From positions 32,223 through 96,222 of the forward strand of contig NIVC01003472.1 in the NCBI GenBank assembly GCA_002269645.1: 64,000 bases of DNA, written 5' to 3'. A program made the translations under genes and the position numbers. Origin of the DNA: Macrostomum lignano. Lineage: Eukaryota. Positions 1 through 64,000 of this stretch are shown piece by piece. How positions within the stretch are numbered: the first letter of the stretch is position 1; every line of letters starts with the position of its first letter. The notes beneath the pieces are model-generated. The model saw only the letters and a list, made by a program, of their open reading frames with translations, was not told the DNA's origin and made no database searches.

Positions 1-310
1 TTAAGCGACGAAGAACAATGAAATTACACTAAAACATGTATCATCGCGGCGTGTATGCAGGAAAAAAAGAATTTTCCAAATCGCTTCAGTAGAAGCTGAG
101 TAAAATGCAATTTTCCAATCCTTATGGGAATTCCAATGTGTTACCCGGCTTCCAAATCAGATGCTTACTGTATGCTTATTAAGCGACGAAGAACAATGAA
201 ATTACACTAAAACATGTATCATCGCGGCGTGTATGCAGGAAAAAAAGAATTTTCCAAATCGCTTTAGTAGAAGCTGAGTAAAATGCAATTTTCCGATCCT
301 TACGGGAATT
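1..310. repeat. Tandem duplication with ~178-bp period (second copy partial)
   Basis: ttaagcgacgaagaacaatgaaattacactaaaacatg... starts at 1 and again at 179; near identity continues to about 310. Confidence 0.85.
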
Positions 311-1104
311 TGTATGTTTAAATAATAAACTTACGTTGAATACAATTTATTGCAAACGAACTCTACAAAATGCACGTTGTCAAGAGTAACGAAAGTGATA
401 AACAAATAAAACCTTAAAATAATGTTAAATATGTTGTAGAATTATAGAGTGTAACATTATAAGATAGTTAAAGTTAATAAAATACATTATTATAGCTTTT
501 CAATCATTTTCATTAGACTCATTTTAGGTCGTAATTAAACTTACCGTTTTAACAAATCATTTTATTAAAAATAAAGCTATACGAAAATAATTTGTGCTTT
601 AATAGACTTTTTTACTTTTTAAAAACTTGAATAAATTTATTTTATAGCTTTATTGCTTTCAAATTGCCAAAAAACGAATTTTCATAAAACTTGCCCCCGA
701 TTTTTGGATTTCCCCAACTGCATTGCGGAACTATTTGTAACACTATCAGAGATGAAAAATGTAAGCCCACCTATCTGCGACACGTATAAAATATGTTCTA
801 TAGTTTCAGTTATCAGATCCACTTTAGTTCGCCTGTACTGAGGTAGCACGCAACAAAGATTGCTAAAAATAACACCGGTTTTTTAAAAAAATTCTCGATG
901 GAATTAATAAAGGAATCTTGGAATATCACTGATTGGCCTTCTTCCTGTCAACTCATTTAGATTTAGAAAAAGCTCAAATGTATTATGTAGCTCTGTAACT
1001 ACAGAGAGTAAGCCCTATAGCAATGCAACAAGGCCTATTAACTTACAAGTTTCATAGATTCGACGGAGCTGTATATAGAAAAATATAATTCTCAACAATT
1101 GCAG

Positions 1105-3870
1105 ATCACTCATATCCGATGGACCAGCTGGTATGCAATTGTGCCCTGCAGTCTGAGCTCGGCGGGCATCTGTGCCACCCTGTTCGTGGTGGTCACGTTT
1201 ATGAAGTGAGCCTTAATAATGCTAATTTAAGTGTACTGGCTACTGGTAGCAAGGGGGCTGTGTGCACCACTGGCGCACTTTAAGCGACGTTGTCGCACAA
1301 CCGGCGAGAGGCATTACTGCCCATTCCGGCGACTCCCCTAAGCAGGCACACAAGCGCGCGGATACGTACGCAGGCACACACTCACACAGGAGTGTACAGC
1401 GGCCCTAACTTTATTAACCGTTAGGCATTGTACACTTCACTGTGCCTTGAGGGTTGGCCCTCAAGGCCGTTAATTGCACGAGCAGAGCCAAACCGAGATT
1501 CCAATTTAGCCCCAAATTAATGTGACTGCATTTGGATTCCAAATTGGGCTCGAGCCTGGGACTGCAAAGTGAGAATACTGTAAAGCTTTATATATAGCGG
1601 TACAGCGGGAGGAATTAGGAGAGAAATGATGCAGGAAGTTGTAGCTGCCACCACACCGACCGCACCCGCGGCCAGATTCAACGAGACGCCGGTGGTGAAG
1701 GCGTCGGGTCGCGAGCAGAGCTACGCCCTGCTGATCGGCTGCCTTCTCTGCTACCTGACCAGCTTTCTGTTGCTGGCCAAGCCCAGCCCAGCAGTCTGCG
1801 CCCTGCAACGGTGTGGCGTGGGCCTCGGCTTTGCCGTCATCTACGCCGCCCTGCACACGAAGACCAACCGAATCGCTCGGATATTCGAGGCGGCTCGACG
1901 GACGGCGCGTCGGCCGAGCTTCATCTCGCCCCGATCCCAGCTTCTCATCACGGCTGGCCTCATCAGTGTGCAGCTGGCGTCCACTTTACTGTGGCTGGTA
2001 GTTGATCCGCCGGCAACTCGAGTTCTTCAACCGCACAGGTAACCCTATGGGGCAGCTCGTTTTTAGGGGCTTCATACATTTTCCAACTCTGCTGCACGGG
2101 TTGTTCCTTTGCGACGGATTTTCAAAATGCTTCACTAAAAAAACTGGTTGCGTAAAGCAATATATGGTTCGTTTGATATAATAGTAGTACATAGAAAACA
2201 GTATTTCAGAAGCTCAAAACTGGCATAAATATACATTACTACTTAGTATGTGGTGTTTGAGCCTAGTTGTTATAGCCTAATGGTTAGAGCGTCGGACTCA
2301 CGACTTGAAAGTCGGCGGTTCGATTCTCGACCCAACTCGGAACAATATGTGTCCTTGAGCAAAAACACTTAACTCTGCATTGCTTCAGTTCAACCCAGCT
2401 GTGAAATGGGTGCCAGCATTAGCTGGGGTAATTGAGGGTGTGTGGCGACCCCCCCCCCCATTCGTTTGACTGAACAGCCGTACGCAGCCTTCGGTTGCGC
2501 CAGGCAATAGCTGCGGCTGAGCTGTCGGTTGCACATCTGGCCATCAGGGCAGGTGTAATCAGTTATAATAATATTATTATTGTTGTCAACAATGGTAGAA
2601 GAGTGCTGGCTTATCAAATCTTGAGCACAATTTTCAAGCCTATATATTCACTCTCTGCAGGCTTGCGGCCGTTTTAGTCTGTCGAGTCGAGCGCCAAGCC
2701 TTCATAGCCTCGCTGCTGTACAACGCCTGTCTAATTATCGTTTGCACCTATTTTGCCGTTAGAACTCGGCGAATACCGGAGAATTTCAACGAGTCCAAGT
2801 TTATTGGTTTCACAATGTACACAACTTGCGTCATTTGGTTGGCATTTGTGCCGTTGTACTTTGGAACGGAATCGTCGGTTGAGGTGTGTCTAATACAGTT
2901 TTCGTGAATCATTGGTGATAAAAGTCCTGTGACAAAATTTTCAAGCTCGATCTAGCATCTGCATGCCAAGTTTTTTGAAAACTTTTGATGAGGAAATTTG
3001 TTAACCAGTCCTGAATATTAAAGACAATCAGACAATCAGGAAGTTTTGGAAGTATCGTTCAAAAGAGGCGCATGCCAAACCCTATATGCAGATGCAGGTT
3101 TGCACCCTGTGCATCAGCATCTCTCTATCAGCAACTGTCGCTCTCACCTGTCTGTTCGCGCCCAAGCTGTACATCATCTTCTGGCAGCCGGAGAAGAATG
3201 TTCGAAAGTTGACAGTTCATTCCAATCATTATCGGAGAAACGCGTCGAGTAGCGGAAGCTTTGCCATGCAGAGTGAGTCAGTTTGATATGCTGAGGAGTT
3301 GGACGAACTTGGTGGAGAATATCGAGTGATTTATTGTATGGTTCAAACTCCACGATGCCATTAAAATCATTGTAAAATATCTGCATCCCATACGAAGGTA
3401 TCCATGATTAACTAAAAACTTTGCTAAGTGCACTGGGAGCAGATGAAGCATTAATCAGATGCATTCAGGTGTTTTTCCCCGATTTCAAAGACCCAATAGC
3501 GGACGCCAGCTCCAATCAGCATCGACAGCAGCGGCGGCTTAGTCAGGACAGCGAAGTTGTTCAAAACAGAATCGGCAGTCCGCAGCAGAAGCAACAACAG
3601 ATTATGAAGCGACGCCTCAGGCTACTTAAACCGCCACTGTCGCTTCCAGTCAGCCACGACGTCGTGAACGGATTAGCGTTAGAAAATGCTGGCACACCTG
3701 GTGAAGACGTTTGCATCGACGATAAGCCAGAAGACAGCGTCGAAGAAGTTCGGCAACCGGACACGGTGACAGCAAAGCCGGTTCCGCTAGAGGTGGTTGC
3801 CAACCAATGCGCAGAGTCCAATCCAAACAGCAGCTGTAGCGACTTTGCCTACGAGGAAGGATTTGTGTGA
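1105..3870 (+). CDS. Metabotropic glutamate receptor-like class C GPCR, 7TM and C-tail exons (5' exons not seen in window)
   Basis: Exons 1105-1205, 1676-2038, 2661-2883, ~3092-3272 and probably ~3443/3469-3870. The first four join in phase with GT-AG sites. Hallmark motifs: FNETPVVKASGRE, TKTNRIARIF, RRIPENFNESKFIGFTMYTTCVIWLAFVPLYFG, LFAPKLYII. The acceptor of the last exon is uncertain. Confidence 0.92.
1250..1585 (-). mobile_element. tRNA-derived SINE, family B copy 1 (mGluR intron)
   Basis: ~300 bp homologous to 33675-33930 and 51150-51495; body contains hairpin gccttgagggttggccctcaaggc; degraded B-box on the minus strand. Confidence 0.7.
2265..2580 (+). mobile_element. tRNA-derived CORE-like SINE, family A copy 1
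   Basis: A-box tagcctaatgg, B-box ggttcgattct, then tgtgtccttgagcaaaaacacttaac...ctgtgaaatggg resembling the MIR/CORE domain; AT-rich tail. Inverted copy at 4215-4505. Confidence 0.8.
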
Positions 3871-4214
3871 CTACACACAGGTTTACTGAGTTCAAGACTT
3901 ACTCCGGATAACTCAGATAACGGATAACTATGTTAGGAAGACTCTCTCTACACTCTACCTTCTCTGTAACTATACAGACTTAAGTGTCTTAACATTAGTA
4001 ATAGCATTGCATACTGGAATATATATTATCCCCAGACCTTCACCCAGACACAATAACAATTAGTTTTGGTCATTATTTCCCTATTGCTTCCCAATGTACA
4101 TTTACATCGTGTGTACGAATTTCATCACGTGACTGCTTTATATTGTCTTTATCATCTATCCACCCTCTTTCTCTTTCCACTAGTGTGAAAAAGTGTGGAT
4201 TTATACTAATAATA

Positions 4215-4505
4215 ATTGATTACACCAGCCCTAATGGGTAGATGTGCAACCGACAGATCAGCCGCAGCTATTGCGCGGCGCATCTGAAGCTGCGTACGGC
4301 TGTTCAGTCCAATGACTTGAGGGTCGCCACACACCCTCAGCTACCACATCTAATGCTGGCACCCATTTTACAGATTGGTGAACTGAAGCAATGCAGAGTG
4401 AAGTGACTTGCTCAAGGACCCAAATTGTTCCGAGTGGGATCGGGAATCGAACCCCTGGCTTTCAAGTCGTGAGTTCGACGCTCTAACCACTAGGCTACAA
4501 ACCCC
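4215..4505 (-). mobile_element. tRNA-derived CORE-like SINE, family A copy 2
   Basis: Reverse complement aligns along the whole of 2265-2580 (tagcctagtggttagagcgtcg...ggttcgattccc...gggtccttgagcaagtcac). Confidence 0.8.
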
Positions 4506-5202
4506 TCTGGAAAAATGGTAGACTTTAGTATATCGAGCTCAGTAACGAAGGTAAGAAGGGTTGGATAGATAATAAAGTTGGGAAAGTATAGTCAACGCAA
4601 TGGACTTTGTACATTGTGAAGTAACTGTGGAATAATAGCGAAAACGAATTGCTATTGTGTCGTAGGAGAAAGTATATATACGCAATTAAATGTGTGCTGG
4701 ACAAAATGCATATACAATGCATATTTTAGTACAAGTATGTACGAAATTATGTTATTGTTCCACCAAAAATAGATTGAACACATAATAGCTATTCAAGTTT
4801 AATTGGGCTTTTGCCTATTTAAAATAATATGTATTAAGATTAAAGACGAAAAACCTGATGACAGCTCTAAAACATTTAATATAAGTGCTTGAGACCTTGA
4901 TTTATATTGGGCTATAATCTCAAATTGGATTCTAACTTGGGCCCAGTGTTGCATTGGAAAAAAGATTAATTGAACAGTTATGGTCGACTTTTCGTGTGGT
5001 ACCGACTAACAATAATTATGGTAAAGAATAAAAACTGAATAAAATGGTTCAATAATTGATTTAAACCTAAAGTCAATTTTAGGTGCATTAGTGGGGTTAG
5101 GCTTATCTTCAACATGCATTTAGAATACCAATTTTTAAATCGGTCATGATCAAGACTAATTCAAAACACCGCTAGTGCAGAAAGATGTACTCGGCCTTGA
5201 AA

Positions 5203-7292
5203 TCAGTAACCTGTTGGTTCCGAATCTTCAGCCGTCTGAGCCGTTGTCCCATCGTGCGAGTGTCCGTGATGTCCGTCGAGAAAATCGGAGCACCGGTTCT
5301 GCAGTGCGGCGCCTCCGGTATCCATGCTCTCGCAGTGGGCCAGACGCTTCAGCATGATGGTGATGGCGGCAAGGATGCAGAGTGACAACAGCGCTAGGCC
5401 GCACTGGATTAGGAAGAAACCGGAGAAGTTCAGGCGATCGATGACCAGACCGGAGAATAGCGGCGCGGTGAGCATGCCCAGACCGGCTCCCAAGCGGCTC
5501 ATCGGGAAGGCCACGGAGCCGTCGAGGTTCATGACTTCCTCGGCGGTGGCGTACACCATGGTGTTCCCCGTGCCGATTGACAGGCCGGACACGAAGCCGA
5601 GCACGTACTGGAGCCCCTGCACCTGGCGGGTGAAGAACCACAAAAACAGAGTCAGCGCCAGGGTGGCCGAACCGCCCAGGTACACCAGGATGAGCTTGCC
5701 GCGGATATGGTCACCAAGCAGCATGCCGGTGACGTACATCAACGACTCGCCGACTGTGTAGCAAAGCTGCACTTTAGTTGCCTTCGTCTTGATCAGCACA
5801 GCCCAGTCGGAATCGCCTGCCGGCGTGGTGTTGTTATCAACAGAGCTGAACTTGGGCGTCGAACGGGATATCGAGTCGTATTCGAAGTCGTACAGGTTCA
5901 TAGCCAAGCTGTACATCACCATGTTATGCACTGTGCGCTGCAGAATCCACAGAGCAATCGGGGGTCGTTCGCGAATTTCCTTCAGAGTACAGAAGCCGAT
6001 AGTTCGCTTTTTCTGCTGCTGCTCCGGCTTCAGCTCATGCCGTTCGGACGGTCTGGCGCCGTCGCTGCTGGCGCTCTCGGAGGCAGCCTGCTTGTCCAGA
6101 TCGTCGTAGTCAAGCCGCTTCGGCTCGTAGACAAATCCGGCTACGAGCATCTCGATTAAGAACACGACGCCCATGAATCGAAAGGCGTTCCGCCAGCCGT
6201 CCTCTCGGATCCAGTAGGCGTAGATCGGGCAGAAGATAATGGCTCCGAATGGCCCGCCGGACACCAGCGTGGTGGCCAGCACGTGGAATCGATGATTCCT
6301 ATCGAAGTACTCGCCAACAATCAGCGCCGCCGAAGTCATGGCCAGAGCGGAGCCGACTCCGTGGATGACGGTGTGTGTGAGGAACATCCAGCCAGGGCTT
6401 GGCATGTAGGACGACGCCAGACAGCTGATGAAGATCAGAACTCCGGCGATAGTCGAGGCCAGGCCGTAGTGACGGCCGTAAGTCAGCAGCGCGGTGGCCA
6501 CGAAGGGCATCAGGAAGAAGCCGGTCGCTGCGTAGCTGTCGCCTGGCAAATGAAATCGAAATCCGATGTTCTCTCATTCAAATTACTCTATAGTAGACAC
6601 CATTGCATTGAACCCTGGGTGTACACGCACATGGATACGTCAGAAGGTGTACATGTCGGTACTCCCGGACCACTGCCGGCTAGAGAACTGATCAACTGAT
6701 TAATAGTCCTAGTCCTATTTCAAAAAGCACGCGAAGACGGCAATAACTCGTAGTTTTGCGTTTGTTCTGTCGTGAATTTACAAGTATATCGTGTTTTTAT
6801 TTCTGTACGAGCTACTACTGAAGAACGCAATGAATCACACTGTCAACTTAATTGCAGTGTTTCTAACTGGATTTTCTTAGAAATGAACTGGGGGCCTAGC
6901 GACGATTTTTCCTGACCGAATTTGTCTATGGCCAAACTCCAATCAGCGCTATGCGTTCTCTGACCTTCTCGGACCTCTGACCGGATTCCGGTCTTTGCTT
7001 GTCAGTTGTCATTCCTCAATGCATGAGAAATTTGACATTTAAAAGCCACAAACCAGAAAGATATATTTGAGCTCAGCTCACCGATCATGTTCAGCTCCAG
7101 TTTAGTACTATTGAACTGTTCGTGCAGCTCGCCTAGAAAGATGGAAAAGCAGCGCCTTTTGCCGCCAACAAGAATGACGCTGGCGGCAGCGAACGCTAGG
7201 ATGAACAGGTGGCGGTACCTGAAGAAGATCGACTCGCACCATTGGAAGCAGCTTCTGGCCTTGTCCGCGGCCGTTGAAACTCCCTGCTGCAT
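5203..7292 (-). CDS. MFS transporter, monocarboxylate transporter (SLC16/MCT)-like
   Basis: Exon 1 7292-7082 (MQQGVS...FSIFLGELHEQFNSTKLELNMI) joins in phase 1 to exon 2 6542-5203 (GDSYAATGFF...IVGEYFDRNHRFH...GWRNAFR). About 12 hydrophobic segments and a large central loop. Confidence 0.85.
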
Positions 7293-7804
7293 TATTGCTG
7301 AAGACTTTCGAATAGCTCGACTGTAGCCTGTTCGAACTCTCTGAAATGTGCAACCAGTCGCTCTCTCGCCTCCCGCATGGGGATTGCGCCCTCTATTTTG
7401 GAGTGGCGTCTGTTTTAAATAGCGGTAGCGAACGATAAATTGCAGGCTTACACCATTGGCTTGCATGATGAGTGAGAGAGCCTACTGCAGTAATAACCGG
7501 ATGCTGGTTCAGTTCTCTCCCATGCTTTGAAAATATTCTGCCGCTAGCTTCAATCTATTCCGCTATTTCGAGCAATTATTTTGTTTAAAACGTCGAGCGG
7601 ATCTATACACGATCGAGATCCGGTCGCAACTGGATGGGTGATCTAAGATGAATCATACGGGATGGAATTTTAGGAGTTTCACTGGCCAGCTCAAAAGGAT
7701 TGTGTTGCATCTGCACAGTTGGTTTATCTCATTAACCATTCTTTCATCAGCAATGTGCAATTAAGACGGACCTGCGTGGAAGGGTGCAGCTTGAAATTCC
7801 CAGC

Positions 7805-8595
7805 TTTCAGCTTTATTGGCTTTATTTTCTATGGCCGAAAGCAGTTCTGTGGCAGTGTGGCTTTGATTGGCTTTATTTTCTATGGCCGAGTGCAGTTCTG
7901 TGGCTGTGGCTTTGATTGGCTTTATTGTATATGGCCAAATTCAGTTCTGTGGCTGTGGCTTTGATTGGCTTTATTGTCTATGGCCAAATGCAGTTCTGTG
8001 GCTGTGGCTTTGATTGGCTTTATTGTCTATGGCCAAATGCAGTTCTGTGGCTGTGGCTTTGATTGGCTTTATTGTCTATGGCCAAATGCAGTTCTGTGGC
8101 TGTGGCTTTGATTGGCTTTATTGTCTATGGCCAAATGCAGTTCTGTGGCTGTGGCTTTGATTGGCTTTATTGTCTATGGCCAAATGCAGTTCTGTGGCAG
8201 TGGCTTTGATTGGCTTTATTGTCTATGGCCAAATGCAGTTCTGTGGCTGTGGCTTTGATTGGCTTTATTGTCTATGGCCAAATGCAGTTCTGTGGCAGTG
8301 GCTTTGATTGGCTTTATTGTCTATGGCCAAATGCAGTTCTGTGGCAGTGGCTTTGATTGGCTTTATTGTCTATGGCCAAATGCAGTTCTGTGGCTGTGGC
8401 TTTGATTGGCTTTATTGTCTATGGCCAAATGCAGTTCTGTGGCTGTGGCTTTGATTGGCTTTATTGTCTATGGCCGAGTGCAGTTCTGTGGCAGTGGCTT
8501 TGATTGGCTTTATTGTCTATGGCCAAATGCAGTTCTGTGGCTGTGGCTTTGATTGGCTTTATTGTCTATGGCCGAGTGCAGTTCTGTGGCTGTGG
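7805..8595. repeat. 49-bp minisatellite, ~16 copies, upstream of the MCT-like gene
   Basis: Unit ggctttgattggctttattgtctatggccaaatgcagttctgtggctgt repeated head-to-tail. Confidence 0.95.
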
Positions 8596-9449
8596 ATGAT
8601 GCTGCAGCGAATTTTGGACTTTCCGCCTGATCGGTACTAATTCACTGAAAAAGAATCACAGCAACATTCAGAAACCGTTAAAATCGAACTTTCATATACT
8701 GCATTTTCGATTCTACGGTATAAACTGATTTTTAAAATCTCTTGTCCATAGCGTTACAAAATATCAATTGGGTTTCATCACAGACAAGCACAGTCATAAT
8801 CTCCTTGGTTCGTTCTCAATGACAACTGGGAATTAGCTGTCTGGGTTGGGGTGCATTTTGGAGAAGGATTGGCCATAGACAATGATTAGCCGTTAAGATC
8901 GCGATCGTACTTTTTTGCCGTGATTGGGCTGAATTATTATATCAAATATCCATTCGATTCAACTATAAGGACAACTCCCTATGCGTGGTGTCACAGACTA
9001 CCTTCTTTCGAGTTTACCGTGAAACACTTCACTATACTAGGTTCGATCGATTTATCGATTTTTAGTTTTGTGAAACACCTGCGCTCATGCGTGCCTAAGC
9101 TGGAACTTTCAAGATCAAACTTCGCTTTGTGAAACACCCATCCCCTGGTAGCCATCAAAGCTAGTGATCCTTTAAGTGTCGTAATTTTTTTAAATATAGC
9201 CAATGAAACAAATGCAATTGAATCTAATATTGGTTTTGCATTTTTTCCCAGTCACAACTAATCCCATCGGAAGTCTCCCATCTGGCGGAGTGGATGGAAG
9301 TGATGAATTTTATAGGAACTGTTTGCTTTATATTAGACGGCAGGCACTGGGGAATTGGCAATCGCTGACATATGTGAAATAGGATGTTGTGAGTCATTTG
9401 AGTTGGATAAAAAACCCAGCAAAACAGCTGCTATCGCGCATCAACAGTC

Positions 9450-11223
9450 TTAGCATGCGTCAAAACCGTGACAGAATTTCTTAGTTAGCATGCCGTTATA
9501 GTTGACGATGCACCAAGGAGCGTTATGCTCGCCAATGGGCGGGTTGTAGTACTTCCAGTAGAAACAGTAGTTGTGCTCGATAGGGGTGCTGGTGGCCAAA
9601 TTCCACAGCTCACAGGGCGCAGTTTTGGTCCGGTTGAATCGACTGAAGAAGAACCAGTCTGGAGAGTCCGGGTTGTAGCAGTCTGCAAAGATTGCCCCAA
9701 GAGGTTCAGCAAGGACTACTAAGTAAACTAGAAGGATTCAACACTCGAAATCTATGGAAACAATGTTTTGAAGGCCAATTTTTGTAGGAAAAAACACAGT
9801 ACGGAGATAGGAAGTTTTCATTTTCAGCACAAATATTGTTATTGCTTTCGATAGGAGGCAGATCCAGTGTTCTTCTTTTGATTTGTTGTGCCTTTCTTAT
9901 TGCTCTATTGATATTCATAATCGAAAGCAATCAAATCCTATCCTATCGAAATCCTATCGAAAGCAATAACAATTTTTGTGCTGAAAAGTAAAAACTCTCT
10001 ATTTCCGTTGTGTATTTTTCGGTGAAAAGTGGCCTTCAAAACATTTTCCATGAAATGCGAATGTCGCGTCCTGTATATACGTTGCTTTAGTTGTCCTTGA
10101 GGTTTAGCTTGCTGGCTAGTTAGTTCTGCATGGGGGGGGGGGGCACAGCCGACCAACAGCCTGCAAAAAGGCAAGCATAGATGCCTATTATTACACTTCT
10201 ATGCATATCTTGAATGTAGTCTCCAGCCTGTGGCTTAATTAATGTGTTCTCCATCGGCAATTATATTCCTTTCATCCTTGGTTGCTCAACTTCTTTCAGT
10301 TTTATCTGTTTGGCAAGTCGACTTCTTTTGCACTATAAATAGAGCAAGACAAAATAGATATATAGCTTATCTATAAGGATTCTTTGTATACAGGGATGTT
10401 TGCGGTCTGGGGGATGCTTGCGCTCTGGGTGATGCTTGCAGTCTGGGGGATGCTTGTGGTCTGGGGGATGCTTGCGGTCTGGGGGATGCTTGCGATCTGG
10501 GAGATGCTTGCGGTCTGGGGCCGGATGCTTGCTATCTGGGGAATGCTTGCATGCTGTCTGGGAGATGCTTGCATGCTGTCTGGGTGATGCTTGCATGCTG
10601 TCTGGGTGATGCTTGCTGTCTTAGGATGTTTTCTTTTTAGAGGGAATGTCTTTTGTTTTGTCGTTGTCTATTTGTTACTTGTAAAGAACAAAGATTCTAT
10701 CCAGAATTCCCCCATTGGGGGGCGAAGATTGCTAGTAGATATATAAATCTTCACATGAGGGGTCGTGTGCACCCTGGCGCACAGCCGATTCTGCCCACTC
10801 CGCAGACTCCTGAGCACACACAAGCGCGTCAAATACTGCACGCAGGCACAGCACTCACACACACGCTCACACAGGGTGTACACAACAGCCCTGACTTTCT
10901 AACCTCATGCCTGAGTCCTGAGAATCGTACGACAAGCCCCCCCCACTGGTCAATGAATGTGAATTCTTTAGAATAATAAAAATAACCAAATCATTCTTAC
11001 ATTGCGAACTGATATAGCAGGACTGGTTTCTTTCCGGGCAATTGTGCAGCAAAATGCCGCCGCCGAATTCCAGAAATTTATCCGAGTTTCTCAGCGCGTA
11101 GAGGTGCTCTGGCTTTCTGTGCGGGTCGCCAGGATTTGAATGGGAGCCGATAGAGCAGATGTGGAATGCTACTAGAACTGCTACGGAGACCAGCAGGTGG
11201 ATTCTTAGGCTTGAATTGGTCAT
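9450..11223 (-). CDS. Small secreted protein (~151 aa) with a C-terminal divergent kringle domain
   Basis: Exon 1 11223-11001 (signal peptide MTNSSLRIHLLVSVAVLVAFHICSIGS; donor t|gtaaga) joins in phase 1 to exon 2 9682-9450 (acceptor ctttgcag). Exon 2 reads CYNPD...TAPCELWN...HNYCFYW...APWCIVN...KFCHGFDAC*, six Cys in kringle order. Confidence 0.75.
9755..10050. mobile_element. MITE/foldback element with ~100-bp inverted arms (kringle gene intron)
   Basis: 9755-9857 (...cagcacaaatattgttattgctttcgatagga) is the reverse complement of 9952-10050 (tcctatcgaaagcaataacaatttttgtgctg...). Confidence 0.7.
10370..10735 (+). mobile_element. Short non-autonomous Helitron-like element with 18-bp minisatellite
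   Basis: 18-bp array (ggggatgcttgcggtctg) at ~10395-10620, then a 3' end homologous to 50590-50661: hairpin cccccattgggggg followed by CTAG|T. The 5' end (a|tctata at 10370) is tentative. Confidence 0.6.
10765..10910 (-). repeat. Diverged fragment of SINE family B
   Basis: gtgtgcaccctggcgca...cacaagcgcg...cacacagggtgtaca resembles 1258-1400; a similar piece occurs at ~51005-51040. Confidence 0.5.
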
Positions 11224-11374
11224 AGTTTGATTGACATATAAATGTTTTGACGTCTTTAACACGTTCAGATTTCAAGTCGAGATCATGCACTCCTTTCTAC
11301 AAGGGTACACTGTAAGTAAGTGTTATACTCGTAATGCAATTCATAAACCCCCGAGGCCATAGACACTGAACTGC

Positions 11375-11545
11375 TCAAGGTTAGAGCGTCAGATTCACAA
11401 CTGAAGGTCGGGGGTTTGATTCTCGATCTACTCGGAAAATTTTGAGTCCTTGAGCAAGACACTTCAATCTGCATTGCTTCAGTTATTGCTTCAGTTCACC
11501 CAAGATGGATAGATAGATAGATAGATAGATAGATAGTAGATAGCG
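11375..11545 (+). mobile_element. 5' fragment of SINE family A followed by a (GATA)n microsatellite
   Basis: ggttagagcgtcagattcac...gtccttgagcaagacacttcaatctgcattgcttcagtt matches 2280-2390; GATA repeats at ~11508-11540. Confidence 0.65.
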
Positions 11546-12129
11546 AGAAAGAGCGAGCGAAGCGAGCTCTTTCGAGCTTGCTTGCCGCAGCCAATCAAGC
11601 TGAAAGCACGCACACAAGATCACCGGAAACGATTAAGGCAGCTGGAAAGCCAATGGGCGCGGTAAGCGCTTTTATCCAGAGGAACTACCTGCTGGAACCA
11701 GCTATGCCGAACGAAAATCAGACTACTCAAGTAGTGCAAAAGAGTACGTGCAACTACCGAGAAATCAAATTTTCGTAACCGCTCCGTCTGTGCGACTGTG
11801 CGACCCTCTCATTATAAAAGTCTTCATTCATCTGTTCTTGGAATTAGCCTCGAGTTAATTACAAAGCGCCAAAGCTCTCTTTTCGAAATTACCTTCCTTG
11901 CTTGCTTGCTTCAACTGTCGAGCAATGATGAAGCCGACGGATTTTGAGAAGCTAGAAAAAATCAAAGATATGAGAGTTTTTCTGGTTTAAAGATGGCTTT
12001 AACGCGACGCGTAAAAGCATCTCAAAAGTTCACACAAATCAGTTTTTGTCTTGCAAGCTATTTTTAGTCGGTTTATTTTGAAGTTCCATGTAGAATCACA
12101 TTTAGTTTGAAAAGCTGAGTTTCTCTGGA

Positions 12130-12580
12130 TTCACAACCCCGTGATAACCTGATTCACAACTGTGATAATTGATTCACAACTATGTTAACTTGATTCACAA
12201 CTGTGATAACCTAGCCTGATTCACAACTGTGATAACCTGATTCACAACTGTGATAACCTGATTCACAACTGTGATAACCTGATTCACAACTGTGATAACC
12301 TGATTCACAACTGTGATAACCTGATTCACAACTGTGATAACCTAGCCTGATTCACAACTGTGATAACCTGATTCACAACTGTGATAACCTGATTCACAAC
12401 TGTGATAACCTAGCCTGATTCACAACTGTGATAACCTGATTCACAACTGTGATAACCTGATTCACAACATTGATAAACTGATTCACAACCGCCATAACCT
12501 GATTCACAACTGTGATAACCTGATTCATAACTGTGATAACCTGATTCACAACCTTGATAAACTGATTCACAACTGTCCTT
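12130..12580. repeat. 21-bp minisatellite
   Basis: Unit cctgattcacaactgtgataa, about 20 copies, with occasional 5-nt (cctag-containing) insertions. Confidence 0.95.
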
Positions 12581-12904
12581 TATCATACACCTTAGCAGCA
12601 TTTTTTAATTCAAAAAAAGTGAAATTTTGCATCTAAGAGCTCAGAAAAGCGCATCCACTATGAGTATGTATTTCATATCGAAAAAGTTATGCTTGCAAAT
12701 TTTTTGCACTGGATATTTGCGACTGCTTGTGACTCCGGATTTTCATCTTTCAAGGCCGCCGCTAATGGCAGGACAAATTAGGAAAAGAGTAAAGCAACTC
12801 GATCAAAAATCCGATCACGATGTGATTAAATTAAGATAATATTAGTGCAAATATTATGATACTCTGTAAGCAATAGTATTGTTGCAAACAAATCCTCGGG
12901 AATG

Positions 12905-15041
12905 CTATTGTCCGTTTTGATCTGCAGCTGACTTTGTGGCATCCGCAGCGGTCGCTGCCTCAGCCTCGGCCTCTTCCCGTTCCAAGTCGTCCCAGTTCTG
13001 CGCTTCGCACTGATAGTTCAGCAGCGGATAGGCCTTCACCAACAGGGCGAGGCAGACCGCCATTATGCCGGCCAGCAGGATGAACACCAGCCACGGCAGG
13101 ACGTGGAGTCCACCGCCAAGCAGTGGGCCGCCGAGCAGGGCCACGCACATAACAGTGCGAAACACGCCCTGAGCCATGTCGGTCTCGCTGTCAGGGACTG
13201 CTTTAGTGTACATGCTCTCCGGCAGGGCCGAGGTAGCCGTCAGGCCGAGCACCTGGATGCTGGTGCTAATGATGATCAGCGTGATGTAGACAGCCGGCTT
13301 CCTAGTGTCCACGTACACAAGCAGAGCAAAGTTGAAGAAATATGCGCCCAGCAACAGGCAGATGGCTAGCAGCAGCAGGTATCGCTCCTGCTGACGGGCC
13401 AGGAAGAGTCGGAACGCGACGTAGATCAGCACGATCTCAATTCCGCAGCCAAGGTACACCAGGCTAATGTTGAACTCGTCCCAGTGGAACAGGTGGCTCA
13501 GCAAGGGCGACAGCACGGACTCGAAGGCTAGCAGGCAAAAGTAGCCGGCAAAGGCGATGAAAATCATCGAGAATATGTCAATGCGAAAGTACATGCGCAA
13601 CTTCTCAGGATCGGTGTACTTTCGCACCGAATGGCCCAGATCGTCGCAGATTGTTGTTGTCGATTCAGTTGTCGGCGTCTTGTCCGACTGCTCCGACGAC
13701 TCCTCGGAAGTTTCGGGAGATTTTTCAACAGCCGATGCTTCAATGGAGTCGTGCGGGATGTCCGGGTATACCAGAATGACCGCGATGGTGTGAATGGCCC
13801 ACAGGAAGGCCATGAACAGCCCCGGCGAGTTGTACACATCGATGACAAACTGATTCACCTCGGCGTGAATCGGGTGCATCAGCATCGTGAGCGCGGGGCC
13901 TGGTTGGATTATAAAGTGACGCCCAAAATTAGTTCCATAATCAATTTACAATGCAATAATGCTAATATTGTAACAAAATTTCGGTGGGTATTATAGAATT
14001 TAACCATCAGAAACCGATTAAGGCGCGAGGCGAAGAGAAGGACTGTCGAGCGCTTTATATGTCCCCGTGTACTTTAATTATTTGCTACTTGCCGCTATAG
14101 TGTTGAAGAAGCATGCAGTCGTCCAAGAGGGTTGAGCTCCTCGAGGCTGGAGAAAGCTGGGAAAGAGAGAAACGATCACTTTGCTTGGCTTTTGCACTCC
14201 ATGGCGCATAGACTAAAGGCCCGTTCTATAAAGCCATCGTAAGATAATATTGTTCTTATCTCCTATCTCCGCAGTGTAAAAGTTCCGACGTACGTTCAAA
14301 CTTACGCTACGACAGCTTTATATTACGACCCCTAAGTCAAGATGCAGCCAAGGCCCCTCGCAGGCAGCGTATGGAGGATTTTCAGTTTGTCTGTCAAAAG
14401 CCCTACTGGTCCCATATACCATTAAACGTAGCAAATTATAAATCACCTGCAATAATACCGAACTGCTTCACCAGCAGCAGGTGCACCATGAAGCTCGTTC
14501 GCTCTTTCTTGCTGGTGACGCGAACGACATCGGCGTACAGCGGCGGCTCGGCCGCGGACCCGGCGCCGGCGACGAATCGGCCGAAGAAGACAAGCCAAGG
14601 CGCCGGCGCAGTGAAGTAGATGAAGTTGCCGCAAATCTCTAACAGATTGGCCACGACTATCAGCAGGCGAACTCGAGCAAAGCGTCGCTGGGAGAGCCAA
14701 CCGAACAGTGGGTTGCACAGCAGCGGGAGCAGGTTGAATCCGGCCAGCGTGGCTCCGTAGAACTGCGCTCCGGCCGACGAGTGGAATTTGTTGAGATACA
14801 ACCAGAGAGTCGGCAGGATGATCACCCTCTCGATGCCGGTGAGCAGGCCCCAGCTGCCACCGATGATGCCAACTCGAGTTTTGGCCGAGAGCGGGAACAG
14901 GCCGCGGAACCAGTCGCAGCATCGGCACCGACCTCTTGGACAGCACTTGTCGATGTCTTCATTCGATATTAGTGATGTGCTCTCCTTGCAGGCGGTGGCT
15001 GAAGTCACTGGCGGGTTCTGCTCTGCCGCCTGGTTTTCCAT
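12905..15041 (-). CDS. MFS transporter, MFSD8/CLN7-like (~529 aa)
   Basis: Exon 1 15041-14447 and exon 2 13899-12905 join in phase 1 (GIIA-G-PALTML). Motifs LFGWLSQRR, GNFIYF, FFGRFVAGAGS, YADVVRVTSKKERT and IDVYNSPG are typical of MFSD8-family proteins. Confidence 0.85.
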
Positions 15042-15690
15042 GGCCTCTCCAATTCGCGCTCTGAAGCCCCCGCTAGAAAGTTCAGCGAATCCTTTTTATC
15101 CCGCTTGGTGGCGCGATTCCCAGTTGCGGTGCGCGCGGTTGTCGAAATGAGTCCGTCCAGCTTATGGCCCGCTATTATCTGACTCTTCCTGTATTATTGA
15201 GTTCTTCTACTCAAGCCACAGCTCTCATGACTTGAGCTCAGCGCAGGGGAGGCGACTTGCGCGCAGAAACAGTTTTTTTCATTCTGCCAGCGCTGTCAAA
15301 ATCGATAAGCACTGCACAGTCGCGAGTGGCTATTGGAGTCGAACGCAAACGAACAGAAATAGCATAACGTAGACACAGCAACTCACATTAATATAAGCAG
15401 AAATAAAGCTTTGGCTTTTCTATAGGAACAGCTGCAGTGTTGACTGCTTCTCATTGAGTGCTCACGCTTTCGATTGCTGCTGCCTCTGCTCTCAGCAACC
15501 ACCCACGCCAGAAAGTCACAATTGCTTGAGAGTAAATTCTTCACAGCAATAACCATTGAACATTTGTTGGGAAAAAGTTTTACTAAAGATTTCCACATAT
15601 TTTCTCATCCGGAATGCAGTTAATACCCTGCTCTTGTCTGCCAACAAAATTTACTTCAATAAAGTGGAAAAAAGTAAAGCCATTCGGTGA
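15035..15690 (-). promoter_or_regulatory. Upstream region of the MFSD8-like gene, homologous to TOP1 intron 2 sequence
   Basis: Reverse complement aligns to 46150-46446 plus 50662-50997, up to and including gccATGGAxAACCA. Confidence 0.75.
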
Positions 15691-15929
15691 AATTCAACCA
15701 GAATTTCATGTAAACGGGCAGGCGACAATACTACTATCTAGAATTCTTAGAATTTGGTATTTAAATTACCATCTTTATTGTTTATTGCGATCTCATGTCT
15801 TTATAAAGGGATCTTGGCTTTATTTTTCTTTTTGTATTGAAATTTCAGCGCAATTTTTCGGTTTTTATGTCCGTTTGCATAAAAAGCTTGCAAACAAATT
15901 AAAGAGTGATTTTTTAGTAAATTGATGTC

Positions 15930-16950
15930 CTTACTAGTGAGTCTATCCGTGGAGTCAGGAGTTTTATCTATAAGTTCGTGAGTTTATAAATAAGTTAGGG
16001 ACTTTATGAATGAGTTCATGAGTTTACGGATGATTTTGTAATTTTGATGGATGAGTTTATTAGTTTATGGTTGAGTTCGTGCGCTTTTTGGATTATTTCA
16101 TACAGACCTAAGTTGTCTATGGCCTTCTATTCCCTTGTCTTTATAATGCTTATATATAAGAAATAAAATACGCTCGTAAAATAATAAGTGACAAGGAAGA
16201 ACATGTTTTTGAGTAAAACAGGCATCACTTCAAAGTCGCCTCTGTTACTGAAACGTAACATCGCAATGGTGAGAGAGCATGCTGGTCACGCAACGACAGA
16301 GAAAAAGCATATCCTCTCCAGCAAAGCAGCTGTATGCACTTTTTATTCTCAATTCAGCGGCTTGGGGTGAACGCCCTGTATAATAGAAAAAAGCCTCTGA
16401 ATTTGAAATGAGCAACGAGCTTTTGTGGTCGATGTTCATCAATAAAGAAAATGTGGAAGGATCCGTTTGATTGAGACAAATTTCCTTTGTGCAATAGAAA
16501 TGTCAGTTAAAGCATCAGGTTTCAGGTGCAATATACCCATATTGTCTAAGTCTAGCGTTGCTGCTTACATTAGCTTGTCATTGATTTATCACTTACAGGC
16601 AATGTCAAAACAATGTTCTGAGAAAGCAGAACTCATTAGGTCGATACGTAATCTGCATAACTCATGTGGCAAACAACAGAAAGTGCATTTGATCCATGAA
16701 AAATCCTGGCAAGCAAGCGTGCAGAAGGGGCTTGTAAGAAAGCAAGTTTGTGTTTAAACATGAAGAGAAAAAAATTAGACACAAACTCACTCATTCGAGA
16801 CTCCTAAACTTGCTAATTAGCTAATTAATAAAGTCAGAACGAACTAACTCATCAATTCATCAACTCATCAACTAACCCAAATAACGAACTCATCGGCTCT
16901 TTAACTCATGAAAAACGTGTTCACCTTCTGCAACTCACTCATAAGCACGC
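15930..16950. repeat. Degenerate element with inverted tgagtt/aactca subterminal arrays
   Basis: Many tgagtt motifs at 15940-16080 and many aactca motifs at 16785-16945; no clear TSD. Confidence 0.35.
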
Positions 16951-17002
16951 TTAAATTTCTCAATTTGCTAATCAATCAAACAACATCTGTAAAGCTTGGC
17001 GG

Positions 17003-18097
17003 TCACTTACAAATCAGGCACAGGCTGGCGAGCCCGCCACCACGGCCACTGTACGAGACCGCATCTGTTGAGGTCCGTCGGTCGCCTTTGGACGAGCCGC
17101 TTTGTACTTCCTCAGCGTTGTCAGCGCCGTCTGGGTCAGCCCAGGCTTCGACAGCTCTGCCGGGACGGCCGACATCAGCTCCGCCTGGGTTCGTCGACGT
17201 CGATGCCGCTGCAGCCGCAGCGGCCGCCGCAACAGCCGTTGCTGCTATCGAGACGCCCCCACCGCCGCTGCTGCTTCCGCTACTGGCGCCACCGCCGCTA
17301 AACGAGCTGAACTCAAAGTCGAATTTGTGCTGCACCGTCCAGTGAGCAATGAGCACGGCCGATTGCAGCTGCTCGATGAGCTCCCGAGTGGCGCGAGCCT
17401 CAGCAGACAGGGACATCAGGTGATGAGCGTCGGCCTCCGTGCTCGGGAAGTCAGCATCGGGAGTGCCGCTGCTGCCGCTTGCGCCGCCGCCGCCGTTGCT
17501 ACCCAATACGGAGATGCGGCTGCCGCTGCTCATGGAGCTCCGTCGTGAGGAGCGCAACGAGCTGCTCAAGCTGAGAATGGACCGACGCTCCACGTTGTAG
17601 AAATCGGCGATTCCAGTCGCCACAAACCGGTTGAGACTGTCAGCGTGCAGTGGAAATCGCTTAACTAAACTAGCCGTGCGAAGCAAATTGTCCAGCGTCG
17701 ATTCGATGATTTGCACGAAGGTGGTGTACCTGGCCTCCCATTGCTTGCGCGTGGCTGCCGCTTCGCTTTCTTCATCGTCGGCGCTGTTGTTGCCGGGACC
17801 CGCCAGAGCCTGCTGGCTCTGCATAGCCGGCAGGATGACGTCCTTGGAGACGGTGAAGCTCGCAAGGAGGCGCACGGACAGCGACTGGAGCTGCTCTCGG
17901 ACCCTGGCGCAGTCGGTTACAGTGCCAACCTGACAAAGCAGCTGCTTGTACTGGGCGAGGACGCGGTTTAGAGAGCGCAACGAGCTGTTGAACTGCTCCA
18001 ACGAAGTGATCGGACACACTGAGCTCATGCGCTGACTTTGTACGCCACGTAGTGCTGCTCGCCAGGGAGTCTTCTTGACTGAAATGCCGAGGCGCAT
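17003..18097 (-). CDS. R7BP/R9AP (RGS7BP/RGS9BP)-like membrane anchor for RGS proteins, single exon
   Basis: N-terminal helical region LNRVLAQYKQLLCQVGTVTDCARVREQL resembles the R7BP helical bundle; C-terminal LASLCLICK has a Cys pair like the palmitoylated R7BP tail. Start may be 18097 or 18028. Confidence 0.65.
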   Translation of the reverse strand: MRLGISVKKTPWRAALRGVQSQRMSSVCPITSLEQFNSSLRSLNRVLAQYKQLLCQVGTVTDCARVREQLQSLSVRLLASFTVSKDVILPAMQSQQALAGPGNNSADDEESEAAATRKQWEARYTTFVQIIESTLDNLLRTASLVKRFPLHADSLNRFVATGIADFYNVERRSILSLSSSLRSSRRSSMSSGSRISVLGSNGGGGASGSSGTPDADFPSTEADAHHLMSLSAEARATRELIEQLQSAVLIAHWTVQHKFDFEFSSFSGGGASSGSSSGGGGVSIAATAVAAAAAAAAASTSTNPGGADVGRPGRAVEAWADPDGADNAEEVQSGSSKGDRRTSTDAVSYSGRGGGLASLCLICK

Positions 18098-20362
18098 TGC
18101 GGATGTGATGCGAGTGCATAAGCTTTAGATTATCTTAGTCGTAACTCAATGATGCTTATTTAAACTTGAATTGCTGCGCATGCATGCGTTACATTGTACT
18201 TTTATTATATCCATAGATATATGTGTACAACAATAGTAATAAGTTAATGAGCATTGCGAATGATTTTTTTTCCAAATAAATGTGATGCAAATAAATATGT
18301 ATATTAATATAACATGTGATTCTGTATAACACTTTAATGTTGGATAGATTTTAAAAAAGGTTTGTGCCAAAAGTTATCCGTCTGTAATATGTTTTTGATT
18401 CAAAGGCGATGCTAATAATGTTTTTGCGATGAGTAGATAAACAATAATAGCAATATTAATTAACAAACAAAATAGCCAACAACAAGCAGGAGTTTTACCA
18501 CCGGCTGCAGGAAGACGGTCGGACATGGCGCAGTTTTGACTGTTGACAGCTATTTGGCGTAAGCAGAATGATTGTTACACCTTATTGCTACGGCTGATTG
18601 CCAGAAAATTCTAGTTTCACTCAAGAAAAAAATTATTTCATACATTAGAAATAGAACAGTTTTGATAACAGTCGCTACAGTAGCCAGGAGTTTCTATTCC
18701 TCAGGGGCGCCATCGTGAAGGCGCCATCGTGAGGGCTTTTGCTAGCCTATTGGGCCTCATCCCCAGCAACGCCCCTGGGACCTACAGAATCTGGTAGAAG
18801 CAAATTAAAGTAAACTGATACAACTAACGAAACACGTTACAAGAAATCCTACATATTACAAGTAAATTGCTTACCTGAGTGAAACTTTAAACCTTGTGTG
18901 ATTTCTTAGATTCAGATTTGAAGACTGCAGTCGACGTTTCTTCACCAGATATTCAACCAGTCAAAACGGTTGACACACAAAGTCACAACTTTTATACCAC
19001 AGCTCCGGGTTTTTGCTATGGCAACTCACGAAGCGATTTCTAAGATACTTCGATTGGAGACAGGAAACTGGATAGGCGATGATGCCGTTCTTAGGAAGCA
19101 CTCGAGCACAGCCTCGGTCGACACGCTCCTAAGTACTGGGAAAGTGCCAAAGCTGACCAGCAGCTGCGCAAGCTTGATACAGGAAGTAGCGAACAGACTG
19201 GGGTTTGATGCATTAGCTAAATGACTATCAAGTATTTTAGTACCGAGATGTCGACAGCTTGCCAGAAGAGAAATTGGATTGCTATCGACTCAGTTTAATA
19301 GCCATTTTGTGTGGAGTTACATGCGTCTAGACTCAGAAAAAGCGCACATCGTACGCCTCTTCCCTCATGTTTTTTCTCTTTCCCTAAAAATCAGTCTTAC
19401 TCCGTTTCTAACTGATACGTAACGTTTCGTACAATCACAAACGCGGAGGAAGGGTTGTCGACAGGTTGACTCGATTTGAGTCCAGTCACCCCCCCTCCAG
19501 CCGCTCACCTGGGCGCGACTCCTCTAGCTAACTGCAATTCTTATGCATGTAGCGGAGTCTGAAATTTGATGGGGAAAGAGAGAGAGGCGGAGGGCGGGTC
19601 CAGAACAGGCTGCAAGAGGACGCATCTCTGCGCGATGAGCGAGTCGTAGCAGCCTGAAGGCTCAACTTCCTTCCCTACTACTCCAGGAGAGATTCCTCTT
19701 TCTCTCTCTCTCTCGTCCCAACCCCGGGCGAGCAGACACATCGGGTACGCGGTCGTCGTGTTGTTTTTTTTGCGGAGCGATGCCATTAAGGTCGCCTATG
19801 TATTTTTTGGTACGACTGCACAAGAATTACGGATGCGAGGAACACGGGAAAGACATTTGAGAAGGCTTGCTTGAGTCAGGTGCGTCTGCGAGCGTATAAG
19901 AGGCTTGCATCTCAAGACTGCTGAACCAGCTACTCATATGACGTGCTTGTTTTACCTGGCTTGCTAATTGAGCAAGCTTTCAATATATTTCATACTAAAA
20001 TAAGCAGGAGGCAAGAAAACTGGAGTATATATAAATTGTACCAGCAAAGAGCCTTGTGTACTTTCTTTTTTACAATCCTGATGATAACGTACAGTGTCGA
20101 ATTAAGGAATAAATTCGCGTATTTTGCTTTACTAACTATACAGCTGATTTTGGCTAAAGTAATAGGCGAGGTTATATACAGAATATTTACGGAAGCTTTT
20201 TGACTGCATGACTTTAGTGCAGTGACACTGCACCCAAGCAGCGAGAGATCTGTGATCGGTGCTACTTTCTCAATCTAAAATGCTACGACTCTTCGGGAGA
20301 ATTACTGAAATTTCAAGGCTTACGGGGGGGGAAGAATTCCTGAGATATCAAATCAAGGCTTT

Positions 20363-20420
20363 AAGGTTAGGGTTAGGGTTAGGGTTAAGATTAGGGTTCG
20401 GGTTGGGGTTGGGGTTAAGG
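20363..20420 (+). repeat. Short interstitial TTAGGG-like tract
   Basis: ggttagggttagggttagggttaagattagggttcgggttggggttgggg. Confidence 0.7.
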
Positions 20421-21425
20421 GGAATTGCTGAGATGACAAGGCGTACAAGGGAAATTTCTGAGGCTATTGCAAGGAGAAGCTACATGTAGTTTATTCAAAA
20501 AATATTACATTCTTTTTGGCTCCCCAACGCCTCAGTCTGTCTTGAATGCATGGGCGATACAGAGGAGTGACATTTATACTCAGCAACATAGAAAATTCGC
20601 CATCACAGAAGGTTCCGTCTGTGGGTCGCCACTTTTGATAGTGCAGGTAAAGGCTCTCAATCTTTGCGAGTGATGCAACTCAGCTACGTTGTGCCTGGGG
20701 CCACGGCAGACTTGAGTTGAAGAATGCAGTGGGGGGAGCGATGTGCGAGGGTTGAACGGATTAAAGCTACCCCGATCAGTTTTCTCGTATCTTTTATTTC
20801 AGAATAGTCCAAGAGAAATTGCTCACTGGCACATAGAGTGGTGACTTTTCAATGTTGCTGAGTATAATTTCGGTGGATGTTTCTGCATCCCTTAACAACG
20901 GCACTGCAATCATTAACGCAGCTCAGGCTTCCAAAGCTGAAGGTAAAATGAAATCCACCTCACCTGCCTGCAGTCGCTCCTAAATAGATATAAGAATTGC
21001 GATAGGAAAATATTTTTAAAAATAAATTCTTGACAAATAGCGCATTATCCATGCATGACTTCTCACCTTTTCCATCCTACTCATGGCTCATCACTTTCAC
21101 TCTCTCAAGGCTTTTTGGCTAATTGGGCTCTTAGGCCATAGGAGATGCAGCAAGGTCATTAAATTGAATTTCAGTCCATTTCTCCATTGTTGTCTCTCTT
21201 TTGATTAAAAATTAAACGCTTTTATTTGCTGTCTACAGCTTTTAAATCGCTAATTAAACTTTCGGTTACTCATTTTACATCCAGTATTCATGATTTCTAT
21301 CCACCACCCACGAGTCAGCCTGAGCTGCCGTGTGCTTGTTACCATCGCGAAACAGCATTGTAAGTCTAGATCGAATACTTAAAACTTTCAACCGGAAAGC
21401 GAATTTTCAAAATCAAGAGAGAAGC

Positions 21426-22410
21426 ATGGCTCTTCGCCGGCCGCTACTTGCCTTTGTTGCGTCCGTTCTGCTCTGCACCTCTACCGCTGCCGCCAACTCC
21501 GGAAATCGCTACCCGGTCATGCAGCGCACCTGCCTCAACAAGTCCCTGTCCGAGTGGACCCTACCCAGCCCGGCCGTCTCCATTCTGCAGTGCGCCTTTC
21601 CGAGTCGCCTGCGAAATCGCCAGGCATATCGGTGATCCAATGGAACTAACGAACTGCCACCTGTTCGCTGTTTCTCTTCAGCCGAGTCTGCCACCTGCTC
21701 AACCTGAGCGGGCCGCTGGACGAGGCCAACTCGTACAAGCTCGTTGTGGACTCCGAGCTGGATGTGCTCACCGCCAATCGGTACTTTGCCGCCGTGTGGC
21801 TCGGAGGCAGTGGCGAGCAGCTCGAGAACCTCGTGTGCAGCGATGGCGGACAGAAGAACGTGATCGAGCACACCGGAGTGACTTGGACTGACGAGGGGGC
21901 CAATATGGACGGCCTGACATCCCGGATGTGAGTAAACGACACCAGCGGATTCGATTTCAACAACAGCTTCACGTTTCTGATGGAGCTGAAGAGGTAGCCG
22001 AAGATAAACGCCTTCATCGATCTCACCGAATGCAGCTCTTACAGTCAATATTGAATCTTTTTGTGGGAATGGGACCTACCCGAGGTGACTCGCAAGCTCT
22101 ACATTCAAAACGGACACCGGAACTTTTACTCCACTAAACAGGTGCTCCCAATCCGAAGCGATCAGTTCGTCTGAATCGGCGCCACGTTCGATGATAATGA
22201 ACAGGAGCCGCCTGTTTGTTGACGGGTCCTTCATTCCCGACAACCAAGTGACTCTCTACATCGTCAACCATCCCAAAATCGACAACTTCTGCATGAAGAT
22301 AGGTTGGCGCGACCTGACTGGCTCGAACTCCAAAAAACGGCACCTTGAAGATGCTGGCCGTGTCTAACTTCTACCTGACCGCCGACGTCATCAACCGTCT
22401 GTTCAACTGA
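21426..22410 (+). pseudogene. Disabled secreted PAN/apple + LamG (concanavalin-like) domain gene
   Basis: Signal peptide MALRRPLLAFVASVLLC; PAN-like SILQCA/VACE..NCHLF..VCHLL spread over three frames; LamG-like ANMDGLTSRM*VNDTSGFDFNNSFTFLMELKR* ... RLFVDG ... IG ... NGTLKMLAVSNFYLTADVINRLFN*, with in-frame stops and frameshifts. Confidence 0.6.
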
Positions 22411-23873
22411 GTGCGTGAACAGTTTTTCAGACAAGGACGGAAGCACTGTGACCAAATGATCGTCAAATGGATTTAGCGAGTACATTTTATAGCGAGTTGC
22501 CCAAAATTTTCTGAGTGGTTTATAGTTATCGGTTGACAAATAATCTTCAGTTTTTAAGGCTGGTGAATAAAGTGATTGTACAGTTAAATTGCTACATGTA
22601 CGCTCGTACGGTAGCAGCTAGTTTTGTGGCTGTCAGTTGTCGTAGACCCATCCCGAGTGCAGCATTTATAAGGTCCGAGACTTTGAGTGGATGGCAGAAT
22701 CTGTGTCTGCATTTGTGCCTGGGGTCTTGGGATATATTATAGCTCTCTAGAAAGATATGGTTCACCTTAGATAAAACAAAAATAACGATTAGCTATACCG
22801 GGATAAATATTGAAAATTTACGAATAAAATGGGAAAAGCAACCAACAGTCAGTCATTGTTGTTGTTTAATGTGTTTTACGACACACTTTTCCTCCGCTAC
22901 CATAAAGAACCCTTTCACCCGATTATACTTTAATAAATAAGCAAGATTAGTCTATAGAACATACATTGCTTCTATATAACTGTTGTTCTTAAACTTTCTG
23001 AGCCAATATTTTTCTTCTTTTTCTCTATATATATTCTCAACCTATTTTTTATTTGAATCTCTTTTTAAGAGCTCTTTAATATAAGGTGTCGTTCTGTTAG
23101 TTTAGTTGAACAGTACATGTATTGGATACATTTTATTTATCATTCTCTGTGTGTTTCTCTTATATATGAACTATCAATAGAGCATCACATAAAAGTTCAT
23201 TATAGATTATACTGGATTTTTGATGTGTTTTAATTTATCAATTTGTCGGTTTTCATATTCGGTATTTCGTGGCGGCTCAGCCAAGCACTTATTACCCAGT
23301 GGGAAATTCTGGTACGCCCAAGGGTGCGCAGACCGCGGCGCCCGGTGGCCTGTGGCCGGTAGCGGGGCGCACTCTTTGTCCAGTCGGGGCGCCGGCCTTA
23401 TACCCGGCGCCCGGTGGACTGCCCAATAAATTAAGGCAAGAATTGGTTTACTCTACTAACAGTAGTATGCAGGGCTTTTATTGATATATTTTGCTCTGGC
23501 AGCAGCCTAGCTTTCTGGTTGTTTCAAAATTGAATTTATTTCCAAATAATTTTCAGAGCTATCTGATTTTTTTAAGCAATTGTCTCTTCCATTATAAATT
23601 TAAACAACCTTGCTGCTACCTGCTTACGAAGTTTGCCTTTTGTAAATTTTTTTGCAGTTCTTTAGAAAATTAGTTTGAGTCTATGAATGAAATCGAATAA
23701 GAAACTTAAATGTAATGAAATTTGAATTTATTTAGCGAAGTTAAATGGAACTGATATTAAAACACAATATTAGAACGAAAAATAGTTAAGTTTTTGGCAA
23801 CAAAGGTGTTGAAAGAATGTCAGTTTTAAAATCATTTTGACAGCATTTACTCGTAAAATACGTGCTCTCATAA

Positions 23874-26800
23874 TTAGAAGATTTTAAATTGTCCATCATC
23901 CAGCTCTCGCTGATCTTCGGACCAGTTTGATCCACTTGATTCGGTTTCGTCATCAGATTCGAGAGAGCAGTCAGTGCGGTAGTTGGTTTTTGACTTTGCT
24001 GAACGGGGGCGATGGTTGTTCCGCTTTCGAGGCTGAGAATCCAACTGAATACTCGCTCGCTTTCTGGATTGGGAGCTCGGCTTTGCTGTCGCCGCTGGCG
24101 GCACTTCTCCCGCTGATAGTCGCGATGGTGTCTGTGACATTGGAAAGAAAACAAAAAATTACTGCATGCACATTTTATCTTACTGATAGTAGTATTTAAT
24201 GCTTAGCAATCATAGTATTCATCGTTCATTATTCAGTTTAGATACGTTTTTACTCACTAGGGAAAAAGAAGATGAATGGCTGTGTCTTTGCACGGCGCTG
24301 CCAGAAGCGGGACTTTGAGTCGCTGCCACCAAAGACCGTCTTTGCACGGCGCTGCCAGAAGCGGGACTTTGAGTCGCTGCCACCAGAGATCGTCTTTGCA
24401 CAGCGCTGCCAGAAGCGGGACTTTGAGTCGCTGCCACCAAAGACCGTCTTTGCACGGCGCTGCCAGAAGCGGGCTTGGAGTCGCTGCCACCAGAGACTGT
24501 CTTTGTACGGCGCTGCCAGAAGCGGGGCTTGGAGTCGCTGCCACCAGAGACTGTCTTTGTACGGCGCTGCCAGAAGCGGGGCTTGGAGTCGCTGCCACCA
24601 GAGACTGTCTTTGTACGGCGCTGCCAGAAGCGGGACTTTGAGTCGCTGCCACCAGAGACTGTCTTTGTACGGCGCTGCCAGAAGCGGGGCTTGGAGTCGC
24701 TGCCACCAGAGACTGTCTTTGTACGGCGCTGCCAGAAGCGGGGCTTGGAGTCGCTGCCACCAGAGACTGTCTTTGTACGGCGCTGCCAGAAGCGGGGCTT
24801 GGAGTCGCTGCCACCAGAGACTGTCTTTGTACGGCGCTGCCAGAAGCGGGACTTTGAGTCGCTGCCACCAGAGACTGTCTTTGTACGGCGCTGCCAGAAG
24901 CGGGGCTTGGAGTCGCTGCCACCAGAGACTGTCTTTGTACGGCGCTGTCAGAAGCGGGGCTTTGAGTCTGGACTCCGGAAAGCAGCTGGCTTCCTGTGCG
25001 ATGCGACCGCCCCTTTAATCGGTCACCGCCATGCTTTAGCTGCTGTCTGCAAGTATTTCTTACAGATTGTTCAGAGGGCCTGCCGGCTTCAGCGGTCGCG
25101 CCATAGATGAATGTGATTGCTTCTGTTAGGAAAAAAGTTGAAAGTTACTATGAATAGCATGCACTGTGCTCGACTAATTTCTTGATATTTAGCTCTAAAA
25201 GTCTCATTGAACGTTGATTAAGTAGACTTACTTTGGAAATGGCTGAGCAGAGTGCTCTGAAATCCAAGCTGCGCATCAGTAAGGTTGGTCGCAACTCCAG
25301 CAGCAACAGCTCGGCTTCGCATGTCTGACCCGATTAAATTAATAACCGCCTGCATCTCTTTCGACAAGCTCTCGTTAAGCATTGCCATTAAAGCATCGGA
25401 CCACTTGTCTCGCTTGCATGAACGTAGCAGGCTCTTCTGTTTAGATTTTTACAGGTGAGAATACTTATAGATTATTATTTCAGTGATAGTACTAGTGCGC
25501 TTTGAGTAGTAGTTAGAGCATTTCTTCTAATGAAAAGAAAATAAAAAACTCTGTCATGAACTTACCAAAGTAGAAATATGTTCATTTGGACTGGAAGCGA
25601 ATTGCACATATTTTTCCCAGGAGTTGATCGGCCAGAATGAAGGCTCAGAATTATCAGTTGGAATGTCAGCGCCAACAGGTTCCAAAAAGCGTAGCACGCT
25701 CTGCACTTCAGTGCGCATTGCGGTGATTTGTTTGGTCAAACTATTTTCTAATGCTTTCAATTCATTCTTGCGCATAGTAAGTTCGCGTAGGGCATATAAG
25801 GACAGAAACTTGATGCCTCTTGGACTTTCCAGCTCAAAGCTAACACCGGCTTGGATCTGCTCTTCTAGTTTTCTAAGAAAGCCAGAACCAAAATTAAAAG
25901 ATGAAATGGTGGGAGGCGACTTAGGAATCGTCGATCGATCATCTGCTACGAACTCAGCTTCTATTTCAGCTTCCGCCTCAGCTTCCACCTCAGCTCCCAT
26001 CTCAGCTTCCACCTCAGCTTCCGCCTCAGCTTCCGCCTCAGCTCCCATCTCAGCTTCCACCTCAGCTCCGATCTCAGCTTCCACCTCATCTTCCGCTTCA
26101 GCTTCCGCCTCAGCTTCCACTTCAGCTTCCGCCTCAGCTTCCACTTCAGCTTCCGCCTCAGCTTCCGCCTCAGCTTCCATATCGGCGTCTACGCCAGCTT
26201 CTGCTTCATCATCACTAATAGGAGGCATTGGCGCTAACTGTGCAATCGTAGGCGGATGTTGTTTAGGCAGCAAAGCTGGAGGTTGCAAACAGCGGCTGCT
26301 CTTATCTTCGAAGATTGCCTCGGAATCGGTGGCTGAGCCGTCTGACAGATTCTGTTTGGGATGGTTACGGCATGAGAAATTATCAAGTTAATGTCAGTTT
26401 TAAAGATTATTTTCACATTTAATTTCTTCCCTTTTCTTAAAAAATAGTTTAAAAGGTAAAACGGAGAAAACAAAGTTCTCGATAAAAATTATATGGGCTG
26501 TGCTTAATTTTACCTTAGTCTGGTAATGCCTTCGTGCTTTCTTCATGTCACGCTCCTGAAAGACTCTGGGTTGAACCAACTCGAGAATTCGGTTCAGTCG
26601 GGTCTTTTTGGCCACCAATTCACGCACAAAGCGGAAGCTCCCAGGCTCTAGGTTGTTGCTTAGTATTACCTTTAAATTAATGAGAAAATATGAGCGTACA
26701 AATATTAGATCGATTCAAGAATTTTAACATTTCAATCGTTGGGATCGGTTGCTTACCTGAATAATTAGAGCAGAGTAAAAACAGCCTTCATACAAGGCTT

Positions 26801-26942
26801 CACACTTCCACTTCTCAGTGGAGTCCCTCTTTTCTAACCATTCCTCTTCCTTAAGGTTTTGAAAGCCTTCAGGAAGCTTCACTTCGCTTTCCGAGACCTC
26901 AACAATTTGACGGTCGTCTTTAAAGATCACTAAAAACTTCAT
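23874..26942 (-). CDS. Transposon accessory gene (ORF2, DUF4806/BEN-like helical domain), 6 exons, ~820 aa, one 1-nt frameshift
   Basis: Exons 26942-26757, 26669-26514, 26351-25566, 25436-25232, 25122-24258, 24131-23874 with GT-AG sites in consistent phase. Contains an AE-rich tract, an 18-aa repeat and the motif [10 protein letters not shown]. One G is missing in a repeat unit near 24470. Confidence 0.65.
24285..24970. repeat. 54-bp coding tandem repeat (~13 copies) within ORF2 exon 5
   Basis: Unit cgctgccagaagcggggcttggagtcgctgccaccagagactgtctttgtacgg, read on the minus strand as [18 protein letters not shown]. Confidence 0.95.
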
Positions 26943-27306
26943 TGTAGCATGCAGACTAGACTATGCTAGTGCAAAACTGAGTACCAAATAAAGCAAGAGT
27001 TTGGAGCTCACACTATAGTTTATGCTTATTTAATGATTCAGTGGTTTAGGTTGCTTCTAGAAGCAATTGTCTTCTATAGTTCTTCGAATGAAAAAGGCCG
27101 CCCTGGCTTTTCCAATTTCATTGGCCCTACCGTCCCCGCATCCATACCTGTCCAATCAGCGCGCACAAACCCCCAAAGGAATAGTTTTCAATTCTTCCCA
27201 GCTTTTGTTCATATCCTTTCTTTAATACGAAATAAGCAATCGTAGTAATTACTTTATTATTATTACAACAGTCAACTATCATCAAAGTCTGATTCGGACG
27301 AAAACA

Positions 27307-29334
27307 ATGACAAGGCAATTGAGGCGACAAGCAAATAAGGATTTGCTGGGCTTGTTCATGGAAGGAGAACAAGAAGCTTTGGAAGACATCGCACTGCAAG
27401 AGAAAAAAAGAAAAGTATTCGAAGCAGATGATTCTGGGAGAGTCGCCGGTTTCATCGCTTCGGAGTCCTCTGTAGCAGAAGTCAATGAAGGTACGGATCC
27501 AGATCTTGACAACGACAATGGCAGCTATCCTGATTTTGACGAGTTCGCGCGAGTTTGCAGCGATGAAGATGAGGAGATTGACAAGAAAGAGGATGACCGC
27601 TCTTTAGAAGATAAAATATTCGCCTTGCTGGTAGTCTACTTTTCTTGTTTCAACCTAAGTCGTGGATCTAAAAAATTCCTTGTTGATGGTCTAAGAGACA
27701 TAGGCTTGCCTGCGCCGAAGTCTGTCAACTCTATTGAGGCCGTCATCAATGCTGGCGATCCAACGGAAAAATTGGAGCCCATGGGAAAAGGCCATTTTCG
27801 CTACATTTCGATTCTGAAAAATCTAGAACTAATGTTTCGCAAAAACCAGCTGCACATGAAGCCAGAATATCTACAACACGATAGTGAAACTGAGAAGGTT
27901 TACAAAATTGAAGCCATCGTTAATTTTGACGGCTTGCCTTTGTACCGAGCAAGCCACTTCGGTCTTTGGCCCATACTTATGTCTATTCCCAGCATATTCA
28001 GCAGACCTTTTCCAGTAGCCGTATGGGCTGGTTGTGGCAAGCCACCTCTGAATGATTATCTTCGACAATTTTGCGACGAGGCTAAACGTTTTCTTACGGG
28101 TCCAATAAAAATTATCGAAAATTTAAGCATCAGCTTCTCGACTATCCGATTTGTTTGCGATGCGCCTGCTCGAGCCTGGGTCTCAGTAACTCAAGGGCAC
28201 ATGTCGTACGTCGGTTGCATGTACTGCAGGGCTACTGGACCTTATACCGACAACAGAGTAACATTTTCAACGAGCGTCGGGGAGTCTCGTAGCAGCCAAC
28301 AATACCGAGAGGGAAAGGAGTCTAACCAGGAAAATAAAAAAATCGCTCTATCGCCCCTTCTAAATTTGCCTAACATTAGTTTTGTCGATGCTTTTCCCCC
28401 TGACTACCAGCATGCCGTATGCCTTGGAGTCACAAGGAAGCTATTTTACCTATTTTTCGACAAATCTAATGGCAAGAAGTGTCTCGTCTATCCCGGTCCG
28501 ATGAGCCTATTGGGCGACCGAATTACTATGGCTGCCGGTTGGACACCTTCAAACTTTCAACGAAGACCCCGGAAAATCGACTTGGAACTGAAGCACATGA
28601 AGGCTACTGAATTCAGACAGTACTTGCTGTACCTAGGACCTGTCCTCTTCAAAGGCATTTTAAATGAAGAAAGGTATAACCACTTTCTTTACCTCCATTT
28701 CGCCATTTACGCATACTCCAACGAAAGGTACTCCAAGTGGTGGACGCAGGCAAAAACTTGCATTGAAGTTTTTGTTGAACGGGCTGCCCACCTTTACGGC
28801 CAGAAGTTTATAAGTTTCAATCTTCACACTATTCTTCATTTGGATGAGTTTGTCCGAAAGCTAGGCAGTTTAAACAACTTTTCGACTTTCCCTTTCGAAA
28901 ACTTTCTTGGATCTGTAAAGCGCCGCGTAAAGGTGACAAGGCACATGGCAGCGCATTCAGTTAAGCAGGTGCTCAGAGTTCGCGATCTTCTGTTGAATGA
29001 GCAGCGAATTCCACCGTTGAAATTCAGCACAAAGCGAGGTGATAATTGTTGCATAATCGACAAAGTATGCGTCCTAATCGAAGCTGTAAGTGAAGCTAAT
29101 CAAGTCACTGGCAGGATTTTACACCCAGTTGACAACATCTACGCCAACCCATATCCATCTTTGCGTCTGGGAATCGGCTTGTACAGGATGACATCTGGTG
29201 TTCTAACTGGCACACCTGAGCGAAAGTGCTGGATTTTGCCTGCGAATCTGCTTGCCAATCTTGCTGGAGCGGACAGGGATCCAGCAAGCCATTTTTTTGT
29301 CATTCCTCTGACAGGTGACTCCGAGGAGGCCTGA
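27307..29334 (+). CDS. EnSpm/CACTA-family DDE transposase, apparently intact (675 aa)
   Basis: NFDGLPLY..LWPI (D), FVCDAPARA (D), GH...GCMYC, PPDYQHAVCLG, HMKATEFRQYLLY, FNLHTILHL, STFPFENFLG (E). Confidence 0.92.
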   Translation: MTRQLRRQANKDLLGLFMEGEQEALEDIALQEKKRKVFEADDSGRVAGFIASESSVAEVNEGTDPDLDNDNGSYPDFDEFARVCSDEDEEIDKKEDDRSLEDKIFALLVVYFSCFNLSRGSKKFLVDGLRDIGLPAPKSVNSIEAVINAGDPTEKLEPMGKGHFRYISILKNLELMFRKNQLHMKPEYLQHDSETEKVYKIEAIVNFDGLPLYRASHFGLWPILMSIPSIFSRPFPVAVWAGCGKPPLNDYLRQFCDEAKRFLTGPIKIIENLSISFSTIRFVCDAPARAWVSVTQGHMSYVGCMYCRATGPYTDNRVTFSTSVGESRSSQQYREGKESNQENKKIALSPLLNLPNISFVDAFPPDYQHAVCLGVTRKLFYLFFDKSNGKKCLVYPGPMSLLGDRITMAAGWTPSNFQRRPRKIDLELKHMKATEFRQYLLYLGPVLFKGILNEERYNHFLYLHFAIYAYSNERYSKWWTQAKTCIEVFVERAAHLYGQKFISFNLHTILHLDEFVRKLGSLNNFSTFPFENFLGSVKRRVKVTRHMAAHSVKQVLRVRDLLLNEQRIPPLKFSTKRGDNCCIIDKVCVLIEAVSEANQVTGRILHPVDNIYANPYPSLRLGIGLYRMTSGVLTGTPERKCWILPANLLANLAGADRDPASHFFVIPLTGDSEEA

Positions 29335-30108
29335 TGTAGGACGCGTGAGTCGCAAGTGAGTACTAAAAATATCTTTCTCTGGTTTTTTATATCAATCCGA
29401 TTTCCTTCTATCTCGATTCTCGTATTCCCTGTATTCTGCAATTCTGCAATTTCTTCCTGTATATGTTCTCAGCTTCAACACGCAGACATGATTGTAGATT
29501 GTGAGTTAAATATTAGTATATTACGATGCATACTCGATCGCAACTGCCATTTTATCTTTACTTTTAGGATCCGCAGTTTCACGAGTTTACTACAAGCCTG
29601 GCGATCGGTCATTCATGAACTGGAGTTATTTTAGAGACTGATTATATTGATTCTATCTTTATTGTTTACATTCTTGAACCCTAGAATTAGGTACAGCTTA
29701 AAATTCGGTGTTATAGAGGCCGGAGGGGTAATTTAGCTCAAAACTGTGTAGGAGGGGTGGAGGGGCCGGAAACTTAGTGGGAGGTGATGCCGCTGTATGT
29801 GGCTGAAATGGGGGATTTATTTTCTTAAACCCCAGTATACGAGTATGAAATACTAATGGTATTGTATACAGTATTCCTACCTCCAATTCAAGCCAACAGA
29901 ATTTTTGTAATATTTTACTTATCCCATTGATAATAATCAACTAGCTGCACAACTGTAATTTCCATCTGTTACCATCTGGTTTTACTTTTAAGCACATATA
30001 AAATGCTATGAATATTTTCTTTCTTTTGCTGGCACCTATTTTAGGTCAGATCGAATCAATACTTTCCGTATCAAAGTATTTATGTGTTTATGCTAGGTTG
30101 TAACTTAT

Positions 30109-30111
<3 letters not shown>

Positions 30112-30152
<41 letters not shown>
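30112..30152. repeat. (TA)n microsatellite
   Basis: About 20 TA units. Confidence 0.95.
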
Positions 30153-30155
<3 letters not shown>

Positions 30156-31037
30156 CAGACCTTGTCAAGCCTCGCACGAAATTCGTCTTTGTTCTTCCTT
30201 TATCTTTGGTGCAATATGGGAATAGAAAAAACTTGATGACCTGCACTGATAAGGAGTCAGGACAGTTTGTTTGTTTCGCATAGGTTCGCTTAAGCAGGCA
30301 AGAACGGTACAACGTAGAAATTCCCATATCACTTCTCTAGCCTTTCTTCTAACCCCCCCCCCACCCAACTGAAATGAATTGGCCAAAATTAGCTGTCACC
30401 TCTAGGTTAAAATAATTCCTTGCATTGCCCTGTCATTACGGGTTATTGCCACTGGCCAGGAAATTCAAAACATTTTTCTAAGAGCAACTCAAAATGAGTA
30501 AGCTTTATACAGGCTATAATTGATGAGAGATTTCTGTTAATGAGAGATAAAGCCCACACGGGTTTTATTGATGTCGGGTTGTAAAAGACGATCGCAAATA
30601 GAGAACAATATAGCGAGAATATTCAAGCTGGCGGACGTGCGCCGAGCTATAATTTTCTGTTAACTCGGGGATTCAGTAAGACTAGAATAATTGAGTGGCA
30701 AAAACTGTCATGAGAACGCAAAGGCACTTTGAAACCTTTATGATTCAGTGGATTTATTCATCCGGAAAAATGACAAGGCGGGGGTTAGATTGTTATTTAT
30801 TCATGACCTGTCCCATTTGAGCTCTGACCGCCTCTGAATATGAAAACTGAGAAAATATCTATGTCTATGTATCCCTCCTTATCAAAATGTGACTGAGTGA
30901 CTGTGCCCTACTCGTAATCGGGGAGATAAATGAAGGGGAGACAGGGGAGACAGTCTCCTATCTCCAATCTCCCATGTCTCTTATTTGCCATTATGCAGTT
31001 AACTGGGCCCGTCATGCATAGCCTACTGCAGGCTGCA

Positions 31038-31140
31038 GGGGTCAGCAAACTCCAGCCCACGGGCCACATGCGGCCCGCAGTCTCTCTATCCAGCCCTCGG
31101 GTCCTTTCTAACTTCCCATGCCAATAACAATCCAGCCCGC
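31038..31140 (+). mobile_element. hAT-Charlie-like terminal fragment
   Basis: caggggtcagcaaactccagcccacgggccacatgcggcccgc resembles the Charlie/MER58-type left end. Confidence 0.55.
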
Positions 31141-31237
31141 TCAAGGTTTGCATCTCTTCTCAGCTTTTTTGCTAATTTCTTCTCCTTTTCTCATCAAAAT
31201 CTCCCCTCTCTCCTCCTTTCCCCTCTTTCCTTGCTCC

Positions 31238-31425
31238 CAGTGGCGCAACCAGGGGGGGGGCGGGGGGGGGCGGTCCCCCCCCTTAGGCGGAGACCCAGAA
31301 AAAATTGAAGGGGGGACCAAGCGAATTTTCGCCAAAAACAGAGCCTCCCCTCCGCCCCCTCCCTCACGGGACTTTACCTTCCAGAATCCGCCCCCCCCCT
31401 CAAAAAATTTCTGGTTGCCCTACTG
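31238..31425. mobile_element. hAT-type MITE (188 bp) with 8-bp TSD
   Basis: TIRs cagtggcgcaaccag / ctggttgccctactg; identical flanking 8-mer cttgctcc on both sides. A truncated inverted relative lies at 31763-31880. Confidence 0.85.
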
Positions 31426-32309
31426 CTTGCTCCCTTCCTCTGACATCTCTCCTTTCGCCTCTCTCCTCTCTCCCTTTATCTCCCTTCTTTCTCTCATCTC
31501 GCCTCTCTCCTCTCTTCCCTCCTCTCACATCTCACATCTCTCCCCTCTCCCCTCCACTCTCCTCCTTCTGGCCCGCAGTCTTGAGCTAGATTCTCTATCT
31601 GGCACTTAAAGTAAAATAGTTAGCCAATCCCTCGCAAGGAATTTCGATCATTACAATGAGCAAAAGTTGACATTAACAAAATTTTGGCGGGCGCGTTGTG
31701 CCAAGCCTGAACAGCTTCTCTAGACAGCACTCTGTGCTCTCCAGAATTACTTGAACTGTTAGCAGTGGCGCAAGCAGAATTTCTTATGTGGGGGGGGGGG
31801 GCGGATTCTGAAGGGTAAAGACCCAAGGGGGGCGGAGGGGTGGCTCTGTATTTTGGCAAAAATGCGCTTGGTCCCCCTTTAATACAGCTTGGCAAACCTG
31901 ATTGATTTTCCGGGATTTCCCCTGTCCTAGTTGTATTTCTCTAAAATTCTGGAAGATAAATCGAGATTCTAGATAATAGCTGCATCTAAGATTAGTTTGT
32001 TTTGCTATCGCATTGTACCGTACAATTAATTATTGAAAATTTTAAACCTTTGCTGGCATACGCATATGTTATCTTTGACCTTACCTGTTGTTTAATAGGT
32101 AAATTATTACTGTATGGAGGTACATGTAGATATAGGCATTTTGACTGTCAACTGTCCACCCCATACAAGCATACGGCTTTCAAATAATTATGCAACCTTG
32201 TGCAAGGGTATGCCGCCTACTTACATGTAAAACTTTGAAATGAGTATTTATTTACGCCACTATCCAAGGGGGGGGGGCGCGGCCGCGGGAGACCGACAGC
32301 GGAGACCGC

Positions 32310-32660
32310 CACAATTTGCCCGCCAGACAATTTGCCCGCCAGACAATTTGCCCGCCAGACAATTTGCCCGCCAGAAAATTTGCCCGCCAGACAATTTGCC
32401 CGCCAGACAATTTGCCCGCCAGACAATTTGCCCGCCAGACAATTTGCCCGCCAGACAATTTGCCCGCCAGACAATTTGCCCGCCAGACAATTTGCCCGCC
32501 AGACAATTTGCCCGCCAGACAATTTGCCCGCCAGACAATTTGCCCGCCAGACAATTTGCCCGCCAGACAATTTGCCCGCCAGACAATTTGCCCGCCAGAC
32601 AATTTGCCCGCCAGACAATTTGCCCGCCAGACAATTTGCCCGCCAGACAATTTGCCCGCC
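32310..32660. repeat. 16-bp minisatellite, ~22 near-identical copies
   Basis: Unit gacaatttgcccgcca; the flank ccctatttcaccttgaata recurs with degenerate units at 39810-39895. Confidence 0.95.
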
Positions 32661-33674
32661 GCCCTATTTCACCTTGAATAGAACGGCGATCAAATTGTGG
32701 CGGTCAAATGTACTCGTAGATGTAGTAGACCCGGCGGCCGCCCCCTTTGCCATGGCTGGACTTGCATATAAGGGGGGTAAATTTTGAGCTTACTTTGGCT
32801 TTTTAGACCAAAACAAAAATTTGGGCAAATCTGCCCCCACTACTTTAAAAATCCTGAATTGACCACCAAATCGGACTCATCTAAATGAAAACTTAAGAAT
32901 ACAAGCAACATTGTACATGCGCTAGTGCTTAAGTAGTGGAGTATTAAAAAATATATTTTTTGTTGCGTTGATTTCGAAGATCAAAAGGTATTACTTATAA
33001 GTAGGTAGGCTAAAACGCACACTTTTGCGTTCACATCCAATTTCTGAAGTGTATGAAACTCAGAAAAATTTGCACGAGTCGCCTATACCCCACTTTGGAG
33101 CTTGCAGCAATTTTTCAAAGAGATGGCTGCTCAAAGGGTTAAAAGTTCAAGTTAGCTGTAGTATGAGGATTGGTCAATGCAAATAAATAATGAGCTCATT
33201 ATACAAGAAAATAATTAATAAGGATATCAATAGTTCGCCCCACTGTCCACTGCACGTACTGAAAGGCGTACTGTCAGGTTCGAGCACAAAAACACCCGAA
33301 ACTAAAAAAATCAACTTTAAAAATTCTGCTCTTTACATAATTTCCTCACAAAAATATTTCATACGTACAAAGAAGAAAACCTACAAACTTTTATCTTGCG
33401 GGATGGGGCGTACCCTTGAGGGCCGCCGGGGCGCCGGCCTAGAGGGTACGCCCCAATTTTTCTAACCACTGGGTAATACAAATATACTGGAGAGGTTCTT
33501 GTATAGCTCACTAACTCCTATACTGCAACTGAATTACTATATACAACTGCAATACTAAGGTATATATTTGTTTCATAAACCTAGCTAATCTGAGTCGAGT
33601 CTTTGTAGCATTATGTCTTGAAGAGCAACTTTGGGCAACGCCCTCCCACATCCTTACTGGCCGGCGGCGACTTT

Positions 33675-33930
33675 AACAGGCAGGCAGGTGCACTTTAAGC
33701 GACATTGTCGCACAACCGGCGAGAGGCATTACGCTCGTACAGCGGCCCTAACTTTATTTATCGTTAGGCATGTACACTTCACTGTGCCTTGGGGGTTGCC
33801 CTCAAGCTGGACGTTAATTGCATGTGCAGAGCCAAGCCGAGATTCCAATTTAGCCCCAAATTAATGTGACTGCACTTGGAATCGAGCCTAGGCCGCTGGA
33901 ACATCAGAGCACCGCTCTAGACCAGTAGGC
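33675..33930 (-). mobile_element. tRNA-derived SINE, family B copy 2 (internally deleted)
   Basis: Minus-strand head tagcctactgg (A box) ... ggctcgattcc (B box); body matches 1275-1530 with ~80 bp missing. Confidence 0.75.
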
Positions 33931-35751
33931 TACGGAGTCCGGACTCTATAGATGTGAGATTTAGGTCTTGAGAAAGCCCCCCCCCCCTAATTCCTGATCT
34001 TGCACACGCTGGCTGACACAGGGTGAACAGTGGCTCATACTTTCTCACGCATGTACACACTCTCTTTACCGTGTCGCCATCATACACCCCAAAAGTCACC
34101 GCTCCGAAAGCACGACTTATCATAAACCCGAAAAATCATAACTCCGAAAGTTCTAGCAGTGTCCATGCATGCTATCTGATTTTTGAAGGCATGATATTTC
34201 GGGTTTGTGATGCCCCCTCTGTACCTTGGGGTTTGCTCTTACAGATGCATGTTTTATTATCAAATTTTACAAAATTCTACAGTATTAAATCTTCGGACTT
34301 AGTCTACTATAGTCAAACATACTACTCACTTTTATAAAAAAACTAGTAGCCAAATTAGTGCAAATGAGTAGCGTATAATACTCCCGGCCTTCGTCTCTCT
34401 CATCTCATCTCCCTTCTCTCATCTCCCTTATCTTCTCTCTCTTCTCCTCTCTTCTCCTCTATTCCATCTCCTCTCGCTCGCAGCCATGGCTCGCTAGATT
34501 CCCTATTTGGCCTTTGAAGTAAAAATGTTACGAACCTCTGCATTAGGGAATTGTTTCTTAGTACAATCAAAAAGAACTGTTTCTTTTGAATCCCACACGG
34601 CACTGAATCTAAGACTTCTTCGTGCGTGACAATTCTTTTCGTATGGAAAGCAGGAAAAGCTCTAGCCGACTTTGTCCAGCAATCAAAGCTTCACCATCTG
34701 CTGCCAAAACAAAACAAAGCCGATCTCCAAATTCTAGAGGTCAACAGTCTTTATATAGGAAGCGGTAAACTTTGATTGACAGCAGCAAATGCTGATTTTC
34801 TCAGCACTTCTTTGAGAAAAAAGAATAACCGGTCTTTTTTTCTTGCCGATGAATAAATTGGTTAGCGACAGAAAAGAAATCGACGATTTAAACTGGAATC
34901 AGGATCCAGTCTGTGCTTTTGATAAGTAAGAACGTCCTCAAATCGAATTGCAGATTAGGTAACTTCCCACTGACTTTTTGCACAAAGTCTATAAGGCAAG
35001 CCAGCTATAGCTGAAAGCTCCATATGTCAGTCAGAGCATTGAGTGAGCGGCAGTGCAGGCTGGAGTGGCGAACTGAGGAGGGGGAGCAGTGGGGGGAGAG
35101 AGAAATGACAGCATGCAGTACCCATAGTGTACGTGTACGCTCTTTCATTGCCCAATGGCATGTCCTGGCAAGCTGCATGGAGAGAGATTTTTCTGTATAG
35201 CAGCAAAGTGACTCTGTGTGTCTGTATGGGACACCACTGCGTCTTGGCCCACCAGCTTGCCCTAGGTATAAATCTTTACATATAGCCACCTACAGATACA
35301 TATATTGAATGCACAGCGCAATTCAAAGAAATTTATTCCAGAATTGTCTTAGATAATACGAACGTATTCTTCACACGTGAGTCTCTAGCCCACCGATTAG
35401 ATTACACCAACGAGAAGTCTGTAAAGTTAATTATCTAAGCAAAAAGGATTACCGAAAGAGGTCCGAAAAGTCGACCGAAAGAGAGTATTACCAGTCAGTC
35501 AAAGTGAAGCTAATTTTGGAGCACTTCTTTTGCTAGCTTTTTCTTGCGAACTCAAAGAGGCCCCTGCAGAGGCACTTCACTGCCAACGCTGGAGTGTCCT
35601 CTGCTAGCATATAAAGTCAGTAAGTAGGTTATTTTAGATCCTTGGTGATTAACTCCATCAGCTTCTGAAGTCAAAGCTTCGTCTCCATTCGCTAGATATT
35701 GCATTAGGTTGCTCAGAGCACACTTTGTTAATCCTCTTATATAACGCAACG

Positions 35752-38214
35752 ATGACGGAGGAGCAGCAGCACTTCGAGATAATCCGGCCCTTGGTTACTC
35801 GAGAACAAGCAGTGAAACTGTGCCAAGAGCTCTACAACTTCAACGCCGTTACCTGCAAGGAGTTGGTTAGCTACGACGACAGAAATTTTCTTGTCACTGG
35901 CAACTTCATCGGCAACACCAGCGACAGCGTTGAGACAGCTCAGGAGCCGCACAGCTTCGTACTGAAGATTGCCAACAGTCTTGAGTCGCAGGGCGATATT
36001 CTGGGTGAGTCGCTACTGAATCGTTAGTGAGCGCACAATACTATTTAGTATTCACGTACTTGAAAGAGCGTGTGGAAACTAGGAAGTAGCAGACGGTGAC
36101 AACTAGGGCTGTGAAAGTAAACGCAAGGATACTTACTGCTCATTAACCCAATGATAATATTCCGCCCACCGCAGAGCAGCAGTGCAGACTAATGCAGTCG
36201 CTATCCGAGGCCGGTCTAAAAGTGCAGTCGGTGATGAAAACTGTCTCCGGCACTATTGTTGACAAGAAGTTGCTAACGACGCCGGCTGACTCCAGCGGCC
36301 GGATGGTGGACAGGCGGCACGCTGTGCGGATGCTGACCTACTTGCCAGGTGTGCCGCTAGGCGAGCTGCCTCTGACAGCGGACATGCTGGAGAGCGTGGC
36401 CAAGGAGATCGGCCGAGTTGACTGGCATCTGACGCGTCACTTCCTGACAGATCCCGGAGCCAACGCTGCCGAGCTCAACCTGTGGAGCCTACTGTCGGCG
36501 CCCAAGCTGGTGGACTTTGTCCAATACGTGCACGGCGAGGCGAGGCAGAGGATGGTTCGCGAAATCGTTGCTCAGTTTAACAGCGTAGTTGTCGGAGCGG
36601 CCGGAGCAAAGTCAGAAGCGACAGCTCAGTTCACGAAGGGTTAGTTGCAATTCCTGTATAAAAGCCGTCTCTGACTACTACCATTAAGTTTAACCAAGTA
36701 TATTCCGGAATTTTAAAGTCTTTTGTCAGGGCTGTGAACAGTATTTTTCGTTGCGAAGGTGCTTTGTTACACTTTAGCACCAGGGCTTTAGCACCAGGGA
36801 CTTTAGCACCAGGGGCGCCAGCACGTCCAGGGGCTTTAGCACCAGGGGCTTTAGCACCAGGGCTTTAGCACCAGGGGCTTTAGCACCAGGGGCGCCAGAA
36901 CGTCCAGGGGCGCCAGCACCAGGGGATTTAGCACCAGGGGCTTTAGCACCAGGGACTTTAGCACCAGGGGTGCCAGCACGTCCAGGGGCGCCAGCACCAG
37001 GGACTTTAGCACCAGGGACTTTAGCACCAGGGACTTTAGCACCAGGGGTGCCAGCACGTCCAGGGGCGCCAGCACCAGGGACTTTAGCACCAGGGGCTTT
37101 AGCATCCGGAGCATTAGCACCAGGGGCTTCAGCACCAGGGACTTTAGCACCAGGGGTGCCAGCACGTCCAGGGGCGCCAGCACCAGGGGCTTTAGCATCC
37201 GGAGCTTTAGCACCAGGGGCTTTAGCACCAGGGGCTTTAGCACCAGGGACTTTAGCACCAGGGGTGCCAGCACGTCCAGGGGCTTTAGCACCAGGGGCTT
37301 TAGCACAAGGGGCTTTAGCACCAGGGGCTTTAGCACCAGGGACTTTAGCACCAGGGGTGCCAGCACATCCAGGGGCTTTAGCACCAGGGGCTTTAGCACC
37401 AGGGGCTTTAGCATCCGGAGCTTTAGCACCAGGGGCTTTAGCACCAGGGACTTTAGCACCAGGGGTGCCTGCACGTCCAGGGGCGCCAGCACCAGGGGCT
37501 TTAGCACCAGGGGCTTTAGCACCAGGGACTTTAGCACCAGGGGTGCCAGCACATCCAGGGGCTTTAGCACCAGGGGCTTTAGCACCAGGGGCTTTAGCAC
37601 CAGGGGCTTTAGCACAAGGGGCGCCAGCGCCAGGGGCGCCAGCACATTTATGCATGCATGTATATTGTTTACTGGTGCATAAAACTAAAGTATAAAATAT
37701 TGCGAATCACTGCAACACGATACCGACACACACACGTCTTTCGTATTTTAAAATTACATATTCAGCATTCATTCACGGCGACCCGAACGAGAGCAACATC
37801 CTGGTTGACGGCAATCCGCCAGTGTTCTCCGGCCTACTGGACTGGCAGGACTCGCACAGGGCCTACGCGGTATTCGACCTGGCCCTGCTGATCATGTACA
37901 CCAGCTTTGTCCAGGCCAAGACCGACCCGACCGTGGACCCGTTTCGTCTGGTCGTTCCGCCATTGATTCGAGGCTACACGTCCGAATTTAAACTGGCCGC
38001 GTGTGAGCTGCGTCACCTGCCTCTGCTGGTTGCCACCCGGTTCGCGCAGTCGCTCACACTGGGCGCCTACTCCTACGCCCGAGACCCCGGCAATGACTAC
38101 CTGCTGACCACCGCGTGTAGTTGGAGCACACTCGACCGACTGTGGAACGGGCACAAGAATAGGCTGGAGCAGCTCGGCTGCGAATGGCTGGAAATGTCTC
38201 GGGCTCCTGAATAA
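35752..38214 (+). CDS. HYKK: Hydroxylysine kinase (AGPHD1)-like aminoglycoside-phosphotransferase-fold kinase
   Basis: Exons 35752-36004, 36175-36639, 37766-38214 join in phase. Motifs SYDDRNF, FVLKIAN, VRMLTYLPG, IHGDPNESNILV, LDWQD, FDLAL, RFAQSL. Confidence 0.88.
36775..37648. repeat. 15-bp-based GC-rich minisatellite in HYKK intron 2
   Basis: Unit gcaccaggggcttta with interspersed variants; lies between donor 36640 and acceptor 37765. Confidence 0.95.
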
Positions 38215-38612
38215 TACAAATAGCATATAGAAATCTTCCAATTGATCAGTTTACTAGTGTGTAAAATAAATTTGACACGTTGGAACTCCTTTATTTATTG
38301 GTGGCGGATAAATAAACCCATTTGCCAGCGAAGCTCATCGACTTCCGGTATGTTTCACAGGATGTACAAGCGTATGGCTAAAGAAATTAGGGTGTACGAT
38401 AAGTGCCATAGCTGTGCTCTTTACAGCTGGATACTCGCATGAAGTTTGAAGATACTTGCAAAAATGGCTTCACAAGTTCAGGACTTGGAATCAACGGGGG
38501 GAGAGGGGATTTTCATAGTGGCCGAACTGCTGGTTGTCTCGATCTCGACCATGAAAGGAGCTCAAACTGCACTGCATCCAAAACTGATCCTTCCGACTGC
38601 TGGAGGAGGCTA

Positions 38613-39010
38613 CATCCCTAGAGGACATTCTGTTTCTCAAACTTAGCAGATCTTGTCTCTGTGCCATTCTTAGCAGATCTTCTCAATCTGCTCGGTTCTT
38701 GCAGGATCTTCTAAGAAAGGAGGTAAATTTGTTTTGCCATTCATTTGGCGGAAGTGTTCTAGCTTTATTATTTTTTATTTTATGGCAAAATGGGACAATA
38801 AATTTAATAACATATGCGATTCAAAGCTATAAAAAGATATACATATAAAAGTTAAGATTTTGTACGATGTAGCAAGTCGCCCAGATCTGGTAAGTTTACC
38901 TAAGTATTATCATAGCGAAGATCTTGCACCTTCTTGCAAGTAATTGCGCAGCAACCCAAGAAGATAGATAAGATCTGTTAGAATCAACAAGTCAATGTCT
39001 TCTAGGGATG
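38613..39010. mobile_element. MITE (398 bp) with TA TSD
   Basis: ta|catccctagaggacatt ... aatgtcttctagggatg|ta (16/17 TIR match); repeated internal agatct motifs. Confidence 0.75.
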
Positions 39011-41075
39011 TATTTCCACAGATTTAAAAATCCTCAATGATATGTAGATTTGAAGTCAGGCGACTTCCAGGATATTTAGAAGGCACCTAAAAGGCAGCAA
39101 TCGTTCTCTTATATGCTGTGCCTGTTTTTTAACTTTTATAATTGTTACTCCCAAATTGCTTTGAAGCCTTACTTCAGCGCCAATAACAAGGGCCAGTATT
39201 CACGCTGCAAACTCATGTTTCAGTGAAAAACACTTCTGAAGCCGGCGAGCCAAATCGCCACTTTTGGTAGTTATAGGCAAAATCGGTTGGCGGATTTGCA
39301 ACGGCAAAGCGATGAGTCATGCAACTGCAGAGTCCGTTAGTTGGCTGTGTTTTTGTGGCATTCGTAAGTAGCTGCGCTGATATAGTTGGACCAGTTGAAC
39401 AAAAACTCCAGAATCTCCAACAGAGCGATAATCGACACTCCCACAGAGCTGACCTCATCGGTTGTTGCGGGTTCGCCATTCTTCAGCAGTCCAGATGCCA
39501 TCTGCATAATTGTAAGCAATTATTGTTTGATTTCTTTTTTTCCAGCTATATTTGGCCGTGTAAAAACTGCGGTCTATACAAGTTAACGAGACTAATTAGA
39601 ACTATAATTTATTGTTACCAAAATTGTCTCAACTAGAAATAGTGAAAAATTATAGACTAGAGCGTACAGTAAATGTAAATATTCAATTCAATATTTAATA
39701 TTTATAATTTTTATGCGAGAGGGCTAACCCAAAAGTTAACTTCACTTAGCGATTTTTATGCCAAAAGATAATGACAAGTTTTGGTGCGCTATCATGCTCG
39801 CAAGCTGACCGACAATAATTGACCGCCACCAATTTGACCGCCGCAGTTTTATCGCCAGACAATTGACCGCCACCCTAATTCACCTTGAATATGACGATCT
39901 GACCAGTGGCCGTTTCAAATCCGTGGGTTTAACGGCTTGAAATGAATAGATATCAAGTATAAACCATTTGCTATCCGTTTTCTTATGTGTATCTTCTTAA
40001 ATAGCCTTTGTCTTTCAGTTAATTAGTTTAAAAATAGTCAATTGCGTATATAGTCAGGTAACCGTATTCGTCAAAAAGCATGGTAAGGTAAACCGAATTT
40101 ACTTTAGTTGAGTTGATGAATTAGATGTTGACGATCAATCGGCACTTAATTAAAAGACGCCAACTAAATACGGGTTTGGGTTATTTCTTACGTATTAACA
40201 AATAGTAAAACATTTTTATTTTTTGAATGGTAGAAACTACGACGAATGAATAAATATTGCATGAATAGTTATCTTAGTACTAAAAATTGATCAATAAAAA
40301 AAATTAAAAGACAAAATTGTTTCTAATTTGAAAATGTTTTTACTAATTTTTTGTACAAACTGTAGCATTTAAAGACTAGGAAACAAGGTACTACCTCGAT
40401 TTATGTCGGATCACTGACGTCGGAGCTACCACGTGCTATACGGCATGCACATTGCCGAAAGCAGTTGTATCGTAAACTTGAAAGTGATTTTTTGTTGTTT
40501 TCTTGTGGAAGACAAGTAAATTTTTTAATTAATGGTCAATGGAGTTAGCCCCCCCCCTAAAATAATATAATAATTATATGATATAATAATAGGCCTATAA
40601 TAATAGAGATTCAATGTTGTGGCCATCTTGGTCTTACACCACTAAAACAAGTTCATTGTCATTAGAAAAAACAAAAAGAATAGGCCTAGGTAGGCCTTAG
40701 TTAGGCCCTACTTCACAAGTTCACTACTTGTTAAAAAATGTATCTCTAATCCTAGGCCATAGCCTCATGGAAGTGCCATCTATATAAGAATATTTTTAGC
40801 TGTCACAAAAGTTGTGTGCAATGCATGACCAGCAGTCATGTTTTTTATACAGGGCCCATGAGGTTTTATAATAGGCACTTGTTATTTGCATAACATAGGC
40901 CTAGTAGTATTGTGTAGGCCTAACTATTGTGTAGTATTTATAGCCATTATCTGATTAAATTTGACTACAAATCCATCCTTTTGAAGGCAAATTAGTTGCA
41001 TTCTCATTTATTTCTTTTGAAACACCCTTCATATTTTGCATTAATTATAATTGAGTAATATGAGCTAATAAAAAA

Positions 41076-41536
41076 GGCAGTTGTTATTTGTCCGGTGACC
41101 GGTGACCGGACGAATAACGATGTGGTTATTTGTCTGGTTATTGGATCCTGACCATGCTTTCCTATTCATCCAGTTATTACCGGACAAATAGACATTTTGT
41201 TATTTGTCCGGTTAAATTGATAATGCTAAAATATCTAGTTTATATAAACCACAAGGGTAAATATTCCTAGACTTCAAAGACTTCTTACTCATGTCTTGAA
41301 TATTATATTGTTATACTAGTGTGTGTCTTATAGGGCCTACACCAAATTATGCCAAAATGAATACACTGCTTTGCTTACACTCAAATAATACAAGAAAATA
41401 TTAATCAGTATACGAGAAAAAGTCTTAAAAGTCTAGAATATTTATCACGAAACAAATAAGATATTTGTGTTAGCAATTTAACCGGACAAATAGCAAAAAG
41501 GCTATTCGTCTGGTCACTGGACAAATAACAACTGCC
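41076..41536. mobile_element. Mutator (MULE)-type MITE (461 bp) with 9-bp TSD
   Basis: Long TIRs starting ggcagttgttatttgtcc; identical flanking aataaaaaa on both sides. Confidence 0.85.
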
Positions 41537-41783
41537 AATAAAAAATGCTAAGCTATAAACACAAATCATGTCTAAATTCTATTTATCAGCTTTAGTTAGT
41601 TTAAACTCATTATGAAAATAAAAGATACAGGGACAAATATTGAGTCCTTGATAGGACATGCATGCACAACCTCCAAAATTCGGTTGGCCATGCGACTTTG
41701 TTTTAACAAAAATGCGACATAGTTTTCGGCCAAAAATGTAACTTACATGTAAAAAAACCCTAATGCAAAATTAACACAACTTT

Positions 41784-41856
41784 GGGTAAACGGCAGGAGT
41801 AACTATGACTGTCTTATTAAGTCAAAATGCCTCAGCTACAATTATAAGTCATGCAT
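41784..41856 (+). other. 28S rRNA-derived fragment (not a functional rRNA gene)
   Basis: gggtaaacggcaggagtaactatgactgtctt matches the recalled eukaryotic LSU GGGTAAACGGCGGGAGTAACTATGACTCTCTT at 30/32; weaker match continues (aaatgcctc...gcatga). Confidence 0.75.
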
Positions 41857-42184
41857 GATTTTACTTATAAATATTTGTTTAACAACAAATAAATTAACTT
41901 TTCAATACATAGTATTATTTTATCATCTAGAATAATTTTTAAATTGTTTATTTTAATTTTATTTAAGTCACACATCTACTTTCTATTAGTTGATAAAATT
42001 ATGAAATGAATATTTGTTAAAAAGTTTTTCAAGATTAATGTTTTTGAAAAAATTAAAGCTACTATAGATGCCAAATTTAATTTAGTTTTAAATATTATCT
42101 ATGTATGTATTGAGCTGTTAGAAAAGTTTTGTCTTTTTGGCAATAATAAGTTGGAGTGAATTTTTATAGGAATGTGGCAGTGTT

Positions 42185-43400
42185 ACTCAGTACAAAATAT
42201 TTGCCATCAAAATTGATAACCCTTTGCCAACAAGAGGGTAGACTTCGGATACCAACTCTGTAGAAGTCCTTAGGCTATGATGCAGAAAGTTAGTGATGTA
42301 GTCCTTGACCCCTTTGTTATCTTCAAAAGTTTTTTCCTTCAAATGATAGTGCAGTGCTCAAAATATTTAGTAGTCTATAGGGGCCAGATTAGGGCTATAT
42401 AGTAGGTAGGGCAGCACTTCCCAGCCTAGATCTAGCAGCTTTTGCCAGGTCAAATTAGTAGTATGCGGCCATGTGTTATTGTGCCCTAATAGAATGTTGC
42501 GATGTGGTACAGTTTTTGAGTAAATGGCAAGAGTAACTATGACTGTCTTATTAAGGCTAAATGTCTTAAGGCTGTATTCAGGGCAAAAGTTAACATGTTC
42601 TGTGTTATGTCACATTTTTGAGCTACAATTTTAGACCCCATGTCACATTTCTGGAAGTTTTCTACACTTATTCCAGTAGGGTTATCTTGAGAGAAGCAAA
42701 TATGCTGACACCATGGATGCTGTATGTGGAGGCAGTTGGCCACATTCTGCAGCTGGTAAAAATAGAATTATGCTGGTGTTGGGTGGCAGCAGCTCAAAGT
42801 ACACAACTCCTTCACTGTCCCACCACTAGCACAGCATCACCTGCTTAGGGTGCAGTGGGGCCTTCGGCTCTGGCTGGGGCAGCTTGCTCGCATTGACCCA
42901 CTGGCACTTGCAGTGTATATATTAATGTATAGCACCCACTTCTTATCACCAGTGGGTATGGAGGTCAGCCAGTCAGTTGTTCTCTTGTACGAGAGCAGTG
43001 AGGTGCTCAGATTTGCTGGTCCCTGTCAGTCAGGTCATGGGGGTCCATTGTCCAAGCTTGCATTTCTTGCCCATAGTAGCCAGGTGTTCAGCAACTTGCA
43101 CATGGGAGCACCCGAGAGTGGCTACCAGCTCTTGTGTAGTCTGGTGTGTTCGCAGCAGCTCAGTGTCTATCTTGGATGGGCATCCAAGTCCAGGTTTGTC
43201 AGCAAGGCTGTAGTTGCTGCTGCAAAAGCGATCGAACCAACGACGGGCTGTATGGTCAGAGACAGCATTCTGGCCAAATGTAGGGCACAGGCGTTGAGTT
43301 GATTCGACTGCTGCTGTAGTTCCTGCTAGTTCCTGTGTCAGCTGGGTGTTAGCTGTTAAGCATATAAGCTAGCAAATCTAGGCCTATAGTAGAGTAACAA
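42185..43400 (-). mobile_element. Decayed mariner transposase fossil, interrupted by a MITE
   Basis: Minus-strand remnants: ARRWFDRF, TGDKKWVLY, KQVMLC*WWDSEGVVYFELLP, HNNTWPHT, LGWEVLPYLLYSPNLAPIDY, WQRVINFDGKYF; many stops and frameshifts. Confidence 0.8.
42484..42681. mobile_element. ~200-bp piggyBac-like MITE carrying a second 28S-derived fragment (42518-42566)
   Basis: Ends ccctaatagaat / attccagtaggg (10/12 inverted match); splits the mariner reading frame just before its HDN-equivalent motif. Confidence 0.55.
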
Positions 43401-43973
43401 GTCTAGTTTTAATTGTATTTTAATGTGAATTGATTTTTTACAACTATAGTCACTAGGGCCTACTTTTTTTCTACCTTAGATTACATACCTATTATTCTTC
43501 TATAAAAACATCTTGCACTAGCATACTTCCCTTATATGCACCTTACATCTATTTATATATACCTTGATATCCTCTCCCCCTGTGTATACTTTGCACCTCT
43601 ATATTATTTTCCTTATTATTATGCCCTCCCTATAGTACTCCCTACACCATCTACAAAAATGGCCATTGACTGCAATAGAATTGGACCTAAAAGTTCTATA
43701 TGCTAAGTATATGTTAAGATTCTCAAAGAGAGGCTAAAATATAGGCTGAAATTTTTTGTATCAAGGCTACCAAAAGGATAGGCTTAGCCTAATTGGCTAA
43801 TCAAGATAGATTTAAATGACTAGGGATCTAGATTTTGATTGTCTAATAAAAAAGTGCTAGGGATGGTTATAGTTTTAGATTTAGATTTAGGTCATTAGAA
43901 GTTTATTCTATAATGTATAAGAAGGCCAGGCATCAAAACAATTAGCATATTGCCCAATATTTCAGCCAGTGGC

Positions 43974-46900
43974 ATGACCAACGCTGATCCAATTAACGGC
44001 TCGGGCTCTCCGGCCACAACCGCAGCATCGGCCACTGCAGCAGCAGCTGCCGCCGTCTCCGCCATCAAGCCAGACCCGGATGGCTGTAGTAGCAGCGACG
44101 ACGATGTTCCGCTGTCGAAGAAGTTCAGCTCCGTTGTCTCGCAGAAGAAGCAGAATGGCGGCAAGCGAGCCAACAGTGGCGAAGACTCGTCACCGTCTCC
44201 TGCCAGTAAGAAGCCGAAGACTGAGCCGACCACTCCGACTGCTCAGAGTCCTATTAAAACGCCAAAGAAAGAGCCGACATCGCAGAAGAAGAAAGTCAAA
44301 ACAGAGGCCGACCAAAAGAGGCCAGCTACGGCTAAAAAAGAGGACAAGAAAAAAGTGAAAGCCGAGTCTGACAGCAAGCGCAGGAAATCTGAGCCAGTTG
44401 CTAAGCCGAAACGGGAGCGCAAAACTGCGGAACCAGCCCCCGAAGTTTGGCGCTGGTGGGAGGAAGAGAAGCCAACAGACGGCAGCAAGTGGCGCTTTCT
44501 CGAGCACAAAGGTCCGGTGTTCGCGCCCGACTACGAGCCTCTGCCTAAGAATGTGAAATTCTATTACGACGGAGAGCAAATGGTGCTCACTCCGGAGGCT
44601 GAAGAGGTGGCCGGCTTCTATGCTAGAATGTTGGATCACGACTATACTAGCAAGGAGTCATTCAATAATAACTTCTTTCAGGTTAGTTTTTGGTCTTTTC
44701 TAGTATGGTTTGCCCGTGTTCTCACTTGGTGTGCTACTCCCTTGGTTCATGGACCTCTGGATGTCTTTTCTTTGTTCATGGACTTCTGGGTGTCTTTTCT
44801 TTGTTCATGGACTTCTGGGTGTCTTTTCTTTGTTCATGGACTTCTGGGTGTCTTTTCTTTGTTCATGAACTTCTTGGTGTCTTCTTTGTTGGCGGAAGTC
44901 TGTTTCTTTTTTTCATGGACTTCTGGGTGTCTTTGTTCATGGACTTCTGGGTGTCTTTTCTTTGTTCATGGACTTCTTGGTGTCTTTTCTTTGTTCATGG
45001 ACCTCTGGGTGTCTTTTATTTGTTCATTGACTTCTTGGTGTCTTCTTTGTTGGCGGGTGTCTGTGTGTCTTTCCTTTGTTCATGGACTTCTGTGTGTCTC
45101 TTTTTCTTCATGGACTTTTGGGTGTCTCTTGTTCATGGACTTCTTGTTGTCTTTGTTGGCGAAAGTCTGTTTTTCCTTTGTTCATGGACTTCTGTGTGTC
45201 TTTTGTTCATGGAATTCTGTGTATCTCTTTTGTTCATGGACTTCTGTGTGTCTCTTTTGTTCATGGACTTCTGTGTGTCTCTTTTGTTCATGGACTTCTG
45301 TGTGTCTTTTGTTCATGGAATTCTGTGTGTCTCTTTTGTTCATGGACTTCTGTGTGTCTCTTTTGTTCACGGACTTCTTGGTGTCTTCTTTGTTGGCGGA
45401 AGTCTGTTTTTCCTTTTATTGGTGGACTTCTTGGTGTCTTTCTTTTGTTCATGGACTTCTAGGCGTCTTGCTTTGATGTTTCATAGACTTCTATGTCTAG
45501 GCGTCTTTCATTTGTTCATGGACCACTGGATGTCTTTTCTGGATTTGTTCATAAGCCTCTAGGGTAGTTCATTCTTTTGCCATGGACCTCTAGTCTTATA
45601 ATTTCAGTTCTTGGATTTTGAGCCGTGTAAATCCCTTTGGTATTTGGACTTATTTAATAAGCATTTCTTTGGCAAATTGTATTATAATAGAGTAATTTCT
45701 CATATTTAAGATAAATATGACATAATTAGTAATACTTTAAGCCTACTGTCGTTCGCACCTTCCCCACCCGCAGGACTGGCGCAGCGTGATGTCGCATGCC
45801 GAGCAGAAGCGCATTAAATCTCTGGCCAAGTGCAATTTCACCGAAATTCACGAGTTTTACAAGCGTCAAGCTGAGGAGAGAAAGAATCGAACTAAGGAGG
45901 AGAAGCAGAAGCTCAAAGAGACAAACGAGAGAGTGACGCAGGTTTGTTATGCTGCAATGTTTGTTTAAATTACATAGTAATTAAATTAGATAGTAGAGAT
46001 ACCACTCTACGCCCCGGGGTCGTTAGAGTCGAAGACAATCAAACGCCTCAAATTGACTCTCAGACGACCTGCAACCACTCGGGGTGGCCTGAGGTTGGCC
46101 CTCGTGTGTTTGAATCGCAGGACCTCGGTCATGAGAGAACAATTGGAAGTGTTTTACTTTTTTCCAATTTTTGGAGTAAATTTGTTGGCAGACAAGAGCA
46201 GGGTATTAACTGCATTCCGGATGAGAAAATATGCAGAAATGATTTAGCTGAAACTTTTCCCAACAAATGTTCAATGGTTATTCGCTGTGAAGAATTTACT
46301 TTTAAGCGACTGCGACTTTTTGGCGTGGGTGTTGCTGAGAGCAGAGGCAGAGTCAGCAGGTACCGAAAGCGTAAGGTCCCAAAGAAAAGCCAAAGCTTTA
46401 TTGCTGCTTATACTAGTTAATATGAGTATTAATGTGAGTTGCTGTATCTTCCTATATACTAAAAATGAGTTGTCTGTATGTATGTGGGTAGGTATGCGAT
46501 AGATTTCAGAAAAAATGGCTCAACCGATTTTCTTCAAACTTGCACCATTCGATCAGAAATTTTCCTGGGACGGTACATGCATCTTGGCTAAAAAATTGCT
46601 CAATATTAAAGGGATTAAATATTCGAAAAACAGGCTTTTTTGCAAAGGTCAAGCGGCTCTTTCGATCTGAAATGCATTGTAAGAATGCTAGAGAAAAAAC
46701 TGACTGACTGAATTTCAATTCTGATAAAGATTGCATCACAACAAGTTGAAAACAGTGCCAAAGAAATGCACACACAACTTGATTGAAATTGCGTAACAAT
46801 ATTGCTAACTTAAATTGACACTGATACTGGCTGACTAAGAAATTGATTATGTCATAACTTTTTACTCTAACCGATTTGCTATAAGAATTAAATTATAAGG

Positions 46901-49900
46901 GCCACAATTCAAGACAAGAGATAGCATAGATGCGAACAGACTGGACTGCTAATGCTGCGACCTGGGTTCGAATGTTAGTAGTGCAAAAAGATTTTTTTAT
47001 TCAAAAATCTTAAAAACACAAAATGCTAAACACAAAAAAGCACAATGTCAAACATTAAAGAGCCACCATGTCAAACATTAAAGAGCCACCATGTCGACCA
47101 TTAAAGAGCCACCATGTCGACCATTAAAGAGCCACCATGTCGAACATTAAAGAGCTAACCATGTCGAACATTAAAGAGCCACCATGTCGACCATTAAAGA
47201 GCCACCATGTCGAACATTAAAGAGCCACCATGTCCAACATATACATGACTCCATGTTGAACATTCAAGAGCTACCATGTCAAACATATACATGACGCCAT
47301 GTCGAACATAAAAGAGCCACCATGTCGAACATTAAAAAGCCACCATGTCAAACATTAAAGAGCCACCATTTCAACCCTAAAAGAGCCACCATGTCGAACA
47401 TTAAAGAGCCACCATGTCAAACATTAAAGAGCAACCAGGTCAAACATATACATGACTCCATGTCGAACATTGAAGAGCCACCATGTCGAACATTAAAGGG
47501 CCACCATGTCAAATATTAAAGGGCCACCATGTCAAATATTAAAGAGCCACCATGTCAAACATTAAAGAGCCACCAGGTCAAACATGAAAGTGCCACCATG
47601 TCTAACATTAAAGAGCCACCATGGCAGACATATACATGACTCTATGTCGAACATTCAAGAGCTACCATGTCAAACATATACATGACTCCATGTCAAACAT
47701 TAAAGAGACACTATGTCAAACATTAAAGAGCCACCAGGTCAAACATGAAAGTGCCACCATGTAACACATTAAAGAGCCACCATGTCGAACATTTAAGAAC
47801 CACCATGTCAAACATAAAATAGCCACCATGTGAAACATATACGTGACTTCATGTAAAACATTAAAGAGCTACCATATCAGACATATACATGACTCCATGT
47901 CAAACATATACGTGACTCCATGTTAGACATTAAAGAGCCACCATGTCGAACATTAAAGAGCCAACATGTTAAAAATACAAGAGCCACCATGTCAAACATA
48001 TACATGACTCCATGTCAAACATTGAAAAGACACCATGTCGAACATAAAAGAGCCACCATGCAAAACATTAAAGAGACACTATGTCTAACATTAAAGAGCC
48101 ACCATGTCGAACATTTAAGAGCCACCATGTCAAACATATACATGACTCCATGTTGAACATTCAAGAGCTACCATGTCAAACATATACATGACTCCATGTT
48201 GAACATTCAAGAGCTACCATGTCAAACATATACATGACGCCATGTCGAACATAAAAGAGCCACCATGTAAAACATATACGTGACTCCATGTCAAACATTG
48301 AAGAGCCACCATGTCGAACATAAAAGGGCCACCATGTCAAATATTAAAGAGCCACCATGTCAAACATTAAAGAGCCACCAGGTCAAACATGAAAGTGCCA
48401 CCATGTAAAACATTAAAGAGCCACCATGTCGAACATTTAAGAACCACCATGTCAAACATAAAATACCCAACATGTGAAACATATACGTGACTCCATGTAA
48501 AACATTAAAGAGCTACCATATCAGGCATATGCATGACTCCATGTCAAACATATACGTGACTCCATGTTAGACAATTAAGAGCCACCATTTCGAAAATTAA
48601 AGAGTCAACATGTTAAAAATACAAGAGCATCCATGTCAAACATATACATGACGCCATGTCAAACATTGAAGAGACACCATGTCGAACATAAAAGAGCCAC
48701 CATGCAAAACATAAAAGAGCCACCATGTCTAACATTAAAGAGCCACCATGTCAAACATATACATGACTCCATGTCAAACAGTAAAGAGACACTATGTCAA
48801 ACATTAAAGAGCCACCATGTCGAACATTTAAGAGGCACCATGTCAAACATATACATGACTCCATGTTGAACATTCAAGAGCTAACATGTCAAACATATAC
48901 ATGACGCCATGTCGAACATTAAAGAGCCACCATGTCAAACATTATAGAGCCACTATGTCGAACATTTAAGAGCCACCATGTCAAACATATACATGACTCC
49001 ATGTTGAACATTAAAGAGCCACCATGTCGAACATTTAAGAGCTACCATGTGAAACATATACATGACTCCATGTCGAACATTACAGAGCCACCATGTCAAA
49101 GATAAAAGAGCCACCATGTCAAACATAAAAGAGCCACCATGTCAAATATTAAAGAGCCACCAGGTCAAACATGAAAGTGCCACCATGTAAAACATTAAAG
49201 AGCCACCATGTCAAACATATACGTAACTCCATGTCAAACATTGAAGAGACCCCATGTCAAACATTAAAGAGCCACCATGTCGAACATAAAAGAGTCACCA
49301 TGTAAAACATATACGTAACTCCATGTCGAACATTGAAGCGACACCATGTCGAACATAAAAGAGCTACCATGTCAAACATTAAAGAGCCACCATGTCAAAC
49401 ATATAAGTGACTTTATGTCGAACATTAAAGAGCCACCATGTCTAACATTAAAAAGCCACCATGTCCAACATTAAAGAGCCACCATGTCAAAAAGTAAAGA
49501 GCCACCATGTCTAACATTTAAGAGCCATCATGTCAAACATTAAAGAGCTACTTTGTCTAACATTAAAGAGCCACCATGTCAAACATTAAAGAGCCACCAT
49601 GTCAAACATTAAAGAGCCACCATGTCAAACATAAAAGAGCCAACTTTTTGAACATTAAAGAGCCACCATGTCAAACATAATAGAGCCACCATGTCAAACA
49701 TAATAGAGCCACCATGTCAAACATTAAAAAGCCACTTTGTCAAACATAGAAGAGCTCCCATGTCAAACATAGAAGAGCCCCCATGTCAAACATAGAAGAG
49801 CCCCCATGTCAAACATAGAAGAGCCACCATGTCAGACATTGAAAAGCCACCGTATCAAACATAAAAGAGTTACCATGTACGAGCGTAGAACAAAAAAGAG

Positions 49901-52900
49901 CCACAATGTATAACATAAAAGAGCCACAATGTATAACATAAAAGAGCCACCCTGTTAAACATAAAAGATACACAATTTCAAACGTAAAAGTAAGCGAATT
50001 TTAAAGGAGCCGCTATAATGCTAAGGAAATTGTCGCACTAGCTACTTATTGTCTGGTGGATGCTTACTATTTGGGGATGCTATCTATCTTGGGGATGCTT
50101 GCTATCTTGGGGATGCTTGCTATCTGGGGGATGCTTGCTATCTGGGGGATGCTTGCTATCTGGGGGATGCTTGCTATCTGGGGGATGCTTGCTATCTGGG
50201 GGATGCTTGCTATCTGGGGGATGCTTGCTATCTGAGGGATGCTTGCTATCTGGGGGATGCTTGCTCTCTGGGGGATGCTTGCTATCCGGGGATGCTTGCT
50301 ATCTGGGGGATGCTTGAAATCTGGGGGATGCTTGCTATCTGAGGGATGCTTGCTATCTGGGGGATGCTTGCTATCTGGGGGATGCTTGCTATCTGGGGGA
50401 CGCTTGCTATCTGGGGGATGCTTGCTATCTTGGGGATGCTTGCTATCTGGGGATGCTTGCTATCTTGGGGATGCTTGCTATCTGGGGGATGCTTGCTATC
50501 TGGGGGATGCTTGCGGTCTTGGGATGATTTCTTTTTGCAATGCACTTCATTTGAGCAGTTTGTCTGTTGTCTTTTTGAAGGATTTTTGGCTGTTTTTTTG
50601 TTACTTGTAGAGAACAGAGATTCTATCCAGATGTCCCCCATCGGGGGGCGAAGATTGCTAGTCATTATGCTATTTCTGTTCGTTTACGTTCGACTCCAAT
50701 AGCCACTCGCGACTGTTTATGCCTATCGATTGAAAAAAAAGTTTCTGCGCGCAAGTCGTCTTCCCTGCGCCGAGCTTCAGTCATAAGCTGTGGCTTGAGC
50801 AGAATTTAATAATACAGGATCGGAAGAGTCAGATAATAGCAGGCCATAAGCTGGGCGGATTCAGCGCATAATCCGATAGCCGCGCGCACCGCAACTGGGA
50901 ATAACGCCACCATTCGGGGGTAAAAAGGATTCGCTGAACTTTCTGGCGGAGGGGCGGGGGGCTTCCGAGTGCGAATTGGCAAGGCCATGGACAACCACGA
51001 TCACACAGGGTGTACAGCGACGACCCTGACTTTCTAGTCGTCGGGTATGTACACTCTCGGTGCCCTGGAGATGGGCGTGAATCCCACGATAACCAGGGGT
51101 TGCGGTGGCTCGAGAGTCACTTATGTCCACAGATTTTTTTTTATTAGAGGCAGGGGGTTGTGTGCAACCTGGCGCAATTTAAGCGTCATTGCCACACAAC
51201 CGGCGAGAGGCATTACTGCCCATTCCGCCGACTCCCCTGAGCAGGCATACAAGCGCGCGGATACGTACGCAGGCACACACTCACACAGGAGTGTACAGCG
51301 GCCCAAACTTTATTTTATCGTTAGGCATGTACACTTCACTGCGCCTTGGGGGGTTGGCTCTCAAGGCCGTTAATTGCACAAGCGAGCCAAGCCAAGATTC
51401 CAATCCAGCCCCAAATTAATGTGGCTGCACTTGGAATCGAGCCTGGGTCGCTGGCACACCAGAGCAGCTGCGCTACCGCTGTGCTACGCCCCCCCCCTTA
51501 TGTCCACAGATACTATGATAATAATAATGATATTAACATTACATATTAGTATCATAAATAATTAGCAGATCTGTAGACATGGAGATATCAGTCCTACCAC
51601 CGCCTCCCATCGCGCAGGAGTTCGGCCACTGCACTCTGGACGGTCACAGGCAACGAATCGGCAACTTCAAGATCGAACCGCCCGGCCTGTTCCGCGGCCG
51701 CGGCAGCCACCCAAAGATGGGCAAGCTGAAACGCCGGGTCCAACCGGAGGACGTCATCATCAACTGTAGCAAAGATTCGGCCGTGCCGAAACCGCCGCCA
51801 GGTCACAAATGGAAGGAGGTCCGTCACGACAACACAGTGAGCTGGCTAGCCTGCTGGGTAGAGAATGTGCAAGGCAATTTCAAATACGTCATGCTGAACG
51901 CCGCCAGCCGACTCAAAGGCGAAAAGGATTGGAAGAAGTACGAGACCGCTAGGCAGTTGCACAAAGTCGTGGACAAGATTCGATCGCAATACCGGGCCGA
52001 TTTCAAAAGCAAAGAGATGCGACTCAGACAGCGATCGGTGGCTCTGTACTTTATTGACAAATTGGCGCTCAGGTGAGGCTGCTATTGTGTCTGTTTGTCT
52101 GACGTTCCTGAGTAGCTGCTGGTTTGGAGATTTGCGGTCTCATAGCCAACCCGCTGTCTCCCTGATGTCCTGAAATCCTCGTGACACCCTGAAATCACTT
52201 TGACATCCTGAGATCACTCTCAGACTCTGAGATCTCTCTGACATCCTGAGATCTCTCTGACATCCCGACCCGAGATCACTCTAAGACCCTGAGATCACTC
52301 TGACATCCCGAGATCACTCTAAGACCCTGAGATCACTCTAAGACCCTGAGATCACTCTGACATCCCGAGATCACTCTAAGACCCTGAGATCACTCTGACA
52401 TCCCGAGATCACTTCAAGACCCTGAGATCACTCTGACACCCTTAGATCACTCTGACACCCTGAGATCACTCTGACATCCCGAGATCACTTCAAGACCCTG
52501 AGATCACTCTGACACCCTGAGATCACTCTGACACCCTGAGATCACTCTGACATCCCGAGATCACTTCAAGACCCTGAGATCACTCTGACACCCTGAGATC
52601 ACTCTGACACCCTTAGATCACTCTGACACCCTGAGATCACTCTGACACCCTGAGATCACTCTAAGACCCTGAGATCACTTTAAGACCCTGAGATCACTCT
52701 GACACCCTGAGATCACTTTAAGACCCTGAGATCACTCTGACACCCTGAGATCACTTTAAGACCCTGAGATCACTCTAAGACCCTGAGATCACTCTGACAT
52801 CCCGAGATCACTCTAAGACCCTGAGATCACTCTGACATCCCGAGATCACTTACGAGGGGCATCCCAAAAGTCCGTTCAGTACGTGCCGTTTTTACCATAA

Positions 52901-55900
52901 ACGACGAGTAAAGAGCTCAACCACTCACAGTTATTTACTAGAGCAACCCCTCTTTAACTTTATAAAATTTTGAGCTTATATATCGAGTATTCGAAGTGTT
53001 ATAATAAATTAACCAGTCTAGTGATTTTAAACTTGGCCGATCTGATTAACTGATGGAGGACGTTAACAATATCGAGCAACGCTTGTACATCAAAGCCGAA
53101 TTTTTGCGAGGAACAAAAGCTGCGCAAGTTCACCGGCAACTTGTTGAAGCATTCAAAGACCGCGTGCCTTTACTGAGAGATCTGTGTACAATTGGTATAC
53201 GCGCTTCAGAGATGGGCAATTCGACATCGAGGATGGCCAGCAATCAGGACGGCCAAGGGAGTCTCGATCAGATGCCAACGTTGAGCTGGTGAAGGGCATC
53301 CTCGAAATCGATCGTCGGTGGACTTGTGAAGAACTGGAGGAACTGACTGGAATTCCATCTACTAGTGTGCACCGAATTTTAACAGAAGATCTGGGCTTGC
53401 AGAAGGTCACAGCTCGATGGGTGCCTCACCACCTGGATGATGCACAGAAGGATCGTCGGAGAACTGTTGCCCAGCAGCTGCTGCAGCGCTTTCGGAAGGA
53501 GGGAGAGAAATTTCTTCAGAGAATTGTGACTTTAGATGAGACGTGGGCCTGCTCATATGAACCGAATCTAAAGTCGCAGAATTCTGAATGGCAGCAGCGC
53601 GACCGTTCTGCCGCACAGTCTTCCCGGCCAGAAGTCCTGAGGCGCAGCAAGGGGTCCAAGAAGATGATGCTCATCGTCTGCTATGATTACTTTGGTATGG
53701 TTCTTGTACACAGAGTGCCTGAGGGACAGACTGTAAATCAGTATTACAGACGCTTTATTATTTACCATCTTCGACCAGCGCTCCAGAAGAAGCGAGCACT
53801 GACACTTTCGAATGGACCCCTATTGCTGCATGACAACGCAAGCCCCCACACTGGTTGGATTGTCAAGGAGCTGCTGGCAAACTACGGCTGGGAAGTCCTA
53901 CCTCATCCCGCCTATTCTCCCGACCTGAGTCCTTGTGACTTCGATCTCTTTCCAAAGCTAAAAAATCAGCTACGAGGCCACCGCTACTACTGCCTGGACG
54001 AACTCTTCAGCATCATCGTCCAGGTGCTTCAACACCTGTGTGATTCTGGCGCTACTGACGGAGTCAAGAAACTACCAGAGCGCTGGCAGCGTGTGATTGC
54101 GGCCAATGGAAGTTATTTTGAAGGCCTATGAAGTTTTTAAACTTTCCTGTTGCACTGTTGCGTTTTTATTCAGTGACTGAACGGACTTTTGGGATGCCCC
54201 TCGTAAAGACCCTGAGATCACTCTGACATCCCGAGATCACTTCAAGACCCTGAGATCACTCTAAGACCCTGAGATCACTCTGACATCCCGAGATCACTTC
54301 AAGACCCTGAGATCACTCTGACACCCTTAGATCACTCTGACATCCCGAGATCACTTAAAGACCCTGAGATCACTCTGACATCCCGAGATCACTTCAAGAC
54401 CCTGAGATCACTTAAAGACCCTGAGATCACTCTGACATCCCGAGATCACTTCAAGACCCTGAGATCACTCTAAGACCCTGAGATCACTCTGACATCCCGA
54501 GATCACTTCAAGACCCTGAGATCACTCTGACACCCTGAGATCACTCTGACACCCTGAGATCACTCTGACACCCTGAGATCACTCTGACATCCCGAGATCA
54601 CGTCAAGACCCTGAGATCACTCTGACACCCTGAGATCACTCTGACACCCTTAGATCACTCTGACACCCTGAGATCACTCTGACACCCTGAGATCACTCTA
54701 AGACCCTGAGATCACTTTAAGACCCTGAGATCACTCTGACACCCTGAGATCACTTTAAGACCCTGAGATCACTCTGACACCCTGAGATCACTTTAAGACC
54801 CTGAGATCACTTTAAGACCCTGAGATCACTCTGACACCTTGAGATCCCTCTGACACCCTGAGATCACTCTGACACCCTGAGATCACTTTAAGACCCTGAG
54901 ATCCCTCTGACACCCTGAGATCACTCTGACACCCTGAGATCACTCTTACACCCGAGATCAATCTGATGCCTGATCAAAAGTACTCAAATTTTTCACCCTT
55001 CAGGGCTGGCAACGAGAAGGATGACGACGAGGCAGACACGGTGGGCTGCTGCTCGCTACGCTACGAGCACATCAAGCTGCACAAGCAGCACCCGGAGCTC
55101 GGCCAATACGTCGTCGAATTTGACTTCCTCGGCAAAGATTCAATTCGCTATAACAACGCCGTGGCGGTTGAGAAGCGCGTATTTAAAAACCTTCGCCTAT
55201 TCATGGAGGGCAAGAAAGAGGGCGACGATTTGTTTGACCGATTGAACACTTCTATTCTCAACGCCCACCTGAAGGAGCTGATGGACGGCCTAACAGCCAA
55301 GGTGTTCAGGACCTACAACGCTAGCAAGACCTTGGAGGATCAGCTGGAGAAGCTGACGAATCCTGACGAGCCGCTGGCCGCCAAGATTCTGGCCTACAAT
55401 CGGGCCAATCGCGAGGTGGCCATTCTGTGCAACCATCAGCGCGCGGTGCCCAAGACTTTCGAGAAGTCAATGGAGAATCTCAGCAAGAAGCTGGAGGATA
55501 AAGAGGCCGCCGTGAAAGCCGCTAAGCGCGAGGCTAAACAAGCGAAGGCTCTGGCTAAGAAGGAGAAATCGGCGAAGAATAAGCAGGTAATTGAGTTAAA
55601 TTTTTACTAACATTATTATTCAGTAGATTATTAAAGAGATATTTGAGCTTTTTTAAACTCAAAACTTATTTTTTGTATATATTTAATAAACCTTAAATAT
55701 ACTCGGGTAGGAAAAGTTTATTGATGTGCTAGCTGCGTGATAGGTGAATTGATAGCTGCGTGATAGGTGAAGTGATAGCTACGTGATAGGTGAAGTGATA
55801 GCTACGTGATAGGTGAAGTGATAGCTACGTGATAGGTGAAGTGATAGCTACGTGATAGGTGAAGTGATAGCTACGTTATAGGTGAATTGATAGCTACGTG

Positions 55901-56894
55901 ATTGGTGAAGTGATAGCTACGTGATTAGTGAAGTGATAGCTACGTCATTAGTGAAGTGATGGCTACGTGATAGGTGAAGTGATAACTACGTGATAAGTGA
56001 AGTGATAGCTACGTGATAGGTGAAGTGATAGCTACGTGATAGGTGAAGTGATAACTACGTGATAGGTGAAGTGATAGCTGCGTGATAAGTGAAGTGATAG
56101 CTACGTGATTGGTGAACCGGTAGCTTACGCGATTGGTGAATTGATAGCTAATTGATTGGTGAACAGATAGCTACGCGATTGGTGAACAGATAGCTACGCG
56201 ATTGGTGAACAGATAGCTACGTGATTGGTGAACAGATAGCTACGCGATTGGTGAACAGATAGCTACGTGATTGGTGAACAGATAGCTACGCGATTGGTGA
56301 ACAGATAGCTACGTGATTAGTGAACAGATAGCTACGTGATTGGTGAACAGATAGCTACGTGATTGGTGAACAGATAGCTACGTGATTGGTGAACAGATAG
56401 CTACGTGATTGGTGAACAGATAGCTATGTGATTAGTGAACCGATAGCTATGTGATTGGTGAACCGATAGCTACGTGATTAGTGAACCGATAGCTATGTGA
56501 TTGGTGAACCGATAGCTACGTGATTGATTGAGTTGCTACATTCCGCTTCTTGATTCCATTTCAGGCCTACGAGAAGAAGAAGAACGCGCTGCGTCGCCTC
56601 GAAGACCAGCTGTTGAAGCTGCGCGTACAACGCACCGACAAAGACGAGAACAAAGAGATCGCCCTTGGCACGTCCAAGCTGAACTATCTGGACCCGCGCA
56701 TCTCTGTGGCCTGGTGCCGCAGATTCGACGTCCCAGTTGAGAAAGTGTACAACAAAACCCAGCGCGATAAGTTCCAATGGGCCATCGATATGGCTACGGC
56801 TAGTTTCCGATTTCAGGACACCGAATCGGACAAGGCCACGAATCAGCTGCGCGAGGTTGAGGACGACGAGGACGGAGACGATGGCGACGATTGA
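43974..56894 (+). CDS. TOP1: DNA topoisomerase I (type IB)
   Basis: Exons ~43966/43974-44681, 45774-45941, 51618-52072, 55004-55586, 56565-56894 join in phase. Motifs WKFLEHKG-like [65 protein letters not shown] (catalytic Tyr). An additional upstream exon is possible. Confidence 0.97.
44735..45560. repeat. ~26-29-bp degenerate minisatellite in TOP1 intron 1
   Basis: Unit about ttgttcatggacttctgggtgtcttttct. Confidence 0.92.
47045..49970. repeat. 23-bp satellite array (~125 monomers, two subtypes, higher-order duplication)
   Basis: Units atgtcaaacattaaagagccacc and atgtcaaacatatacatgactcc; diagnostic variants recur at ~644-bp (28-mer) spacing. Confidence 0.95.
50050..50525. repeat. 18-bp minisatellite near the Helitron 3' end
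   Basis: Unit gggggatgcttgctatct; related to the array at 10395-10620. Confidence 0.95.
51150..51495 (-). mobile_element. tRNA-derived SINE, family B copy 3 (most complete)
   Basis: Minus-strand head gggggcgtagcacagcggtagcgc...ggctcgattcc with A and B boxes; body matches 1250-1530. Confidence 0.8.
52195..54960. repeat. 19-bp satellite array in TOP1 intron 3, split by a mariner
   Basis: Unit ccctgagatcactctgaca at ~52195-52850 and ~54206-54960. Confidence 0.95.
52853..54203 (+). mobile_element. Full-length mariner (D,D34D) element, 1351 bp, one frameshift
   Basis: Perfect 28-bp TIRs cgaggggcatcccaaaagtccgttcagt, TA TSD. Transposase 53053-54131 has [27 protein letters not shown] with 34 residues between the last two Asp. 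A +2 frameshift lies near 53162. Confidence 0.96.
55725..56525. repeat. 23-bp minisatellite in TOP1 intron 4
   Basis: Unit gtgatagctacgtgataggtgaa grading into cagatagctacgtgattggtgaa. Confidence 0.95.
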
Positions 56895-57196
56895 TTGGGG
56901 GTCAATCGATTATCGACGTCTCTGTGGCGGATTGCTGTCGGCTCGACTGACAATATAAGTCTCTTTATATAATTTCTAATGTCTCTTTAATGCGTCTTTT
57001 TTAGTCTGTTGGCCAGTTGCACCCTGTTTATCGGCTTTAAAAAACTATTGTTGCGTTTTAATATTTGTACGAGTATATCGCACTTTTAATTTAAATGCTT
57101 ATTAACATATTTCTATGAATTTCCCTTTTTGTCACGCTTCAACGTGTGGTCTAAGCTCGCCTCTTAAAACCTCGATTTATAGAAAACTTGGTATCG

Positions 57197-57578
57197 CCCC
57201 TTAGCAACCTCCCTGAGCATTGTCCCTTAGCAACCTCCCTGAGCATTGTCCCTTAGCAACCTCCCTGAGCATTGTCCCTTAGCAACCACCCTGAGCATTG
57301 CCCCTTAGCAACCACCCTGAGCATTGCCCCTTAGCAACCTCCCTGAGCATTGTCCCTTAGCAACCTCCCTGAGCATTGCCCCTTAGCAACCTCCCTGAGC
57401 ATTGTCCCTTAGCAACCTCCCTGAGCATTGTCCCTTAGCAACCTCCCTGAGCATTGTCCCTTAGCAACCACCCTGAGCATTGCCCCTTAGCAACCACCCT
57501 GAGCATTGCCCCTTAGCAACCACCCTGAGCATTGCCCCTTAGCAACCACCCTGAGCATTGCCCCTTAGCAACCTCCCT
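57197..57578. repeat. 26-bp minisatellite downstream of TOP1
   Basis: Unit cccttagcaacctccctgagcattgt, ~14 copies. Confidence 0.95.
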
Positions 57579-58410
57579 AACTCACTGAGTCGGCTAATTT
57601 ATTTATGTTTTACTACTGAGTACGGCAATTAAAAACAAAAATGAAAGCAAAAAATCCGCACTTGAACCTGCATGCCTGAAAGTCAATTTTGTTTCACCTG
57701 TTTGCTATTCTGTATTCTGGCTTGTAGTATCTGTGGAAAAGTACTTTGAAACAAATAAGTCTGGTTTAGTAGTTATCTCGTTTATTCGTCAGCACTGTTT
57801 TAGCTTGATGTGTGCAGCAGCCGATGTAACGTCGGTACGCACTGAATCATCATTTATATGCGCTTTAAAAATTATAATCTGAAATTTGTCAGTTTTATTT
57901 ATTTTTAAAAGACCAAATCGAATCTTATTGGTCAATTAATATTACATTAATATTTTGCGATGAACTGTTGTTTACTACAATAACTACTTAATGATACTTA
58001 AAAATTAAAACTACTTAAATTATTATATTCAGTAGTCATACGCACGCGTCTTTGCTTCATAGTTTTCTGTTAACTTGTATGGTAATTTTTTTCAGCTGAC
58101 AGCAAAATAGCATTTTAGTTATGTTAAAGCATTTTCTCGTATTGCTATTTTTCGTTTGTTTGCTTTCTTCGGACCTAAATTTATTAGTCAAGTTGGTTTA
58201 GTTGTTTCTTCTTTTTTACTATATTGTGCAAAAATTGGTGCTTACAAATCGCCGTCTTAGGTGCTTAAATGTTTGTTGCATTTAGGCACCGGTATTGTGT
58301 TTGCCTTCAGTTTACTAAGTAAAACAGTGTAACTATCGATATTTATTTCTAACGTCTATTAACTTGTTCTGTCTTAACTATCTAACCCGTTGGATTTTGA
58401 GTTTTTAAAT

Positions 58411-59470
58411 TAGGCATGAAAGGTGAAGAGTTTTGCACCTTCTGCCTCACTTTCGCCTCTCCTATGCCTTTTTGTGCCACTTGTGCACCTTTTGTTCACC
58501 TGAGTGCCTCTGCAGGGGCGGAAGGTGAATTTAAGGCACGAAATAGGCGGTAGGGGCACAGGTGTCATAGGTGAGTTAGGTGCATAAAAGGTGGACAGTG
58601 TGCGTTGAGGCACAAAAGGTGAATAAAATAGGAATTGGGGGCATTGGGTGAGTGAAAGGTGAAAAAAAGGTGTGCTGCGGTGGAGGTGCAGAAAAGGTGT
58701 ACAGTGTGCACTGGAGGCACGAAAGGTGAATAAAAGGTGCACAGTGGGCACTTTAGGCGTTGAGGCAATGCAAGGGGCGTTAAATTTTCAACTGGCAAAG
58801 TTCTTTGCTTCCTTTTCTCACTATTCAAACTTTTCCTCACTAATGCAAACCTTTTTATCACTTTTCGGAGCTTTTCCTGAGTATTTGAAAGTCATTAAAA
58901 CTTATCAGTTTTGGAAATGTTTTTTCGTGGTTTGTCAGGATTAGGAAGGGGATAACAGCGATTAGCATATATGTAACTCTCAGTTAATTTTTTGTTACGA
59001 ATTCTTAATGCGTTAATATTCGTGCATAGGCATGAAAGGTGAGCGAGGTGCACAGAAGAGGCACTTTAGGGGTCTATAATTTCGAGCGTGTTTTGGAAAT
59101 GCACCTGTATACATATTTACGCCGCACATGCACACCTTATGCACCTCTAATTCACCTTTCATGCGCTTTCTGCGCCCCTTCAGCACCTCCCGTGCACCTG
59201 ATGTGCCTCACTTGTGAGCCTACTCTTCACCTTTTGCGCACCTCCAGTGCCCCTTATACACCTTTACTGCCCCTACCGCCGCAACCAATCAAAATTGAGA
59301 ATTCACCTACTGCCTGACCACTTCACCTATTTTACACCTTTCATGCCTCTTTTTAAAAATATTGGTGACATTTAGGCATAAAAGGTGCACTCAGGTGCAT
59401 TTCCAAAACACACACGAAATAGGCCACCAAAGTGCCTCTTTTGTGCACCTCGTTCACCTTTTATGCCTCT
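58411..59470. mobile_element. Cluster of related foldback/MITE-like elements rich in aggtg/cacct
   Basis: Ends aggcatgaaaggtg at ~58412, ~59027 and ~59376; inverted cacctttcatgcct at ~59335 and cacctttt-atgcct at ~59456. Confidence 0.6.
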
Positions 59471-59949
59471 GCAGGTGCATAACTTTTCCAACGGGTAACC
59501 TTTAATAATAACTGGACTTTCAAGACATCGTTTGCGCTAACAACAGCTTTTCACCTCTTTAATGATCTGGCTGGCGTCATAGGTTTAAATGTATTGTGTA
59601 GTACGTTTGTTTATTCTAAATTGTTTTTCCTTTCTAATTGTTATTCCTTAAAGGAATCGTTTTAGGGAGGGCTGTGGCGAACGTTTAATGATAGAAAAGT
59701 TAACTTTTATCATGTTGGCTTTTATTATTTATTGAGCCTGAAGACCAGGGCAAAACCTAATCACAGTTGAAGGGTTGCAGTAAAAAATTGGTAACCGTTC
59801 CGCGCGTGTAGCTTTGCTTTGTTTCGACTTGAAATTTATTCTCAACCTTGAATTTCTTGTTTTACTTGTTTCAGTCAGGTAAAAGCAAGCAGTGATTGAG
59901 TCGTCAATATTAATAACACAGTTTTTCGTCGTGGTTTTGATGTTAAACC

Positions 59950-62900
59950 ATGTTTTTATCCGCTCTTGGCTCAGACGGTCTGCATTTCCAACCGACCAAG
60001 GAGGCTATCGATTTTTGGAAAGTCGACAAAACTAAATCTGGCGGCTGCCAGTGCAGCAGTTGCAGCGATGGCTACTGCTCAATGGGGTTGGTTCAAGTTG
60101 CAAGAAAAGTTATATTAGCTCACCTAGAGCTAACTTCTTCCTCGGTTACTACATCACATGGCGAGCTCATGGACTCAAAGTTTAGTAAGGCTTTTTTGTC
60201 AAGTATTAGTGAAGGCAGTAAAGAAGAATGTGATGTTTCGGCTATCGAGACTGCTTACAAAAGACTTGAATCGCTTACGACTTCTATTGGGCAGGAAGAC
60301 TCGGTTCTGATGCACGAGTGCTTGGCAATACTAAGCGGGCTGCTCTGTGTTAACGAAGCTCTTGTTTCTTTAAGGCAGTCCACAGATGAATGGCCAAAGA
60401 AATGCGCCATTGCTCGAAGTGTTGTCACTTGGCACTTGTCTCCTAGTAGACAACATCTAATCGATAATTGGATAAAAATGTTATTACGAAAAGCTGCTGG
60501 AGTAATGTTCTTTAATGTTGCAAAACTCAAGGAAGTCTGTAATTATCAAAATTTTCGCCTAGCATTCAAGTGGTTTGAAGCGATGATCGAGCGCAAAGAG
60601 GAAGTCAAGCGGCCTGTCACTACGCGGAAGCTGTTGATGCGAAAGACTGACAAAGATATTGTGGCGAGCGAGTTTACAATCACCGGTATAATTAGTATGG
60701 CTGCTTGTCTTCTAGAGCTGCGACAGACCGTTCGAGCAAATATTCTTCTTGACTTGTTTCGCAAGAAACTGTTCCCCAGAGCCGCAAGAACAAGTGATGA
60801 ACGCTACTTGAAAGCCTACGCTGATTATATACGAGGTGTTTGCTTATTTGAAGACACTAATCCTCAGCGAATAGCAATTCGAAGACCCGAGGCCTATAAG
60901 CAGTTTCTTCAAGACAGATACACTGAGGCCAAGCTTAGTTTGGACGAAAGTGCCCACGAGTTAGAAGAATGCGCGCCTAAATCGTCGTTGTTGGCTTCCG
61001 TCTACACTGTACGCGGAATCGTTCGCGCCAATATGCTGGCTGACTTTAGCAGCGATGCTCTGTGTGATCTAAGCAAGGCAACAGACTTGGAGTGCGAAAT
61101 TCGCCAGCCTACCGCTTCGATGCGGAGCTTGCTGCAGATTCTGCGAATAGGCGCTGACTCTGTTAGCTCGAAACAAGATCAGAATGAATGGAATGAAGTT
61201 TATCAACAAGCTTTGGTGAGCAATATAGCTTCTTTTATTATCTCTTGCAATGCTTTGCTTACGCTTTCAGATTTTATGTTTACTCGTGATCTTTGCTTCA
61301 TATGGTTCGTTTCCATCCAACGCTTTATGGACTTTAGTGGAAGTGTAGCTCGTCTTTTAAAAAGCAAATAAGACAAACGCTAACAAAAACTTTGAATTTT
61401 ATGTTGCCAACTCGTTTTGTCGTCACTATGTAACCTACTGTACTCTAAGCTCACGCTCCACCCCTTTGTCAATTAAGTTGGGTTTGTGAATTCTGCTTCT
61501 GAGGCTTCAATTATACTGTAGACATCCCGTCTCAAAGTAGAAATTAAAAGCTATGGTCATGTTTGCATCCATGCGATAATTTCAATACGTATATATAACA
61601 CTTTTACCGGTAGTAGCTTAATCGGATCATTGTCAACGCGCTTTTCATCCATGCAGAGTATCATTAATCACAGATTAAAATTAAATTAAATATGGGTTTT
61701 AAGTAGTTTCCTTGCGCTTTATTCAGCTGTTGTTTTCCTGTGTACTAAATATCCGAATGCCCTTTTTCAGAAATGCCATTTGGAAGTTTCTATAAAGGTT
61801 GACTGTCAAAAGTATGCGGGCGCGAGGGAGCGCGAAACGAAGGAAGGAAATACGAGTTGTGAAGGTGGGGTTTTTGCTCAGTAACTAAATCATGGCTTAG
61901 CGTAGTTTAACTTCTAGCTATAAAATCGTATTGTGCAATAATGTTTTTTTCAGATAAACCGGTTCCTAAAACAATATCTGATGTGGTTATTTCACAGATT
62001 GAGACACCTCTTGACTTAGTTCGCGAATACCTCGACTGCTACAGAAAAGAAGGTCTTGAATATTTTAAAGATCGACTGAGACGATGCAAAGAAACTAATA
62101 GCTACGTGGCAGGATTGCTCTGTCATTTGTTCATCGCTAAATACTACATCTATGCTTGTGCGAAAGGAAAGGTTGAGTGTCGCCAGGCTAAGGTATCTAG
62201 ACTTGTGTCTATGTACTTTGGAATAGAGCTGTCGTTAGAAAGCTACCAATCTATCACTCTTAAACGGTTGGTTTCTGATCATCACGAAATGGGACCTGCT
62301 ATCGCTCTGATCTGTGGCTTCTGGATTGCTAACGAAGCGGAACTGTGTTTGTTGAAAGTGGTGGCTCGAAATTTGAAGCTTTTTTCTCCAACGTTGCACA
62401 CTAAGGATAATAAATCCTCAAAGTTGGTTACTACGGTTGCCTTCCTGAAGATTTTCTTTTCTTCAAATCATTTTCGATTATTAGACCAAACCTGGCGCCA
62501 GTGCAGAGCGCTTAACGAGCACGCGACATTGATTTGCTCTGAACTGAGCGAGGATCCAAGTATGGGACAGTCTGAGTTTGTTTCTTTCTTACGAATCTAC
62601 GTTGGAGAGTTGGCTTATCGCATGTGCGACAAAATTAAGGACAATCAAGACTTTTCAGCGTCCGTCAGGAGAAGGTCTTGCGACGAGTTGTTTAGAGTGT
62701 TGCAGCAGAATCTATCAAGTCCTGAAGGTCATGTTCTGCCTTCCTCATTGGCTGTTATGTGCCTCACTGCTCTGGGAAACTTTTCCGATGCGCCCAGAAA
62801 TTGCAAGACTCTATTCGGTATGCCAGATTTTCGACTTCATCGCTTTCAACTAGCCTACGATTTGTGCGCCGCCGCCGGCCTCGTTGATACAGAGGTACAC

Positions 62901-63618
62901 GCGTCACTGCACATTTCTGTGGGAATGTTCCTTTATTCGAATGCCTGCGCCACAGTTAGTAAGCCTGCGTTCAATGAGTTTAACGCCGCCATTTTCAAGT
63001 TTCGCCAGGCTGCCCAAATATTTGACACAATATGCGGTGACCATGTCGGTGCAGCTATGGCTCAGGGAATGATCGCTGTACTGTACTTTAACCAAAGGCA
63101 GCTTGAAGATCAAGAGCATCGAGCACTAGAAGCATTTTCTGAGTGTCTCAGACTTGAAGTGTCTTTGTTACAAAACGATTGCATGTCGAGTCCTTGGTTG
63201 TGGAAGACGATCGAAGTGGTTAGGAAGTGTCGCTACTTGTTTCTTGGTTCCCATTCAAAGCATTTTCCAAAGTGGGACGTAATCACGAAGCACCTCGAGG
63301 TGAGTTGAAGTGCAAAATTCACAGTTTATTATTTTTATTCAAATTTATTTAGCTATCAACAAAAAAAGCAATACACTAGTTATGTGTGTTAAAACATTTT
63401 GTAGATGATCAGGGACCGAAACCTTCAGACTTTATTGACCGAAGATGATTGGAAAGAGTCTCTAGTACGAAGGCGCCAGTATTTTGGGAAATTTCTGGTA
63501 AGTTTTAAACTAGATCGAAGCAGCTCTTGAATACTGCATGTGACAGTAAAAGTTAGCTATGATGTTTGACACGAAACTGTCTTAATATTGCTTCTATTTA
63601 ATTTAACAGGAGTTCTAA
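59950..63618 (+). CDS. Unidentified large alpha-helical (TPR-like) protein gene, multi-exon
   Basis: Two long ORFs (59950-61371, 61941-63308), donor gag|gtgagt at 63299, clean phase-0 exon 63405-63497, possible terminal exon from 63610. The splice link between the two big ORFs is not resolved; they could be two genes. Confidence 0.55.
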
Positions 63619-64000
63619 CAACAAAAAAGTGTCTTTAGCAGCAAAGTAAGTTAAATTGTTTTAACGCGCCCCATTTTTACTTCTCTAAAGATGGATCTTG
63701 TCTTTACTTAGCATGGTGCTTGTATGGCGCACGAACAATAAAATCTTCCATTCGCATAATGTTTCATTTTTGTATCTCTGGGGTTCTATTTGGAAAAGTT
63801 TTCGTCCTCGTACTGGTATTTTGGCTAATGATTAGCCCATTATAGTTCCAATTGACGATACGAATTAAGTTTCGCGCTCGTGTTTTACCTTGATGGTGCC
63901 TGCCAATGAGATGCTTTTCTATTAAGGAGCAATGACGATGATTGCTTGAGAAAAGCATCATTTATAATAATTTTGCTGTAGATTGTATTATTGCTACCTT

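What the first reader, a model, noticed from the sequence alone, without database searches (positions are those of the whole stretch)
15035..15690. Upstream region and start codon of the MFSD8-like gene are duplicated, inverted, inside a TOP1 intron
The ~650 bp immediately upstream of the MFSD8-like ATG (15041, minus) aligns to TOP1 intron 2 at 46150-46446 plus 50662-50997. Homology runs right through gccATGGA(A/C)AACCA and then stops. Shared strings include aaaaaggattcgctgaactttct and cgcgcaccgcaactgggaat. Two readings are possible: a gene's promoter/5'UTR was copied 30+ kb away, or a repeat family supplied this gene's promoter, UTR and initiator codon (exaptation). The intronic copy points in the TOP1 sense direction with an ATG, so it could act as an internal promoter.
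Basis: partly seen in the sequence, partly recalled or inferred. Interest (0 to 1): 0.75.

Follow-up and report, generated by a model that had tools for sequence, protein, structure and literature searches.

The report
Gene promoter fragment carried inside a Helitron
About 650 bp just upstream of a flatworm transporter gene, including its start codon, has a second, decayed copy 31-36 kb away in a TOP1 intron, and that copy most likely got there as a gene fragment picked up by a Helitron-type transposon, which is a known kind of event.

Summary
Window 15031-15684 matches 46147-46449 plus 50662-50997 in inverted orientation (E 7e-80 and 3e-72; 87.6% identity without gaps). Homology ends 11 nt into the coding sequence.

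The window is Macrostomum lignano contig NIVC01003472.1. The gene is BOX15_Mlig009069g2, and ATG 15041 is its annotated start.

The two halves of the intronic copy (B) are separated by a precise 4,212-bp insertion of a multi-copy Helitron-like element (H1). B itself lies in about 0.92 kb of foreign DNA between AT-rich native intron sequence. That DNA ends in a Helitron-type 3' terminus at 46000, begins with TC after a host A, and has no target-site duplication. The gene-side copy (A) has none of these terminal sequences. It is flanked by unique DNA and by its own coding sequence.

My best reading (about 0.55) is that a non-autonomous Helitron captured the gene's 5' region and placed it in TOP1 intron 2. 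So the "promoter was copied" reading is supported. The "repeat supplied the promoter and ATG" reading is disfavoured but not excluded, because genome-wide copy number could not be measured. B's ATG opens only 16 codons, and nothing shows promoter activity.

This is a new example of a known kind of event, of modest interest.

The parts
15031..15684 (-). Copy A: the native 5' flank, presumed core promoter, 5'UTR, ATG and next 8 nt of the MFSD8-like gene BOX15_Mlig009069g2.
   Evidence: It is also present upstream of homeologues g1 and g3 at 98.6% and 97.4% identity over the BLAST segments spanning it.
12905..15041 (-). MFSD8-like MFS transporter gene: exon 1 is 15041-14447 and exon 2 is 13899-12905 (529 aa). 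The start codon is 15041-15039.
   Evidence: My two-exon model is 100% identical to NCBI PAA51273.1. Pfam MFS_1 matches both exons. Reading upstream from the ATG in frame there are 18 codons and then a stop, and no ATG occurs in any frame between 15228 and 15041.
15685..15851 (-). A piece of about 170 bp specific to g1 and g2, lying just distal to copy A. In homeologue g3 it is replaced by 47 bp that carry the 37-nt motif shared with B.
46090..46449 (+). Copy B, distal half. It includes the 37-nt motif at 46090-46126, which is shared with the g3 version of locus A.
   Evidence: (30/37 identical, 0 of 500 shuffles reach the score).
50662..50997 (+). Copy B, proximal half. It includes the ATG at 50987-50989, which opens only 16 codons.
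46450..50661 (+). H1: a 4,212-bp non-autonomous Helitron-like element (TCCTATATAC...hairpin...GATTGCTAG) inserted precisely into B. It carries a 23-bp array (about 125 copies) and an 18-bp array (26 copies).
   Evidence: The empty site rebuilt from B equals A with 3 substitutions. The same termini occur in L006 and at window 10709-10735.
46000..46089 (-). 3' terminal region of the proposed carrier element H2. A GC palindrome is followed by CGTAGAGTGGTA, and the element ends exactly where AT-rich native intron sequence begins.
   Evidence: After the palindrome, 10 of 13 positions match the H1 3' terminus.
50998..51134 (-). 5' region of the proposed H2. It is a SINE-core-like fragment, and the element starts with TC after a host A (reverse complement of ...CCACAGAT).
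51135..51496 (-). A tRNA-derived SINE inserted at the H2 5' end, with the 15-bp target-site duplication CTTATGTCCACAGAT (51120-51134 and 51497-51511).
45942..51617 (+). TOP1 coding intron 2. About 58 nt on the left and about 105 nt on the right look native (AT-rich). Everything between is inserted DNA.
10377..10738 (+). A second H1 fragment: the 18-bp array plus an identical 3' terminus ending CTAG|T.

Best explanation
Copy A (15031-15684, minus strand) is the native 5' region of the M. lignano MFS transporter gene Mlig009069g2: the promoter-proximal DNA, a short 5'UTR and the real start codon. Some time before the recent genome duplication, about 0.69 kb of this region was incorporated into a non-autonomous Helitron-like rolling-circle element, which I call H2. 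The captured segment ran from a GC-rich 37-nt motif upstream down to 11 nt inside the coding sequence. H2 is about 0.92 kb and lies on the window's minus strand from 51134 to 46000. It is a patchwork: a SINE-core-like fragment, then the gene fragment in antisense, then an 89-nt Helitron 3' end. H2 inserted at an A|T site into what had been a TOP1 intron of roughly 160 nt. Later a second Helitron-like element (H1, 4.2 kb, full of minisatellite arrays) inserted precisely into the captured fragment, and a SINE landed at the H2 5' end.

Shown here: the homology, the H1 insertion, the Helitron-type 3' terminus at 46000, and the absence of H2 terminal sequences at locus A. Inferred: that H2 is a single element, that the direction was gene to transposon, and that B is now inert.
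For: - **Real start codon.** The ATG at 15041 is the annotated start of PAA51273.1, and my independent model matches that protein 100%. The N-terminal tail aligns with that of a related Macrostomum sequence beyond the block boundary (score 47 vs 19.5 +/- 6.8 in shuffles; 5 of 2000 shuffles reach it). An ExxxL[IV] motif is shared by all paralogues.
- **Native locus.** Copy A is present and collinear in homeologues g1, g2 and g3.
- **H1 is a true Helitron-like family.** It has 5'-TC and 3'-CTAG, a subterminal hairpin, no target-site duplication, head-to-tail tandem copies and several copies sharing both termini. Removing it from B restores an uninterrupted sequence equal to A with 3 substitutions.
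- **Helitron terminus next to B.** The left edge of the foreign DNA in the intron (46000) is a Helitron-type 3' terminus homologous to that of H1. This motif class occurs only at H1 termini and here, and occurred in none of the 100 and 300 shuffles.
- **Clean insertion.** The right edge reads A|TC. There is no target-site duplication, and the native flanks are AT-rich.
- **Locus A lacks the H2 ends.** The H2 terminal 89 nt and 137 nt are absent from all three A loci within +/-10 kb. The A-B homology boundaries lie inside H2.
- **Ancestral motif.** The 37-nt motif next to B also sits next to A in homeologue g3, so it belonged to the ancestral gene locus.
Against: - Only one H2 copy was seen, so H2 as a single mobile unit rests on its termini alone.
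- Its last four bases are GGTA, not the canonical CTRR.
- Its 5' end does not resemble that of H1.
- The motif pattern used for the 3' terminus was written after seeing both ends, so the shuffle test is partly circular.
- Genome-wide copy number of the block is unknown.
- No outgroup can polarise the A/B differences.
- Homology ending only 11 nt after an ATG in good Kozak context is a coincidence under capture, although captured fragments that include the start of a gene are common in other species (my own knowledge, not tested here).
Confidence: 0.55

Rival explanations
1. One-off duplication without a transposon vehicle. A double-strand break in the TOP1 intron was patched by copying about 0.7 kb from the MFS gene's 5' region 31 kb away (templated or filler insertion). 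Alternatively, a larger inverted duplication was later whittled down. Either way the Helitron 3' fragment and the SINE fragment next to B are unrelated debris.
For: Only two independent copies exist in 64 kb, and there are none in 32 kb of an unrelated M. lignano locus. B has no target-site duplication, terminal inverted repeat or poly(A). The donor and the copy lie in cis and close together. The junction with the SINE fragment shows 2-3 nt of microhomology (sequence).
Against: It needs three unrelated fragments to sit side by side, bounded exactly by a Helitron-type 3' terminus on one side and A|TC on the other, with clean AT-rich intron outside. The 3'-truncated SINE fragment has no remainder on the other side of B, so extra deletions must be assumed.
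Confidence: 0.25
2. Exaptation. The block is part of an interspersed repeat family. One copy landed in the 5' end of the MFS gene and now provides its promoter, 5'UTR and initiator codon. B is simply another copy.
For: The genome is more than half repeats (PMC5730564). The N-terminal residues before the ExxxL[IV] motif vary in length and sequence among paralogues, so a new ATG could be tolerated. The gene is the divergent paralogue of its family. Among homeologues the block evolves about as fast as other intergenic DNA: 3.65% vs 2.95-5.76%.
Against: Neither edge of A carries a transposon terminus, target-site duplication or terminal inverted repeat. Where B continues into Helitron or SINE sequence, A continues into unique DNA and into coding sequence. 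An insertion into the coding sequence would have had to supply a promoter and an in-frame ATG in good Kozak context 11 nt from its end. No third copy was found in about 140 kb of M. lignano DNA examined.
Confidence: 0.15
3. Assembly artefact: a chimeric join or a collapsed or duplicated haplotype.
For: The assembly is known to be redundant and hard to build (PMC5730564), and the homeologues show a mosaic pattern.
Against: A and B differ by about 12%, by several indels and by a nested 4.2-kb insertion, and B has its own flanking elements. A misassembly would give near-identical copies.
Confidence: 0.02

Closest known systems
Gene-fragment capture by non-autonomous Helitrons. From my own knowledge, not checked in the library: maize Helitrons, and Myotis bat Helitrons that carry host promoters, 5'UTRs and first exons.
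   Same: A host fragment holding a promoter, 5'UTR and the first coding bases sits between Helitron-type ends. It is mixed with another unrelated fragment (SINE-derived). The element inserted without a target-site duplication at A|T, inside an intron of another gene.
   Different: Only one carrier copy was seen. Its 3' tetranucleotide is not CTRR. No autonomous RepHel element was identified. The capture is old (about 12% divergence) and the copy is disrupted. I found no description of Helitron capture in Macrostomum.
Transposon-derived promoters and first exons (exaptation), such as LTR- or MITE-derived alternative promoters.
   Same: A dispersed repeat overlaps a gene's upstream region, its UTR and its ATG.
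   Different: The gene-side copy lacks transposon boundaries, and the transposon hallmarks are at the other copy. This points to gene-to-transposon transfer rather than the reverse.
Templated (filler DNA) insertions at double-strand break repair sites.
   Same: A short patch copied from a nearby locus in cis, in inverted orientation, with no target-site duplication and with microhomology at one junction.
   Different: The patch is bounded by a Helitron-type terminus and a TC start, which filler insertion does not explain.
Helitron-associated tandem arrays and satellites. From my own knowledge: DINE-1-like elements in Drosophila and Helitron-linked satellites in bivalves.
   Same: H1 carries long internal minisatellite arrays and forms head-to-tail tandems.
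   Different: This concerns the element that split copy B, not the duplication itself.

Membership tests
Helitron-like non-autonomous element (H1, 46450-50661) | 5' terminus TC and 3' terminus CTRR | tested here: met
   TCCTATATAC...GATTGCTAG in the window. The same ends occur in L006 three times and at window 10709-10735.
Helitron-like non-autonomous element (H1, 46450-50661) | GC-rich hairpin about 10-15 nt upstream of the 3' end | tested here: met
   CCCCCATCGGGGGG lies 13 nt before the end and folds as a hairpin, although the folding energy is not unusual compared with shuffles.
Helitron-like non-autonomous element (H1, 46450-50661) | No target-site duplication, no terminal inverted repeats, precise insertion | tested here: met
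   The empty site rebuilt from B (GCTGTATCT|TCATTATGC) has the same length as A (GCTGTGTCTACGTTATGC), with 3 substitutions.
Helitron-like non-autonomous element (H1, 46450-50661) | Insertion between host A and T | tested here: inconclusive
   A|TC at L006 14160/14161, but T|TC in the window. A T follows the 3' end in both.
Helitron-like non-autonomous element (H1, 46450-50661) | An autonomous partner encoding the Rep/helicase protein | not tested
   No RepHel ORF was seen in the window (Pfam on the large ORFs).
Helitron-like carrier of copy B (H2, 46000-51134, minus strand) | 3' terminus with a subterminal palindrome, homologous to a known Helitron end of the same genome | tested here: met
   CCCCGGGGCGTAGAGTGGTA|T compared with GGGGGGCGAAGATTGCTAG|T. 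This motif class is found only at H1 ends and at 46000-46019, and in none of the shuffles. Caveat: the pattern was defined after seeing both ends.
Helitron-like carrier of copy B (H2, 46000-51134, minus strand) | Canonical CTRR at the 3' end | tested here: not met
   The last four bases are GGTA.
Helitron-like carrier of copy B (H2, 46000-51134, minus strand) | 5' TC after a host A, no target-site duplication, host T after the 3' end | tested here: met
   The reverse complement of ...CCACAGAT|ACTATG reads A|TCTGTGG, and the 3' end is followed by T.
Helitron-like carrier of copy B (H2, 46000-51134, minus strand) | More than one copy sharing both termini (evidence of mobility) | not testable with these tools
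   No second copy in the window, L005-L008. The M. lignano genome could not be searched as DNA. Metagenome and prokaryote-genome scans gave 0 hits.
Transposon-derived promoter / start codon (exaptation) at locus A | Transposon boundaries (termini, target-site duplication, terminal inverted repeats, poly(A)) at the edges of the gene-side copy | tested here: not met
   None at 15031 or at the distal edge in g1, g2 or g3. The flanks are coding sequence and unique DNA.
Transposon-derived promoter / start codon (exaptation) at locus A | A multi-copy family whose consensus reaches the ATG | not testable with these tools
   Two independent copies in 64 kb and none in L008. The genome-wide count is not available.
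MFSD8 / CLN7 transporter | MFS fold of about 520 aa with 12 transmembrane segments | tested here: met
   Pfam MFS_1 matches both exons, and the protein is 529 aa. This is generic to the MFS superfamily.
MFSD8 / CLN7 transporter | N-terminal acidic dileucine [DE]xxxL[LI] sorting motif | tested here: met
   ESTSLI at residues 20-25. ENSRLI, ENRGLV and ESRPLV occur in relatives. That this motif defines CLN7 is my own knowledge.
MFSD8 / CLN7 transporter | Orthology to human MFSD8 (reciprocal best hit) | not tested
   The named hits say only 'MFS domain-containing', and there is no PDB relative.

The most novel reading that the evidence does not exclude
The block belongs to a mobile repeat that carries a working core promoter plus a Kozak-context ATG. 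One copy replaced the original 5' end of a lysosomal-type MFS transporter paralogue and now starts its transcription and translation. The sense-oriented copy in TOP1 intron 2 can start truncated TOP1 transcripts.
Probability: 0.12. Interest if true: 0.55.

Novelty: new member of a known kind. Interest (0 to 1): 0.3.

Why it matters
If the reading is right, this is a clear, dissectable case of Helitron-type capture of a host promoter and start codon in a flatworm. I found no description of such capture in that group. M. lignano already has transgenesis and 5'-end (RAMPAGE) and spliced-leader read tracks, so both promoter activity and direction of transfer could be tested directly. It also shows how a short intron of a housekeeping gene grew from about 160 nt to 5.7 kb purely by nested insertions. 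For annotation, the message is practical: the copy in TOP1 is transposon cargo, not a second gene start, and ATG 15041 is a genuine start codon. The event itself is of a known type and probably has no function today.

Tried and rejected
- **Known RNA in the block.** Rfam found nothing, even at E<=10, and no tRNA was found.
- **Solo LTR.** The block's ends read TGG...CCA in both orientations, but there is no target-site duplication at either locus. Rejected.
- **Retrocopy of an antisense or upstream transcript.** AATAAA lies near the distal edge in A, but it is absent in B and B has no poly(A) tail. Rejected.
- **tRNA-SINE with the block as its body.** The 37-nt motif does not fold or scan as a tRNA. 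Dropped.
- **B inserted into a SINE.** The missing 3' part of the SINE is not on the other side of B. Rejected as a simple insertion.
- **External copies.** Exact-pattern scans of metagenome contigs and genome contigs with a block 23-mer and a SINE 22-mer gave 0 hits.
- **Homeologous TOP1 loci.** Ten window ORFs and my 747-aa TOP1 model are not in the protein collection, so the TOP1 intron in g1 and g3 could not be inspected.
- **Outgroup promoter.** L001 is a Macrostomum relative or paralogue at 69% coding identity. It shows no similarity upstream of its ATG, which is uninformative at that distance.
- **Constraint on A.** The block diverges among homeologues about as fast as other intergenic DNA, so conservation gives no evidence for or against function.
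- **Bacterial promoter scan**: not applicable to this organism.
- **PDB search** with the transporter: no hit.
Full report
**1.

A BLAST of the window against itself pairs 15031-15367 with 50997-50665 (E 7e-80). It pairs 15446-15678 with 46390-46153 (86.8%, E 3e-72). Short bridging hits reach 46449, and all hits are in inverted orientation.

A global alignment of the two copies, with the intervening 4.2 kb removed, has 694 columns: 522 matches, 74 mismatches and 98 gap columns. That is 87.6% identity at ungapped positions.

Homology runs through GCCATGGA(A/C)AACCA and stops at 15031 / 50997, which is 11 nt into the coding sequence. A profile of the two copies searched with nhmmer --max finds no third copy in the window.

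**2. Organism and genes.**

My two-exon gene model (15041-14447 and 13899-12905, 529 aa) is 100% identical to PAA51273.1. That protein is BOX15_Mlig009069g2 of Macrostomum lignano, assembly GCA_002269645.1, contig NIVC01003472.1. ATG 15041 is therefore the annotated start.
- Reading upstream from it in frame, there are 18 codons and then a stop.
- No ATG occurs in any frame in the 187 nt upstream.

The protein matches Pfam MFS_1 and carries an N-terminal ExxxLI motif. Its paralogues and a related Macrostomum sequence carry the same kind of motif. The N-terminal tails align significantly (5 of 2000 shuffles reach the score). I did not prove orthology to human MFSD8.

TOP1 (plus strand) has coding exons at 43974-44681, 45774-45941, 51618-52072, 55004-55586 and 56565-56894.

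**3. What separates the two halves of B.**

The 4,212 bp at 46450-50661 begin TCCTATATAC and end CCCCCATCGGGGGGCGAAGATTGCTAG. They contain a 23-bp array of about 125 units and an 18-bp array of 26 units.

Removing this piece gives GCTGTATCT|TCATTATGC. Copy A reads GCTGTGTCTACGTTATGC at that point, which is the same length with three substitutions. So the piece is a precise insertion with no target-site duplication.

The same termini recur at window 10709-10735. They also recur three times, head to tail with the junction CTAG|TCC, downstream of homeologue g1, where g2 and g3 have nothing comparable.

These are the hallmarks of a non-autonomous Helitron-type rolling-circle element. I call it H1.

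**4. What B is embedded in.**

The native intron sequence is AT-rich and short: about 58 nt after exon 2 (45942-45999) and about 105 nt before exon 3. Everything between is foreign.

- **Left edge.** Read on the minus strand, the foreign DNA ends ...GACCCCGGGGCGTAGAGTGGTA|T at 46000. This is a GC palindrome followed by a tail that matches the H1 terminus at 10 of 13 positions.
- **Rarity of that motif.** A pattern covering both ends occurs only at H1 termini and at this site in about 140 kb of M. lignano DNA. It occurs in none of 300 shuffles. A stricter pattern occurs in none of 100 dinucleotide shuffles. The pattern was written after seeing both ends, so this test is partly circular. The position, exactly at the GC-rich to AT-rich junction, is independent support.
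- **Right edge.** Once a SINE with a clean 15-bp target-site duplication (51135-51496) is removed, the foreign DNA begins A|TCTGTGG on the minus strand.

Between these ends lie three segments:
- 137 nt related to the core of the local SINE family;
- the block, in antisense;
- 89 nt of Helitron 3' region.

The simplest account is one Helitron-like element of about 0.92 kb (H2) carrying a mosaic of captured fragments. Points against this:
- The terminal tetranucleotide is GGTA, not CTRR.
- The 5' end is unlike that of H1.
- I saw only one copy.

**5. Direction of transfer.**

Homeologues g1 (L006) and g3 (L007) both carry copy A in the same position. Identity is 98.6% and 97.4% over the BLAST segments spanning it, and pairwise divergence among the three block copies is 0.5-3.7%. 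A and B differ by about 12%, so they split well before the recent duplication of the genome.

In g3, the roughly 170 bp distal to A in the window are replaced by 47 bp. These contain a 37-nt motif that matches B's left flank:
- 30 of 37 positions are identical.
- 0 of 500 shuffles reach the alignment score.
- The motif is found nowhere else in the sampled DNA.

So the ancestral gene locus and B shared about 0.69 kb, and the window copy later lost the distal end.

Beyond that shared unit, A continues into unique intergenic DNA on one side and its own coding sequence on the other. B continues into H2's terminal sequences. Those terminal sequences are absent within +/-10 kb of all three A loci.

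A transposon insertion at A would need three things:
- two deletions that removed exactly both termini;
- an in-frame fusion to the coding sequence;
- an ATG in good Kozak context 11 nt from the element's end.

Capture needs no such coincidences. I therefore favour gene-to-transposon transfer (about 0.55). Next comes a transposon-independent repair patch (about 0.25), then exaptation (about 0.15).

**6. Function.**

- B's ATG opens 16 codons.
- Its distal and proximal halves are 4.2 kb apart.
- The candidate trans-splice acceptor CTTCAG, 19 nt before the ATG in A, reads CTTCCG in B (acceptor motif and SL sequence from PMC8629364).
- A TATA-like ATAAAAAG lies 51-58 nt before the ATG in A and is mostly kept in B.

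Nothing here shows that B is active, so the internal-promoter idea stays speculative. Among homeologues, A diverges about as fast as the neighbouring intergenic DNA, so conservation neither supports nor denies promoter function. RAMPAGE and spliced-leader tracks exist for this genome (PMC5730564) and would settle the transcription start sites.

**7. What could not be done.**

- The M. lignano genome could not be searched as DNA.
- Exact-pattern scans of the metagenome and prokaryote collections were empty.
- An independent 32-kb M. lignano locus (L008) has no block, H1, H2 or SINE copy. That says little, because even the proven repeat families are absent from it.
- The homeologous TOP1 introns could not be fetched, because neither the window ORFs nor my TOP1 model are on record.

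Copy number is therefore the main open point.

**8. Verdict.**

The "copied promoter" reading is supported and gains a likely mechanism. The exaptation reading is disfavoured but not excluded. The phenomenon is a new example of a known kind, Helitron gene-fragment capture, in a species where I found no prior description. Interest is modest.

Noticed in passing
window 46450-50661 and 10377-10738; L006 14161-21600: A Helitron-like family (H1) carries long 23-bp and 18-bp minisatellite arrays. Three head-to-tail copies lie downstream of homeologue g1 and are absent from g2 and g3, so the family was active after the recent genome duplication.
   Followed up: partly
window 52850-54206: A mariner/Tc1-like element with perfect 31-bp terminal inverted repeats and a DDE_3 / HTH_32 ORF (53184-54131). 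It sits inside a tandem array (52169-52851 and 54206-54966) in TOP1 coding intron 3, and looks like a recent insertion.
   Followed up: no
window 51135-51496, 1248-1548, 33680-33919, 10758-10901: A tRNA-derived SINE family of about 362 bp. The copy at 51135 has an intact 15-bp target-site duplication and an A-tail. A fragment of a related SINE forms the 5' part of the proposed H2.
   Followed up: partly
L005, L006, L007 (homeologues g2, g1, g3 of the MFS gene); window 12905-20000: The relationship is a mosaic. Upstream region, block and exon 1 of g2 are closest to g1 (0.2-1.7% divergence vs 0.7-5.8% to g3, where only exon 1 is below 3.6%). Intron and exon 2 of g2 are identical to g3 (0 differences in about 1.5 kb) and 2.6-2.9% from g1. 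This points to recombination or gene conversion between homeologues, or to a mosaic assembly.
   Followed up: no
window 15685-15851; L007 9314-9360: The roughly 170 bp next to copy A in g1 and g2 have 10-nt inverted ends (CGGTGAAATT / AATTTCAGCG). In g3 they are replaced by 47 bp. This may be a small MITE-like insertion combined with a deletion.
   Followed up: partly
window 44740-45591: TOP1 coding intron 1 holds about 850 bp of degenerate tandem repeats. They keep the exon-1 reading frame open for another 260 codons or so, which could mislead ORF-based annotation.
   Followed up: no
window 15066-15061 (minus strand): CTTCAG, matching the published M. lignano SL trans-splice acceptor motif [T/C]TNCAG, lies 19 nt before the ATG. 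The SL's own terminal ATG would be out of frame with the gene. The motif is lost in copy B.
   Followed up: no
window 5203-6549 (minus strand): A second MFS_1 transporter ORF (448 aa) downstream of the MFSD8-like gene. It is unrelated to the MFSD8-like family by tblastn and is not annotated in the record's gene list.
   Followed up: no
window 51120-51134 / 51497-51511 versus 51570-51585: The SINE target site CTTATGTCCACAGAT has a near-perfect inverted copy (ATCTGTAGACATGGAG) about 58 nt downstream, in what I called native intron. So part of that native sequence may itself come from a small foldback element.
   Followed up: no
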